64,000 nt of DNA, taken from positions 15,096,645-15,160,644 of the forward strand of contig OZ316893.1 of NCBI GenBank assembly GCA_973895155.1. The letters run 5' to 3'. Source of the stretch: Marsupella aquatica (Eukaryota > Plantae > Marchantiophyta). The position numbers were made by a program, and so were the translations under genes. Positions within the stretch are counted from its first letter, which is position 1. Each line of letters begins with the position of its first letter. This document shows, piece after piece, positions 1-64,000 of this stretch. The notes under the pieces were generated by a model, which had not been told where the DNA came from, did no database searches, and saw only the letters and a list, made by a program, of their open reading frames with translations.

Positions 1-1291
1 AGTCACCGGTGAGCTCCCTTTCTGACCATTATACAAAGACGGATTAGGCCAATCCTTGCATGGGAGATTTAGGGCTCTGCGGTGCAAAATCTTGCACCGC
101 ACGGACACCTGTGTGGTAATGTTGGTGGCTCACTGCAGGCAAGGAGCCGTAAAGCGTGACGAAATCGTGGTGACAGAGTGAGACGAATGAGCACTGAGCC
201 ACACAGGCTCGATAACAAAGCAGAACTAAAGGCAAGTTAGAAAGAGAGCATTGAGCAGAACCTAGTATTTACGTTCTAAAATAATAATTATAACCCCAAA
301 GCGTGGATATATAGCTGATAAATTTGATACCTGATCCTCATTTGAGTACCCATCTAGATCTCAATGTTTGACAGAAACGAGATATAGATATTTTCGGTAC
401 GGTCCAGATCTTAGCCGAGGACTTAGTGAGGCACTAGCATCGTCAGACTGCCTACTCTAAATTTTACAGAGCCCATTCCTCACAGTCATCATGTTCTGCT
501 TTGATCCCTGTCGGACCCACGATATCATGTCAGACACATTGATCATGGTTATGACTTTCTCTCCGTCATACATGCTTCAATTTATTTTGCAGCATGAATT
601 TTGGTCGCAATGCAACCCAGAGGCTTCACGGATAGATCTAAGACCGTGCTACGTCCCTGACACAGTGGAATTTTTCGGTCATCTAGACGTGATAATGTGC
701 TGTAGCGACAGATTCTGTGCTCCGTGGTACGCCCTGTTAACACTGTCCATCGACCGGGCATGGAATTCTACTCACCATTAAACATTGAACGGGTAACAAG
801 ATTCTTTAATCGCTGATCTCCAACCTTGCTCGGTAACTAGGTGATATATTGTATACACAATGAAACCCTCGCTCAATGATTTCTCGAGCTGCAAACGAAA
901 AAGCTGGCGTGTGAATGCGTTTAAATGGTGTCGAATTACTCCAGGACCTACCTAGACTACTTCTGCTCACCTATTTCAGCTGCTGGCCCAGAATGCGATT
1001 ACTAATGAATCGATGTGATCGTCCCATGTCTATTTCTGAAATTGGTTGGGTTCCGACATGTAGAAATTGAGCTACTTCGGTGACATCAATTCAACCCATA
1101 CTACTATTCACTTGAACAGTTGAATAATCTTACGAGCAGCGACTTGAGCTAAGGTGCAAGATTTTTCATTTGTCTGAGCTTCAATTTTAGAGATAATTGG
1201 AAGGAAACACCAAGATCTCAACAAAAGTCAGCAACAAGGGATAATAAGAGGGAATGCGTCGTATGTACGAAGGGCAAGATCGAAAATATAC

Positions 1292-1541
1292 ATGTGTGCA
1301 AGCATTCGACGATGGTGGAGGCGTCACTGCAGAGGCGGTCGCAGAGCGGGCAGCTCAGACAATCTACCAAAGAAGCCTTCAGCACCCGCCGGTGTACAAT
1401 CTGAGTAGACTCATCTTCGCTCTCTTCCTCGTTCCTAAAGCCAACCTTTGTCTTTCCGTCCCCAACCTCCCCTTCTCCTCCCCGTTCCCTTCCAAAGATT
1501 AGAAGTCCTCCATCGAAATTCGCGACTCTCCTGTCTCCCAT
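1292..1541 (-). CDS. First coding exon of a C3HC4 RING-finger gene, BMI1/DRIP (PRC1-like E3 ligase) family; later exons not resolved
   Basis: MGDRR...LVDCLSCPLCDRLCSDASTIVECLHT followed by a GT donor at 1291. It resembles the N-terminal half of the DRIP/BMI1 RING (CPLC...ATTI.ECLHTFC). Confidence 0.7.
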
Positions 1542-1730
1542 TTCTGAACTCTCTGTGTCTAAATTCGGAGGTGCCAAGCTGTGCACTTCGAGATCAAGAA
1601 CATGAACGAAAATGTAGGGACAATCTCAGCACTGGAGGTACTTTGGACCACAGCAGAGTTCAGCAAAGAACCACCCAGTCTAGGACGAAGTAACAACTTG
1701 TACATTCAAGTGTAAGGTGGCAGCGAGCTC

Positions 1731-1760
1731 TCTTCTCTTCTTCTCTTCTTCTCTTCTCTT
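1731..1760. repeat. (CTTCT)n microsatellite upstream of the RING gene
   Basis: tcttctcttcttctcttcttctcttctctt read directly. Confidence 0.8.
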
Positions 1761-4346
1761 GGCTGGGTCTTCGCTTCGGACTGTGCAGTACTTAGTACTT
1801 AGCTTGCTAACATAGCATCTTTACCTTCATCAATCTCCTAATATACCTTTGATAATGTTCACCACCATCACCCTTTCCTTTCCCACTCTCCCTCTCTGCC
1901 TTGAAACTGAAAGACCATCGACCCATCAGTGATCAGTACACGAATCTCTCGTCTCTCTCCTCCTCTCTCTCCGAAAGCCACTGATTTGAGTATTTCAAAT
2001 GGTCTCTTCTGCCCTTACTCTCTCCTTTGAAATCTCATTCTGAACATAAATAATAAGATCCGTGGATACTCTCGGGTTCTGTTTGCTGGGTTTGGCTTGC
2101 CTGGTTTTTGGCTGGTGACGGGATATGATGGAGACATCCCGGTCGCCGTGCGACAGCATTCAAGAACAACAAAGTTGTGGTGGCTTTGATTGATTTGGAG
2201 GTTCGAACTCCTTCCAATGCAAATAATTTTGTCACTCGTTATTTTTCCAGTTAGTGGAACAAAGGAGAACCAGGAGCCGCAGTGAATGTGGCTGAACACT
2301 ATTCTGGAAAATGTAGAACAAAATTAGATAAATATGTTGTTCCCATCTTTGAAAATCAGTGACTTCTATGTCCTTCAGATTCCATGATTTTGAGATACCA
2401 ATTTTATTCTTGGTCATATTAATTTGTTAACATCATTTTTTGCAGGATCGTAATGGCAAGGGGTAACTTTGACCGTTAGGAGGCATTTGATAATCTTGGG
2501 TGAATTGTTCCTTCATCTTTGAAATGATCAGCTCATTGTGAATGCCCTCGAAATACAAGATTGGAAACTAGCGTGAAAGGCTGCACTACTCCAATTTCCA
2601 TGAAGAAGTTTAGACAGGAAACACCTACAGTACATTTGCTGCTCAACCCGTTAAATAGTTATAGTTATTAACATAGCATGCTAGACAAAGTCCATGGCTA
2701 AATGAGTGACGTAAGATCTACAGCGAGCCTACAAGACTGTGTTTATGAGTGTCTAAATTTAAACCAATCCTGCATAAGTTGTAAATAATGGAAATTGTGT
2801 TAAGATTTTCTTGCCTCTCTGAGCCCGTTCTGAATTTGTTTGTTTGACAAGTCTGCTCTAAATTTTTGATGTGTATTCAGGGCTATTTTTAACCCTTGTG
2901 CTCATAGCTTTGCAATTTTGCGCACACATAGTTAGTTCTAGCGTCTTCAAATTATGGTACAAACTGTGTTCTAATCTAGGATGCTGAGGCGGGACTGTCA
3001 TTTACCACCAACTTGTTTTGGCATTAAACCCTTGCCCATGCCAACTTCTGGACCTGGATGATTCAACTCCAGAGTACAGGAGTCCCTTGGGTACATTATT
3101 AGAACTAACTATTGTACCGTGGTTTGTCAAAATGTAGACTGTTAGTCAGTGACACGATTGCTAAGTAATCATGTCTTGTATAATTATGTGACATTAGAAA
3201 CTGACTGGTTTTATATGATGCATTAGCTTTCCTATGATAAAACACAACTTTGAAGATGAATCCCAGAGTTCATTGACGGATTTTTCATGATGACATGATA
3301 AAATGAACTCTGACAAAACCACAATTCTTCATGTCATAAGCATTCCACATGTTTCTACAGTAGTCTTGTGCTTAACTTTGGCTATCATTGGACACTACCG
3401 TATTCTGAACTGAAAGATAGAAATATAATTTTAGACTAAACCAAGTAGAGTCCAGTAGTGGGGCCTCACTACATAGGTCCATATTCAGGGGTAGTTGTTG
3501 TAAGGGTAGTTTGGCACAAAATATCCACCTATATAATCGAGGTCGAAGAGTACTCTTCAGGGCCTGTGGTCTAGAGAGAAGGCTCTAAACAATGACTCTC
3601 TGGGTGTAACTGAAGTTGTGAGTGCGAGTGAAAAACTGGGATTGTTGCAAGGTAAGTTCTGAAAATGGCAAAGGGGGCTTGCATATCTATGTTCAAAGAT
3701 CCGACACTCAGGCTAGTGTTGCATAAAATGTAGGGAGACGGACAGAAAATAAACATGGGAGTCTTGGTTTAATCTCCATATGACCAAAGAAAGAACTCTT
3801 CCAGTTTCACACTCCAAGTCCGCACTTAATTCAGGGTACGAGATAGCGAGCATAAAAATTTCATAGAAAATACTTTACAAACCTTTGTGGACAGATCCGT
3901 CAATTATTGCAGGTTTGCACTTTCTTATTCTAGGGGATGTACATGTACAATCAATCATCTTCTTCATTGCACCAGCCTTCCTCTCTGAGGGAACGGACCG
4001 GAGGAGATGAGAACTTGGAGGAAGGAAATTGAGATCTAGCTCCCGTACGACTGAAGGGAGGGCAACCGCCGTGGGAGGAGTGTTACAGAAACAATAAGGA
4101 CGGGTACTTGACAATTGAGACAATAATTCCTACAAATCTGGAGTTCACTGTCTGAGAAACGGGGCACCAATTGGCAATGGCATTGACCGTGAAAGCAAAT
4201 GCTCCACATCTTGGAAACATTAGTGAATGATAGGGTATGGTGATGGCAGGAAGCACGCTTTTCTCTCTCGCCAACTGATGTAGTTTTCAATTGGTGGGCA
4301 TGTTCGTTTGACAGGTTATGGGTCAGCTGGGAATGCAGTTTTCCGT

Positions 4347-7300
4347 TTAAAGAGCAGCCATCTGCAACATGTTCATGGGTCTGATGAATTCGCTTGCTCC
4401 AGACACGTGGTCGCAGTACATGAGCAAGTTGGCACGATCACTCAGATGATGGCGGTCCCAGAATACGTAAGACGATCGATCAGAACAGACAAATGAGGTC
4501 GGAAGGCAGGGTGTTTCTGCTCCATATTTGCCTTGCCCACAGCATGATGTATTTCCATTCGCAAAACCTGATTGCACTCCAATCAAGCAGGACAAGGGAT
4601 TCATTTCTCATCATTGCTCGTTTCGTTATCAGATGCAGAGTCAAAGACCTAGATGTAGGATATCTAGCGAAATGTGATTGAATTGCGTCAGACCGGGACA
4701 ACGGACTGGATGCACACTTTGGGTCTATGAATTGAAGCCTTCCTGGATCATAGGCATTCTTCACCGAATTTCGTAAGGGGCATTTCCAGCCGATTTTCTA
4801 GACTTGAGGATGTCTCACTGACATTGAGCACAGGGATGAAGATGTACGCAACGATTAACGAGAAATTTCAAGCAAGCCAGTCGCTACGAGGGAAATCGCC
4901 AGATAAGAATTGATGCTAATATGTGGAGAGATTGTCTGAAGATCATCCGCATGCTCCAGAGGACTGTATATAAGTCAATGCCAACTCAGAGTTTGATGAC
5001 GGAGTGACTTCCTCACGGATTGAGGTGGCTGAGCTGAAACTGCAGAAGGATATGACCGTGCACCTTGCCTATTTAGTATTGTTAAGAATAACTATAAGCA
5101 ATTGTGAGGTATGGTGGGAAGCCTATCCGGCAGCGATACGTGCAGTTAGATCATTCATCAGGTACGAGAATCCTTTGTATCCTCTGCTCTTACCTACTGT
5201 AATCAGATATTCTCTGGACATTTTACTCTCAGTTGCCCAATTCAGCAGATCATTCAGAAGCAATGGGAATCTAAATGCATACCGTAGATTACAAGGATTA
5301 ATTATCTCTGACCTACATGGTTGTCATCAAAGTCTGCGTGAAAACATAGGACTCAAGATCTCAAACATATCAAGGTAAGACTAAGCCTGTGTGGAAAGTA
5401 TTAGAAAGGTAAGATCCAGAATCTGGTAGTAACTGGGTGGAACACTCTGCCTCTGGCTTAGTTTCTTACATCCAGAGACAGGAGAGCATCGATAAAACAA
5501 ACGGATGAATACACAGATATAAATCTCGTTGCAGTGGAGACAAACTTCGTAAATTTTAATCGAATGTGTCCAAGCAGAAGGATGTACTTGCTTTGCAATT
5601 TACATTTCCTAGACAAGAATTTGTGAAGTTAATCCATCCACGAGACCAGGCAATGGTAGAAATGATAACATACCAAAGAAGGGTGGTATTTTGGATGAAG
5701 CTGATCATCTTGTCGTATTGTTGTACGGGTCAGCGTACCAGGATATATAAGCCCTTATGCTTCTTCATGAGGTCTTGTACGGATTGTTCCAAAGCCCTGT
5801 TGAAGTTTCGAACCAGTTTGTTGACTGGGGTTTCAATGCAGCTTGCATTGGGACTGTCGAAGACAAACATCTCGTTGGGGATACAGCCTAGGGGCCCAAC
5901 GCCAAATACAACAATTTCCTAGCTCCAATCTCGTATAGCGCCTGAAGCAGAGTACTTGTTAGCGGTATCATGAGTGTGAAAGCTCAGCCAGAGCGGTGTT
6001 CGGAGATGTGGACTGTTTACTCATGACGGTTGATAGTCATAAAAGTTTTCAACTGCAGGCGTCTGAAGCCTTAACACAGTAACCTCTTCCCACCAATTAG
6101 AAGAATGCCTTTAGCACGGGTAGGTTCAATACTGGCAAGATTTTCAAAAATGTCCCGTCACAGCCATATGCTACGACCTAAGTTTATATGGAACCAATAT
6201 AAGTGTGACAATAGGAGACATTCCAACTGGCCAAGACTTGTTTGTTTATTGAATTAGACAGCCGATCAAGAGTGCTGAGCTGAATTGCGGAATGTTCCTG
6301 TGGCAAGAATATGCCATGCAAACCTACTTTGATACTTAGATTGCTTACCATGACTTCTGGACCCTCAGCCATCGCTTCGATTGGTCTTTAAGACATGAAG
6401 CCTGCGAATTGTCCAAGCCTAGGAGGAATTGTAATATAGATATTGCTGAAAGGATCCTATTTCCTCAGCTGCTGGCGGGAGGTATTAACCGAGAGCTGAA
6501 AGGAGGAAAACACACATGTTGTAGCGAATAGTAGTGTACTTGCACTCAATTACCTGAAGATGTTGAACGTAAGTGCTGAGGACAAGATCCTCGTAGGCCT
6601 GGGGTTTAAATACTCTGCGAGCAGATGAGTCGGGCAGGAAATAGTTGTTGAGGTAGTCATTGCTGCCCATTATCGACATGAAGAGAAAATTGTGTATGAA
6701 ATTCCTCGCATCTACCTCGCCTCGACGACTAACAAGATCTTCTTTCAGACTGGCGAAGTAGCACAATTGCTGTGATACAGGAATTCGCCCTAGCTGACAG
6801 TGTCCAGAACAAGGTATATCGCACATGCAAGAAAATCGGGGGTCAGATAGTTCACTACATGTACAATTATTACTGTGATGTATTCTATCCTAATCTTAAT
6901 CTTAAGACGCCTTTCATAGATTTAGTCATGCTCATGTCACTGAACAAGATGAGCATTAAATCCTTCATCATCTCATGACAGTTCAGCTCATGGCGTATAG
7001 TCTTGATTAAGAGCTCCCCAATCATCTAAATATCTGAGAGTACCATAAGTGATAGCCCTGAGCATGTCCATCATTTGAAGCCATTCATTTATTTTGAAAG
7101 ACCATGGAGATTCTAGCTGCAGTGTCGATTTCGATTTTGAGTTAATTGATTATGATGCCCAGTACCATGTTTGACTGAATCAATTGGAGTATGATATGTG
7201 CATACTGACATAGTTGTAGCCCGATTCGTCGAGAATCCCAGCTCGCGCCTGATGCAAAATTTACCCCTTGCTCAAGCCCTTCCGCCCCCGATTCCTGTAG

Positions 7301-8146
7301 CATCGCCAGGTAAGCTGGAACAGGATCTATACCCAGCATAATTGCTCCCATGACCCGCACCTCGTGGTTGTGACGGTTGTGTGGATACACTTACGTTCTG
7401 AATCAGACTTGGCCAAGTAAATAATGCTAGAGGTTTTGGCGGGGCAATGTTTTTAATTCTAGTTCTACTGGCCTGGAGAAGTGTTGACATGAAAACCTTG
7501 TAACGTCAGTCATCCTACAGCTTTTCATTGGCTGCATCTTGAGTTGCAGCCTCACGAAATTGGGGGTCTTTGTGGTCCCGGTAATAAACTACTAATGTGC
7601 TTGAAAATTTGGAGTTGGAGCTCAAGGCTAGAAGACAACTTACCGCGATCAGTTTTCTACGACTGAGGACGCTTATAGTTTCCAATTAAGATTACGAGCT
7701 TCTCACAGGCCAAGACCTCACCGACTATCAGTTATTTGAAAAGATCCATGAAGGGGCAACATTGCTTAGACACTGTTTCAGCAAGTTCTTTCTCAAGTGC
7801 AGCATAAATAATGTATAGCAAATTTTATTAGGTTCTTATGATTATGAAGGTACCGTAACGACAGGGCTTTGTTTAAGCACCTATGTAGTCAGAAACTGTT
7901 CGGCCATTGCAGAAGCGGCCGGTGGGCCATCCACATCCAAAGTCTACGCCATTAGGTGGAAAATTAGCACGAGCTAGAGTCGTGAGAAAATTGTTGTTCC
8001 CATTGTCCACAAGAGAGTCCAAAAAGATGAACATTGCTGGATACAAGCCCTCGGCATTTTGCTCCTGTAGGCTGCATATGTGCTTCTCCTGCACCCCTTG
8101 CATTGCTGCAGCTACCGATGTCATTGAGAAAGAGGAGGAGAGCCAC
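4347..8146 (-). pseudogene. GDSL esterase/lipase, 5 exons, frameshifted pseudogene
   Basis: Exons at about 8146-7880 (FIFLDSLVDNGNNN...TGRFCNGRTVSDYI), 7345-7210 (GVNFASG), 6795-6555 (GSNDYLNNY), 5940-5675 (LYEIGARK..GVGPLGCIP) and 4570-4347 (CCGQG...VFWDRHH). Frameshifts after ASGA (about 7243) and after ARK (about 5915). The GDSL motif reads LDSL, and the signal-like segment is in another frame. Confidence 0.85.
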
Positions 8147-8758
8147 TAGAACAGAGCTGCCTCTCCTATTATACTTCAGATTCCCCTGCGTCTGCCAATG
8201 AATGTCGTCAATTTAGAGATTGTATCAATTGCTGTGATGTGGCAAGATTCTCGGGCCCCCATGACTTCTGCATCCAAAGAGGAACCCACGGACTAATCCG
8301 AAGTGTTCATGCCTCTACAGTAGATGCCTCAACCAGATCCAAGATGATTAGGATTTCCCACCTTTGAAACCCATCAACAAATTAATGTATTAAGAGTACA
8401 CTAACTTTAATCAGTCTGGATACAGCCCTCTCGCTGTCAATTCCATAAAAATGAATTAACTCATGATAGCTTTTTAAGCAATTACTTCTGTAATTCATAG
8501 ATGTGAAGCCCTTTTTAAAAGAGTAATTCTATGAAAGTTGTGAACTTGTCACTAACTACTGTATATGGTCACTCTGATTTGTGATGTGTACAGTACCAAC
8601 ATAGCTGGCACAGGGGTCTGCTAGCCAAATTTGTCCACGTCCAGAATGCGAATAACGATCGATCGCACGTCTAGATGCACTCAATGGTGCCAAAATGAAT
8701 GGTTTGACGAGCCGCAAGCAACTCGATCCACCGTGCTCTTGCGAGACTAAGCATAACA

Positions 8759-9150
8759 CCGGCAGCAGATGTAGGAAAAGAGAGAACGACAAAAGCCAAG
8801 AGAGGCAGTAGTCACAAATGGTGGAGAGGAGGAGAGGAGGAGACGATCTGTGAGGAAGGCGAGGCAAGGCTAAATACAGTTGCCTGCTGCTGCTCATCAG
8901 TCCGGTGGAGCACACCAACGCAACCATCGCCGAAAAGCAGACTCTCGCCAGTTTATTAATAAAACAAGTATTGATGACAATTTCTCACAATCACATGAAG
9001 CGCACTGGCTCGCGCGCTGGTCATCCTCCTCCTCCCGGGCACTCTCTCGTGCCTTTTGTCTCCCTCCCCTCCGAGACTCCTGAACAGTGCTGGCGTCAAG
9101 GGAACCTTCATCATTCACTCTTGCAAGAAACTTCTCATCACGCTTCTCAT
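8759..9150 (-). repeat. Inverted, diverged copy of the region upstream of CSLC (about 51440-51860)
   Basis: The reverse complement shares long stretches such as ctctcttttcctacatctgctgccg, tgattgtga.aaattgtcatcaata, ttttattaataaa and gagagtctgcttttcgg.gatggttgcgttg with 51440-51860. Confidence 0.85.
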
Positions 9151-9243
9151 CACGCGAACGACAACAGCAACACCAATTCGCTTTGCTTTCTTTCGCGATT
9201 CGTTTTGCTTTCTTTCACGGAGCAAGAATTTGTGAGACATAAA

Positions 9244-9587
9244 TGTTGAGTATAGACGATTATCGTAACTGCAAGCCCATGAACTATCTAATGCACAAGA
9301 GTCTACACAAAGAAATACGTGGTTCACCTCCACATGAGATTACATCTACGGGAACACACAAAAATTTTATTGCACTCTAGGTTAAATGGCCATACCAAAC
9401 ATCCATAACACAAGCTCTCCCTATCTTTCAACTAGCTCCGTAACAATGAGCCTTAGTCTCACCGGGGTCTGGCATTAGCCTTGGCTTAATATACAATAAC
9501 ATAATCACTAACATTAGCTAAGTACTAATCTGAGTTAACCTAATTGTGGTTAGCTCATGAATCACAAGACTAGAGTAATATCTAATA
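9244..9587 (-). mobile_element. Solo LTR (344 bp) of a Copia family related to the element at 32566
   Basis: TGTTGAG...CTAATA (decayed CA end) with a 5-bp TSD ATAAA on both sides. Homologous to 10782-11125 and to the reverse complement of 32566-32950. Confidence 0.85.
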
Positions 9588-9899
9588 ATAAATATAGTAC
9601 CAAAAAATGTTACATCTTTTTACTAACCTCCAAAAAACAGTTGAAATTGTTTTGTTTTCAACCCTCATTTTTTATTCACAAGAATATACAAATCTTTGGA
9701 CATTTGTCTCAACCTATCACCTTCAACAACCAACCTGGGAGGCCTGGGACCTTTGTGCTGTTGATTGTCACCTGGAGGGTTGGGACCTTTGTGCTGTTGA
9801 TTGTCATCGGGAGGGTTGTGGGTCTGCAAACAATGGCACCTTGCCATGTGGCAGCAGGAAGCCCTAACCAATGAGAACAAAAGATTGTAACCATGGTTG

Positions 9900-10620
9900 A
9901 GTTAGTGGCAATCATTGAGATGGGATTGACACGTGAGGTGGTAAATCTAAACTGTGATAGCCAAAGTGCCTTACATCTAGCTATAAATCAAATGATGAAA
10001 AGTAGAGTAAAGCACATTGGCATCAGATACCATTTATTAGGCAATCAGCATCTAATAAGTTGATTAAGCTTGTTAAGATTGATCTAGCTAATGCATTTAC
10101 CAAAGTACTTTTATTGGCGAGTTTCTCAAGACATTGTGCAACATTGCAAGTTTTGTCTGTGGAGCACAAGTAGAGTGACCTAGCATTATTGTAAGTAACT
10201 TTGTATATGATTACCCTATCCTGGATGGCTAAGGCTTAGTCCTAGTTAACCTTGGTACATAAGGAATACCTTAGTTTAGGTTTTCTTTCTAGAACTTTCC
10301 GCTGAGTATTCATATGGTTAGTAGATGTTACATACACCAAGACCAGAGTTAAGTGGGAGAGTTTGTTAGGGTTGACTCTAATCTTGCGTTAACCTCTTGT
10401 TACTTAGGCTAAACCATCATTAGGGTGTAATGGTGATTAGCCACGACTCTTGCATCTAGCATATAGAGGGGCTAGGGAGAGCTCTTCTTGAATGGAGACA
10501 TACTTATGCTCATTGTTGAGGGAGCTAGCTCGATGCTAGGAGGAGAGCTTGTACAAGGATGCTTTGTGTGGTCATGGTGGCCAAAACTTAGTAAAGCTCT
10601 TTATGCAGACATTGTCCGTA
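9900..10620 (+). mobile_element. Degraded Copia 3' fragment (end of RNase H, PPT, partial LTR)
   Basis: EMGL...CDSQSALHLAINQMMKSRVKHIGIRYH matches 38145-38412. PPT aagtgggagag at 10351 is followed by tgttagg. Confidence 0.8.
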
Positions 10621-10781
10621 GTGTATACAACTTATAAAGGAATTTTCAAAATTCAAATGTGCCAAAGCTTGCTGGTTGCGCTCATGATTGTCTCGTGCCG
10701 GTTTTCCCAACAATGAGAAGGCAACAATGCAAAACACACAATTACATCTAAGGGCTCAAAAGAATGCCACAGACTTGTTCA

Positions 10782-11125
10782 TGTTGAGCATAGACGATAT
10801 TCGTAACGGCAAGCCCATGAACCATCCAACGCACAATAGTCGACACAGAGAGATACGTGGTTCACCTCCACATGAGGCTACGTCCACGGGAACACACAAG
10901 AGCTTTACTGCACTCTAGGCTGACCGGCCATACTAAGTATCCACAACACAAGCTCTCCCTATCTCTCAACCAGCTCCGTAACAATGAGACTAAGTTCCTC
11001 CAGGGTCTGGCATCAGCCATGACTATATACACAACAGCACTACCGCTAACATTAGCTAAGTTCTAACCCGAGTTAGACTAACTGTGGTTAGCTCATGAGT
11101 CACAAGACTAGAGCAATATCTAACA
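10782..11125 (-). mobile_element. Solo LTR (344 bp), same family as 9244-9587
   Basis: TGTTGAG...CTAACA with a 5-bp TSD GTTCA on both sides. Confidence 0.92.
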
Positions 11126-12069
11126 GTTCATTTGTAATTTGAATACAAAAGCCATATTGTATTCAAAAAACCGGGAAGTCACGGCAATGTGGCGCTTTAG
11201 TGCTCCATTTTGGCTAGGGGTTATGGCGCTTGCATGATCCATGCACCCGTAGTTGTCGTCGGCCTACTACACAACCATGGTGTCCACAGGGTACTCAGTG
11301 AACCTGAACTGTGTGGTAAAGCATTTCACAAGGACATTGTTATATGGAGTGGGCCCGGAGGTCCATTTGGGAGGGAATCTGAAACTTTAGGTCTATTAAG
11401 AGAAATTTTGCATTGCATAGTTTGGACATCTTTTGGTCATCTTTTGTTCTCTTAAGTGGAAAAGTTAAGTTTTGAGACCCATTAAGTATACCTCTAAAAA
11501 AACAAAAAAAAATCAACAACAAAAAAAGTATACCTCTGGTGTCAAGAGTATTATGGAGCTGAGAGAGGCATGACTTTGTGTTAGCTCAGTTAGATAGAGA
11601 GTGATTGGTCTTAGGTTCAACTATTGTGACAAACTCTTCACTTTATGTGGGGTTTCACAGATTTCTCTTTAAAATAAAAAATAATATTATGTAAATTATT
11701 TGGCACCTATTTGAGGGCCTTAGAGACATCACATTCTATACTCGGACTTCCTGAGGAAACGGACGGAGGAGCGGGATTGGCCGCATGGTTTGCAGCGCGG
11801 ATTGAAGAGTGAGGGGCGTCTCTCGCGCTCTCGTTCTACCATAAGGACAGTCTGGGCGTGGGTTAGTGGGTTAGTGGGTTAGTCCCAGATTGCTCAAAAG
11901 AGCTTCCCGGCTGCTACCGGTCAGCTTTTTCTCCCCTGCTCCCAGATTTCTCACTTGCCGGTCAGAAATCCGAAATGGAGCCCCAGCAGAAACAGAGCGC
12001 GCGCGCATCCCCTGAGTGGAAGAGTGGAAGAGTGGGAGCTAAATCTTGTGGCGTCTAGTCCGGGGCACG

Positions 12070-12620
12070 GAACGCATAATCATGTAGCATTGGTACAGTA
12101 GCGCTGGTAGCTTGACCTGCAGTTGTTGAGCTGATGGATTAGCGTTACCTCTCGTTGTTCTCACTCTTTGGGCGGGCTCGTTTGATTTGGTCAATTCGTG
12201 CGCACCTGCAGTGGGATGCATAATGCATAATTATGTGCAGTAGCGTTATCTCTCGTTGTTGTGTTGATGCAGTAGCGTTACCTCTCGTTGTGCTCACTCT
12301 CTGGAAGCGCTCGTTGGATTAGTCAATTTGTTCGTTCCTAGAGTAGGATGCATAATTATGTGCGGTAGCATTGGTGCAGTAGCGTTCTCTCTCGCTGTTG
12401 TGTTGATGTAGTAGCGTTACTTCTCGCTGTGCTCACTCTTTGGAAGCGCTCGTTGGATTAGTCAATTTGTTCGCACCTACAGTGGGACGCATAGTTATGT
12501 GCAGTAGCATTGGTGCAGTAGCGGTGTCTCTCGCTGAGTATGCAGTAGCGTTACCTGTCGTTGTGCTCACTATTTGGGAGCCCTCGTTTCATTCGTCAAT
12601 TCGTTCGCAACTGCAGGTTG
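12070..12620. repeat. Degenerate tandem repeat upstream of SPO11-2
   Basis: Recurrent gcagtagcgttacctctcg(t/c)tg and cgctcgttggattagtcaatttgttcg blocks in 3-4 units of roughly 120-150 bp. Confidence 0.8.
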
Positions 12621-13128
12621 TTAAAGCTCCGCGCAATCTGAGCTCTATTAAACACTCTGCCTCGTTCTCAAGTCGTTCGCAACCAGGTCAAAGCATTTTC
12701 GCAACCTCCCGGAAATAAATCTTAGCTATACGACTACACGCTCTCTCGTTTTGTTCGCTACTACATCTAATTGAAGCATTCTATCAAGGCGAAGCACAGA
12801 AATCTTAGCTTTACGACCTCTGAGTCTGTGCAACGCGATTTTCGAGCATTAAGTGATTTCTGAATTTGAATTACTAAAATTTCTAGAATGATGGCTCTGT
12901 AGTTCAGTGGAACGTTTCTGCGACAATCGGAACTCCCGGCTATCATGGCAATTGAAAAAGGTAAGAATCTCGCCCGGTTTCTTCCCTATCCCGTGTGATT
13001 TCTCCCTGCGGACGGACGGACAACGATTTTGCTAGGGAGAGCCCTGACTTCACTCGGGAATGAACATTCTGAAAGTGACGATATTCACCTGCTACATTCC
13101 GTGATTCGTAGCTGAACAGGACTTAACG

Positions 13129-16100
13129 ATGGCTGAAATCTTCTCTAGCTCTTACAGCGATGAGCTGGCGTGTGAAGCTGACAATCCACCTGCACTAGAG
13201 GTTCGTTGTCATTCAAAGCGGCCTGGTTCAATCTCTGTGCATTCAATTCGACGACATGATTTGCACTCTGAGATAAATACTACAGAGAGTCCGTGCTCAT
13301 CCTGAAAACGCCAACGATTTATGTTTTTGCAAATTGATTCGGTCGTATGGTCACCTGAAACGATCCGTCCACTCTATGGTTGTTGGAAGTCAGACTTGCC
13401 GATGATGTAACTGGCCCTTTATTTGACCTTCGTTTCAAATGTTCCTTCTCGTCTTGAAGTCAAGATCTCCGACCATGACTGTTGTCCGCAAGCCCCTGTC
13501 AGAGGCATCTACAGACTTGGCACATGTAGGCTAAAATAAGCTTGTTATGAAATCTGGTTTCTCCTCTGATATCGTGAATGTTATCTCATGATAGATTCTC
13601 ACCGTCTATCGCTGTCAAACTACGCTAGCTACCGTGGTTGTAACCTATGAACTTTAAGTCGTCTTGTGTCCTCAAAGTACTCCGCAGTTTTTGTTCCTGC
13701 GTTGCTAGCAACGTTGACCTTTAATACGCTTTGCAAAGGATCATCTGCATAGCCCGAATTCAACTACATTCTAAGGACTTGGGAATCATCATCAGCGTGC
13801 ATAGCCCGAATTTAATTACATTAATTCTAGGGACTTCGGAATCATCATCAGCGAGGAACTTTCAAAAGCCAATCTATCGAGATGTGGTTTTTGGTTTGAT
13901 CAGATTTAATCTGTGATTGCAGGTTTGTGCCAGGATTGAGGAGACAGCGAGATTTTTCCTTACAAGTCTGATGGCAAGCGAGCCTTCAATACCTTCCATG
14001 TTTTTGGTCTGTTATCTTCGACTATCTCTAAGGTCTATAGGGCGTTATAATATGCTTCCTGAACTGGCTTGCCTCGTCAAGTTGAAGTTCAGATCGTCTC
14101 ATCCCTCAAGGAAGATAAACAACATGCCAACGTTATTAACCTTATCGAATCCTTGCCGGTTAGATCTGTCGAAATGCGAAAAACACAATGCTTCGAGCTC
14201 GGGGAGGAAGCTTCAGCGAGAGCTCAAGCATCTTTTTATCTCATGGCACTTTCGAGCGAAGCTTTACCGGTGGTAAGGGATTAAAAGGTTTTCTACGAGG
14301 TATTACTATTTTCACTTGGCCCAAGTATTCAACAGACTTCAACATCACAAATTTCACAAATGTTCATTTTATAAAGATGAATTAATTGTATACACGATTT
14401 ACGCTCCCTTTGAGTAAGGAATGTATTTTAACAGCCATGACAGCAGTCAATGAAAATTTGATTAGTTGCAAACTTTCCATTCGAGTCCACGTACTGATGG
14501 TTGAAAATGTGCAGTGTGGAAGGTTTTAGAACTCTGCTACCAGCTGCTTGGGTTAGGGAAGAGGGCGACCCTACGAGAAATCTATTACATACTAGTGTCA
14601 GATACATTATGCTTGTTCCAGGTGCAAGACCAAGTAAATGCTGCAATTCAAGGCAGGTGGCTGGCATGGTCAAGTTGGAATGATGATCCCTGTTTATAAT
14701 ATCGATTCAGAACTCGTTCTTCTCCCTAGAACAATCTGTAGCGAGTTTTTGATAGACGAAGGTTGCTGAACAGCTGTGAAAATCTTGATTTGTGTATTAG
14801 ATGTTGTGGCCTTATTACATTGCAGCCGCCACAGTCTCGGTATAATTGCTTCAAGCAGGGGCGTCCTCGTGGGAAGGCTTCTGATTCAGGTCAAATACAA
14901 CCTTCCCTTGCCATATTTTCGTGTTCATGTTTTGGTCCGCCAGTGTAAGGAATTTGATGGAACTCATAATACTCATATCCAATACTAAATTAACTTTAGA
15001 GGCGGAGTACTAGATTCCGTGAAGGCGTTGTCACCTGTCGATGGCGATTTTTTGGGAACAGCTGTTGATTGCTGATATGTCGTCCGAGAATTATGAAGGT
15101 CGATGATAAGTCTTCATTTCTTGATTTCAGTAAATTTTCTTGCGCAAAAATCAAAAAGATGGTCATGGTATACGACACACTAAAGGTTATGAGTACGGTG
15201 AAATTTGAACGATTCCCACAAACAAATCTTGTCTATGCAGTTCTGGTCATAATTTGCGAAGTAAACATCCTTGCCTAAATGTATGTAATATAGGGATTTT
15301 TGTCTGAATGAATGGGGAAGCCTGCTCGGATTGTCTTCAGTACATATCAAGCTTCAATACACGCCAAGAGCTCCACATCTACTCCAGTCTTGACAACTGT
15401 TGGTTTGTTTCTTGCTGAAGGAGCCCGATGGTGAAGTTATCAATTGCTCGACACGTCGGTCAAATGCATGGGCCATAAGTGGAGACATAACCTACTTGGA
15501 GAAGCTCAAATACAAATCAGATGCACGCTATATCTTAGTGGTAGAGAAGGTACTACTCGCTCGTGACTCCTGCATTATTCTATTTTATTTTGTTGTGAAT
15601 TTGGATGTTCTTGTGAAAACTTTTTCCGAATTTATAAACTACCCACAATTCCATTTGTGTTGTACAAAGTGTCCCTGATTACTAGTATGTACAGGAGGCA
15701 ATTTTCCATCGACTAGCTGAAGATCGTTTCTTCATGAGGGTGCCTAGCATAATTATCACTGGAAAAGGCTACCCTGATTTGGCGACCAGGTACGTCCGCC
15801 CTTGCTAGTTTTTCTGTATAGTGATACATTTGTTGTCTGAAGGAGACTTCCAAAAGATAGTGTGAATACACATTTCTGATCGGTTTAACAATCTTAAGGT
15901 GGAGTTCTTTGTGCTTCTGGCTATTCCTGTCAGTGTCTACAACGTATGAACGGTCGTCGTGGTGTGCTGCAGAGTTATGCTTCACAGCTTACACGAGCAT
16001 TTCCCGGCGTTGCCCATCATGGCTCTAGTTGACTGGTAAGATAAATGATTGAACACTGTCCCTGTTTCTCTGATTCGTATCCATTTTGCGTAGTGAGAAG

Positions 16101-16760
16101 TGGAAGTTGGTCTTGTCAACAGCAACTCGAGCGAGACCCTAAAACCTTCTTTGCTCGTGTCAAGGAACCCAGCTGGTTTGGCAATTATTTGCACCTACAA
16201 ATTTGGCAGCATGACGATGGGCCTGGAAACCCCTCGCTATGGTAAGCTAACTGGACGATCCTGCACGCATGTATACGTGGATCCATTGGACCAACACTTA
16301 AATTTGGGCTGATGTACCGAGGAACGTGATTGCTGAAGAGCTCGAGTCGAGGTTTGCGGATTTCCCGAATTTCGTATTTAACTTGTCATGTAGTTTGTGA
16401 TGTCAAATGGCTTGGCCTTCGCTCTGAGGACATTCTGCTCATCCCTCCCGAAAGCCAGCTGGATCTCAAAGGGCGGGATAAAACAATCGCAAAGAGTCTT
16501 CTGGCATCCAAAATGTTGCAGGTAAAATATGCCACCAGCAGCCAAAGTAAATTTATTTAGACGAAAACTGCAAGTTGAATCACAGTACTAACTTTCAGGG
16601 AAGTCCTTTATGTGCACAGAATCATCCGAAGCACAGAGAGGAGGTAATTAAGATGCTCAATCGCGGGAAGCGAGTTGAAATCGAAGCACTCTATGCTCAC
16701 GGGTATGCTTTCTTGGGTAAAATTATTTCGCAGAAAATCGTTCAACACGATTACATATAA
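13129..16760 (+). CDS. SPO11-2: Meiotic double-strand-break transesterase SPO11-2 (TopoVI subunit A family), 11 exons, 383 aa
   Basis: Exons 13129-13200, 13923-14006, 14164-14299, 14515-14652, 14801-14889, 15421-15549, 15695-15789, 15973-16035, 16165-16241, 16394-16521 and 16620-16760 splice in frame. Motifs: REIYY (catalytic Tyr), [23 protein letters not shown] (typical of SPO11-2), KRVEIEAL. Confidence 0.95.
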
Positions 16761-19700
16761 CTGAGCAGGAAGCGTAATCCAAAGCCTAAACAGGAAGCCT
16801 CAGAACTCATTGCTGTCGTGGGGCTACTCCGAAGTCCTATTTGTGGGACCACATCTCTTTATTAAATGTGCAAACCACCTACAGTGGCCCTACACTTCCC
16901 CTACACAAGATGAGAAACGAAACTACCTCCATCACTGAATCTTTCCATTCTATTGGCTGGTTTAAGCCTCCAGTATCAGTTTGGCGATAAGAGGTACATT
17001 TGGAGTGCAAATTTGCTAGAAAGTACCGCCGAATTCATCTAATTCTGGCCTCATTGTGCGGTATTTATCGTCAACGTAATTTCCTCCGTCAGAGAACTCG
17101 AAACTGCCATGGTTTGTTGAGGACACTTGATGCATGCTCGAAAGTCACCATACATTATTGTAGAGCTTTCGCAAAGAGTCCTCTGGAGATCATCTCTCGA
17201 AGACTCTTTGCATAGGCAGGGTCAGCCAGGCTAGTACGAGAATTGCGGCACAAATTCATGAAGGTCAATTGCTCTCACCGCAACGTTTCTCAAGGAGACA
17301 GTGGTTTAGGACGTTGACCACGTCATTAGTCCCAGTCTCTTCTTTTCGGTCTGATATCCTGTTCAGGACGATCTCCATAGCGTCTTCGGATGATTCCCTC
17401 GCACCACTTAACATCATTCGATATTACTATGTAGTATGGTAAAGGATCTGAGCACGAATGTATCTTTTCCTTAAGGACGCGAGTTTCTCCCAACGTAGCA
17501 GATTGATCAAACGACGAACTCAAAACTAGTTTTGAGCTCTCTTCAATTTCGCACCTTTTGCTAAGCAACACAACAGTCCACGAGATGTTGACAGGATTAA
17601 TATATGCATAAAATTCTTAAAAGGATGCAAACGATAGAAAACTCATCAAGAACCCAAAGGAAGAAAGGAAAGAATTGAAAGAAACCAAACTGGCCCAAGA
17701 TCCAACGCCGCACGCTGCAAACGGAATGACAATCGCTCTGGGATCCTAAAAGCAGTCAGGTAAGACTGACGTTCTCTGTACAGTCCTCGGCGACCTGAAA
17801 CAAACAAAATGTGCCTTGTTCGCTGGTTGGCTGGCATCCAGGCACGGAAAGAATCTCTTTCAGTAAATCATACCTGTTAGGATCAAGTTAGTTATCGACA
17901 GCAATGTGACATGCATTGTTAGTTTGGATATTCATTTCCTGAAACCTACTAGTACAATGCATAACAACCAGTGCGCCATCGATAAAATTAACGTCCAATC
18001 GAACCTAGAACCAATGGCTCTTCTTGAGCTACGCTAGAAGAGAAGGTTCCGTGACCCGGTCATCTTCGCTGGGCTCCTTTTCCATTAGTGCCCTTCGAAC
18101 TTCAACTAAAGTCAAAGACCACCGCGTGCAGTTCAAATAACACGCCCAAACGGGACTGGTAGGTTGAGGGATCTCAAACACGAGAGACCTTCGCGAAACA
18201 TCAAAAGTTTGTTTGGAAGGTACGTCGACATCTTGACCCATTCACCCTGATCAGATTCTTGTGACATGTATGCTGTTCTTATCTCGAGGTGGTAGGGGAG
18301 GGGTCACTGGACAACTGCCTCGCTTCTCTAAAGGAAATACTGTAAATTTGTGGGTCCAGGCGAAAGACAGTCGTTGTTGTCCTCAAAAGGAAAAATTGCT
18401 TAGGTATTAAACTATCTTATACTATGGCCGCTCTGGTCCAGTCCCCTGCTTTTGAAACAGATAGCCAACGAAATCCATCTCACTCGCCCATCTTAGTACA
18501 CTGATGACCAGTTCTGCTCCACGGGTACTAGCTTGTCCTTTGTACCTCTCTTGTGCCAGCCTGTGATGCGTTGTTTGAACGTCAAGAAGTCTCCAGCTGT
18601 GAAATGCCTAAGCACTGCAAGGTGAAAGAAAACAATCTAGTCAGTCTGTTATTGTTCTCTAATCTTGGATCCTGCTCAAACCCTAAACCCTGTTCCACAA
18701 TCTTGGATCAAAGGATGGTCATCTACTCATTTCCGTGTCATGTGTGCTCTTTTGGCATCTGTCGAGAAAACACTTAAACCACTGTACAGTACCACAACTC
18801 TACGAGACTCACGAGAAACAAGTTTGATGCAGCTGTGAATGAAAGGGATGAGTCCGGTACCTTTGACCTCTTGGCTGCTGTCAGTCCAGAATTATTAAAT
18901 CAAAGAGGAAACTCCGTGTATATTCTTTGGTGGGCGGCCACACCACATCACATGCACGTACTAGCATGTCCCAGGCTGGGAGAGATTTCAACCTGGGACC
19001 GAGTACTTACTTGGCCGCGTACTTCACACCAATGCCAGTCGTGGGCCAGTCGTGGGACTAAAATGATATTAAACGGGAGACCATGATTTGGTATTTAGAT
19101 TGAGAAGGCAATTATGTGTTCATGGTTGGCCGTGCAGGGTTACGTTTTCCTTGAAGTACATCGTCCTTATCTCTCCGTTGCCTACTTGCGCGACATAGTC
19201 ATACCCCTTAGAGCTGCCGAGCCCTCAAATCTGTGTCCCGGGATGGTACTAAAATCCATCTTCAGGCGCAATTGAACGAATCATATTCTAGGATGAGGAA
19301 TTGAGGAGTAAGGAGGGATTGAGTTCAGGAGAAATCTAAATTTTCGTAACGAAAAATAATGAGAATATTTGTGTACTTCACAGAGTATTTCCACGTACCT
19401 CATATTGTCCTTTTATTTTTATTTAAGCATTGGGCCCGGTGACACGAAACTAAGTTGACCTTGTGTTGTCGTTACCATTAAGAACATCATCTTTTCGAGA
19501 ACTTTATTGCTTTTCGCAATGCAAAATGTTAGGTCATTCTTCACTTTTTGTTGTCGAACTTGGGCCCACATGGCTGTAGTCCTAAACCTTCAAAGATTCG
19601 CTTTGTATATATAGTAAGTCCTTGTTTCTAGGACATTGTGAGCAAAAATGCCCCAAATTTAGGGAAGTTTTGAGGGACTATTATTACCCATAATGCCCTC

Positions 19701-20169
19701 CTAACAAGGTGTTAGTAAACTTCAATCTCTGAAAGATTTTTCACTACTATTTTTGGTTATTTTTCAGAACCTTTCTTCAAACTTGGACAGCACTGCAAAT
19801 TGAGAATTTTACTGTTATCCTCAACATACTAGTAAGGACAAATCTCGCAATGCCCCCTTAAGAGACTTTGATGGACACCCTCTTCCATAAAGTACAGAAA
19901 ATTACAAAGAGAAAAAGATTTTACGTTGCCAAGTTTTTAGTATTGTGTGTATGTTTTTCATTCCTATTCCAGGCTTTGAGTTTTTGTCACTGGGTCGTTA
20001 CTTGTGAGTAAAGCATGCATATACTATTGTAAACATAAACAATCAACAACCATGCAACATTTTAACTGCCTTGTGGTTTGCAAAGTACCTGAAAATGTTT
20101 GTTTCAAAACAGGTGGCAGGTGAATTTTTTAATTCATCAACCGTCATTACTTATAAACAGATTATTATA

Positions 20170-20480
20170 AGGAGCACTTAGGGTCATAGTTGAAACAAGG
20201 GACACAGCTCTTTTAAAAAATAAAAATGGGACACCATTCTTAGCAAATACACAAGTAAATACTACTTGTTGAGACAATACTGGACAGCATAATGTCATAT
20301 GGAACCAATGTGTAATTTGCAATTAACATAGAGACACAGGTCTTTTAAAAAATAAAAATGGGACACAGTTCTTAGCAAATACTCAAAGCCACAAGCATAT
20401 ACTAATTGTTGAGACAATCCTGGACACCATAAAGTCACATGGAAACCAATGTATAATTTGCAATTATCATAGACACATAC
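20170..20480. repeat. Imperfect tandem duplication, about 135-140 bp
   Basis: ttttaaaaaataaaaatgggacac...cttagcaaatac...ttgttgagacaat.ctggaca occurs twice. Confidence 0.75.
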
Positions 20481-20663
20481 ATTCAGACATTCCCTTTGGA
20501 CTAGGTCCACCTCTGCGAGAACAAATCAATATGCAGTCACACCACACATCCGCCATAACCTAACAAGCTACCAAGCTGCTCTATGAGAATTCCACTCTCC
20601 CTCTATTGAACACTGATATCTAATATGAGCACAATAAGTGCTCCTCCAAGTATAGGCCCTTTA

Positions 20664-20914
20664 TGTTACTAGGCATTTTACTCTCAGGTCTAGGGTTACG
20701 ACTCATTGCTAAGGATCTAGCCAGTTGAGAGATAGAAGGAGAATTTTTATTGCAAAGACTCGGTATGATTGATGGGCCCAGAGTGCAATAAAGCTCGTAT
20801 GTGTTCCTATGGACAAAGCCTCAGCTGAGATGAACCATGTATCTCTTTGTGTCAATTACTTGTCCATTGGATGATATGGGCTTGTCGTTGTGAATGTTGT
20901 CTTTTTGCTCAATA
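20664..20914 (+). mobile_element. Old degraded LTR related to the Copia LTR family
   Basis: Resembles 32566-32950 (ttactct..gtctagg, taaagctc, gtgttcc, tgaacca.gtatctct, atgggcttg.cgttg). No clear TSD. Confidence 0.6.
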
Positions 20915-23900
20915 CTCTCCAGTAGTCTAGCCTCAACCTTAACCTTGACTAACTTGTGCTCCAGTTAACCTAACCAGGTGCTAGAGTTAAGTACCAATAC
21001 TTATGTCCTAATTATAGTGTGCGATATAATGTCCCCAAAGGCGAGAGCTTTAGCTTGAGTTTTGAGAGGCTAATATTGTCCATAACGTTCTGGAACTAGA
21101 CCTTAGTACCCTCAAAAGGCCTAAGAGATTTTTAGTTTTACTAATTTGAGTAAAAGTAGAGGAGAATCTTCCCAAGAGGTGATCCAAATCTTGACCTGCA
21201 TTCTTCCCCAAGAAAGAACTGAAAAATACAAAAGGAAAAAGTACAGAGCGCATTAAGTGTTCCATATTCCTACTATAGCTAATGAGTTGTGGTTGGAATC
21301 ATTCTGTAAGGGGGTGTTGCATTGTACACTTACCCAGCAACAAACACAGGAAAGTGTGTCATATTGCCTCCCAAATCCAGTTCCCCTGGAAAATACCCTA
21401 TGCCCTGAAAATTCTATCAGCTGGGACATAAAAGGCAGTCCAAATAGATCCTGTCATGACAAAAAAATTACCTCGCCAGTCAAGTGACTTAGCTTCCAAA
21501 AGGTTTGCAAACAAAATCAAATAGCAACCAATACATAACTCATCGTAGAAACAGAGTAAATGGACCCTGCTAATGTTAGTAGCAGAGGCAAGCTTGCTGA
21601 GCCTCGCTTGGCTAATTTTAGGAGAGTACCAAATGATGTCCGGCTAAATCTGGCAGTGAACAAGTTTGGGGGACACTGTTCCAAAAATTAGTTGCGCAAG
21701 GATTCAGTTAGTGCTTAGTTTGGGGGACAGGAAAATAAGAACGATTTACAAAGTTGAAAAAGAAAGTAATATACTCCACTTGAAATGCTCACCTTGTAGT
21801 ATACTATTGTTTGCATGGACCCACACTGCTGTTCATCAACACAGAGTTCATGACTACTTCTTTTGGGAGATATCGTCAAAGTCCTCACCTGCTAGATGCA
21901 AGTTATGTGAGATCCTTCATTAGGGCACATGAACCTTGATTGACTCTCATCCAGAATATCAAGGGCCATGTTGAGATAGCCCAAATAATGCAGATTGACT
22001 GCAGAATGCAGGCCGCAGTTTGGAAATGGCTAGAGGGAGGTCTAGATTCATTTTCTTCCATTCCTCTTAGAGCATTTACCAGTATGGAAATGGCATTTAC
22101 CACCCAAAAGGGAACTCTAGAGTGCCCCACAATCACCAAAGCTGGTTCCTGGCCCCAGCAAAATTTCTACCTGGGCCTGCAATCATGGGCTCCTGAAGCT
22201 GGAAATTGAGGCCTGAAATTGGGTCTAAATATTGGACTCTCTATGGTCTCTCACAGCCACAAGTCAATATGTTTCCAGACACGTACAAAATGAAGCAATT
22301 CCTAGCATGGTTGGTGGGTGTGGGTTAAAATCCCATCCGACTAAACCCTTTCCCTGCCCGCCTGGCATTTTAAAGGTCCCGGTAATCTGCCTGATGCCAG
22401 CCGTGGATAGCAGGCATGCAGGGGACTGCTCTTACTATGCCGGTGCAGTGGTGTGAGTTTGTGTAACTTGAGTAGCAAGGGATTGTTGGTTACCTCTCTA
22501 CTGATGGTAACATGACCGTGTAGCTTAGCCCATGAGTGTTTGTCCCCTGCGTGAAATATGCTGTTTCTCCCGTTGCATTTTACTGTTTAGTAAACCAAGG
22601 TTTCAACATATACATAAGAAATCAGAGAGTAGTTTCCTTCTCTTATACAAGTTGCCTTATAAACTATTCTGTGTAACCTCTACTATTGCCATGTGGTTGC
22701 TCATTTCAAATAGTGTATGAAAGAGTTTTCTAGTATCGATGTCATCTCATAGGTCACCATAGGGAAAAACAACATCTTAAGATAGTTCATACTTTTTAAG
22801 AAATCACCAAAAAATGCTTTTAGACTATGAGGGTCATGTGATTGGAAGTGAGTGGGCAAGCCTACAGGGTAGCTCCACTGTTCACCTTGGCAAATGAGGG
22901 TGGCCGGTTTGCGTTTCTGTCTTGAACTACTGTTCATCTTGGCAAATGAAGGTGACTGGTTTGTGAATGGAAGTGAGGAAGAACACTTAGTAGACTCTCT
23001 CCAGCCGAATAGTGACATACATTTGTTGTATGAAACCCATTTCAGGGTGCCCACAATTCGGACAGGGACCCACACCAGGTGGGAGAAAGGATTATAGCAG
23101 GGCCACAAAGTGAACAACTAGTGACCAAGAAGATAATCAGAACTCCTTCCACTACCCACAACACCCATCCCACCCACGAATATATATCTTCCATATCCCT
23201 GTGTTGAGGGAGGATTGAACCTGGGACTTCTTAGTTCCAAGCTAGTCCCCTAACCAACTTACCTAAGCCATTTGATTAAGGAGGCAGGTTTGCAGTGACA
23301 AACTTTTACAACTTATTTGCTTGAAGAGACCATTGCAAAAGAATATTTTAAATTTTGATCATAAGAACTCCAAATATTCCCTAAATCAGGAGGCTACTCG
23401 CCAAATCTACGAGTTCAGTTTAAATTCGAAGACAATCAAATGATAACTAATACATGTGCCGAATTACCTGCTTCCAAACCTCACACGGAGTAAGAAATCC
23501 GCTGTGACCCGGTGAGAGACGTCCACTTGCCGGTTGTCCATCGGATCCAGTACGCTATATGGAACTGTATAATAATATTTCATACTCTTGTTACACGTAG
23601 ACAGATTACAGTACTGTAGTTAGTGCGGAAAGCCTGTGTTCTGCCGAATTTCCCCGTGCAAACAAAGAACAGGGGAGGATGCTCTGGACGCCAGGAAGAT
23701 TCTCTGGGCGACTGCATCATGCCATCGTGTAACCCCCCGCCCCATATGTATGCATGTTGGGTGGGTGGGGGCACCCTTTCCGATCATCCATCCATCCATC
23801 CATCGACATGAGTCATCATGTCGGCGCACCCATGACAAGACTGATGTAGTGATGTCGATGCAGGGCCCACACCAATGTGTGTAATGCCCGATTAGAGGTG

Positions 23901-24777
23901 ATGACTTTGTGCTCTCCTTTGGAAACCGTTGGGTAACCAATTGACTACTGAAAGTATAATATTAAAAAAGTAGCAAAATCGAACTATCTAACTACTGTAT
24001 ATAATAACAGGCCCGTGACCAAAGGGGATTTGGGCACATTAGTCCGAACAAAGTGAAAAATGAATAAAACCAAACAAAAACATAAATCATCAAATGTTTC
24101 CTTCTGCCTAAGTAAGCCATCATGATCTTGTCTAAATATAAATATTATATAAAATATATTGTATTTTTTTTTTGGTTTTTTGAGAACAAAGTAAATTATA
24201 TAGAAATCTAGTATTGCAGTCTAATATTTTAATCCAGGATTGGAGTCCCAATGTATTATTGACAAAAGTATCTTGGGGGCTAGTTTTGGGACCCCATCAC
24301 AAGCTGAACATAGTTCAGCCAATTATCAAAAGTATTTTGGAGGGCTCATAGTCTACCATGAAGCACAAAGACACTTGTGAAGCACACTTGTGAAGCAAGA
24401 ATGTGGTTCAAATATATAACACAATGCCAAAGGGCAAGAAAATACAGAACCGGGAGACATGACCCCAATGGCAAAGCAGCCAAATGAAGAGGGGAAAGGA
24501 GGGGAAAGGGCCACAAGCAGACCAAAGGGTCCAGCAACCCAAGGGGTCCCCAACTAAAATCCACTAAGGTACAAAGACACAAAAAGAGGTAACCTACACC
24601 GAAGCCATGAAGTCTAACACCCTACTGACCGGAAAACTAAAATGTCTTGTAGAGTTCCGGAGTAAATCGCATAGGGAGGTCACAAAGTGAAACCTACAGA
24701 GAGGCCCTAAAACCAAATGCCTTGGGACAAGGGAGGGTGAAAGCCTGGGCCCGTTGCAGAGCTACATACACCCACTG

Positions 24778-25260
24778 TCAAAAAAATGCAATGAGGACAG
24801 ATACAAGGGGGAAAGACCTCCTCTCAATACAAAAAATTGCATAGGCCCAAACGAACTGGTAAAAGGTAGGGTGGAGAGCACCAAAAATCTCTAGAACAAA
24901 AGGGTAGGAAAAATCCCCTGGGGAGCAAACTGCATAGGCCTCCTCCTTGAGTTGGGCCACCTTGGATGCAGCATGGCCAGGCGCATGGACTGCAATTGCA
25001 GCATGATTCCCTCCTTTAGGATCAGCAACAATCACATCCCCAAGAGAACAAACCTAGCCCTAGAAAAAACCAGATCAACCCACCGCCAGTCAGGAAGACC
25101 ATCCCAAGGGGGAAACACATGTCATTATTCCATAGCGACATGGTAACCAAAGTCTCTCACAATGTCAGCCACCACGTCACGAATGTCATCATGGGTGGCA
25201 GTCCTCTCGCTCCCATGTGAACTCCTAGTGAATCCAACGACGCCCCACAAACAGGTGGTT
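24778..25260 (-). mobile_element. Remnant of a non-LTR retrotransposon restriction-like endonuclease domain (CRE/R2-type)
   Basis: THDDIRDVVADIVRDFGYHV...VIVADP...AASKVAQLKEEAY...SYPFVLEIFGAL resembles the RHD...D.TV..P...K...Y..F.P..E..G pattern of RLE domains. Interrupted by stops and frameshifts. Confidence 0.6.
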
Positions 25261-26645
25261 GGGGATGCAAGGTGAGTCTCTGAAAATGCTGTAGTGGACT
25301 TGAATGTCCTCACCTTTGTTGTAATAGTATGTTCAAAAAGTGGGACCAAGCTAGTGATAAGAGAATGGAAAAGCTACGCCAAAAATTGATTGATGGGCAA
25401 CCACTGGGCATCACATGTGAGAAGCCTAACCTGAACATACCACCAGCGGGTCACTTTGACCCTTGGTCAGAATTTTCTAAGCACTTTAAGCAGTTTGGTC
25501 CGAATTCAAATTGTTCCACTATGGCTAATGGAAGTGCATCCAAGATACTCAAATGCTGTTAGAATCAAGCTCAAGGTTCATTCCTTGTTAATGGATGCTA
25601 CAGTGTTTTGTCAGATTGAGCATTAACTACCTGTAAACGCTCCTGCTTTGTATAAAAGATAGTACTGGACCAGAATCTTTTCTGAAAAATAAAAGGCAGC
25701 CAATCCTTCTTGTATTGGTTAAAAATCATGTGAGCAACATTGAGCATAGCTATTGGCCTTTAGATAGCTGGGCCACCTTCTTTGTAGAGCAGGACAATGA
25801 TCCCATTTTGTCAAGTCAAATGGCATACGACTTCCCACATTCCTGGTCAAAAAGGCTTTGTGCAACATAGGGCCCGCTATGTCCCAATTATTGACAAATC
25901 ATTCTCGTGGGACCATGTCTTAGCCTTGTACGCCCCTGGTAATCACACATCAAAATGTGGTTGCATTCATTGATTAAAAAAATAATAATAATATTATCAC
26001 TGTATGTATGCAGGGTGTCGTACATAATATTTGTCATATTTTGATGTACAGTTACCTAGACCCCTTGTACTCTACCTCAATGTAATAGCATTAATATTGT
26101 CTACCCTACCCTACCTCTATTTATTATTATTACACAAATGTCAAAACGCCACTTAATGAAGAACACTACGAGCATTTTAAAATTTCAACCAGACGAGCAT
26201 TAAAATTTCTTAGGAACAGAGAGGTCACAGTATAATTCAAGTTTTAGTAAAATTAAGGGCGTAGGCCTGAAACTTTACTCCATGAGATCAAGGTAAACTA
26301 GAAACCATCACCACACCAGGTCAGAACGACAGTACACGGAGGTAGGATATTAGGACTGAACATAATGTAGTGCTCATGTGACTAATAATTTGATATGAAA
26401 GTTACACTCTGGAGCCTATTGTCGATAGTGAAGCCTGGACAATGTGACTCTTGGGTGCTAGCAACTTTAGGGGTTCAGCAACAAGTGATGAGCCTGAGCA
26501 AAGCTTCGATGGTCAGGCTAGTAATCAGTGTAGTGGCATAAGTTGAATTCAGCATTGCTTGACAAACCAGAGGTCACCATATTATTAGGGTGTTCAACCC
26601 AGTTGTTTCAGTGGAGGTTTTATGAGACCAGAATGCTGCAAGCTG

Positions 26646-27003
26646 TGTCATGCCAAGGGACAGTGCCTCTTATGCACATCGGCATGTCCCTCGCCTGCCC
26701 GCTAGGTATGTAGTTAGGGTTAGTGTACTACCTGAGTTAGCGACATGTTCTTGTAGCAAGTCTGGGCCGTTCTTGAAGCAAATGTGCTTGTTAGTGTGAC
26801 GCCAGGACTTTGCTTGCTTAGGGCATGTCTTTCTTTGTGGGTTTTCAGTTCTTCTTGAATCGCTGTCGACAGAGCTCAAACAGTGCTCGTCGGTTCCGTA
26901 CACGGGATTCACACAGTGATTCGTTAGATGCTCCCGGCCGATCTTGGCATCCCGCCGGTTTTTGATTCGATTTCAGTACACTTGTTTCTATCATGCCTTT
27001 TAT
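26646..27003 (+). repeat. Split direct repeat A1 (358 bp)
   Basis: Matches 42494-42851 with 8 substitutions and no indels by manual comparison. Confidence 0.95.
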
Positions 27004-28687
27004 TCAAGAAGAACTGCTGAGTTGCCGGCGAGGGGAAGAAGGTAGGAGACATTCTTGTCTCAGCTGCTTATGTCGGTCCAGACAATTCCCGTCGAAGTCG
27101 GTGCAATTTCTTTGAGCAACAATGGAGGGACGGGTTGAAATTATGAGTTTAATGTCGCGTTATGTGTAAGTATACACATAAAGCTTCTATTGGAACCCAA
27201 ATTTTCCTTCCCAGGTGTGTCCGCGATCCCTTCCGTTGAATGTTGCCTCCGTCGATTGCCGGCCGTAGCATGACCTACTTCCGACTGCCATTCGACTGCC
27301 GCGAAGTGGAGGCGACTTGCTGCTGATTGACATACGCGAGGCCGTTTTTTGGTGTTTCCCGGCCAATTTCTCTCCTTTTTCCATTCTGTTCAGGCAGCTC
27401 CCGTCGCGAGCTGTTTCCTGGCCGCGACCCCTTTTCTTTACTTGGCAGCTGCCGTCGCGAGCTGCCTCCTAGTCCTGCCGTTGCCCTACCTGCAGCCTGA
27501 GTATACACATGTGGGGCTCATCAATGCCCAAAGCCGCGCATAGGGCTGTGCGCCCTCCCTTCGCTCCTCCTTACTCACATAGGGGGGGTCCCGTTTTTCT
27601 TTCGCCTCCCCCTCGCCTCGTTTTAGCCTCGACCTTCCGTTGCCAGCATTAAGAGAGGGGGGGAGTACAGACTCCCTTCTCTTGGGAGTAGATTTTCGCA
27701 CAAGGAGGGAGAGGGCACGAGGCCCTATGAAGCATTAAAAGCAGGGGGAGGGGAAGTTGAGCACAACCTATCAAGCCAGGGGGAAGCGAGTGCCAATAGA
27801 GGGCTCGAGGCCCTAGGCAACATTAAAGCAAGGGGGAGGGGGAGTCGAAGCAGCAGCGCAAGGAGTGGGCACGAGGCCCTAAGCAACATTAAGGAGGGGT
27901 GGGGGAGTTAGTCGCTCCCTTCTCTTCGGGAGCACATCAGGAGTTAGGAGGGGGCGCGAAGCCCTATGCAGGGCCCAAGCCATTGATTGAATCACAGTGG
28001 TTTGTGCATAGGCTGTCTTAATTGGGGCCCCATTTCTTTTCTTTCGCTGCGCTCTCGCCTCGCTTCCTCGCTTCGCCGCGCCTTTTCCTCCTTAATTAAG
28101 TGCTCCGCAGCCTGTACGTACATAGGGTCTCGTCACTTTTCCAGTGTGCTTGATACTTCCCGGGTCCACATCGGGGCCCGATGTATACACTTAACCGAGC
28201 CCCATGTTTGTACATTTGCAAGGGCCCCATGTATACACTTAAGGGGGGCCCAGGTTTACGTTTTTAAGGGCCCATTTTTTTGGATTTCTTTGTTGCCGCA
28301 ACGTGTCATCTGCATAAAGCTGAGGGCCCGGCATATTCATCAGACAGTCAATCCAGCAAGCATAACACCAGTACAATTGGAGTTTTTAAGGGTCTTTTCT
28401 TTGCTGACGGCTTTTCTATGTCTTTTCTTTGCTACGAGCCAGGAGGTAGCAGCACATCGCCACTGACACCCACGTACCATTTACGGAGTGATCCACGACC
28501 ATTGGTGCCAATTTCATTGGAGTCTCGGCAATTTTGATGACGTCCACAGATTGCAGCAGCACCCACACCACGCAATCCTTCTGCTCAATTTGGCGGTCGC
28601 TTCACTACTAACCCGAAGCCTGCTATCACTTCCTTGCCATTTACCCCTTCTGCATCAGTGGTTGTTCCAGCTTCACCGACATACAGC

Positions 28688-31500
28688 ATGGATGCTAGCC
28701 ACTCATCTGGCCGCATTGAGCGCTTCAGCGGGCGGCCAGGCACTATTTCTTTACGTGAGTTCAAATCCACTTTCTACACTGTCATTTATGAATTGGAGTT
28801 GAAGTACGGCAGCAATTTCACAAATGCTTTTGCATTTAAGCAGCTAGCCAGGTATGTGCACCACGAGGCTTTGGATGTGTATGAGCAGCACTCTCAACGG
28901 CTGCTTGCTATCACACAATTGCCTAACCCTGCCTATGCCAGTGCAATTGCGGCTGCCTCACAATTGGCATTACAGAATGCCATTGCAGCCCATGCTGCTG
29001 CTCCTGCCACTTCCCCTCCTACTCCAGTTCCTACCACTGCGCCAGTTACTCCCACTATCTTGGCACAGGCTACATCAGGCATTTCTCCCACCATTGATTC
29101 CTCTGCCTTTGCTGATCCAGTGGCTGAGTTTTTCCAGGTTCTTGAATTAGAATTCCCTATCAAGAGTGCTGACAAAATCATGCAGTTGGCCACCTTTATG
29201 AGGCAGCGCAATGAAACATTGAAGATGATGTATTGCCGGCTTCTCAAGCTGAAGGAGGACACCCAGAGCATCACTAACCTGGAAGCTGCTCATCGCTATC
29301 TTCGCGCATTGGAGGGCACTCCAACTCTCCATTCGCAAGTGTTGCAGCAAGTATTCTCAGAGTTTGGAGACAACTACACCCTGCTCAATGTCTATGACAC
29401 TGCTGAGAAACTTGAGTTGGCCCATGCACATTATGAGGCCAGTATTGCACGTCCACCGCGATCCAGGTACCAGGCTGCTGCCCCTACACTGGCCACCCCT
29501 TCCCGTGTGCCACAGTATGGTTCCAAGACCAAGCCAGCCCATGCTGCTTTCATGCTGCCATCTTGCAACTACTGTGGTAACCCCAATCACAAGGCTAATG
29601 ACTGTGATATTGTTGCTGAGGACCTGTCTTGTGATTTTTGCGGAAAAGTGGGTCACTTGGAGGCAGTTTTGCCAAATTCCCAGAGAGGAAGCAGCTACGA
29701 CAGCAGGCCCCTCCTCCTGCTCCTGCTTCCACTCCCCCACCAGCTAGGAGGGCTCCTACTGCATCAACTGCTCCTCCTTCCAGTGGCAAAGCATCCAGTG
29801 CCAACAAACCGCCCAAGCAACAACAGAAGCAACCAGTTCAGAAGGAAGCTCACAACGCACAGGCAACTCAACTCCAGTCTCTGACTCATGAGGTTGAGTC
29901 CCTACGTGCCCAACTTGCGAACATCAAAGGCAAGTCAACTGCCTTTGCTGGTCCTTCTCAACCGGCTGGTCACGTGCAACCCATCCCTGGCCCAGGCACC
30001 ACTGACAGTTCAGCACCTCTACCCCGCTCTTTCTATGGCTTGCCATTTGATGCTCATATGGGTGAGTGTGTGCTGTCCTCTGCTCCACAGCCTGGCCTTA
30101 CAGCAGAATTTTCAGATTCATTCTGCCCTTCCTATTTTGCTTACCAGCAGGCTAGTGCTGCTTCCTATACTACTCCCACCCACCGCATTGTACAGGCTGA
30201 TGGTCTTGCTGTTGGTCCTCTGACTAGAGCCAGGGGAGCTCGGGCTGTCATGCCCCAATCCTTTCAGCCACTCACACTTGCTGAAGAGCGCACCTTGTTT
30301 GCGAGGGGGGAGGGAGCTGCAGCTACATCCATTCCACCACCAGGTGCTGCTGACATTTCACAGGGAGTTGTTTCTCCTGAGCTGCTTGAGCATTTCACCT
30401 CCGGTATGGCACAAAGGATTCTTACAACTCCACTTTTCAGTTGCCATGATTTACAACTGGATGCTAGAGCTGTCATCAGAACGCTAGAGGGCTCACTGCA
30501 TTCTTCATCAGCCCTTGTGACACCGGTTTTGGAGGTCCAATCTCATGTACATACTAGATCTTCTTCTTCTCCATTACATGCTTCCACTGGTTTGGCTATC
30601 CCAGTACCAATTTCCAGTGGTAGAGATGACAGTATTGCTGCAGATTGTGTGACCAGAGCTACACTGGATTCTGGTCATGCTGCTCCATCTTTCCTGACTA
30701 TGCTATTGAGTGGAAAGATCGTGGATACTAACTCCCTTCACAAGGTACCTCATCATTTGCCAAAAGTGGTGCCTAGCGACAGGACTTCAGTTTCCACCAC
30801 CATTGCCATTGTTGACAACAGGAATTCAGCGGTCAAGTTGGAGGGTCACACTCCTCAGGTGGTCATGCTGGACATAGGCGCTCAACCAGTGATATTGGGC
30901 ATTCAGTTTGCCAAGAAGATAGGACTGCTGACTGATCATTTACAACAATCCAGGTGGCACATTCGGACTGCTAGTGGCACTGTGGAGGATGTGCTGGGTG
31001 AGAGTTCTACTTTACTCACTCTCACTTTTAATGGAGGTACAGATCAGGAATTGCATTTCCCAGTCAGATGTTTGGTTACCAATGCCACTACGTATGATGT
31101 GCTCATTGGCCAGGAGGCTTTATTCCCACCAGGTTTTACCATTGACAATTGGCATGAGCATGCATACTACAAAGTTGATTGGCATACGAATGGCTCACAC
31201 TTGGGCTACATTCCACTTGATTTGCATGGTGCCCATACACCTATGGCTCACCACTGTGTGTTGCAAGCAGTGCACACAGCTACCTATGTCAACCACCCAT
31301 TGCAGGATTGGATTGAGGAGGATGATGATGAGGTGGCTACTGCACATGCTGCTGCACATATAGCAGCACTTTCCAGCAACGTGGATCATCAACCAGAGGT
31401 GGTACAACGGCTCCAAGCAGCCCATGGACCTTTGGTGGCTGCATTGCACAAATTTGAGGATCTTGGGCAGCACAATGGCCAACCAATAGCCCCAATCTTG
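28688..31500 (+). pseudogene. Gag (two zinc knuckles) and aspartic protease of the methyltransferase element
   Basis: IERFSG...LREFK Gag-like start. Knuckles CNYCGNPNHKANDC and CDFCGKVGHLEAV, then a frameshift at about 29668. Protease VMLDIGAQPVILG (D at 30871) and YDVLIGQE. Confidence 0.85.
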
Positions 31501-31529
31501 AGCGCACCAATTACATGGACTCCTACTCC

Positions 31530-32500
31530 GGATGGCCTTACATTGCTTGAGCTTTTTGGTGGCATTTCTACAGGCCTGGAAGCTCTCCTATAGTCTGGCA
31601 TGGTGGTGAAGCAGTACATCTATGTGGATATTGATCCAGGTGCAAGGCAAGTGGCTGAATCCCGTCTGCTGGAATTTTCAGAGCGATTTCGTCAGCAGTT
31701 TCCACACAGTGCATAGAAGTCTGCATTTTCTTTCTTTCCTCCAGATATCCAGCTTGTCCAGTACCGGCACTTAACCCTTCTTGGCTCCCTTGATTTGATC
31801 ATAGCTGGTTGGGAATGCCAAGGGTTTTCAGTTGCTGGTCACGGTGCTGGACTGCATGATTCTCGTTCTGGCCTTTTCACAGCATTGGTTCAGATTCTCA
31901 CCTGGGCTCAATCCCTTTATCCTACTGTTGGTTATATCATTGAGAATACTCCATCTCAGTTTGACCAGCGTCCACAGGTCAAAGAGGATTTCAGTGTGGT
32001 CCAGCACTACTTGGGACCACCCCTTCTCATTGATGCAGTGCACTGTGGTTCTTATGCACATCGTCTTCGTAACTTTTGGACTAACCTTGCACCACCTTCC
32101 TTGTTGGAGTTAGCTCTTCACCACACATCCAGGGACACTAACCTCACAGTGGACCAGATTTTGGATCCTGACAGTTCTTGCCAACCGGTTACACGGCAAG
32201 AGCCAGCACCTTGGTATCCAGCTAATACTATTGGACAGCCCCGTGCTGCTTGGCCTACATTTGTGTCCTTTCCAGGTGCACATGCTTTTCAGGGTGATGG
32301 TCCTGGCCTAGTTTATCGACATTCTACCGGTACATGGGATGAACCTAGTCCTGAGGAGAGAGAACGGGCTATGGGCTTCCAACCCGGTACTACAGGTCAC
32401 ACCAAAATCACCAGGCTGGCCAGGAATGCTTTACTTGGCAGGGTAATGGATCTTAATGCTCTCACTTGGCTTCTGGTCACTTGCATCCTTTTTCAGATGT
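31530..32500 (+). pseudogene. DNMT3-like C5 cytosine DNA methyltransferase domain inside pol
   Basis: Motif I LELFGGI, motif II YVDID, motif IV DLIIAGWECQGFS, SGLF, motif VI YIIENT, motif VIII AHRLRNFWTNL, motif IX ERERAMGF, motif X RNALLGR. All in one frame continuous with the protease, with in-frame TAG stops at 31591 and 31714. Confidence 0.92.
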
Positions 32501-34104
32501 ACATTCATCCAGCATCAGGAGTTCCAGCCCTACCACTCCATGGTGCTGCTACATGGCATCCAGACTGTTGGGTATTTACTCTTACGTCTAGGTTAGGTAT
32601 GACGTGGTTGGTACAACTACGTGGGTTGGTACAACTACGTGGTTAGGTACAACTACGTGATTAGGTACAACTATGTGGTTAGGTACAACTAAGTTGCACA
32701 CTATATCATAAGAGGCATGTGTGCTTGGAGAGGTAGAACCAAGGCTCATTGTTATGGAGCCACTCGAGAGATAGGGAGAGCTTACACTGTGGAGACTCGG
32801 TATAGCCGACGGGCTTAGAGTTCAGTAAAGCTCTCTTGTGTGTTCCCGTGGACGTAGCCTCAAGGAGGTGAACCACGTATCTCTTGTGTCGACTATTGTG
32901 CGTTGGATGGTTCATGGGCTTGCCGTTGCGATCGTCGTCTATGCTAAACAATTGGTATCAGAGCATGCTTGGGAGGTGACGTGTGTTCGTGACGGGATTT
33001 CATGACGGTTTTTCCAGCGTTGAGTGTTGGTGGATTTTCCAGAGTTCCATCGCATGGAACTTGGAGTTTATGGGCTCAACGGATAGATCAGGGCAAGAGC
33101 TTTCTAACGGTGTGAAGAAATCGTTGAACGGAGCTCGTGGTGCAGAGAGATCTAAGTTTTCGTCGTTCTGGATTTTGTGAAGAAAGTTGGCAATCGACTC
33201 GGAGGGAGAAGCGTCAAGTGTTTTGACTCAACGGAGAGATTGAGGCAAGACGATTGTTTTTGAGTCCGGGATTGGCTCTTTGATGCAAAGAGGAAGGCTA
33301 AGCAAAATCAATTACCTTGTTGGACTTGGTGACGGCACCAAGTGCAATTGATCAACATTCGTTGTTGACAAGGTACCATTTTTTTCTCTTTGAAAAACTG
33401 ATTCGAAATTGGCTATGGCAATTGAGAGAAATCTGTCATCTTTACCAATTTTTTTCTCCCTCGTTCTTTCCTCGTTTTGGGTGCTTCTTATATCGATCTT
33501 CATCGCCTCGGAGTCTAGTTTCCAAATCTGAAATCGGATCTTGATTTCGTCAAAACCCGAGTGAGATATCTTGCGTTTGGTGTCGAGGGGTACATTCTGC
33601 CGTGTGTATTTTCTGCGCGCGCGACCAGATTTCGACGACGAAGGGTGGTAGGGGGTTTTGGGGGTTCGAGGACACATGTCAGCCCCTCGATTGTTCTTCC
33701 AAAATTCCCACAGGGCCTGTACAAGGGTCATAGAATATTCCAAAAAACTAGAGAGCTATTTTTTGACCGTCCGACAAAGATTTCATCCGCCGAACGGTAA
33801 CTTTTTTGGTTATTTTTCGGCGAGGTCGTAGCCATTGAAGTTGGCAATGCAGCGCACCAATCACATCGCAATTCCGACAACGGGTTGTACTTGGTATTTC
33901 GGTTATTCCCTGAGGTGGTCAAAACGGGGGAGTTTCCCAAGGTTTTACCCACCTCGACCGAAATTTGAATAACTTTTCCGTCAAATTTCAATTTTGATTT
34001 TGGTTTTCAGTATTGGACTCCTAGCTTTGTGGGCTACGCGGCGGTGTTGAGTTTCGAGTTTTTTGAGAAGTTGTGAAAAACAACATTTTTTGTGACTTTC
34101 TCAT

Positions 34105-35139
34105 ATGAGTGATTCGGAGGAGTTTTTCGAAGACGTGGAACTTGAAGCACGAGGATCACCGCGGAGGTTTCAGGGGCAGAGAGAGGAGCAGGAGGAAGAG
34201 CACGTGACACCGATACCATCACTGGTGCGGCGTGTGGTGGAGGAAGCAGTACTACTACCGGAGCTCACGGTAAAGAAGAAGATGGGGACTTTCAAGCTTG
34301 GGGGACCCAAGTATGAAGTGACAAAGTATGATGGGCGCTCTGACTACTTGCTATGGGAGAAGCAGGTGAAGGGAGTGCTTTATGCGTCAGGGATGGGCCA
34401 ACTGCTGAGCCCTCGTGAAGACGATGTTGATGAGAAACAATGGGACCGCATGCAGGAGCAGGGAGTGTGGTGTGTTACACTCTATCTCATGCCTCCCATC
34501 ATCAAGCAGTTAGGTGCACATAAGGATTGCATGTCCTTGTTTGCGGAATTGCAGAGCAAGTATCACCGCAAGGAGTTGTCGAACCGGCTCTACACTTCCT
34601 ACAAACTGATGAGTTTCAGGATGAAGGAATCTGGTACGAAGTTGCAAGACCATGTGGATGCTTTCAACGACATGGTCGTTGACTTGGAAAACCTTGGGGA
34701 GACTTTGAATGATGAGACGAAGGCTCTGCAGCTTCTTAGTTCATTGCCTCCATCTTACCAGTCCCTATCACGAGTGTTGTTGCATCGTGATAGGGATACC
34801 ATTTCATACAATGACGTCGTAAGTTCTCTGCTTAGTGATGATCTTCAGCAGAAGATGCACATCACGTCACAGCCTTCATCATCTGGTGCTGCCCTCAATG
34901 TTAATCGTGGGAGGAGTATGCAGCGACCAACTGGGGACCGTAGAACCCAGTTTAGATCTAAATCCAGATCTAAGTCCAAGGGTAAATCCCCTCAGAGGAG
35001 GCAGGTGACATGTTGGAAGTGCAACCAAGTTGGACACTTCAAGCGAGACTGTAAGGGAAAGACAGCGGAAACTTCATCGGCAAATGTGGCTAGGGCTGAT
35101 GGAGAAGCTGATTTACTCAATGATGAGTATGTTTTATGA
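34105..35139 (+). CDS. Copia Gag
   Basis: KYDGRSDYLLW, LLSSLPPSY and zinc knuckle CWKCNQVGHFKRDC. Confidence 0.92.
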   Translation: MSDSEEFFEDVELEARGSPRRFQGQREEQEEEHVTPIPSLVRRVVEEAVLLPELTVKKKMGTFKLGGPKYEVTKYDGRSDYLLWEKQVKGVLYASGMGQLLSPREDDVDEKQWDRMQEQGVWCVTLYLMPPIIKQLGAHKDCMSLFAELQSKYHRKELSNRLYTSYKLMSFRMKESGTKLQDHVDAFNDMVVDLENLGETLNDETKALQLLSSLPPSYQSLSRVLLHRDRDTISYNDVVSSLLSDDLQQKMHITSQPSSSGAALNVNRGRSMQRPTGDRRTQFRSKSRSKSKGKSPQRRQVTCWKCNQVGHFKRDCKGKTAETSSANVARADGEADLLNDEYVL

Positions 35140-38100
35140 AGCCGGGGGTATGCCCTGTGCACGTCATCTAGGAGAGCAGATGATGTGTGGATTCTTGATT
35201 GTGCTTGCTCTTTTCATATTTGTTACATTCGTGAGTTTTTCAGTTCTTACTCTGTTTCAAACGGTTCAGTTCTGATGGGAAATGATCACTCCTGTCAAAT
35301 TGAGGGAATTGGGTCTGTGAAGATTCAAATGTTTGATGGCGCTGTGCGCACAGTGTCCGGAGTCAGGTATGTACCTGGCATGCGTAAAAATCTGATTTCA
35401 CTCGGTGTGTTGGATTCAAATGGTCATCAATGGAGCGTTATTGATGGTGAACTTCAAGTCAGGTCGGGAGAGACAGTGATTTTGAAGGGGAGTAGACAAA
35501 AGAATTTGTATGTGTTACAGGGCAATACTGTATGTGGAGAGGCCAATGTAACCAAGTCTCACGAGGAGATGACTCAACTGTGGCATTCACGGCTAGGCCA
35601 CATGAGTGAGAAGGGTTTGGCTATCTTACGGAAGAATGGACTCATTTCTGATTTGCAATCTTGTAAATTCGAGTTTTGTGAGCATTGCATTCTTGGAAAG
35701 CAGCATCGTCGTGCTTTTGGTGTTGGAACTCATCGTTCCAAAGCGGTTCTTGAGTACATACATAGTGACGTGTGGGGTCCATCCCCGACTCCCTCACACT
35801 CTGGAAAGTTGTACTATGTATCATTTATTGATGATTACTCAAGATTTGTGTGGATTTATTTCATGACGCATAAGTCTGATGTCTTGTCCATTTTTAAGAA
35901 GTGGAAGGCCCAGGTGGAGAATCAGACTGGAAACATGATCAAGTGTTTGGATACAAGGGTGAAGAGTCTGAGGTCAGACAATGGCGGGGAGTACACTTCA
36001 ATGGAATTTGAAGAGTACTGTTCAGAACAGGGGATAACTCGCCATCTCACCACAGTTTATACTCCGCAGCAGAATGGTGTCGCTGAGAGGCTCAATCGGA
36101 CATTGTTGGAGCGGTCACGGAGTATGTTGAGCCAATCAGGTTTACCACAAGAATTTTGGGCAGAAGCTGTCAATACCGCAGCTTATTTGGTAAATCTTTC
36201 TCCTTCTAGTGCTATCAATTTCAAAACGCCGTTTGAGATGCGCTATAAGCGGCAAGCAGACTATCATGGCTTGGTAATTTTTGGAAGTGATGCATATGCT
36301 CTCACACCAAAGCAGAATAGGACCAAGTTGGATCCTACCTCCAGGAAATGTGTTTTTCTTGGGTACCAGAGTGGTGTGAAAGCCTATAGGCTATGGGATC
36401 CTATTGCCTGTAAGCACGTTGTCAGTAGGGATGTTTCCTTCAATGAATCCAGATTATTGAAGGAGGGGGAGAATACTCAGGTCTCCCGTACTGACAAAGG
36501 AAAATCTCATATCCCGGATCTCGTTGAGGGGGAGATTGGTTATGAGGTGCATGACCGGAGAGAAGGAGTTGCTCCAATTATGGAGCTGGTTCCTGTGCCA
36601 GAGGAACCAGAGGAGTTTGTTGATGCTGGTGAGCAACAAGTGGATGCTGTTGAGCTTCAAATTGTACCAGCACACGCAGATCAACCGGAGTCATCGGCTA
36701 GAAGAACATCTGATCGCACTGTACGCGCTCCATCAAGGTATGGACAGTGGGTTGATTCATCTCAACTGCAAGAGGATGATTTTACAGCTGATGATGAGGG
36801 TGATGCGTTAATTTTGGAAGAAGGAGAACCTTCTTCATTTCATGAGGCAAGTGCTTCAAAAGAGAAGCAGAAGTGGACTGCAGCAATGCAAACGGAGATG
36901 CAGTCACTAAAGGACAACAAAACTTGGGAGCTTGTTAAGCTGCCTAAGGGTCAGCAAGTGGTGGACAGCAAGTGGATTTACAAGCTGAAGGATAATTCCA
37001 TAGGAGGTGGATCGAAGGTCTACAAGGCTAGATTGGTAGCAAAGGGATTCACACAAGAGAAAGGTGTGGATTACAATGAGGTCTTCTCACCAGTTGCTAA
37101 GTACTCTACAATACGACTATTGTGTGTACTTGTTGTAATGTTTGGTCTGCTCCTAGATCAGATGGATGTTGTCACAGCTTTCCTCTATGGCACATTGGAA
37201 GAGGTGATCTTCATGAGACAACCGCTAGGTTTTGTGAAGAGAGGACAGGAGGAATTGGTTTGCAGATTGCTGAAATCCTTGTATGGGTTGAAGCAGTCAC
37301 CAAGACAGTGGAACAAGCGGTTTGACGATTGGATTCGGTCACAAGGTTTTCATAGAAGTGTATTTGACCCTTGTGTGTATTTGAAACCGGTGAAGAATGT
37401 TGTCTTTGGGTTCATTGTTTTAGTACTTTATGTGGATGACATGCTAATTGCAGCCAAGGATAGGTCTGAGATTGTTAAGCTCAAGGCACTGCTTAGTGCA
37501 GAGTTTAAGATGAAGGACTTAGGGCCAGCTAAGAGGATTTTGGGTATGGAGATCACTAGGGACTTGGAGGCTGGCAAGCTATGGTTGACGCAGAGCAGTT
37601 ATGCAAGGAAGGTAATTGCAAGGTTCAACATGGAGAATAGCAAGCCAGTAAGTACCCCGTTGGCTCCACACTTCAAGTTATCATCAGCGTTCTGTCCTAC
37701 GGATGACACAGAGAAGGGGTTGATGTCAAAGGTTCCATATGACAAGGCAGTGGGGAGTCTCATGTATTTGATGACTTGCACTAGACCTGATCTTGCCATG
37801 GCTATGGGCAAGGTGAGCAGGTACATGTCGAATTCAGGGAAGGTACACTGGGAAGCAGTGAAGTGGATTATCAGGTACTTGAAGGGTACCGTGGATCATG
37901 GTCTTTTATTTGATGCGAATGCAAAGAATGCTAGATCATTGATTGGCTATGTAGATTCTGACTATGGACAAGATTTGGACCAAAGGAGATCAACAACAGG
38001 ATACGTGTTCACACTTGGCGGTGGATGCATAAGTTGGAGGTCTACTTTGCAGAAGTGTATTGCTCAGTCTACTACAGAAGCGGAGTATGTTGCAGCTGCG

Positions 38101-38412
38101 GAAGCAGCAAAGGAAGCGATTTGGTTGGATAGACTTATCACCGAAATGGGATTGCCATAGGGGAATGTGAAGCTCCATTGTGATAGTCAAAGTGCGCTCC
38201 ACCTTGCTGTGAACCAGGTGATGGACAGCAGAGTGAAGCACATTGACGTCAGGTACCATTTTATCAGGCAGACTGTGTCTGATAATTTGTTTGAGCTAGT
38301 CAAGATTGATGGTAAACTCAACCCGGCTGACGCATTTACCAAAGTGATTCCTTTGGAGAGTTTCTCTAGACACCGTGACGTATTGCAGGTTTTGCAATTG
38401 CATCACAAGTAG
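35140..38412 (+). pseudogene. Copia Pol (protease, GAG-pre-integrase, integrase, RT, RNase H), same frame as Gag; one in-frame TAG at 38158
   Basis: WILDCACSFH, WHSRLGH, IHSDVWGP, LRSDNGGEY, QNGVAER, QMDVVTAFL, LYGLKQSPRQW, LYVDDML, YVDSDY, KHIDVRYHF. Confidence 0.93.
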
Positions 38413-39029
38413 AGTTTTCTTAAACATTCATTGTAATTACTGATATATGCTCTTCCTCATTCCTATGTATTAGGCTACGGCTTAGTTCTGGTTTGCTCTA
38501 GTTAGAGAGGGAAACCGGTTTGGTTTCTGTCCAGAACTTCCCGCTGAGGGATCATATACATTGGCAGTATTACTCTCCCCTAGACCAGAGTCAAGGGGAA
38601 GATTGTTGGGTATTTACTCTTACGTCTAGGTTAGGTATGACGTGGTTGGTACAACAACGTGGGTTGGTACAACTACGTGGTTAGATACAACTACGTGATT
38701 AGGTACAACTATGTGGTTAGGTACAACTACGTGATTAGGTACAACTATGTGGTTAGGTACAACTAAGTTGCACACTATATCATAAGAGGCATGTGTGCTT
38801 GGAGAGGTAGAACCAAGGCTCATTGTTATGGAGCCACTCGAGAGATAGGGAGAGCTTACACTGTGGAGACTCGGTATAGCCGACGGGCTTAGAGTTCAGT
38901 AAAGCTCTCTTGTGTGTTCCCGTGGACGTAGCCTCAAGGAGGTGAACCACGTATCTCTTGTGTCGACTATTGTGCGTTGGATGGTTCATGGGCTTGCCGT
39001 TGCGATCGTCGTCTATGCTCAACACAGAC

Positions 39030-42000
39030 CAGGTGCACTTACCTCTGTCCAACACTCACCACTTCAGTCCAAGTGTTGGGGGGGAGGAGGTCCCTTGTAA
39101 TGTGGCTGACATTATTTCTGAGTTTCATGGTGTGGATCAGACCAGAGCAACAGATACAGCAGGCCTTGGAGAGGCCTCATCACCTTATCAACAGCATGCT
39201 AGCAGCTTGGACAGTGGAGAGGCTGGCACTTCTGGTTCTTCAAGCACGAGTACATCAGGTCCTTTTCCTAGTGTTGCCAACTACACATTCATCATGGGCA
39301 ACCACCTGAGTAAAAGACAGAAGGACCAGCTGCTGAATTTGCTCCTCAAGCATGAGAACGTGTTTGCTTTCTCTATGAAGGACTTGGGTAAGTGCAAGAC
39401 TATGCAGTTCTCCATTGAGTTGGCTGATGAAACACCTATCTTCAGGCGGAGACACCGTTTGAGTAAGCATGAGTGGCAACTGGTGGATGAGAGATGCCAA
39501 GAGCTCTATGAAGTTGGTCTTATTCAGCCCTCTACATCAGATTTTGCAGCAGCTACAGTGATGCCAGCAAAGAAGGATTCCAGTGGATTGTGGACAGAGA
39601 AGCGCATGTGTGGGGACTACAGGCCATTGAACCTGGTCACACCCCAGGACAGGTACCCCATGCCACGGCCAGAGGAGCTATTTGACAGCATTGGAGACTC
39701 AGACATCTTCACTCTTGTGGATCTAAGGCAAGGCTTTAACCAGATTTTGCTGCTTGCAAAGGACCACAAGAAAACAGCTTTCCATGGTAGTAACCAACTA
39801 TGGGAGTGGTTGGTGATGCCATTTGGCTTGAAGAATGCGCCCATATTCTTTCAAAGAGTCATGGACCAGGTTCTTCAAGGTGCTGAGTTTCTGAAATGCT
39901 ACATTGATGATGTGTTGGTCCACAGCAAAAGATTTGACCAACATCTACTTGACCTTGAGGAGCTATTCATGAGGCTTAAGAAGGTGAACCTAAAGATACA
40001 CCCCAAGAAGTGTGAATTTGCTGTCAGATCAGTAGTATACCTTGGGCACCGCATTCTTCCAAATGGAACCATGGCTCACTGGGCCAAGGTGGTATCCATC
40101 TTGGAAATGCCCACTCCGACTGATGTTCACACTCTTAGGAGCTTTATTGGGTTGTGCAATTACTACCGGATCTACATCAAAGATTTTAGTACCATTGCAC
40201 ATCCATTGTACTCTTTGTTGAAAAAGAATGTGACTTGGACATGGAGTACAGATGCTGAGGCAGCATTTGCCACTTTGAAGGAGAAGCTCTCAGAATACCC
40301 GGTGCTGAGAAGACCTGATTTCAGCAAGGTCTTTGTGCTACACACAGATTGGAGTGCCCTTGGGATTGGTGCCATTCTGGGCCAGCATGATGAAGAAGGT
40401 AAAGAGTACGTCATTGCCTATGCATCCAGGAGCAACAATCAGGCAGAGAGTCATTATTCTTCTTATGAGGGTGAATGCCTTGCTGTTGTGTGGGCTGTCA
40501 TACATTACAGGCCCTACCTCTATGGGACCAGGTTTACTCTCTACACCGACCACCAGCCCTTGAAGTGGTTGATGACTAACGACAAGCTTACTGGCAAGCT
40601 TGCTCGTTGGGCACTCATCCTCCAGGAGTATGACTTTGAGGTAATTCATAGGCCTGGTTTGACACATCAGAATGCTGACACTATGTCCCGCAACCCTTTG
40701 ATTACCTCTGATGATTCCTCAGATGCACGGCAAGATTTTGACCAGGTTTCCATCCTGCCTACATTTCATGCATCGACTATCTTGCTTTGCTGCCATGCTA
40801 TGTTGTTGACCAACCTGTGGTGGACATATGGGAGGACAGCAACACTCTGAGATTTCTGCAGCATGGGGAGTACCCCACACATGTTACTACTGCCCAGAGA
40901 GACCGAATTCAGCAAAGGTCCAAGCGCTACTTGTGGAAGGGAGATCATCTCGTGCGCTGCTTGCCAGACAGGGAAGTGGTGGTTCCACCCATTCATGAGA
41001 GGGTTGGCCTTATTCGTAAGGTACATTCTAAGCTTGGTCATTTTGGCGTTAAGAGGACTTACAGCCTCTTGGTCCCTCATTATCATTGGAGAGGCATGCA
41101 TGGCCAGGTTCGAGATGTTATTGCCCGGTGTGAGCAGTGTGATAGGGTAAGGACTTCTTTCACGTCTCGGCAACCCACACTTCACCCACTGCCTATTCAG
41201 GGCATGTTTTATCGTTGGTCATGTGATTTGGCTGGAGAATTGCCCCTCACATCTCGGGGTAATCTCTACATCATGATCATGATAGAGCATTTCTCCAAGT
41301 GGATAGAACTTGTGGCATTGCCGGATAAAACCTCCCGTAGCACCAGCCAGGCATTCCTACAACAAGTTCTCAGCCGCTTTGGAGCTTGTGCAGAATGTCT
41401 CACTGACCAGGGCTCAGAGTTTAGAGGAGAGTTCCAGGAGCTGCTTGATCAGGCCCTCATTGATCATCGCCGGACATCACGAGATCACCCACAGGCAGAT
41501 GGCTTGGCAGAGCGCATGGTTCAGACATGCAAGAAGGGCCTCCGGAAGATCTGCCTCACCAAAAACAAGGAGGATTGGGACCTGGCCTTACCCTACATTG
41601 CCATGGGGTATAGGATGTCCAGACATGCATCACTGTCTAACTTTTCTCCCTACTTCTTGTTGTTTGGTCGTCACCCAGTTCCACCTTCTGCTATTGTTGC
41701 TCACATGCTTCAGGTGGTGGACTTGGATTCAGCTGTGACTTGGTCTGATGTGATCTCTGAGAGGGCTGCCCTATTCAGGAGGGTTATGCCCATGGCCATG
41801 GAGAATTTGGCCATTGCACAGCACAGGGACACATTGCGTTATGCACACACACGAGGGGGCACTTTTCAGCCCAAGGTCAGGAAGTTTGATGTGGGAGATT
41901 TTGTGTACTTACAGCGGCAAGCTAACGACACCCTGGACACCTGTACCAGTCATACTATTCTCAGGGTTAAAGCTATTCGACCGTCTGGAGTGCTAGAGTT

Positions 42001-42276
42001 ACAAGGGGCAGATGGGCGCACAATTGCTGACAATGCCAAGAATTGCGCCCCTTGTCATCTGCCTAACCTAGATCCCACCATTGTGACTTCTACTTGGATT
42101 CCACCTGTGGACTACCCTTGCAAGGTGTGTTTGCGATGCGAATTGATGATGCTGACCAGATGCTGCTGTGTGACAATTGCAATGGAGGGTACCATCTTTT
42201 CTGCCTTCGGCCTGAACTTACCCAGGTGCCAGAAGGGTTATGGTTTTGCCCTTCTTGTGCTCCACGTGCTACCTGA
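39030..42276 (+). pseudogene. RT, RNase H, DDE integrase and PHD finger of the methyltransferase element
   Basis: RT: RMCGDYRPLN, MPFGLKNAP, YIDD. RNase H: LHTDWS, YEGECLA, TDHQPL, NADTMSR. Frameshift at about 40775. Integrase: H..LGHFG...CEQC, WSCDL, TDQGSEF, GLAER. PHD: CKVC...CDNC...HLFC...WFCPSC. Confidence 0.95.
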
Positions 42277-42315
42277 ATTTTCTTCAGCCCTCCTTTTGGC
42301 TGTGGTCTGGGGGGG

Positions 42316-42491
42316 ATACAGAGGTTTACACCTCCACTACGTACATACCACTTCATTTGCTTTTTCTTGGCACTTGTGAATGTGATTGGACTTTTTCTAT
42401 GCATGTTGGTTGCTAGCAGCTTGCACATATGCCTTGCCGGTGACTTGTATGTTTTCGATACACTATGGCTATGATACTATATGTCACGACA
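42316..42491 (+). repeat. Split direct repeat B1 (176 bp), preceded by a G7 tract (42309-42315)
   Basis: Matches 42852-43027 with 2 substitutions. Confidence 0.95.
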
Positions 42492-42493
42492 GC

Positions 42494-42851
42494 TGTCATG
42501 CCGAGGGACAGTGCCTCTTATGCACATCGGCATGTCCCTCGCCTGCCCGCTAGGTATGTAGTTAGGGCTAGTGTACTACCTGAGTTAGCGACATGTTCTT
42601 GTAGCAAGTCTGGGCCGTTCTTGAAGCAAATGTGCTTGTTAGTGTGACGCCAGGACTTTGCTTGCTTAGGGCATGTCTTTCTTTGTGGGTTTTTAGTTCT
42701 TCTTGAATCGCTGTCGACAGAGCTCAGACAGTGCTCGTCGGTTCTGTACACGGGATTCACATAGTGATTCGTTAGATGCTCCCGGCCGATCTTGGCATCC
42801 CGCCGGTTTTTGATTCGATTTCAGTACATTTGTTTCTATCACGCCTTTTAT
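42494..42851 (+). repeat. Split direct repeat A2
   Basis: Copy of 26646-27003, separated from B1 by the dinucleotide GC. Confidence 0.95.
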
Positions 42852-43027
42852 ATACAGAGGTTTACACCTCCACTACGTACATACCACTTCATTTGCTTTT
42901 TCTTGGCACTTGTGAATGTGATTGGACTTTTTCTATGCATGTTGGTTGCTAGCAACTTGCACATATGCCTTGCCGGTGACTTGTATGTTTTCGATACACT
43001 ATGGCTACGATACTATATGTCACGACA
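42852..43027 (+). repeat. Split direct repeat B2 (3' end of the element)
   Basis: Copy of 42316-42491, ends CACGACA and is followed by GCTG. Confidence 0.95.
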
Positions 43028-43376
43028 GCTGGGTTGTAGGCCAGACATCTGTTGCTTGAATGCTGTATTCAACATCCAACAAGTACTCAAGGTGCAATAA
43101 ATTGAGAAGTTTGTGTGCTTGTGTTGGATGCTATGGACCCTCGCGTGGCCATCAATGAGAGGATAACGGTGCCTCATCATTCCCCCTCCCTTCTGTGCCT
43201 CGTCATCAATTCCCTCCCTCCCTCGCGAATGCTCCCCCCATGCCTCAGTCAGTCCATCCCCTCCCCTCTGTGCCTCATCATTCCCTCCCTCCCTCGTGAA
43301 TCCCCTCGATCTTAGCAATTCTCTCCCTCCCTTCATTTCGCCAATGCTCCCTCCGATATGGGCCAGCTCTCCTTGC

Positions 43377-43404
43377 ACAGTGCAACGCACTGGCATAGGG
43401 CTTG
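43377..43404 (+). mobile_element. Possible Helitron 3' terminus
   Basis: Hairpin CAGTGC-AAC-GCACTG, then about 8 nt and CTTG|T (canonical end is CTRR|T). Confidence 0.35.
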
Positions 43405-44995
43405 TACCCCATAATTTGTAAGTGGGTGTTGTAAATAAAGTGAAATTGAGGTTTGGCTCCTACCCCATAATTTGTAAGTAGGTGTTGTAAATAAAGTGAA
43501 ATTGAGGTTTCAAAATTAAATTTGGAAAACTGATGAAGAAAAATGTTTGCATCTTTTCTCTCACTCAAGGTGACATTGAACACAATGGCCAGAAATAAAT
43601 ATATAAATTGGGAGGAGGGTACAAAGACCCCAAGAATCCCACTTAGACGCTTAGACGTCACCACTGTCCCAATCAGATTCGAGGGTTATTTGTTATTATA
43701 TGCCGCCAAATGGAGGAGGCTTTGAGGTTGCGGCGATCATGTTGGATCGTCACATGTGTACTCGACGATTTCTTTTCATTTGTTCGCGCTGAAGATACGT
43801 ACAGTGGTATTCTGCTTTGGAAAACCCGCATTCCAATGTAACGCGAAGTAGACAATTGTTTCAACGGTTTGCGGCGGAGCAGAATAATACAGCCTTCCAA
43901 GTTTGTTTAATTGTTTTGTTTGGTTTTTCTATAGTTATTTTATAAAGAGAAACCTCGAGCCCTGCAAAGCAGAATTATGCTTGGATGGACCACCAGATGT
44001 AGCCATGTAAGTCGGATATATGCAGTAAATTTTGGGTCGCAAAAGTGTGAGTATTATTTTATGTAAAGGAAATATGTACCAGTTGAGTGCAAAGAAACGT
44101 TTAAGAGAAATACACGTGCGTTTGCGGTGGTACATCCAAGTTGATTGTCAAATGTTATTGGCGCATCCGGGCTTCTTTCCCCTGTGCAGTGGCTTCAGGA
44201 AATCCTCAATTTTCGTTTTTCTATTTATTTTAAAAGTATTTCTTACAACTATCAAGTATATATGGCGCATTCAACATGATTGAAACTTGCGGTTGACAGG
44301 AATAGAATTTGGCGCGTCAACCAGGGAGATAGGTGATTAAGGGAAGCTGATCCTAACACATGTTTCATTTTTCTTTTTGTCTTGTAGTTATCTATTAATG
44401 ATTTTTGCAGTGTTCTAGAAAGCATTTGATTTTAATTTTATTACTGTGTAATTTATATTGGGTGAGTGGAACAAGGGGAACTGAAAAGTTGATTGTGCAT
44501 AAAACATTCTTATGGTATCATGACCAAATCCATCCATGTTAAATAAATAGTGTACAGTTTACACTATAGCCCATTGCTTGCGCATTCTAGGGTTGTCGTT
44601 GCAGCCATATTATGTGGTGTGACAATATCTATGCAAGGCATGAAAATGTCAAGATGAGACAAACAATTGTAAGCGAGTATTGTTGTTGTGACCATGCAAT
44701 CTTTGGTGCAACAATCCCTGATAGTACATTGCACATAAATGTTGAGGAGCCAAAGAATTACAAACTGTGAGGCAAGGAACCAACATCATTCCAGTTGTAT
44801 CTTTATAAAGTCATGTTTGTGAATGCGGAAGTCTAGTCAATTCAGTTGGGAGCTTGATGTTGTAAATGTTATCATTTTGGCAAGGGTGTAGGGCACAAGA
44901 TGGGTCACGAAGGCCACTGTATACAGAGTCCAAACACATTCATGTGACAAGAGGAGATTTATTTATTTTTGTTTCTGTTGTGCTTTTATTTTTGT

Positions 44996-45355
44996 TGTTT
45001 GAGCAAAAAATCTCTATTCATAAGACAACATGCACATGTGCAACATCCAATGAACACACAAGTGGCTCACAAACTAAGGAGATATATGGTTCACCTCTCT
45101 AGGGGTTATGTCCATAAGAACACACAAGACAATTGTACTGAATTCTAGGTCCACTACCAATTCTGAGTCTAGCTCCACAAACTAAGTTCTCCTAATCTTT
45201 CAACTGCTCTATAACAATAAGTATAAGTTCCCCTCATTAGTAAGTCCTAGTGAATGTAATAGTAGCACATCTCTAAGTTTAACCAAATATGTAATTATAA
45301 TTAGACTAACCATGATTATATTATAATTTTAGACCTAAGAGTAAATGCCTAATAA
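44996..45355 (-). mobile_element. Degraded LTR of the same Copia-related group
   Basis: gagata.atggttcacctc, aacacacaag and agagtaaatgcctaata resemble the solo LTRs at 9244 and 10782. Confidence 0.55.
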
Positions 45356-45418
45356 AATTATAATAAATAAAATTTCATATAAATAATTATCAGTTTCTTA
45401 AGAGCATGGGCAGGCGTG

Positions 45419-45688
45419 GGGCTCATACAGGCAGGTAAGGAAAGAAGGGTGTATGTGAATTTGACTAAAACAATTTTTTTCTTGAACAAACATGATTTGC
45501 TCCCCCATCGTTGGCAGGATTTTTTATTAGTGTTTGATTTAAATACAAATACTGGGCTCATACAGGCAGGTAAGGAAAGAAGGGTGTATGTGAATTTGAC
45601 TAAAACAATTTTTTTCTTGAACGAACATGATTTGCTCCCCCATCGTTGGCAGGATTTTTTATTAGTGTTTGATTTAAATACAAATACT
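45419..45688. repeat. Near-perfect tandem duplication, 2 x 135 bp
   Basis: 45419-45553 and 45554-45688 differ at about one position. Confidence 0.9.
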
Positions 45689-46584
45689 ATCTATACTCAG
45701 CTACACTGAGACCTCTATAGGAAGACTTTTGAGTTCTATCTCTTATATAGATATTTGAATATGATATTGACTGAGAATGCTTATAGATCACGTGTTCAAA
45801 ATGGCCAGTTGTTTAGTGATCAATGAACTTTTGATTTACTATATGGGGCCTTACTCTATATGTTCTTGTCAGTTGAAATTAGGAGCTCTCCCATTAAATT
45901 TATTTCAGAAATTTAATTTACAGGTTTTGGTAGTTTCAGAATTTTCTATTTGTTAAGGCTTAAACAGGGGACCTCATGTCGACAACCTCCTGAAACTGGC
46001 ACAAGTAGACAAGCATTGATCCAAACACCTCAATAGCACCCTCCAGTGATGATAAAATCTCGATGGTTGGAGTGCCTCCACAAAACGCTAACCTCCCAGA
46101 ACTGACAATAGGAGATGAGAAATGAATGATCCACACACTCAAAATTAAAAGTTTGAGTCACGATAAAATTTTGAAAATCTGCCAACCCCCTCATCAACCC
46201 CTTCTGTCAAGGGAAAATTTTACAAACCTACACAAATTGTACTAATAATGATGGACAAACCCACTCTAATGTAAGGGAGGATCCTCGAAAGCCTATAATC
46301 ATCATCTGAAGATATAATTTATTATTGGCTGAACTTTAAGTTCAACTTTGTGGTGTGGGCCCAAATTTTTTCTAAAGTTTTTGCGCATCTATCCTCCAAT
46401 ATACAGTATACTATCATCAATGCGTCTCTTAGTGTATACTTCAATGGCTTCCTCAAACAGTCATACTCTATTCTCACGGACTTTCAATGCGCTTTCCCTT
46501 TTTTTTCCCCTGGTACTTTATTCTCTCCAACTTCCAATGTGTTTGTTTTTTCATCTTTCTTTTTTAATTTCTTTTTAATTTGGA

Positions 46585-48070
46585 TGAAATGGGTGACCTG
46601 GGACACTCTTTCCAAAGGGCTCAATAAGAGGGGCGACCCTTTTTAAGGGTCCTTTTTCTCTGGGAGCATTCCATTTTTTTTTAATTTATTTTCTTGGGGT
46701 GAAATGGAGGTATATGCTTGATGGGACCCCTGCCAAAAGAAATTTAGTTGATAGGCCCTTATGAAACTTTTATTACAAACTAGGCCCCTTCTGGCACTTT
46801 TGTGTCAGATATTCTTGTAAAGTTCCTATAAAGGAGTTTAGCTTGATATTGTCACCAATAAGAGCTACTATAAAGTTTAGAGTCAAACCATGCTTAATGA
46901 CAAACTACATCGTTGGGCGAACCTCGGAGTAATGGCGACCGTCGCTTGCATTGTGACTTCCTAAGTGAAGACAATATGGGTCATGTCTTTAGGTTTAAAT
47001 TTCATCTTTAGGTTATTTCATGGAACCTATCCACAGGGTTTGCATGATGTTTCGACGTTTTTCTTTGTTCTTTTGTCTAAGTATGGAATGAATCTTCTAT
47101 TTTTGGCCATATATTCTATTCCCGTCCCTATTGCAACCTTTAAATTGTCTTCTCACATCTAGACCCCAAATTTGTCTAAGTATGGAAGGAACCAAGGGTC
47201 TTGTACTCTTTGGTGTTTTCACTTGTTGCAACCCCGGTTGCAACTCTAAAAAATTGTCTAAGTGTGAAACAAAGACACCATGGACTCAATCATAACGGGA
47301 AAATTTTGCTAGCCTGCACGAAAGCTTGCAATAACTAGACTAAATGTTTAGACTAAATATTGTACAAACCCACTATGATCCTATAGCGATGGATCCCTTA
47401 AAACTCCATAATTATGTGAAGACATAATTCATTATGTCTTCAAACATAGAAGTACTCTATAATCATGTGACATACGCGCAGTGGACTATGATGCAAATAA
47501 TGTGCGGTGAATTGTGATATGAAATGTACGATTTACCATGCATTTAGGCACCACATAAGAACCATGTGTACGGAACCTATCTAGGGGGCCTTGTTGGTAA
47601 CAACATTTTTGTGAGGGGTCTAGTTTGTCACAAAAGTTTAGTAGGGGCCTTTCATGTAAATTTGTTTTGGCAAGGGTCCCATCAAACATATACCTCGGGT
47701 GCACTGGGTCACCTGGAAGAGGGACGACTCTTTTAAAGGGGCTAAATAAGAGGGGAGGAATAAAAAAGGAGGGGAGTATTATTGTTAAGAATTAAGAAAT
47801 TTTATTCTTTACCTGGGACACCCTTTCCAAGGGGCTCAATAAGAGGGGTGACTCTTTTTAAGGGGCCTTTTTGTGTGGGAGCATTCCATTAATTTTTATT
47901 TCTTTTCTTTGGGTGAAATGGGTCACTTGGAAGAGGGACGACTCTTTTAAAGGGGCTAAATAAGAGGGGAGGGTTAAAAAAGGAGGGGAGTAATATTGTT
48001 AAGAAATTAAGAAATTTTATTCTTCACCCGGAAGAGTGACTACTATTTTGAAGGGGCTAAATAAGAGCAT
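46585..48070. repeat. Dispersed and tandem subrepeats, probably an old non-autonomous element
   Basis: ggggct(c/a)aataagagggg and actcttttaaagggg blocks at about 46600, 47710, 47820, 47930 and 48040. Confidence 0.6.
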
Positions 48071-51000
48071 CTTTTAAGGGACCTTAAAAAAGAAAGAGTA
48101 AAATATGGATAGAGTGAAGGAGAATTGCTACTTTAATAGTTGAAAATGAAAATGAAGATGAAATAATAAATAGAATACAAATCAATCTTTTTATAATACA
48201 CTTTTGAATGAATTAATAAACTTAAATATTAAATGGGTGAAAAATGCATTTAGGGTTGCATGGGAAAAGAAGAAAATACATTTTTAAAAGATGGAATATA
48301 ATTTTTTCATATAAATAGTTTCACAAAATTTGATATCCCAACCATAGCACCCGCTCCAGCATTCGCATGGGAACGATCTAGGTTTCCCAATCTCACATTG
48401 CAATCTGAGCAATTACAAAAATTTCCAAACCTCTCACATGTTCAAATGAAGACCTGGTGTGGTTGATGTCTAGATTGACTACCTTGATTTTGGACCACTC
48501 TTGTGAGGTTGGCAACCATAGAAGAGCTATTTGTTTTCCGTTCAAACCACAAGATCTTGAAACAAAAATATGCTTGCAAAAATGCCAATTTACTGCACAA
48601 ATTTTCCTTGAAATTAGTTAGAAATGTCATCACAATGCAATTGGGTGAAGAAGTCCATCCAAAACAAGGGCCTTTTTTCCAGCCACTACTAACATTTTAA
48701 GGGGAGGAATAAAAAATACAAAGAAAGGGACGCTAGTTCATAGCATTTTAATAATTATGAAATCAAACTAAAAACAGAAAAAGATCTTCTTTTACTCCTT
48801 TGCTGAACTTCTCACCCATTTTAAACAGAAATCTAATTTTGTTTGAGTAATTATTGGCTGAATTTTCAACTTAGCCTTGTGATGGGGAGGGGAGGTGGGG
48901 GTTGGGTTTTTTTTTTTTTGGGGGGGGGGGGTTAGGGGAAAAATGCTTGCTTAGGGTTTAGGGTTTTGGGTGTTGGGGGGGGGGGGGGGGAGAGGGCAAA
49001 AACGCTTCCAAGCTCATTTCTCCGCATATGTTCTTCACAAAAATACCTTATAATCTGTCCCTCAACCAGCTATAGTTTATGCATAGGCAAGGCATTTGGG
49101 TACATAATACCTTCAACAATGTAATCTATGATGAGATACTAATTATCTGCTAATTGTTTACATGGTTGTGAATTATTACCATGCTTGTATGCTGAGTGTC
49201 AAATATAAAATTGAAAGATCAAAGAGGACAATAAAGTGGGGTGAAAGCTTCAAGTTTTCCCAGATGTGCGTTCAACTTTGTGTCACTCTCTATTTATTCA
49301 ATTTGGTTCCAAAGTCGAGTGAACCACAAAAGACGTTGGTAGAGAATGACTTGACAAATATTTTGATGCAAAGAACCCGTACTCAAAGATAGAGGAATTA
49401 TTTTTCATGATGCATCACTCACTTGAATTTAATTCAAGATAACTCCTGGTTTTTCACGAATACTTGACAAATGTCATAGTCATATGTGAAACATGGTTTT
49501 CATCTACAAAATCAAACGCAGAATAATACAACCATTTACATAACACATCATGAAGTCGTGTAATGGTTTAGCCTTTGTGACCGACCCCTTTGGTCATGTG
49601 CCTGGTTAATATGTCTTCAAACATACACGTACATTGGTAAAGCAGTTGGAACCCCATGGTAGATTGCATTGTTTACAGTTGAACATGTGGTGGACTATGA
49701 CGAGGTGCACATTGTTCTTTGGTGAGAACCTTGCAACGTACTATGTAGTTACACACCACACAAGAACCGTATGTACAGAACCCAACGAGGGGCCCTACTT
49801 GGCAACAAAACTTTCATGGAGACGGGCTTACAGTTCCCTAAACTACAGTAGATGAAGGCATTTAAACAACAATTCCCCCAAAAACCAAAATAGATTAAGG
49901 CATGGCAATGGCAAGATTTGGTCTCAATGACTATGCTAAATCAATAATGATTAATCAGTCCGCTCCGTTCTAAAGAAAGGTACTATATAAACATAGGAAC
50001 TCTGAAACCGATGCCACCCGCGAGCAACTGCTCTTCATACCCCCAAATAAAGAAAACCAAGAAAAGAAACGAGAAATTAGTGAAGAAAAAGTGCATTCCT
50101 TCCCCCAACGAGCGAGGGAAGGATCAAGAAAGAATACGCAATGCCTATCGGGATATTAATCACGGTACAGTAATTGCCTCTAGCCCTAAACAGAAAGAAA
50201 CGAAATACGGTAGTGAACAACCCAGCTGGGTGAAACCAGGGCGGTACACCAATGACAGTAACAATAGAAAATGACCGCCGTAGGCTTCGTTATTGAGGTT
50301 AGCAAGTTAGTAATGTAGATGGGAAACGAATGGGGGGATTTACTACGGTGAAGGGAACAGCAGCTGTAGAGTGAGTAGGTCCGTCATTCAGGTCTCCCCT
50401 TCCTGAAGTGTGAACGGGTACCAAGGCTCGACTGTAACTGAACAGCCAAATTTAACAGACTAGTCAAAGCAACCAACGGCGTAATTTTCAAGAACCGCGT
50501 AAATGTCAAACGGAATGAATACCTACCTGGCCGGGATCTTCTCTGTACTCCCAGTTCCACGTCCGCAGGTCAGGCCTGTACTCGCAGATGCACGCACGGA
50601 CTCTAGGCCCGGTCCCTTCCGTCCGTCAGCTCTCCTCCTCCGAGGAGTTACAGATACACGACTGTGTCATTCTGATCGAGTGTCCGTGGCCCCCTTCATT
50701 TCGAGCCTGGATGGATGGAGGATCCCACGCGGAGGGACGCGCCGGGTCGCGACGGGGGCCTGACTTGCTCGTCCCAGGCTTTGACACCCGCTACTGTGTT
50801 TGATCCTGTATCGGGTGCTGGCTCCTTGGTCGGTCCGTTTGCCGTCCGGCAAAAGGCGACGGGGAGGGAGACTTCTGCCAGCGGGTAGCTGCAGGGGACG
50901 CGCCGTGGAAGCGGGGGGAGGAGAGGGGAACTGGCCGCATGGTTTGCCGCGCGGATTGGAGAGTGAGGGGCGTCGTTCCCGCCATCGTGCTCTCAATCGC

Positions 51001-52865
51001 TCTCTTTGTCTCACACTCTTGCTGCGCGCCTGCTTGGCTTCTTTGTTCCCGTCCTGTCGATTTCGGAGCTCGGCCTCCTGCCCTGGCCACTACCCTCCCA
51101 TATTGTGGAGTCCTGTTACACCCGTACCACTGCTGCTCCTCCTCGTTCACCGTCTTTTCCAAGGACTTCAGCCGCACCTTTCTAGACTTCACTTACCGTA
51201 ACCGTACCTCCTTCCCTTTTGGGTGTTGTTGGCCGCAGCCGTGGCAGTGGCCGACAGCAGCCGAGCCGAGTCCGAGTTGAGCCGAGCCGAGTCGGAGTTG
51301 AGCCGAGCGGAGCCGAAGCAGGCAAACTAGGGAGGTTAGCAGTAGTCGTGCTTGCTTTCGTTTCGTTTCGTTTTCGGTTCGGTAGAGCTAAAGCAAGCAA
51401 AGCAGCGGCGAAGAAGGTTTTGTTTGTCGTTCGCAAAGATGATTGATGAGAAGAAGTGTCCTCCCCGAGCTTGGCAAGAGTGAGTGAATGAACGATCAAG
51501 GTTGTGTTGGTGAGAGCCGACTGAGTGGGATTTGGGACGCGAGTACTGTTCAGGAGGCTCGGAGGGGATATGATGATCAGCGCTCGAGCCAGTGCGCTTG
51601 ATATGATTGTGAAAAATTGTCATCAATATTTAGTTTTATTAATAAATTGGTGAGAGTCTGCTTTTCGGTGATGGTTGCGTTGATGCGCTCCACCCGACTG
51701 ACGAGCAGCAGCAGGCAACAGTTGCTCCGTTAGCGACGTGGGCCGGGGCTGCTGCTTCATGCATGCCTCCCCTTCCTCACAGATCCTCCTCCTCTCCACC
51801 ATTTGCGACTACTGCCTCGCTCGACTTTTGTCATTCTCTCTTTTCCTACATCTGCTGCCGAGGTTGCATAGCTCCATACATACTCTCCCGAGAGAAAGGC
51901 GCTCTTGCCCTGATCATCACTCACTCTCGCTCCACTCGATCACTGGGAGCACCTTGCGCTACTTGCTCGCTCCTCCCCTGGCGCTCCCCTTTCTCTGCCT
52001 TTCATCTCTCCTCCCTCTTGCTTCCGTTTCACTCTCCCCTGCTTCACGTACCAGCCTGTCTTTTCGTTCATTTCTCGCTCACGCTCCGCGTCACTCCACT
52101 CTAACTAAACAGCATTTTTCCTGCCTGCGCTTTTTACCTCGCCCGCGGGCAGGAAGTCAAACGAAGCAGTGACAAACGAACAAACGAGGTGCGAGTCGTC
52201 ATGTGTAGGAGTCGCGCATGAGCACGGTGGATCGAGGTGCTTCCGGCTCGTGAATCTGTGTATACACAACAACTGCTGCAAGCGAGGCGGAGGAGAAGTG
52301 GTACATTGCCGGATCTGGGGTGGAAGCGCATAGCATTGCGCGGCTTCATACCTCGACTGACTCGTTCAGGCAGTGCGGGGCATCCACGGAGGCAGGGAGC
52401 AAATGATGATGTTGTCCAGTATGAGGATGTCGGTGACATTGTGTACTCGACGGAAGCTATGACTATCATCGTTCATTGCGCACGTTTCGCGTGAAGGGAC
52501 CGGGATCGGGACGGTCTGGCTCTCGTGCTTGCACTAGAGGAGTGTCTGATCGTAGTGAGAACAATGTCGTCGTAGCCAGTGGATTATGTCTTCAGGAGAG
52601 GACGGATTGCGTTTAGCAAGCAGATGACGCGGAAAGACAGCTGACACAGAGGAGGAAAGGTTCCGCGGAACTCGTCCTTCCCAGTGTACGACCTGCAACT
52701 GGCGCTTCGGGCTTGGAATGATCGTCTTCCTCCAAGAGTTACGTAGCGATCGAGGCAGGTAGCCTCCAAAGTCCCTCGGGAGACCTGTAGAACTTGCAGG
52801 CTTCCATCCAGCGAGGGAACGCTTGAACTTGTGTCCCTGCGCCTCCTGCCGGGGTCCAGCGGAAA

Positions 52866-55803
52866 ATGCCACCAAACTTCGATTTTGTAGATTGGTGGAC
52901 GAAAGAGTCGCACAGGGCACAAGGGGTTCCACCGGTGGTTATTAGCAAGATGGAGAATCCTAATTGGTCGAAGCTTGAACTTGAAAGTCCCAAGACCCCG
53001 GGGTTTGCAGGTGAGAAAGATAAGGGGAAGAATGCCAAGCAGCTGACATGGGTTTTACTCCTCAAGGCACACCGGGCAGCAGGTTGCGTTGCGTGGATGG
53101 CTCTGGGCCTGTGGACGTTGCTCCAGGCCATTAAAAAGCGCCTAATTTTGAGACAAGGAGTTCCGCCACCATCGGACAAACCGGGCAAAGGGAAGCTGTA
53201 CAAGTTCATCACAGCTTTCTTGACTTTCGCTGTGTCGATGTTGATCTTCGAGATTGTGGCGCATCTGATGGGCTGGCATTTCAGCCGCCCGCACCTTCAC
53301 CTTCCGACATCCTTCTCCTTACAGGGCCTTCCCCACTCCATATATCAAACTTGGATTTTCATCAGATTGAAGTACATTGCACCACCTCTCCAACTCCTAG
53401 CAGATGGATGCATTGTATTGTTTCTGATCCAGTCCGCCGACCGTGTGATCTTGTGCTTGGGTTGCCTTTACATCAAAATGAAGAATGTCAGACCCGTCCC
53501 CAAAGTAGCATCTTTGGAGTCGGATGATCCTGAGCAACCCGACGCTGGCTATCCTATGGTCCTCATTCAGATTCCCATGTGCAACGAAAGGGAGGTACGG
53601 TACATTTCTGATGTACCTTTGGTTCGCTGCTTGGTGGAGGGAATGTGGGTTGCAGAATTAGGGCAGTCGTTTCCTGTGCCCATTACAACAAAGATGTTAG
53701 CGATGGGATTTTGGGATGCTTTAATTTACAATTGTTGCCCTGTTTTCCTTCGTCACTCCAGACGGTTGTCTTAAAACTGAATTCATTTCCGCAGGTGTAC
53801 GAGCAATCGATATCGGCGGTCTGCCAGATTGACTGGCCACGAGATCGCATGTTGATCCAAGTCTTGGACGACTCTGATGACCAGGACACTCGGATGCTCA
53901 TCAAGGCTGAAGTGCAGAAATGGAATATGAAGGGAATCAATATCTTGTACAGGCACCGAGTTGTCCGCACTGGTTACAAGGCCGGTAACCTCAAATCAGC
54001 AATGAACTGCGAGTATGTGCAGGACTACGAATTTGTAACAATATTTGATGCGGACTTTCAGCCGAAATCTGATTTCTTGAAGAGGACGATTCCTCATTTC
54101 AAGGTGCTTACTCACGCTCCTGTCCCATGCGTGGTTGAGTTTCAAGATTCTTAAAGAACGTGCTGAAATCATGGTTGCTCCAATCCTGCTGGGGAGTGCC
54201 GTTGTGAGTCTTTGGTTGATCAGGTTCTGACCCCTCCTGAAGCGCCATCTTACAGGATCAGCCCGAACTCGCCTTGGTGCAAGCTAGATGGACGTTCGTG
54301 AATAGGGACGAGAACCTGCTGACTCGGTTACAGAATATCAATTTGTGCTTCCATTTTGAAGTGGAGCAGCAGGTGAATGGGATTTTCCTCAACTTCTTCG
54401 GGTTCAATGGGACCGCAGGTGTCTGGAGGATCAAGGCGTTGGAGGAATCCGGAGGTTGGCTGGAGAGGACCACCGTGGAGGACATGGACATCGCTGTCAG
54501 AGCCCATCTCCAAGGATGGAAGTTCATCTTCCTCAACGATGTTGAGGTAAGACCTCGTTATTGAATATTAGCTCCGTGAAATATCTTCAAGAGGGATCCA
54601 GGGATTTCAGCTAGTGGTGGAATGGGTCACGAAGACGATATCAGAGCAGGAAATGTGAGTGCTGGGTTTATACGGAGATGTATTCGCGTCCTGCTTGGTC
54701 TATCTCAGGCTGCATGGGCAAGTAGTGCCTATGTTTCAGTAGGCAGGGACTGGATTGTGATACTCGGATTGGAAAAACGGTTATTCGCCTTAAGTTCTTA
54801 TCAGCTAGCGGTAGTGGCTTCAGCTCATGGTCTTGTCAGCACAATTTTCACAGATGTGAGCCGCTTGTTTTTATCGCTGGCCCTGACATTTCCGTTTGCA
54901 GTGTCTCTGTGAATTGCCCGAATCGTACGAAGCCTACAGAAAGCAACAACACCGGTGGCATTCTGGTCCCATGCAGTTGTTCCGGCTGTGCCTTCCAGAT
55001 ATTATTAAGTGCAAGGTTAGTTTTTCCTGGCAGATCTGAGCATTCTCTTGCGCAGAATTGGATTTTAGAACATCGGTGATCACTGAGAAGAAGATTCCTT
55101 TCTAGCTGTCCTGTGAGTTTGATGCTAACTCTATTTCATTTGTTCTGATGTGCAGCTAGCTTGGTTCAAGAAGGCGAATCTCATTTTTCTCTTCTTTCTA
55201 CTAAGGAAGCTGATATTACCGTTCTACTCCTTCAGCTTGTTCTGCGTGATCCTTCCATTGACTATGTTCGTCCCAGAAGCACAATTGCCAACTTGGGTGG
55301 TGTGCTACATACCAGCCCTCATGTCTTTCATGAACGTGTTCCCAGCGCCCAAGTCTTTCCCCTTCCTCGTCCCGTACCTGCTTTTTGAGAACACCATGTC
55401 AGTGACAAAGTTCAATGCCATGATTTCTGGACTGTTCCAGTTGAGCAGTTCCTTCGAGTGGGTTGTAACGAAGAAGTCAGGAAGAGCATCAGAGACGGAT
55501 CTTGCTGGACTACTGGAGCAGGAGGAGACTGCACTTCCGACCATTCGACATAACCGTGGCACCTCTGAATCTGGTCTAGACGTCTTAGCGAAAATAAAGG
55601 AACAGCAACCGCAACAACCAGCTGCCCCCAAGAAAAAGACGAACAGGTTGTACAGAAAGGAATTAGCTCTAGCATTCCTGCTGTTGACAGCGGCAGCGAG
55701 GAGTTTACTATCAGCCCAAGGAGTCCATTTCTACTTTCTCCTGTTCCAAGGGATTTCCTTCCTAGTTGTGGGACTCGATCTCATCGGCGAGCAAGTGAGC
55801 TGA
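52866..55803 (+). CDS. CSLC: Cellulose synthase-like C (GT2, xyloglucan backbone glucan synthase), 5 exons, 696 aa
   Basis: Exons 52866-53594, 53795-54103, 54256-54546, 54902-55015 and 55156-55803 splice in frame. Motifs: [41 protein letters not shown], and C-terminal [10 protein letters not shown]. Confidence 0.97.
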
Positions 55804-58800
55804 GATTTGGTTGGTCGGTATGGAAGGGAGATTTTTTAAGAGTGTAGCATGCATAATACATGCACATCGTCTCTAACCCAAACCAGGTGGTTGTTGAAGG
55901 AGGCAGACTTGAGCCCACGTCAATTGACATCCAACCTCCGATTTGGCTTAGCTACGTTGGTTTGTATTCTAAGTCCAAGGACTCCCAAGGCAAGATGGAT
56001 GGCTTACTCTTGGCATTGTGAGGTTCGAGTGGCAAATATCACTGCTACTCTTTTCCAAAGCCCAATCAAGGGGATATTCAGGACTCAAAACATTTTTGGG
56101 TGATAAGCAAAGTAATTTCATTTAGTCTCAGCAGACGTTGAAGATTCTGCAGGTGGGCTTCACAAGCAAAGTAGACTATGTTCCGAGTGAGCATAAGAGA
56201 AGCAGCAGTTGAGGCTTGTCTAGGTCGCACCTCTGGCTACTCTGTAATTGGTGTGTCTCCATATGGAGGTTTACAGAGTTACTCCTTTCTGGAAAGACCG
56301 AGTCCTCAGCATCTGTCCTGTTCTGTACATCAGCGGACGTTTATGGTACATCTTATCGTGACGAGACCGCTAATGTGCTTTTAGACTAGAGTAGGCCAGC
56401 CTACTTATCAATTGCTGGAAGGTCTTTCAGCCTCCCTTAATTTATTTATGTTAACATTCTCAGGTCATTCTTTTGAGCCCGAACGCCAATTATTTTAGAC
56501 GCCCTCTCAATTTAATGGAATGCTTGGGTTTACTACCCTGTCGCAGTCTCTGCCGGCACCCTGGCTACATCGGAGTTCTGTACTAAGTGTTGCACCTCAG
56601 GCTTATGTGAATAAATACAAAGTCAATGTTACTGCGTGGGAATTCTGCAATTCTTGCTTGAATGCCACCGCTGTGAAGATATTGTCAAGCGCAACGATTT
56701 AATCAACCGGGCTACGGTGTTTGTCTCAAATTTTATGCATTGCGTATTATGTTTGGTGTGGCAATGCTCTATTCTAGTGGAATTTGCTTGGCCAAAACGA
56801 TTGCATCGTGTTGAATGTATATGTATGGGCTGTAGGAGGATTTGTAGCTTTGTTATTCTTCCCCCGTTGTGATTGGTTGTGCAAATTTGGCGAGTTCCAG
56901 ATGTGGGGCGAAGTGTGACACTACGACAGGAGATCTCGTGAGGGGTTCGGGACGGTTCTATAACCATATTTTGATGGGGAGACATTGGGGTACATAGGAC
57001 GGAGGAGATAACTCGGACATTCAGCCCTATTATGTCTGCAGAGCAAATGTGGGAAAGAAAATGTAGTCCCAAACGTTTACTGGGATCGCTTTCCCCTCCT
57101 TGACAGACTCATATTTCTGCAGGAATGTCGTTTCTAGTGGCAGAACTTCGCCAGATTCCACCTTTTGCGACACTGGACGATTACCTGGTCGACAACTGGA
57201 AAGCGCCGGTACTCATGATTACCCTGCATACTCGGGATTCTATGATTGGAAAGACCAAGACTCACTTTTAACAATTCAGTTCATAATAAAGGTGTCACTG
57301 CTATTTAAAGCTTCGAGTAAATGCTCCCCTTTAAGCTCTAGACTTTGAACAGATTCCTAGAGATTCCTAGAGACAATTGTCTGACAAGGAAATCGTGCAC
57401 ATTTCAACGAAAAATTACAATAAAAAATGCCCTCCTCTCTTCCTACATGTCCTTGTGGAGTTCAACAATAGCCAGAATTGATGGCGCTTCTTTCCATGTA
57501 GTTACAGGTGTCATTCGATGGCATACTGCCATACTCTTTCATTCACTTCACGATTGGATTTGCTTGATTCGGAGGTACCTATTTGCTTGGTAACTTCATA
57601 AGTCAGCTCGCTGTTTGTTAATAGTCCCATTTCGGTTATCTGGCACCTCATGAGCATCCTTGATGCAAACCTTCCTGGTCTCCTCTGATTTTGACTTATC
57701 TTCCTCATATTGGCACTTAGTTTTGCCTCCTTAAGATCACCGTCCACAGTGCTGCTCTATCTGGCAGACCTTACTCCATTCGAGAAACGGCAAATTGGTC
57801 ATAACCCGGTGAATCAACATCGTGCTACCTTGTTGCATTTAACCACCGAATGGTTGTCAAGAGAATTCTCTCATACTGACTTCCAGTCCCCATAAATCAG
57901 GGCCCCAAGAATATAAGGCAGACGACTCAAACGTTACATCTTTTGCAGGCTGAAAACGTACCATCCTGCTTACAAATAACAAAATGCTGCATCACTCATT
58001 CATCTCACGTCGACATTTCGAAATGTGGCACTGGCACCAATCCAGCTGTCTTTGCAAAGACTTCATCAATTCGTTGCATACGGGAAACTACGAAACCTGG
58101 ACTTTGTCTACCTGTAACCCTACACTAACTAAACCTAGGCAAATCTAGTTTTAATGAGGCCTCTTCACCTGGTTCCCCTGCTCTGATCCCAAGAAGCCAA
58201 GTAATTTATTGTTAAACAGACGGATAAGTCAGATTGGGATATGATGTCACTTCCGTACATATATGGGAGCACTGGAGACGGTGAGAGCAGCTTTAATTGT
58301 CGGTACCATTCAGTGTCTGGACTACTAAATGGAGAGCTTTAATTGTCGGTACCATTTAGTGTCTGGACTACTAAATGGAGAAGTGATGTACGTCCCTCGC
58401 GTCCTCTTCTCACGCAGAGAGAGTCAGCACCCAGCAAATGGCGAGAACATCACAGAGTTACTGATGACGCAGAGCCCTGGATCCAGGATAGAAGCCCTCC
58501 CTCAGCAGAAGCCCTGAATCTCATTCTTCTCCCGCAAATGGTGGTACGAAACATTGACAGATGCATGAGTCCTCATAAATGGTCGTACGAAGCCCCGTCT
58601 TGCAAGCTTTGGAGACAGGGAAGTAGCCAAGCAAGCAGGCAACGATGACTGACGGTACTTGAGACACCACCACTCCAGTACACATCATCCCCAGGAGATT
58701 ATTCCTCGGCAATCAATGAAGCTGGAATCCGTAAGAGTACTAGAGACGAAGGAAGGGAGCACCAGCTACATGCAGGAGAGTGAGTGCCAGGGCCCCAAAA

Positions 58801-59767
58801 GCGATCCAGCCAGGGCGTTGATGCTACCTCGATCACATGCATTGGCTGGAGCCCTCGTCCAGCTCCTAATCAGTTCTCAGTAATGGGTCTCTTTCAACGC
58901 GCCTTGAAAGCACTCTCCTCGATGACATGCCCGGACAGGTCCCTCTCCGGCCTCATTTCACTCCACCACCTCCTTCTCTGTTGCAATTGCTGCAGCTGCG
59001 AAGTCCGAATCCAACTCCAGGCAGGTCCAGTCGACGAGGCTGCCTCGAAAGTTTCCTTGATCACGTCCATCATTCTCTCCCATCCCGCGTCAATCGAAGT
59101 CCAAATAATTCATCGCCCCGAGTCGGCTGCTCGGCGATCAATTTCCTCAGAGCCCTCGTGATCGGCAAATTCCTTTCCAAGGCCTTTATTAATTAAAGCG
59201 TCCCGTAGAGGATACCGTGAGGGACCGTAGTTATATACAACGGATTTCGGGAAGAGTAGTACCGTAATTTTACAGCGTCGTGGGAAGTAAGTGCTGCTGT
59301 AGGTCGGTCGACCCAGCCGTCCGTCCATTTGGTAATATAAAATGTGCACTCGGTGAATTAAAGATAACTAGGTCCATAATTTGATCACAAAAGATGAACT
59401 CTTATAAATGCACTCCTTTATTGTATTTTGGACAATAATATGGGCAAAAGTATATGGCCAGAAAACGATTTTGGAGTCAGTTAGGGCCCCCATCACACAG
59501 CTGAACTGAAAAGTACAGCCAATAATGAGATTTATCAAGGTGTGTAATCATGTAATAGATTATACATTATACATGTCACATTCTCATGTCTAGGATAGTA
59601 ATGCTATGGTCGACCCTAAACCCTAAATTGGCCGACCAGGTTCTGACATACTTGCGACCGGCAGCAGCCAGGAGCAATTGTGGAGGAACCGGGGAAAGTA
59701 GGTAGGTAGTAACGGACGACCAAGATCATCCTTAACATATGTAATCCTGATCTCTAGTTCCGGTAGG

Positions 59768-59946
59768 GAGAGATATGCTTAGTAGACCCCCTTCTGGAAA
59801 AAGTTTGTTTAATCAACCCCCTCAATACTTTTCTCCAATCTGGACCGTTGATGGACCTTTCGATCTCAGATCTGGACCATTGATAGACCTCAGGGGGTCG
59901 ATCACGTAACAAGTTTCATTTTGGGGGTCCATCAAGCAAATGCCTC
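59768..59946. mobile_element. Foldback MITE (Mutator- or hAT-like), 179 bp
   Basis: Imperfect inverted ends gagagatatgcttagtagaccccc / gggggtccatcaagcaaatgcctc, flanked by the 8-bp direct repeat CCGGTAGG. Confidence 0.65.
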
Positions 59947-60345
59947 CCGGTAGGTCAACAATGACAAATTTTGAGTAGCGGGAGGGGGTAAAGAACGACT
60001 GGGCACGGGATTGGGATTTTCTTTTCATTTGAGTTTGAGCAGACGAGACGCGACAAGCGGTAGCACCAGTAAGGGAGTGCGTGTGTTTAATGCACTCACT
60101 TTCAGGAGAGGTGCATGTTATCCATTGGAGACGGAACGATGTATTTCAGCAGAAAATGGCAACTTTCTTGGAGCAGGAGTGGCTGCAAGTCGAGCAAGGA
60201 TGGCAAGTTTCTTGGAGCGGGCCAGGCTGACGACAATATCCTGTTTCAAATTTGTTTCCATGCAAGCTGTGATCATTTCTCCTCTTTCTGGAGCGGGAGT
60301 GGATGCAGTCTGTCAATTTTGAATGTGGTATTTTAATGCAAGTTG

Positions 60346-62047
60346 TGTTGGGGATAATCTTTATCCTGAAACACCATGCACATGTAAACACCATACAAAG
60401 TAGTCGACACAGCGAGTATGTGGTTCACTCTCGCGACTGAGGCTACGTCCATGGGAAAACAAAAAACCTTTACTTCTCTCTTGCTCCACTCCAACTATGA
60501 ACTAAAGATCCACCAAGGGCTGGCATCAGCCCTGGTTATATACAGCATGCATCACTGCTAACCAGTCGTGGAACTCAACTACCTTAACACTTAGTTCCGG
60601 CATCGCTGACTATGACGCTGAGCTCCCTTATGGTCCAGGCCTGGATAGGCCATCCGGGGAGGACTTAGCATGGGGAGACTTGTGGGCAATGAGACGTGGC
60701 ACTGGCGAAGGCAAGGCGCCAAGCTGGTGACACACACTAAGGATTCAAACTAGCTGAGAGCTGGTCGGGTCAAGGGGAAAAGGGCCGGGCTCAAGGTCGA
60801 CCGTCCGGACCCCCGGACGGACTTTGAGTTATGAGGGCTTGAGTGAGAGCACCTCTTGGGCCCAAGGCCAATGGAGTTGACGCCATGGGCAGCGGACGCT
60901 TGGGGCGCAAGTTATGGCCCAATCTGGGTTTGGCCAATCGGGGGCCCCAAGCGGCAATGAGATCTAAGGGCCTAGGCATGAGGATTGGGCCGGCCTGATC
61001 ACAACGGGCTAACTAGAAAGTTATAGGCATTGTCAGTTGGTGACGCGCCTAGACATGCGGGATAGGGTCCGAGTTGGGGACCAAACGTTTGGGGACCAAA
61101 GTTATCCGGGGGTGGCAGGTCTCCAAAATCATATATGAGGGGAGTGGTGTCTCCCTGGGGGCTAAGGGCGAGCCGAAGTCGTGAGCCGCGACGGTCGCGA
61201 CACTAAAAGAAAATGCCAAACGGAAATAACGATAACTTCCCAACGAGAAGTACGTTGGGGGACTTCTTGGGTGCATTGGAAATCTCTCAAGGAGGGCTAC
61301 ATCCTCCTGAGCTCATTTGGATCTGGGGGCACCATAGGTTTTTGAGGTCTGCGGATGCTATCTCGCCCACTTGTCAAATCTTGTCAAAATAGCAACCAAG
61401 CCGCGTTCAGTCTCTCAAGGGAGCTTGCATTGGGGAGGCAAGGCCAAGTAGATGTGGAGGTTGAGTTCCAAGGGCACTTGGCTCCTAGACCATCAGTTGG
61501 GCAAGAACCGGGAGATGGGTGCTAAAGTCGGGGCCATTCTGGTCCCGGCGTGTAGGGACAAGCTTTAGGACAAGCTATGCTATTTGGGCCATGAGCATGT
61601 CCCGGGGGCAGGGCGGTCAGTTGATGATGGATAGGTACAAGGCGGAACCCGGGCTGCGCCCAAGGAAAGAGTTGTTCTGGACAAACAGTGGGCGTCGGTT
61701 CTGGTTGAATTAGGATGCTAGACTTGGGAGATCTAGATCTTGAAGGGTTACTTACCAGGAAGCTTGGTTGTTTGTGCAGACAGTGAGGATCATTGAGTAG
61801 CGGTCATGTTGGAGAGCAAATGCGGCTTTATATGGGAGGGGCCGCTGGTGGTGCAAGGGGCACTAGGTTGCTTGCTCAAGGTATTCCGTGGAGCCGTTTG
61901 GGCACCAGGGGCACTTAGGCGTGGGTGTTGGGATTGGTGAGGGCACTAGGTGGCAAGGTCCACTACTTAACCTCAGCTAAGTCCTAACTTGAGTTAGCCT
62001 AACTGCGGTGAGCCCTAGAGTCACAAGACTAAGAGCAATACTCAACA
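60346..62047 (-). mobile_element. LTR-like element whose two ends match the solo-LTR family, with about 1.4 kb of GC-rich sequence between them
   Basis: 60400-60560 (tagtcgacaca, tgaggctacgtcca, ctggcatcagcc) and 61965-62047 (gagttag.ctaactg.gg, gagtcacaagacta, gagcaata.tcaaca) match successive parts of 10782-11125. Confidence 0.6.
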
Positions 62048-62226
62048 GTGTGCAGGGCCGAGATGGCGAGTTTCTTGGAGCGGGAGAGGTTGACAAGAAT
62101 ATCCTTTGTGAGCTTTTTTTTTCCATGCAAGCTGTGAACATTTTCTACTTCTTGAATATTATTGAGTTGAGAGTTAGTAGAACTCTCGTTTGAGTTACAG
62201 ATAGTGCATTTTATTATGATCACCCG

Positions 62227-63594
62227 ATGGGGGACTTGGTCTCATTTTCAGAAATTCTCCTCATCTATTCAGTCTGTGCTGCCCGGATCCAAAGTCGTGC
62301 AACAGAGCATGGCGGAGGTGGTGGAGGAATCCATGTGAGTGACACTTTGAGGATGAGTGAAGGAGAAATTACGGAGGTGCAAGAGGAGTGGAGCTCTAAA
62401 GAGTCCAATTTGAATGGCCTGAATCACCTTAATGATGATGAGGAGATTGATGTTGATAGTCTTGATATGTCAAACATAATTTATGAGGTCTGAAAAAGAG
62501 TGTTTGGAATGACTTCAGAAATCTTGGAGCAATTTAGATATGTTTACAGTAGTTACAAAGAAGATTTTGTGATGACTGTGAAACAGGATAAGCTCCATTT
62601 GCCAGTTATTAAGGAGGCAGCAAAGTCAAACTTTTTTATGCAGGCTATAACTAACCCTTCTCACAATGCGTGGGTACAGCAAGGCTCATAGAGTTGGTAA
62701 GGGTGCCACAGGAGGTTGGTTAAAGAATATGGCCTTACTAGTTGGATTACCTCTGACAGTTTTCACAAATTGGAGTGGGAGAGCAATGTTGGTGACACAC
62801 ATGGATGCTAAGAGAGTGTCTGGCGAGGTAGGCATGGGGATTACTGGCCATCAGAGTACTGGAGGTTACGAGAGGTATGACCAAACTCAGAGACTGAAAA
62901 TTGAGGCTACAACATTAGTATCTGCAAATCCGAAGCTAGATTATGAGCAAGCATTGATTCATGTGTCGAAAACATTCGTGGAGGAGGAACTAGTTGGGTC
63001 TTCTTCAGCATTGAAACTCCTGATTGGCAGGTGAGCAATAAATGCAACCTGCAGATAGCATTGACAAAGGGATCAGAGGTATGTGAGTTACTGATTGTCA
63101 ATTAGTTGCCTAGCTGTGACGTTGATTTGTCTATTTGCTGATCTGCATTTATTTGGTGACTCTTGGCAGGAATCTGAGAAATCACAGGATGATGAGATTT
63201 CTGGTACGCAGTGGCCACTCATGAAGCAAAATCAGGTGAACACATTTGGAAATTTTTTCCGTTGTCTATGTTTCCCTTTAAAAACGGTTTCAGTTATCTG
63301 ACTGCAAAATTTAATTTGTGTTTCTCTTAGGAGCCAAATGCTTTGAAGTTGTTGGAGGCAAAGAGCAATGAACTTTCTATGTTCCCTTACTATGATAATG
63401 GGGTCAACTACGAGGCTGAATTTGCAAAAGATTCAATCCTCTGTGGAAGAATGTGTGGGTTGTTTAAAAGACCTAATGCTTCTGTGAAAAATAGCCTCAC
63501 CAGAAATCAGTTTCACAATTGTTCAGTGACCATCAAGATTGTACAGTTGACTAAAGAGGAGGAGGACAAGGAGAACATGGCTTCATCAACTTAG
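62227..63594 (+). pseudogene. Crypton-like tyrosine recombinase relic (DUF3504-type)
   Basis: FFMQAI...AW/YSK..VGK....WLKNMA..VGL....TNWSGR...VT......V.....ITGHQS...YERY, and C-terminal FHNCSVTI. Frameshift at about 62672. Putative GT-AG introns near 63030-63170 and 63236-63330. Confidence 0.7.
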
Positions 63595-64000
63595 ATTCAA
63601 TAGATTAGTAATAGAGCCCATTGATACTACATTTAACAATAGAGGACACAAATTAGTGCTATACTACATTGAGTTTTTAGGACTAGTAGAGCATAGAGAT
63701 TGAATCTGCCAACATTTTGTTTACAAGTGTAATTGAGCAACAGTTTGTTTACGATAGGTCAAGTGTGAAATACCACAACATATATTGTAAATGTTTTTTG
63801 CATTCAATTTTGACCTTTGTGAGTCTTTCAAATCCGACTCTAGGGTGACTCAGCACCTTGGTCCTCTTTAAATAAAGTGGAATCCTTTTCTCAAATAAAT
63901 GTGTTCATTTTGTAGTGTCATGATGCTATGCAATCTGATTGGATGTTCAATTAAAGAGAAGGGAAAATTGAGACGTGAATTTTAAAATGAGAATTGAGGA

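Follow-up and report, generated by a model that had tools for sequence, protein, structure and literature searches.

Introduction

The accepted integration precursor of LTR elements and retroviruses is a linear cDNA whose termini carry the integrase ends, circles being regarded as side products or as a back-up. In Tf1/sushi and in the plant Tcn1 elements, the latter mostly chromodomain-bearing, the PBS directly follows the 5' repeat and is complementary to the 5'-most bases of the RNA, and these elements have two complete LTRs and terminal integrase ends (PMC7175516, PMC6317226). The order A1-ORFs-B1-A2-B2 has been described for PAT-like and Ngaro elements (PMC4157794). For KnitGypsy-Dnmt3 of Klebsormidium nitens, DIRS-like repeats have been reported together with typical Gypsy domains (de Mendoza et al., 2018; PMC5890265, legend of Fig. 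4c); a PBS, a polypurine tract (PPT), a joint, TSDs and a mechanism are absent from the KnitGypsy-Dnmt3 section and the Fig. 4 legend of that paper. In the literature searched, we found no mechanism for the split-repeat Gypsy layout, and REM1 has only passing mentions there.

In this study, we analysed an element in the window, the whole 64,000-nucleotide stretch of Marsupella aquatica DNA, whose combination of split repeats and a DDE integrase was not known to the initial annotation from any description. However, this layout with Gypsy domains is in print for KnitGypsy-Dnmt3, and it is shared by curated Chlamydomonas consensus sequences in the part of the supplement consulted (PMC9940879). 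The layout is therefore already known, and what is added here are its signals, copy statistics and a link to an element that is active in the laboratory.

Results

Layout and coding domains of the window element

The element spans 26646-43027 (16.4 kb) in the order A1-ORFs-B1-GC-A2-B2 and has the following features.

26642..26645, + strand: left TSD GCTG, 4 bp
26646..27003, + strand: repeat A1, beginning with TGTCATG, the left integrase end
26846..26860, + strand: predicted self-primer, likely the RNA 5' bases, 15/15 complementary to 27002-27016
27002..27016, + strand: predicted self-priming PBS at the A1/internal boundary, not of the TGG tRNA type
28541..29884, + strand: gag ORF, with zinc knuckle at 29564-29605
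29635..31539, + strand: gag-pol linker and aspartic protease, LDIGA at 30868
31540..32566, + strand: C5 cytosine methyltransferase domain (ELFGG, GWECQ, ENT), with 2 in-frame stops
32567..39024, + strand: nested Ty1/copia element with two LTRs, TSD CAGAC (5 bp) and TGGTATCAGAGC PBS
39025..40850, + strand: reverse transcriptase (YIDD at 39900) and RNase H
40742..42130, + strand: HHCC/DDE integrase, D 41225, D 41405, E 41510
42113..42260, + strand: C-terminal PHD finger (Pfam), frameshifted in the window copy
42309..42315, + strand: polypurine tract, G7, adjoining B1
42316..42491, + strand: repeat B1, last letters CACGACA
42485..42500, no strand: joint CACGACA-GC-TGTCATG, both integrase ends abutting over a 2-nt spacer
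42494..42851, + strand: repeat A2
42852..43027, + strand: repeat B2, last letters CACGACA, the right integrase end
43028..43031, + strand: right TSD GCTG, 4 bp

Ungapped alignment confirmed the split repeats of the initial annotation at the same coordinates, with 8 mismatches in 358 positions between A1 and A2 and 2 in 176 between B1 and B2, and the outer ends TGTCATG...CACGACA are indeed flanked by the duplicated GCTG (26642-26645 and 43028-43031). By chance, this TSD resembles letters of the joint. B1 and A2 are separated by two nucleotides, GC (42492-42493). The 5' end carries A alone, two complete identical terminal LTRs being absent, and the element is therefore not a canonical LTR element; we class it as a split-repeat Gypsy. 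While it has the split direct repeat order A1-B1-A2-B2 of the DIRS-type PAT and Ngaro elements, it differs from these in having no YR but a DDE integrase, a PPT, a PBS and a 4-bp TSD. The PR-RT-RH-INT order with a Gypsy-type RT/RNase H, the TG...CA ends combined with a DDE integrase and a TSD within the 4-6 bp range, and a PBS (here of the self type) after the 5' repeat with a PPT before the 3' repeat block are all as in Ty3/Gypsy elements. Identity with Troyka, which has CG...CG ends and a 3-bp TSD (PMC12440569), was considered and rejected on account of the TG...CA ends and 4-bp TSD.

A six-frame Pfam scan of the element minus the nested Copia (12 frames, stops read as X) gave matches to rve, Integrase_H2C2, RVT_1, RT_RNaseH, aspartyl protease, zf-CCHC, DNA_methylase and PHD, and none to a tyrosine recombinase, in agreement with the lack of such a motif noted previously. 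The domain order is gag-PR-C5 methylase-RT-RH-INT-PHD, with the methylase (PF00145) placed between PR and RT of the Gypsy pol; in motif IV of the methylase, ECQ stands where some relatives have PCQ. Among solved proteins, Ty3 RT gave the best match to the window RT (E 7e-68, versus 4e-51 for CaMV-type and 1e-24 for retroviral RTs). The complete HHCC/DDE integrase that had been reported is present, with 34 residues between the second D and the E, and no GPY/F motif was seen in it by eye. The nested Copia makes up 6.46 kb of the 16.4 kb and is foreign to the split-repeat family. Due to stops, frameshifts and this insertion, the window copy is broken. The window also contains a cellulose-synthase-like gene, the nearest named protein of which is from Calypogeia fissa (86%).

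The element is a member of a split-repeat Gypsy family of bryophytes and green algae. It resembles KnitGypsy-Dnmt3 in its Gypsy pol with a C5 methylase and in its DIRS-like repeat order, as far as the published section and legend describe these, but its host is a land plant. INT-PHD proteins found in K. nitens are 47-57% identical to the window integrase, and in a quick unrooted tree they fall with it into one 26-row clade (SH-aLRT 97). No K. nitens-named methylase was present among all 84 matches of one search or among the best 120 of 253 of another.

Independent assemblies and related copies

Public runs were used as contigs, the depths of which were not taken as copy numbers. These contigs span the PPT-B1 and B1-GC-A2 junctions and also show joins of A to the internal region (the same join as in the window in three of four runs) and to B. 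A large number of unrelated flanks meet the element at 26646/42494 and 42491, the 26646 boundary with such flanks recurring in all four runs, and elements of this kind are very abundant in the host's runs. As contigs span the junctions and many unrelated flanks share the boundaries, a misassembly is unlikely, and the region 42316-43027, on which the initial annotation had made its reading depend, has the same junctions in independent assemblies. At 26645, contigs of two public runs part from the window sequence, as would be expected of an empty allele.

The relatives were metagenome copies from another host, 27 distinct ones entering the junction counts, and their A and B can be aligned with those of the window over 22 nt at the B end only. 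Among 19 distinct full-length relatives, ten have the layout A..B-A-B and nine A..B, with AB at the 5' end in none. Ordinary AB...AB copies, which had been named among the findings that would refute the reading, were not encountered: B follows the 5' A in 0 of 20 loci having a 5' A, and no locus among the relatives has A directly after the PPT. The TSD is an exact 4 bp in 10/19 and has one mismatch in 6/19, versus 0 exact and 18 one-mismatch cases in 342 non-cognate pairs, and fails in L006, L030 and L060; the A..B-A-B order thus recurs in independent copies with differing 4-bp TSDs, as had been predicted. Since independent assemblies share the junctions and 10/19 relatives share the layout, we conclude that the split layout is the family architecture. 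Viral contigs were also scanned: one scan gave no relatives, another a single motif that matched by chance, in a phage-like contig, and a third nine weak IS-like matches.

Priming signals

A G-run followed by an ATAC-like start was found in 53/56 related copies, these being the copies in which the anchor was found. It had also been claimed that no tRNA PBS follows A1. This holds for the TGG type; however, a PBS exists and is complementary to the element's own A. The 15/15 self-pairing was equalled by 0 of 300 shuffles, and pairing of at least 12/15 is present in 18 of 19 relatives, with a TATA-like box 31-34 nt upstream in 18/19; no such box was seen by eye in the window's own A. The complementarity covaries across families, the predicted RNA start being placed by the TATA-like box of the relatives: L082 and L084 have different but still matching primer/PBS pairs of 13 and 12 nt, and in Gypsy-22_cRei and Gypsy-3_cInc a self-complementary match of 15 nt each was seen by eye, as in the window (PMC9940879, supplement in part). 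Self-complementarity fails in L060, and the 9 nt of L088 and L089 are not significant (45 and 54 of 200 shuffles). The whole leader of the window folds weakly better than shuffles (z -1.85). Judged from these sequence signals, priming appears to be tRNA-free with a Tf1-like, self-type PBS.

The internal joint and the A|B join

The 2-nt spacer of the joint is free of indels in 27/27 related copies, and relatives whose integrases are 40-54% identical have the joint too. All six distant contigs of sufficient length have a G-run, B (56-240 nt) and GACA-GC-TG, a pattern that recurs in the Chlamydomonas supplement, at 9 of the 11 GACAGCTGTC sites of the part covered. By eye, Gypsy-14a_cRei, Gypsy-22_cRei and Gypsy-3_cInc have the arrangement A...PPT-B-GC-A-B with a GACAGCTGTC joint, as in the window (PMC9940879). 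In Gypsy-7a_cRei, the PPT, 8 nt and GC close the internal part. These 8 nt recur at the end of the LTR and, according to the legend, are missing from the left LTR (PMC9940879). Protein relationship aside, this element thus appears to share the split layout, with a B of 8 bp; B in the Chlamydomonas elements examined measures 8 to about 55 nt, compared with 176 in the window. Unlike the window element, Gypsy-7a_cRei has a TGG-type PBS and seems to combine it with the split layout, and tRNA-free priming therefore appears to be independent of the layout.

The A2/B2 join, in contrast to the invariant joint, varies between copies (Fisher 1e-5), its length departing from a blunt join in 14/27 by our reading of the alignment. 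The extra letters match PBS or PPT letters, and join variants are present in the host's runs too. Where the copy's own A1 gave an exact reference, 3/10 joins differ in length (p 0.21); the related copies have decayed by about 10%, and some junction variants may therefore be later mutations. Some joins are missing tens to hundreds of bases (L017, and host-run joins from 42706, 42801 and 42810). On the tree, copies with the same type of join do not group together (10 changes of type, compared with 9.3 on shuffling). The distance of B2 from its own B1 is smaller than that from the B2 repeats of other copies (0.116 vs 0.139, p 0.004), its own B1 being the single best match in only 7/25 copies. In L049, a different purine-rich site 137 nt upstream marks the start of B2, which includes the PPT, as expected if B2 begins at a plus-strand start.

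Discussion

The position of the PPT before B, of the self-complementary PBS after A and of TG...CA ends abutting in the middle of B-GC-A suggests B-GC-A as the replicative LTR, which would enclose both integrase ends as the palindrome GACA-GC-TGTC. On this basis, we consider it fairly probable that the Gypsy element of which the window contains a broken copy undergoes ordinary LTR-type reverse transcription and integrates by cutting the conserved palindromic joint inside its LTR. The RNA would begin inside A, and its first ~13 nt, base-paired to the PBS, would serve as minus-strand primer in the manner of Tf1. Strand transfers would yield a linear cDNA [B-GC-A]-internal-[B-GC-A], the termini of which lack TG/CA; the A end would then be joined to the B start, either in a two-LTR circle or through repair once inserted. 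Nicking of GACA-GC-TGTC after CA on both strands by the DDE integrase would directly leave CA-3'OH ends of the usual kind, each with a 2-nt 5' overhang, and insertion with a 4-bp stagger would produce A-internal-B-GC-A-B with an A|B join made anew. If the two-LTR circle were symmetric, the mirror product A-B-GC-A-internal-B should arise as often as the observed form; since it was seen in none, versus ten of the observed form (binomial p 0.002), a hypothetical bias towards the PBS-side joint would be needed.

Copies of the form A-internal-B could arise from one-LTR circles or when both joints are used, and could not supply their own strand transfer. A separate lineage of such copies was rejected (19 label changes vs 18.9 shuffled), and their gradual origin by B1xB2 deletion after insertion is not favoured, as they account for 14/28 younger and 15/28 older copies (branch lengths, p 0.45). 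Among young copies, some may reflect assembly collapse.

In the model for PAT/Ngaro elements, the reverse transcriptase itself completes the ends, with neither host end-joining nor an internal cut. Applied here, the plus strand would jump from the A end to the minus-strand copy of B and stop at the joint, the minus strand would stop at the other joint, and the integrase would trim 2 nt from the linear ends. This would explain the missing mirror product (0/19) and suit a B as short as the 8 bp that Gypsy-7a appears to have; variable joins are also left by template jumps, and the PBS start and the B start share microhomology, which amounts to 2 nt in the window element and 7 nt in L082. However, two precise polymerase stops would be required at a joint that offers just a short hairpin, some joins have lost tens to hundreds of bases, and staggered cutting of a duplex joint would call for just such a strict, palindromic 2-nt spacer. 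We therefore regard completion by the polymerase as possible but rather unlikely.

The initial annotation had further proposed a hybrid replication system, of which apparently tRNA-free priming and integration by a DDE enzyme stand. A true DIRS/Ngaro hybrid, which acquired its split repeats and copying route from a tyrosine-recombinase retrotransposon, is very unlikely, even though the defining order of PAT and Ngaro repeats is A1-B1-A2-B2 (PMC4157794) and DIRS-Gypsy domain swaps have been reported for DAM methylases (bioRxiv 10.64898/2026.05.21.726589): the window element has no recombinase, its domain order is that of Gypsy with Ty3 RT as best solved relative, and TG...CA ends, 4-bp TSDs, a PPT and a Tf1-type PBS are all kept, the last two merely placed around a permuted LTR, B-GC-A. 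That an ordinary AB...AB Gypsy was altered by a one-off rearrangement, a tandem solo LTR or misassembly might be suspected from the broken copy with its nested element and from a TSD that reads like the joint; with the same junctions in public runs, in 27 distinct relatives from another host, in distant contigs and in curated algal consensus sequences, and with B after the 5' A in 0/20 loci, this is scarcely credible.

Turning back to cutting of the internal joint, we lean, somewhat less firmly, towards a wider proposal: that throughout a green-lineage Gypsy branch (bryophytes, Klebsormidium, chlorophytes) both integrase ends have moved to the middle of the LTR, and that cutting of an encoded joint in end-joined or circular cDNA is obligatory. 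In IS3 and IS30 circle junctions, a DDE enzyme cuts abutted ends in a palindromic joint, and an LTR retroelement would, if the proposal is correct, work like such a circle-junction IS element. A DDE enzyme also cuts abutted ends in the palindromic joint of the retroviral 2-LTR circle, HIV-1 integration complexes cleaving and integrating such circles at the junction (PMC4372172). However, the HIV-1 route is a back-up with a joint made by ligation, whereas here the joint is LTR-encoded and would serve in every cycle. The family would then represent a natural case of junction-cutting integration, with cDNA lacking terminal TG/CA and an encoded joint conserved from bryophytes to Chlamydomonas, and a DIRS-like repeat order could arise without a recombinase. 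Gypsy-7a_cRei is active in laboratory strains, with 86 new insertions in the long-read assembly of CC-4532 (PMC9940879), and apparently shares the layout, which makes the mechanism testable. Finally, LTR finders that need paired LTRs are likely to miss or mis-date split-repeat elements.

Results

Structure of the element

The initial annotation had placed two split direct repeats, A and B, together with the outer termini, and all of these coordinates were confirmed, as was a HHCC/DDE integrase. The absence of a tyrosine recombinase that it had reported was borne out, none being found in the 12 translated frames of the element.

26646–27003: A1
27002–27016: predicted primer-binding site (PBS) at the A1/internal boundary
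32567–39024: nested Copia element bearing LTRs, a PBS and a 5-bp target-site duplication (TSD) of its own
42309–42315: G7 run, polypurine tract (PPT)
42316–42491: B1
42485–42500: joint between B1 and A2, CACGACA-GC-TGTCATG
42494–42851: A2
42852–43027: B2
about 52800–55800: exons of a plant glycosyltransferase gene, with a GT2 match

In pairwise comparison within the window, A1 and A2 differ at 8 of 358 positions and B1 and B2 at 2 of 176; B1 and A2 are separated by the 2-nt spacer GC, and the termini TGTCATG and CACGACA are bordered on either flank by GCTG. Because the Copia element occupies 32567–39024, the split-repeat element proper measures about 9.9 kb. It encodes a gag with a zinc knuckle, a protease, a C5 DNA methylase, reverse transcriptase (RT), RNase H, the integrase and a PHD finger. 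The best match of the RT among solved structures is the Ty3 RT. For the integrase the nearest named protein belongs to a liverwort, Calypogeia fissa (86 %). The copy is disrupted by stops, frameshifts and the Copia insertion. Methylase motif IV (31807–31821) reads GWECQ, not PCQ, with the cysteine retained; among eight relatives viewed, four have ECQ and four PCQ. The LTRs of the nested Copia differ by five mismatches and one 36-nt gap, which lies inside an 18-nt tandem array, and LTR-like relatives of it are found at 9241–9585, 10781–11123, 20702–20915, 45079–45231 and 60401–60481.

The split layout in related copies

From a metagenome scan the best 80 of 545 relatives were kept, and 56 loci were analysed once 10 shared-flank duplicates and 14 loci with a truncated or interrupted 3' end had been dropped. 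Matches of up to 83–86 % to Sphagnum-named proteins make a moss the likely host of these relatives. The 3' end reads B-NN-A-B in 27 loci and B alone in 29. Nineteen distinct copies have both ends intact, and 10 of these show the A...B-A-B order that the initial annotation had proposed to seek in independent copies, the other nine being A...B. B lies neither before nor after A1 in any of the 19, and the ordinary AB...AB layout, named there as an observation that would count against the proposal, was not seen among them. A 4-bp TSD is exact in 10 of the 19, has one mismatch in six and fails in three, compared with 0 exact and 18 one-off matches in 342 non-cognate pairs. The split layout is family-wide and not a one-off. 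Copies with one and with two Bs do not cluster on the 56-copy tree. Solo A-B units close to other copies occur in two metagenome loci (L039, 6131–6610; L077, 6060–6526).

Contigs of four public runs were compared with 41700–42860 of the window. In three of the four, unrelated flanks stop at 42491 or begin at 42494 in many contigs, and A runs on into the internal sequence found at 27004. Three runs also contain the A-to-B joint 42851–42316. Among the contigs listed for this region, one bridges B1-GC-A2 and none carries a PPT-to-A joint. Over 26250–27300, unrelated flanks meet the element at 26646 in all four runs. The left junction is matched perfectly by one contig, whose run may be the source of the window. 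In a public run (X1) a contig has A joined to B at 42706, where the self-primer is predicted to have its 3' end; this is a single copy.

Predicted priming signals and replicative LTR

While the repeats and ends of the initial annotation stood, two signals had been missed in its inventory, a G-run before B1 and a self-complementary PBS. The G-run directly precedes B1 in the window and in 53 of the 56 relatives, those in which the anchor was found. A 15-base stretch at the A1/internal boundary is fully complementary to 26846–26860 within A, with 0 of 300 shuffles as good. Relatives carry differing primer/PBS pairs, which pair at at least 12 of 15 positions in 18 of 19 and show two compensating changes relative to the window; a TATA-like box lies 31–34 nt upstream in 18 of 19. 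Against shuffles, leader folding on the primer/PBS duplex gave z = -5.3 in one metagenome copy (L049) and only -1.85 in the window. This arrangement agrees with the self-priming of Tf1, as described in PMC7175516, and in REXdb self-priming is assigned to Tcn1 and TAR. With the PPT before B and the PBS after A, these predicted signals would bound the unit B-GC-A, the LTR in the replicative sense, which has the TG and CA ends abutting in its middle.

A constant joint and a variable join

All 27 metagenome copies ending B-NN-A-B keep a B-A spacer of 2 nt, free of indels, and most spacer variants are GC changed by one or two transitions. Eight distant contigs filed under prokaryotic genomes (L082–L089) have integrases 40–54 % identical to that of the window; these are eukaryote-type retrotransposons inside bacterial or archaeal genome bins, and likely algal contaminants. 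A G-run followed after 56–240 nt by GACA-GC-TG is present in all six that reach far enough, the other two stopping too early, and a self-complementary PBS candidate is significant in two (L082 and L084) of four testable. L087 (3838–8334) and L088 (4901–9394) encode the methylase after RT and ahead of the integrase, not before RT, and the joint is unchanged.

In the part inspected by eye of the supplementary Chlamydomonas repeat library of PMC9940879, 9 of 11 listed GACAGCTGTC sites are preceded by a G-run at the B distance. The curated layout of Gypsy-14a_cRei, Gypsy-22_cRei and Gypsy-3_cInc is A...B-GC-A-B, and the latter two each have a 15-nt self-complementary PBS. The internal part of Gypsy-7a_cRei, taking the entry that precedes the 7b header as its end, terminates in a purine run followed by 8 nt and then GC, and the LTR ends with the identical 8 nt; according to the Fig. 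6 legend these last 8 bp are missing from the left LTR. The PBS of this family is of the TGG type, so the split layout appears to be independent of self-priming. The internal entries of Gypsy-2a, -2b, -3, -10a, -10b and -11_cRei, which the library treats as conventional elements with separate LTR and internal entries, seem to end in ACAGC, and the LTR ends visible share the few bases preceding it. A short-B form of the layout may be widespread in Chlamydomonas Gypsy families.

The join between A2 and B2 (42851/42852), on the other hand, is by our reading not blunt in 14 of the 27 copies, compared with 0 of 27 at the B-GC-A joint (Fisher, 1e-5), and shows losses, AT overlaps or added PBS or PPT letters. 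Where an exact same-copy reference exists, its length differs in only 3 of 10 (p = 0.21). Comparable variants are present in the host's runs, and join type does not cluster on the 56-copy tree. B2 of L049 starts 137 nt upstream, past a different purine-rich site, and has the PPT within it. With two copies (L019 and L054) excluded, B2 is closer to its own B1 than to other B2s (p = 0.004), although only 7 of 25 copies have their own B1 as the closest match. The A2–B2 join looks to be newly made.

Discussion

Standard reverse transcription is well established for Gypsy elements and, if it applies here, would produce a (B-GC-A)-internal-(B-GC-A) cDNA. Joining of the cDNA ends followed by cutting of the PBS-adjacent joint would then give exactly A-internal-B-GC-A-B, while one-LTR circles would give the A-internal-B product. 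A nick after CA on each strand of the joint, with its 2-nt spacer, would supply the processed ends used by the integrase. The circle junctions of IS3 and IS30 offer a parallel. For HIV-1, PMC4372172 reports that integration complexes are able to cut 2-LTR circles at the palindromic junction and insert them, much as proposed for the joint of this family. The main difficulty for joint cutting is the missing mirror product: A-B-GC-A-internal-B, expected from cutting the other joint, was found 0 times against 10 of the observed form (p = 0.002). This asymmetry would be accounted for by a hypothetical bias towards the joint nearest the left end of the cDNA. It is likewise accounted for if the RT fills the element ends through template jumps, an explanation that we consider rather unlikely. 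Joint cutting could be examined in an active element, since 86 new insertions of Gypsy-7a_cRei are recorded in one laboratory strain (PMC9940879), and it is this proposed integration route, with an element able to test it, that gives the family its interest.

The initial annotation knew of no description of split-repeat copying combined with DDE integration; however, the Fig. 4c legend for KnitGypsy-Dnmt3 (de Mendoza et al., 2018; PMC5890265) records DIRS-like repeats together with Gypsy domains, as in the window element. Within the literature searched the name occurs only in that paper, and neither PHD nor Klebsormidium occurs in the REXdb paper. No mechanism for split-repeat Gypsy elements was found in the open literature searched, mostly judged from listings. 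The window element is a real land-plant member of a kind represented by one figure legend and a curated algal library.

Elsewhere in the window, the gene at about 52800–55800 presumably belongs to the cellulose-synthase-like family and, together with the liverwort match of the integrase, marks the host as a land plant; its upstream region resembles 8704–9025 in inverted orientation. Long imperfect inverted repeats with subrepeats at 46550–48100 possibly mark a non-autonomous DNA transposon.

Follow-up and report, generated by a model that had tools for sequence, protein, structure and literature searches.

A Ty3/Gypsy retrotransposon of the liverwort Marsupella aquatica with a DNMT3-related domain in its polyprotein, and its relatives among bryophytes and green algae

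A contig of the liverwort Marsupella aquatica (OZ316893.1, assembly GCA_973895155.1) contains a retrotransposon in which a domain resembling a cytosine methyltransferase (DNMT) lies between the protease (PR) and the reverse transcriptase (RT), which raises the questions of whether this domain is a regular part of the element and of what use such an enzyme would be to it. The stretch of DNA analyzed, hereafter referred to as the window, comprised 64,000 nucleotides (positions 15,096,645 to 15,160,644 of the forward strand). In the initial annotation of the window, the domain was considered to be DNMT3-like, to have belonged to the Pol polyprotein before the insertion of a Copia element, and to extend methyltransferase-bearing retrotransposons to a land plant, with the suggestion that the element methylates its own cDNA or its insertion site; the split layout of the repeats and the extension of the family to chlorophytes were not part of that annotation. 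Since 2018, the role of transposon-encoded cytosine methylases has been a question, one reason being that the hosts described so far are difficult experimental organisms.

Structure of the element and of its methyltransferase domain

Positions 26646–43027 of the window are a Ty3/Gypsy element encoding Gag-PR-DNMT-RT-RH-INT-PHD. A Pfam search over its ORFs revealed a Gag zinc knuckle, a protease, a DNMT, an RT, an RNase H (RH), an H2C2 plus rve integrase (INT) and a PHD finger, and the Ty3/Gypsy order PR-RT-RH-INT with a DDE integrase is present. Ordinary LTRs are absent; the repeats have the DIRS-like layout A-coding-B-A-B, and the ends of the element are TGTCATG...CACGACA, with GCTG flanking both. 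The features are as follows (window coordinates, strand, description):

26642..26645, +, left target-site duplication of 4 bp, GCTG (related insertions have 4-bp duplications that vary in sequence)
26646..27003, +, repeat A1, starting with TGTCATG, left end of the element (8 mismatches per 358 bp against A2)
26846..26860, +, 15-nt stretch in A, predicted RNA 5' end and self-primer (perfect complement of 27002–27016; compensatory changes in relatives)
27002..27016, +, primer-binding-site-like stretch adjoining A1, not a TGG-type tRNA site (complementary to 26846–26860)
28688..29668, +, Gag carrying a zinc knuckle, with a frameshift near 29665 (PF00098; 68–70% identity to P0004 and P0086)
30832..31122, +, aspartic protease with substituted active-site triad (PF13975/PF13650, under the curated cut-offs)
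31531..32490, +, DNMT3-like C5 cytosine methyltransferase domain, motifs I–X in order, stops at 31591 and 31714
32566..39024, +, nested Copia, LTRs 32566–32950 and 38604–39024, CAGAC duplication at 32561–32565 and 39025–39029
39030..40745, +, linker, reverse transcriptase (YIDD at 39900) and RNase H (PF00078, PF17917; in the DNMT frame without the Copia)
40742..42100, +, DDE integrase and H2C2 zinc finger, behind a frameshift near 40776 (PF00665, PF17921)
42100..42273, +, C-terminal PHD finger, frameshifted near 42132 (PF00628, E = 3.4e-12)
42309..42315, +, G7 run (polypurine tract) adjoining B1 (position common to all 17 right ends and to L105–L107)
42316..42491, +, repeat B1, terminating in CACGACA (2 mismatches per 176 bp against B2)
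42487..42498, no strand, palindromic junction of B1, GC and A2 with the core GACAGCTGTC, equivalent to the right end of the element, GC and its left end
42494..42851, +, repeat A2
42852..43027, +, repeat B2, forming the right end of the element; GCTG comes next at 43028–43031

The low divergence of A1 from A2 (8/358) and of B1 from B2 (2/176) indicates that the window insertion is young. The copy is dead: the DNMT contains two stops, the reading frame is shifted at three points, the protease triad is altered and the Copia is inserted. Membership in the tyrosine-recombinase groups DIRS, Ngaro and PAT was rejected, given the rve and H2C2 domains and the variable 4-bp duplications, and no match to the phage integrase family was found by the Pfam search in the ORFs of the element.

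Translation of 28000–34000 bore out the ordered motifs claimed in the initial annotation: motifs I (31543–31563, LLELFGG), II (31621–31635, YVDID), IV (31792–31830, DLIIAGWECQGFS), VI (31936–31950, IIENT), VIII (32056–32085, AHRLRNFWTN), IX (32362–32379, ERAMGF) and X (32422–32442, RNALLGR) follow one another in the protease frame (usual C5-MTase motif numbering). The PF00145 HMM matched the window domain, read with X at the two stops, with E = 6.5e-7 and 29.5 bits against a cut-off of 22. The best PDB match by sequence was DNMT3A (E = 6.4e-8), followed at a distance by HhaI (0.007) and DRM (0.3), and AHRLRNFW, ERAMGF and RNALLGR align to the same DNMT3A stretches to which they had been likened. 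The AlphaFold model of the open domain of the related locus L003, which is 73% identical to that of the window, had a pLDDT of 94.9, and its top Foldseek match was DNMT3A (TM 0.75/0.86, rmsd 2.6). In VIA, the same model matched DNMT3B with Z 29.3 (rmsd 2.6, 274 aligned), and the Z values of other methylases were 26.1 for M.MpeI, 23.2 for DNMT2, 20.2 for DNMT1, 18.7 for MET1 and 18.6 for ZMET2. With DNMT3A/B first both by sequence and by modeled fold, the domain is, as far as such comparisons indicate, DNMT3-related, with its motifs unrearranged. The identification as DRM was rejected, since the motif order of DRM is permuted and motifs I–X of the window are canonical. According to the available part of PMC6453930, the host DNMT3s of non-flowering streptophytes carry a C-terminal DUF3444, and the DNMT3a/b described there resemble the window domain in the DNMT3-type catalytic domain and canonical motif order; a host plant DNMT3 gene was nevertheless rejected, given that DUF3444 is absent and that the domain lies inside a retrotransposon polyprotein.

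When the Copia is removed, WHPD and QVHLPL share one frame with the RT, as had been claimed. The view that the DNMT is part of Pol holds as well: the domain is intronless within the Pol frame, and relative P0002 reads TWHPDQVHLP without interruption. One contig of run X7 lacks the Copia, joining 32560 directly to 39025 and extending for about 400 letters in either direction. At the second stop (31714), nearly all contig depth, from few contig rows, shows another letter. The summed contig depth in run X1 was about 1e5 over the element against about 90 in the right flank, a value that is not a copy number.

The nested Copia is itself young, its LTRs showing 5 mismatches over 339 aligned bases and a difference of two 18-bp tandem units. 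Its gag and pol share one frame with a single TGA between them at 35137, a case of readthrough or of mutation. Contigs of runs X1 and X2 jump from about 33370 to several points at 33822–34172, mostly with GT..AG ends; these contigs, jumping at 33369–34172, are possibly spliced or internally deleted Copia derivatives.

Relatives, domain order and selection

A metagenome scan revealed 257 related stretches, of which the best 80 were fetched (59–74% identical); these loci are not independent, because several represent one insertion in different samples. Another domain of the element was found in the same order in 79 of these best 80 loci, and among the loci the frame was continuous from DNMT to RT in 22 of 25 and from PR to DNMT in 24 of 28. 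Relatives found by protein search came from Calypogeia fissa, Sphagnum magellanicum, Marchantia polymorpha (nine proteins, annotated members including Mp4g09160 and Mp6g11220), Closterium, Haematococcus and Monoraphidium. The C. fissa protein CAM6101866.1 was 79% identical over the DNMT and contained Gag-PR-DNMT-RT in one model. The Marchantia, Calypogeia and Sphagnum proteins are located on megabase contigs, which upholds the proposed occurrence of such elements in land plants. In total, 250 clusters (50% identity) scored E ≤ 1e-30, and a long DNMT match was present in 350 proteins, 299 of which had another element domain, with the remaining 51 being mostly short. PF00145 gene counts in such genomes may include transposon domains.

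Two domain orders were distinguished: PR-DNMT-RT in streptophyte-named proteins and RT-RH-DNMT-INT in chlorophyte-named ones. Among the full polyproteins (137 and the window), the former was represented by 9 + 1 and the latter by 128. In trees, the window domain clusters with the Calypogeia and Sphagnum proteins. Comparison of the unrooted FastTree topologies for the DNMT and for RT-RH revealed that, of the 55 strong DNMT splits, 45 were found again in the RT-RH tree and 4 were contradicted by a strong split there; both trees separate the two architectures (support 0.98), unlike a rooted quick tree, in which the PR-DNMT-RT form is not one clade. These comparisons of sequences show co-inheritance of the DNMT with the RT across a clade of bryophytes, Closterium and chlorophytes. 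The identity between architectures over the whole domain was 35–42%, and that to DNMT3A/B was 21–26%; the higher identity between the two forms favors a single acquisition of the DNMT, which would then have been relocated within the polyprotein. With members in chlorophytes, a zygnematophyte and bryophytes, a curiosity of a single lineage becomes an old or widely transferred clade.

A viral origin was rejected: a single query found no relative in viral contigs, and an alignment query gave partial phage and bacterial methylase matches (24–49%), which a quick tree placed outside the group of 36 retrotransposon domains. Three contigs from bacterial genome bins (L105, L106 and L107) proved to be near-complete eukaryotic DNMT-Gypsy elements, all carrying the G-run and, either whole or as a first half, the junction palindrome. 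Their presence in these bins is most likely contamination, and the circular assembly of L105 may be a collapsed repeat.

Selection was evaluated with a Nei–Gojobori script. Between the window DNMT and 56 single-frame loci, the median pN was 0.218, pS 0.737 and dN/dS 0.086 (50 defined); the corresponding dN/dS values were 0.117 for PR, 0.070 for RNase H and 0.068 for INT. The between-lineage values for the DNMT (0.06–0.10) are rough, because synonymous sites are near saturation; in the less saturated pair L001 and L003, dN was 0.105 and dS 1.06. A ratio of about 0.09 between lineages corresponds to purifying selection on the DNMT; dN/dS among copies is a check that the initial annotation had proposed. 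Among eight close copies, dN/dS was 0.38 for the DNMT and 0.32 for the RT, and, of the 56 full-length DNMT copies from the loci, a single one was stop-free; most genomic copies are therefore decaying. The density of stops was similar across domains (1.33 per 100 codons in the DNMT, 1.31 in PR and 1.41 in INT). In the 138 aligned polyprotein domains, the Cys of motif IV, the Glu of motif VI and the second Arg of motif VIII were kept without exception, and the SAM-binding glycine of motif I was present in 135. The residue before the motif IV Cys was Glu in the window and in 79/138 relatives, and the usual Pro in 45/138. From the invariant Cys, Glu and Arg, we infer catalytic activity of the family enzyme.

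It is hardly credible, then, that the domain is a fragment of a host DNMT3 captured by the window copy and decaying neutrally. Its two stops would fit such an origin, but the second is replaced by another letter in nearly all depth, stops are as dense in PR and INT, and DUF3444 is lacking. A domain confined to one neutrally decaying copy is also at odds with the 257 related stretches, with its common position in 79/80 loci, with dN/dS of about 0.09 and with trees congruent with those of the RT; family spread, ordered co-occurrence, dN/dS and tree congruence refute the capture.

The element is of a known kind, as it possesses every feature of Gypsy-Dnmt3 elements that could be tested. According to the available part of PMC5890265, KnitGypsy-Dnmt3 of Klebsormidium nitens combines a Dnmt3 within Pol with repeats of the DIRS-like kind, its Ka/Ks is below 0.2, and the acquisition is assigned to the lineage of K. 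nitens. The window element shares with it the Gypsy domain set, an intronless unpermuted Dnmt3-related Pol domain, the A-coding-B-A-B layout and purifying selection; it differs in that its relatives span liverworts, Sphagnum, Closterium and chlorophytes, with two domain positions. This likeness is one of description, with no Klebsormidium-named protein among the protein-search matches. SymbioDIRS-Dnmt3 of Symbiodinium, from the same available text, is similar in having Dnmt3 in Pol, A-coding-B-A-B repeats and two domain orders, but it relies on a tyrosine recombinase, where the window element encodes a DDE integrase and is flanked by target duplications of 4 bp. The EpiLTRs and DAM-LTRs (bioRxiv 10.64898/2026.05.21.726589, part of the text) are likewise LTR elements with DNA methyltransferases, chlorophytes included; their DNMTs, however, group with DNMT4 and are accompanied by DAM and a chromodomain, and the streptophyte Gypsy-DNMT3 is treated there as a separate, earlier described acquisition. 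In the parts available, this preprint and PMC12344493 place such elements in "streptophytes", citing PMC5890265, and name no bryophyte or chlorophyte member; those of PMC9940879 and PMC2774666 describe PHD-bearing Gypsy elements and REM1 in Chlamydomonas with no mention of a methylase. Published members from Marchantia, Calypogeia, Sphagnum, Closterium or chlorophytes were not found, although supplementary figures, Repbase and theses may show some, and no mention of the six Marchantia gene ids of members was found in the literature searched. The present analysis adds a wider range, taking in bryophytes such as Marchantia as well as chlorophytes in which the domain sits elsewhere, and a concrete, testable model of replication.

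Repeats, priming and integration

The complete A-coding-B-A-B layout was found in six loci and the window, a further ten loci had B-A-B right ends, and eight had A-coding-B. The last arrangement was rejected as evidence for one-LTR circles: one such copy, L038, has the same flanks as L014, which is of the B-A-B form, and collapse or recombination is enough to explain this. Among 15 elements with both ends (L033 was omitted, its start not being located, and two pairs share a site), 11 had perfect 4-bp target duplications, 2 had one mismatch and 2 had none; the duplications indicate integrase-type insertion. At 17821–18299 of L050, a solo A-B remnant lies within a 4-bp duplication and corresponds to the solo LTR of ordinary elements.

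No tRNA-type primer site was found behind A1. Instead, a perfect complementary run of 13–16 nt occurs in the same register in 12 of 28 related left ends, and most of the others have the same pairing with one to three mismatches; shuffled sequences gave a mean of about 7 and maxima of 9–13 per 100. Between the window and L003, two paired positions of this duplex differ and both are compensated, and the distant L105 has a 13-nt self-complementary pair of unrelated sequence. When folded, the duplex had a pair probability of 0.87–0.99 in L003, L042, L055 and L105; that of the window forms with ≤10 downstream bases and is outcompeted with ≥25 (pair probability about 0). The Tf1/sushi elements are Ty3/Gypsy elements that are self-primed, and the likeness lies in a stretch of the 5' repeat that is complementary to the adjoining site, without a tRNA-type site. 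The LTRs of Tf1 are of the ordinary kind, ending in TG...CA, and Tf1 is not known to encode a methylase. The available text of PMC5890265 on KnitGypsy-Dnmt3 contains no mention of self-priming, a junction palindrome or target duplications, and neither a Tf1-like self-priming signal nor a B-A junction palindrome was found in the literature for such elements.

According to the proposed model, reverse transcription would be self-primed by the RNA's own 5' end, as predicted from this pairing, and the functional LTR would be B+A, with an ordinary LTR cycle given the G-run before B. The TG...CA ends would then lie inside the B+A LTR, at the palindrome core, and the DDE integrase would use the internal CA-GC-TG palindrome instead of the cDNA ends; a two-LTR circle cut at one palindrome would yield the A-coding-B-A-B layout. 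The junction palindrome is also present in L105, L106 and, as far as the contig end, L107. The alternative permutation A-B-A-coding-B was absent, with B upstream in 0 of 28 left ends; a random choice between the two junctions of the circle would also give this form, which counts against the model as stated. Tentatively, and with slightly less than even confidence, we propose that an old self-primed Gypsy clade spread throughout green plants integrates via the internal palindrome of a circle, whether or not the DNMT has a marking role in this. The self-priming signal and the junction palindrome provide a testable account of DIRS-like split repeats in an element with a DDE integrase. In 17 B1-A2 junctions, wherever the GC spacer could be read, its only variants were AC, GT and AT, the pattern that deamination of methylated CHG on one strand or the other would produce.

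Possible roles of the enzyme, and the remainder of the window

The window domain belongs to a dead copy; for working copies, we lean towards a particle-borne enzyme that would methylate new element DNA before or at integration. It would be packaged in the particle by sharing a frame with Gag and protease, and its substrate would be the element cDNA, the DNA nearest to a Pol domain. New copies would thus arrive pre-marked, and host maintenance methylases would treat them as old, tolerated repeats. Among PR-DNMT proteins, 37 of 54 have no RT behind the DNMT, most of them ending less than 150 residues further on. In L105, a single in-frame TAG (3489–3491) followed by CAA TCA, which we take to be a readthrough context, separates Gag-PR-DNMT from the RT and suggests programmed readthrough behind the methylase in a sister lineage. 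With a stop behind the DNMT, the enzyme would be made at Gag-level amounts. A test of CpG depletion as a possible mark of self-methylation gave 0.26 for the element, 0.50 for the Copia and 0.34 for the pooled family, with 0.19, 0.44 and 0.47 for three non-family controls. In the available part of PMC5890265, de Mendoza et al. propose self-methylation of cDNA for SymbioDIRS-Dnmt3, the domains of which methylate CG in yeast; KnitGypsy-Dnmt3 gave no methylation in yeast, a result considered inconclusive by the authors, with the DNMT3B control also being inactive.

Activity on host chromatin, at the integration site or on genomic copies in trans and maybe guided by the PHD finger, appears unlikely. 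A PHD finger does lie behind the integrase in the window and in most full-length relatives, and the chlorophyte-type DNMT directly precedes the integrase (128 of 137 full polyproteins); that of the window type, however, is parted from the integrase by RT and RNase H, and the protease would likely free it. A non-catalytic role (DNA binding or decoy of a host factor) or action on RNA or RNA:DNA hybrids is rather less probable. The Glu-Cys of motif IV and the negative yeast assay of the Klebsormidium domain (PMC5890265, in the part available) are in its favor, but Cys, Glu and Arg are invariant across domains only about 32–45% identical, the motif I glycine is kept in 135/138, and the fold is closer to DNMT3 (Z 29.3) than to DNMT2 (23.2).

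The methylase might also mark one of the two identical junction palindromes and so decide which is cut by the integrase, by restriction-modification logic within the same self-primed clade. The core and an adjacent CG are kept in the window, in close relatives and in three distant loci, across both architectures; only one of the two possible permutations is seen (0/28 left ends with B upstream); and, in the available text of PMC5890265, split repeats and Dnmt3 co-occur in SymbioDIRS-Dnmt3 and KnitGypsy-Dnmt3. The same text, however, reports DNMT-less DIRS elements in the same genomes, and recognition by the integrase already explains the conservation of the palindrome; we consider such marking improbable. 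For methylation of new element DNA, as for the other readings, the members in Marchantia polymorpha make the methylase question accessible in a plant that is amenable to genetics and for which methylation mutants exist.

Elsewhere in the window, an intron-containing glycosyltransferase-2 gene (PF00535, PF13632) lies at 52866–55803 (+); it presumably belongs to the CSLC type of the cellulose synthase-like genes and is in keeping with a streptophyte host. Additional repeat families, both dispersed and tandem, occur at 9243–11110, 60438–62120, 12107–12593 and 46587–48067 and are probably what is left of other elements.
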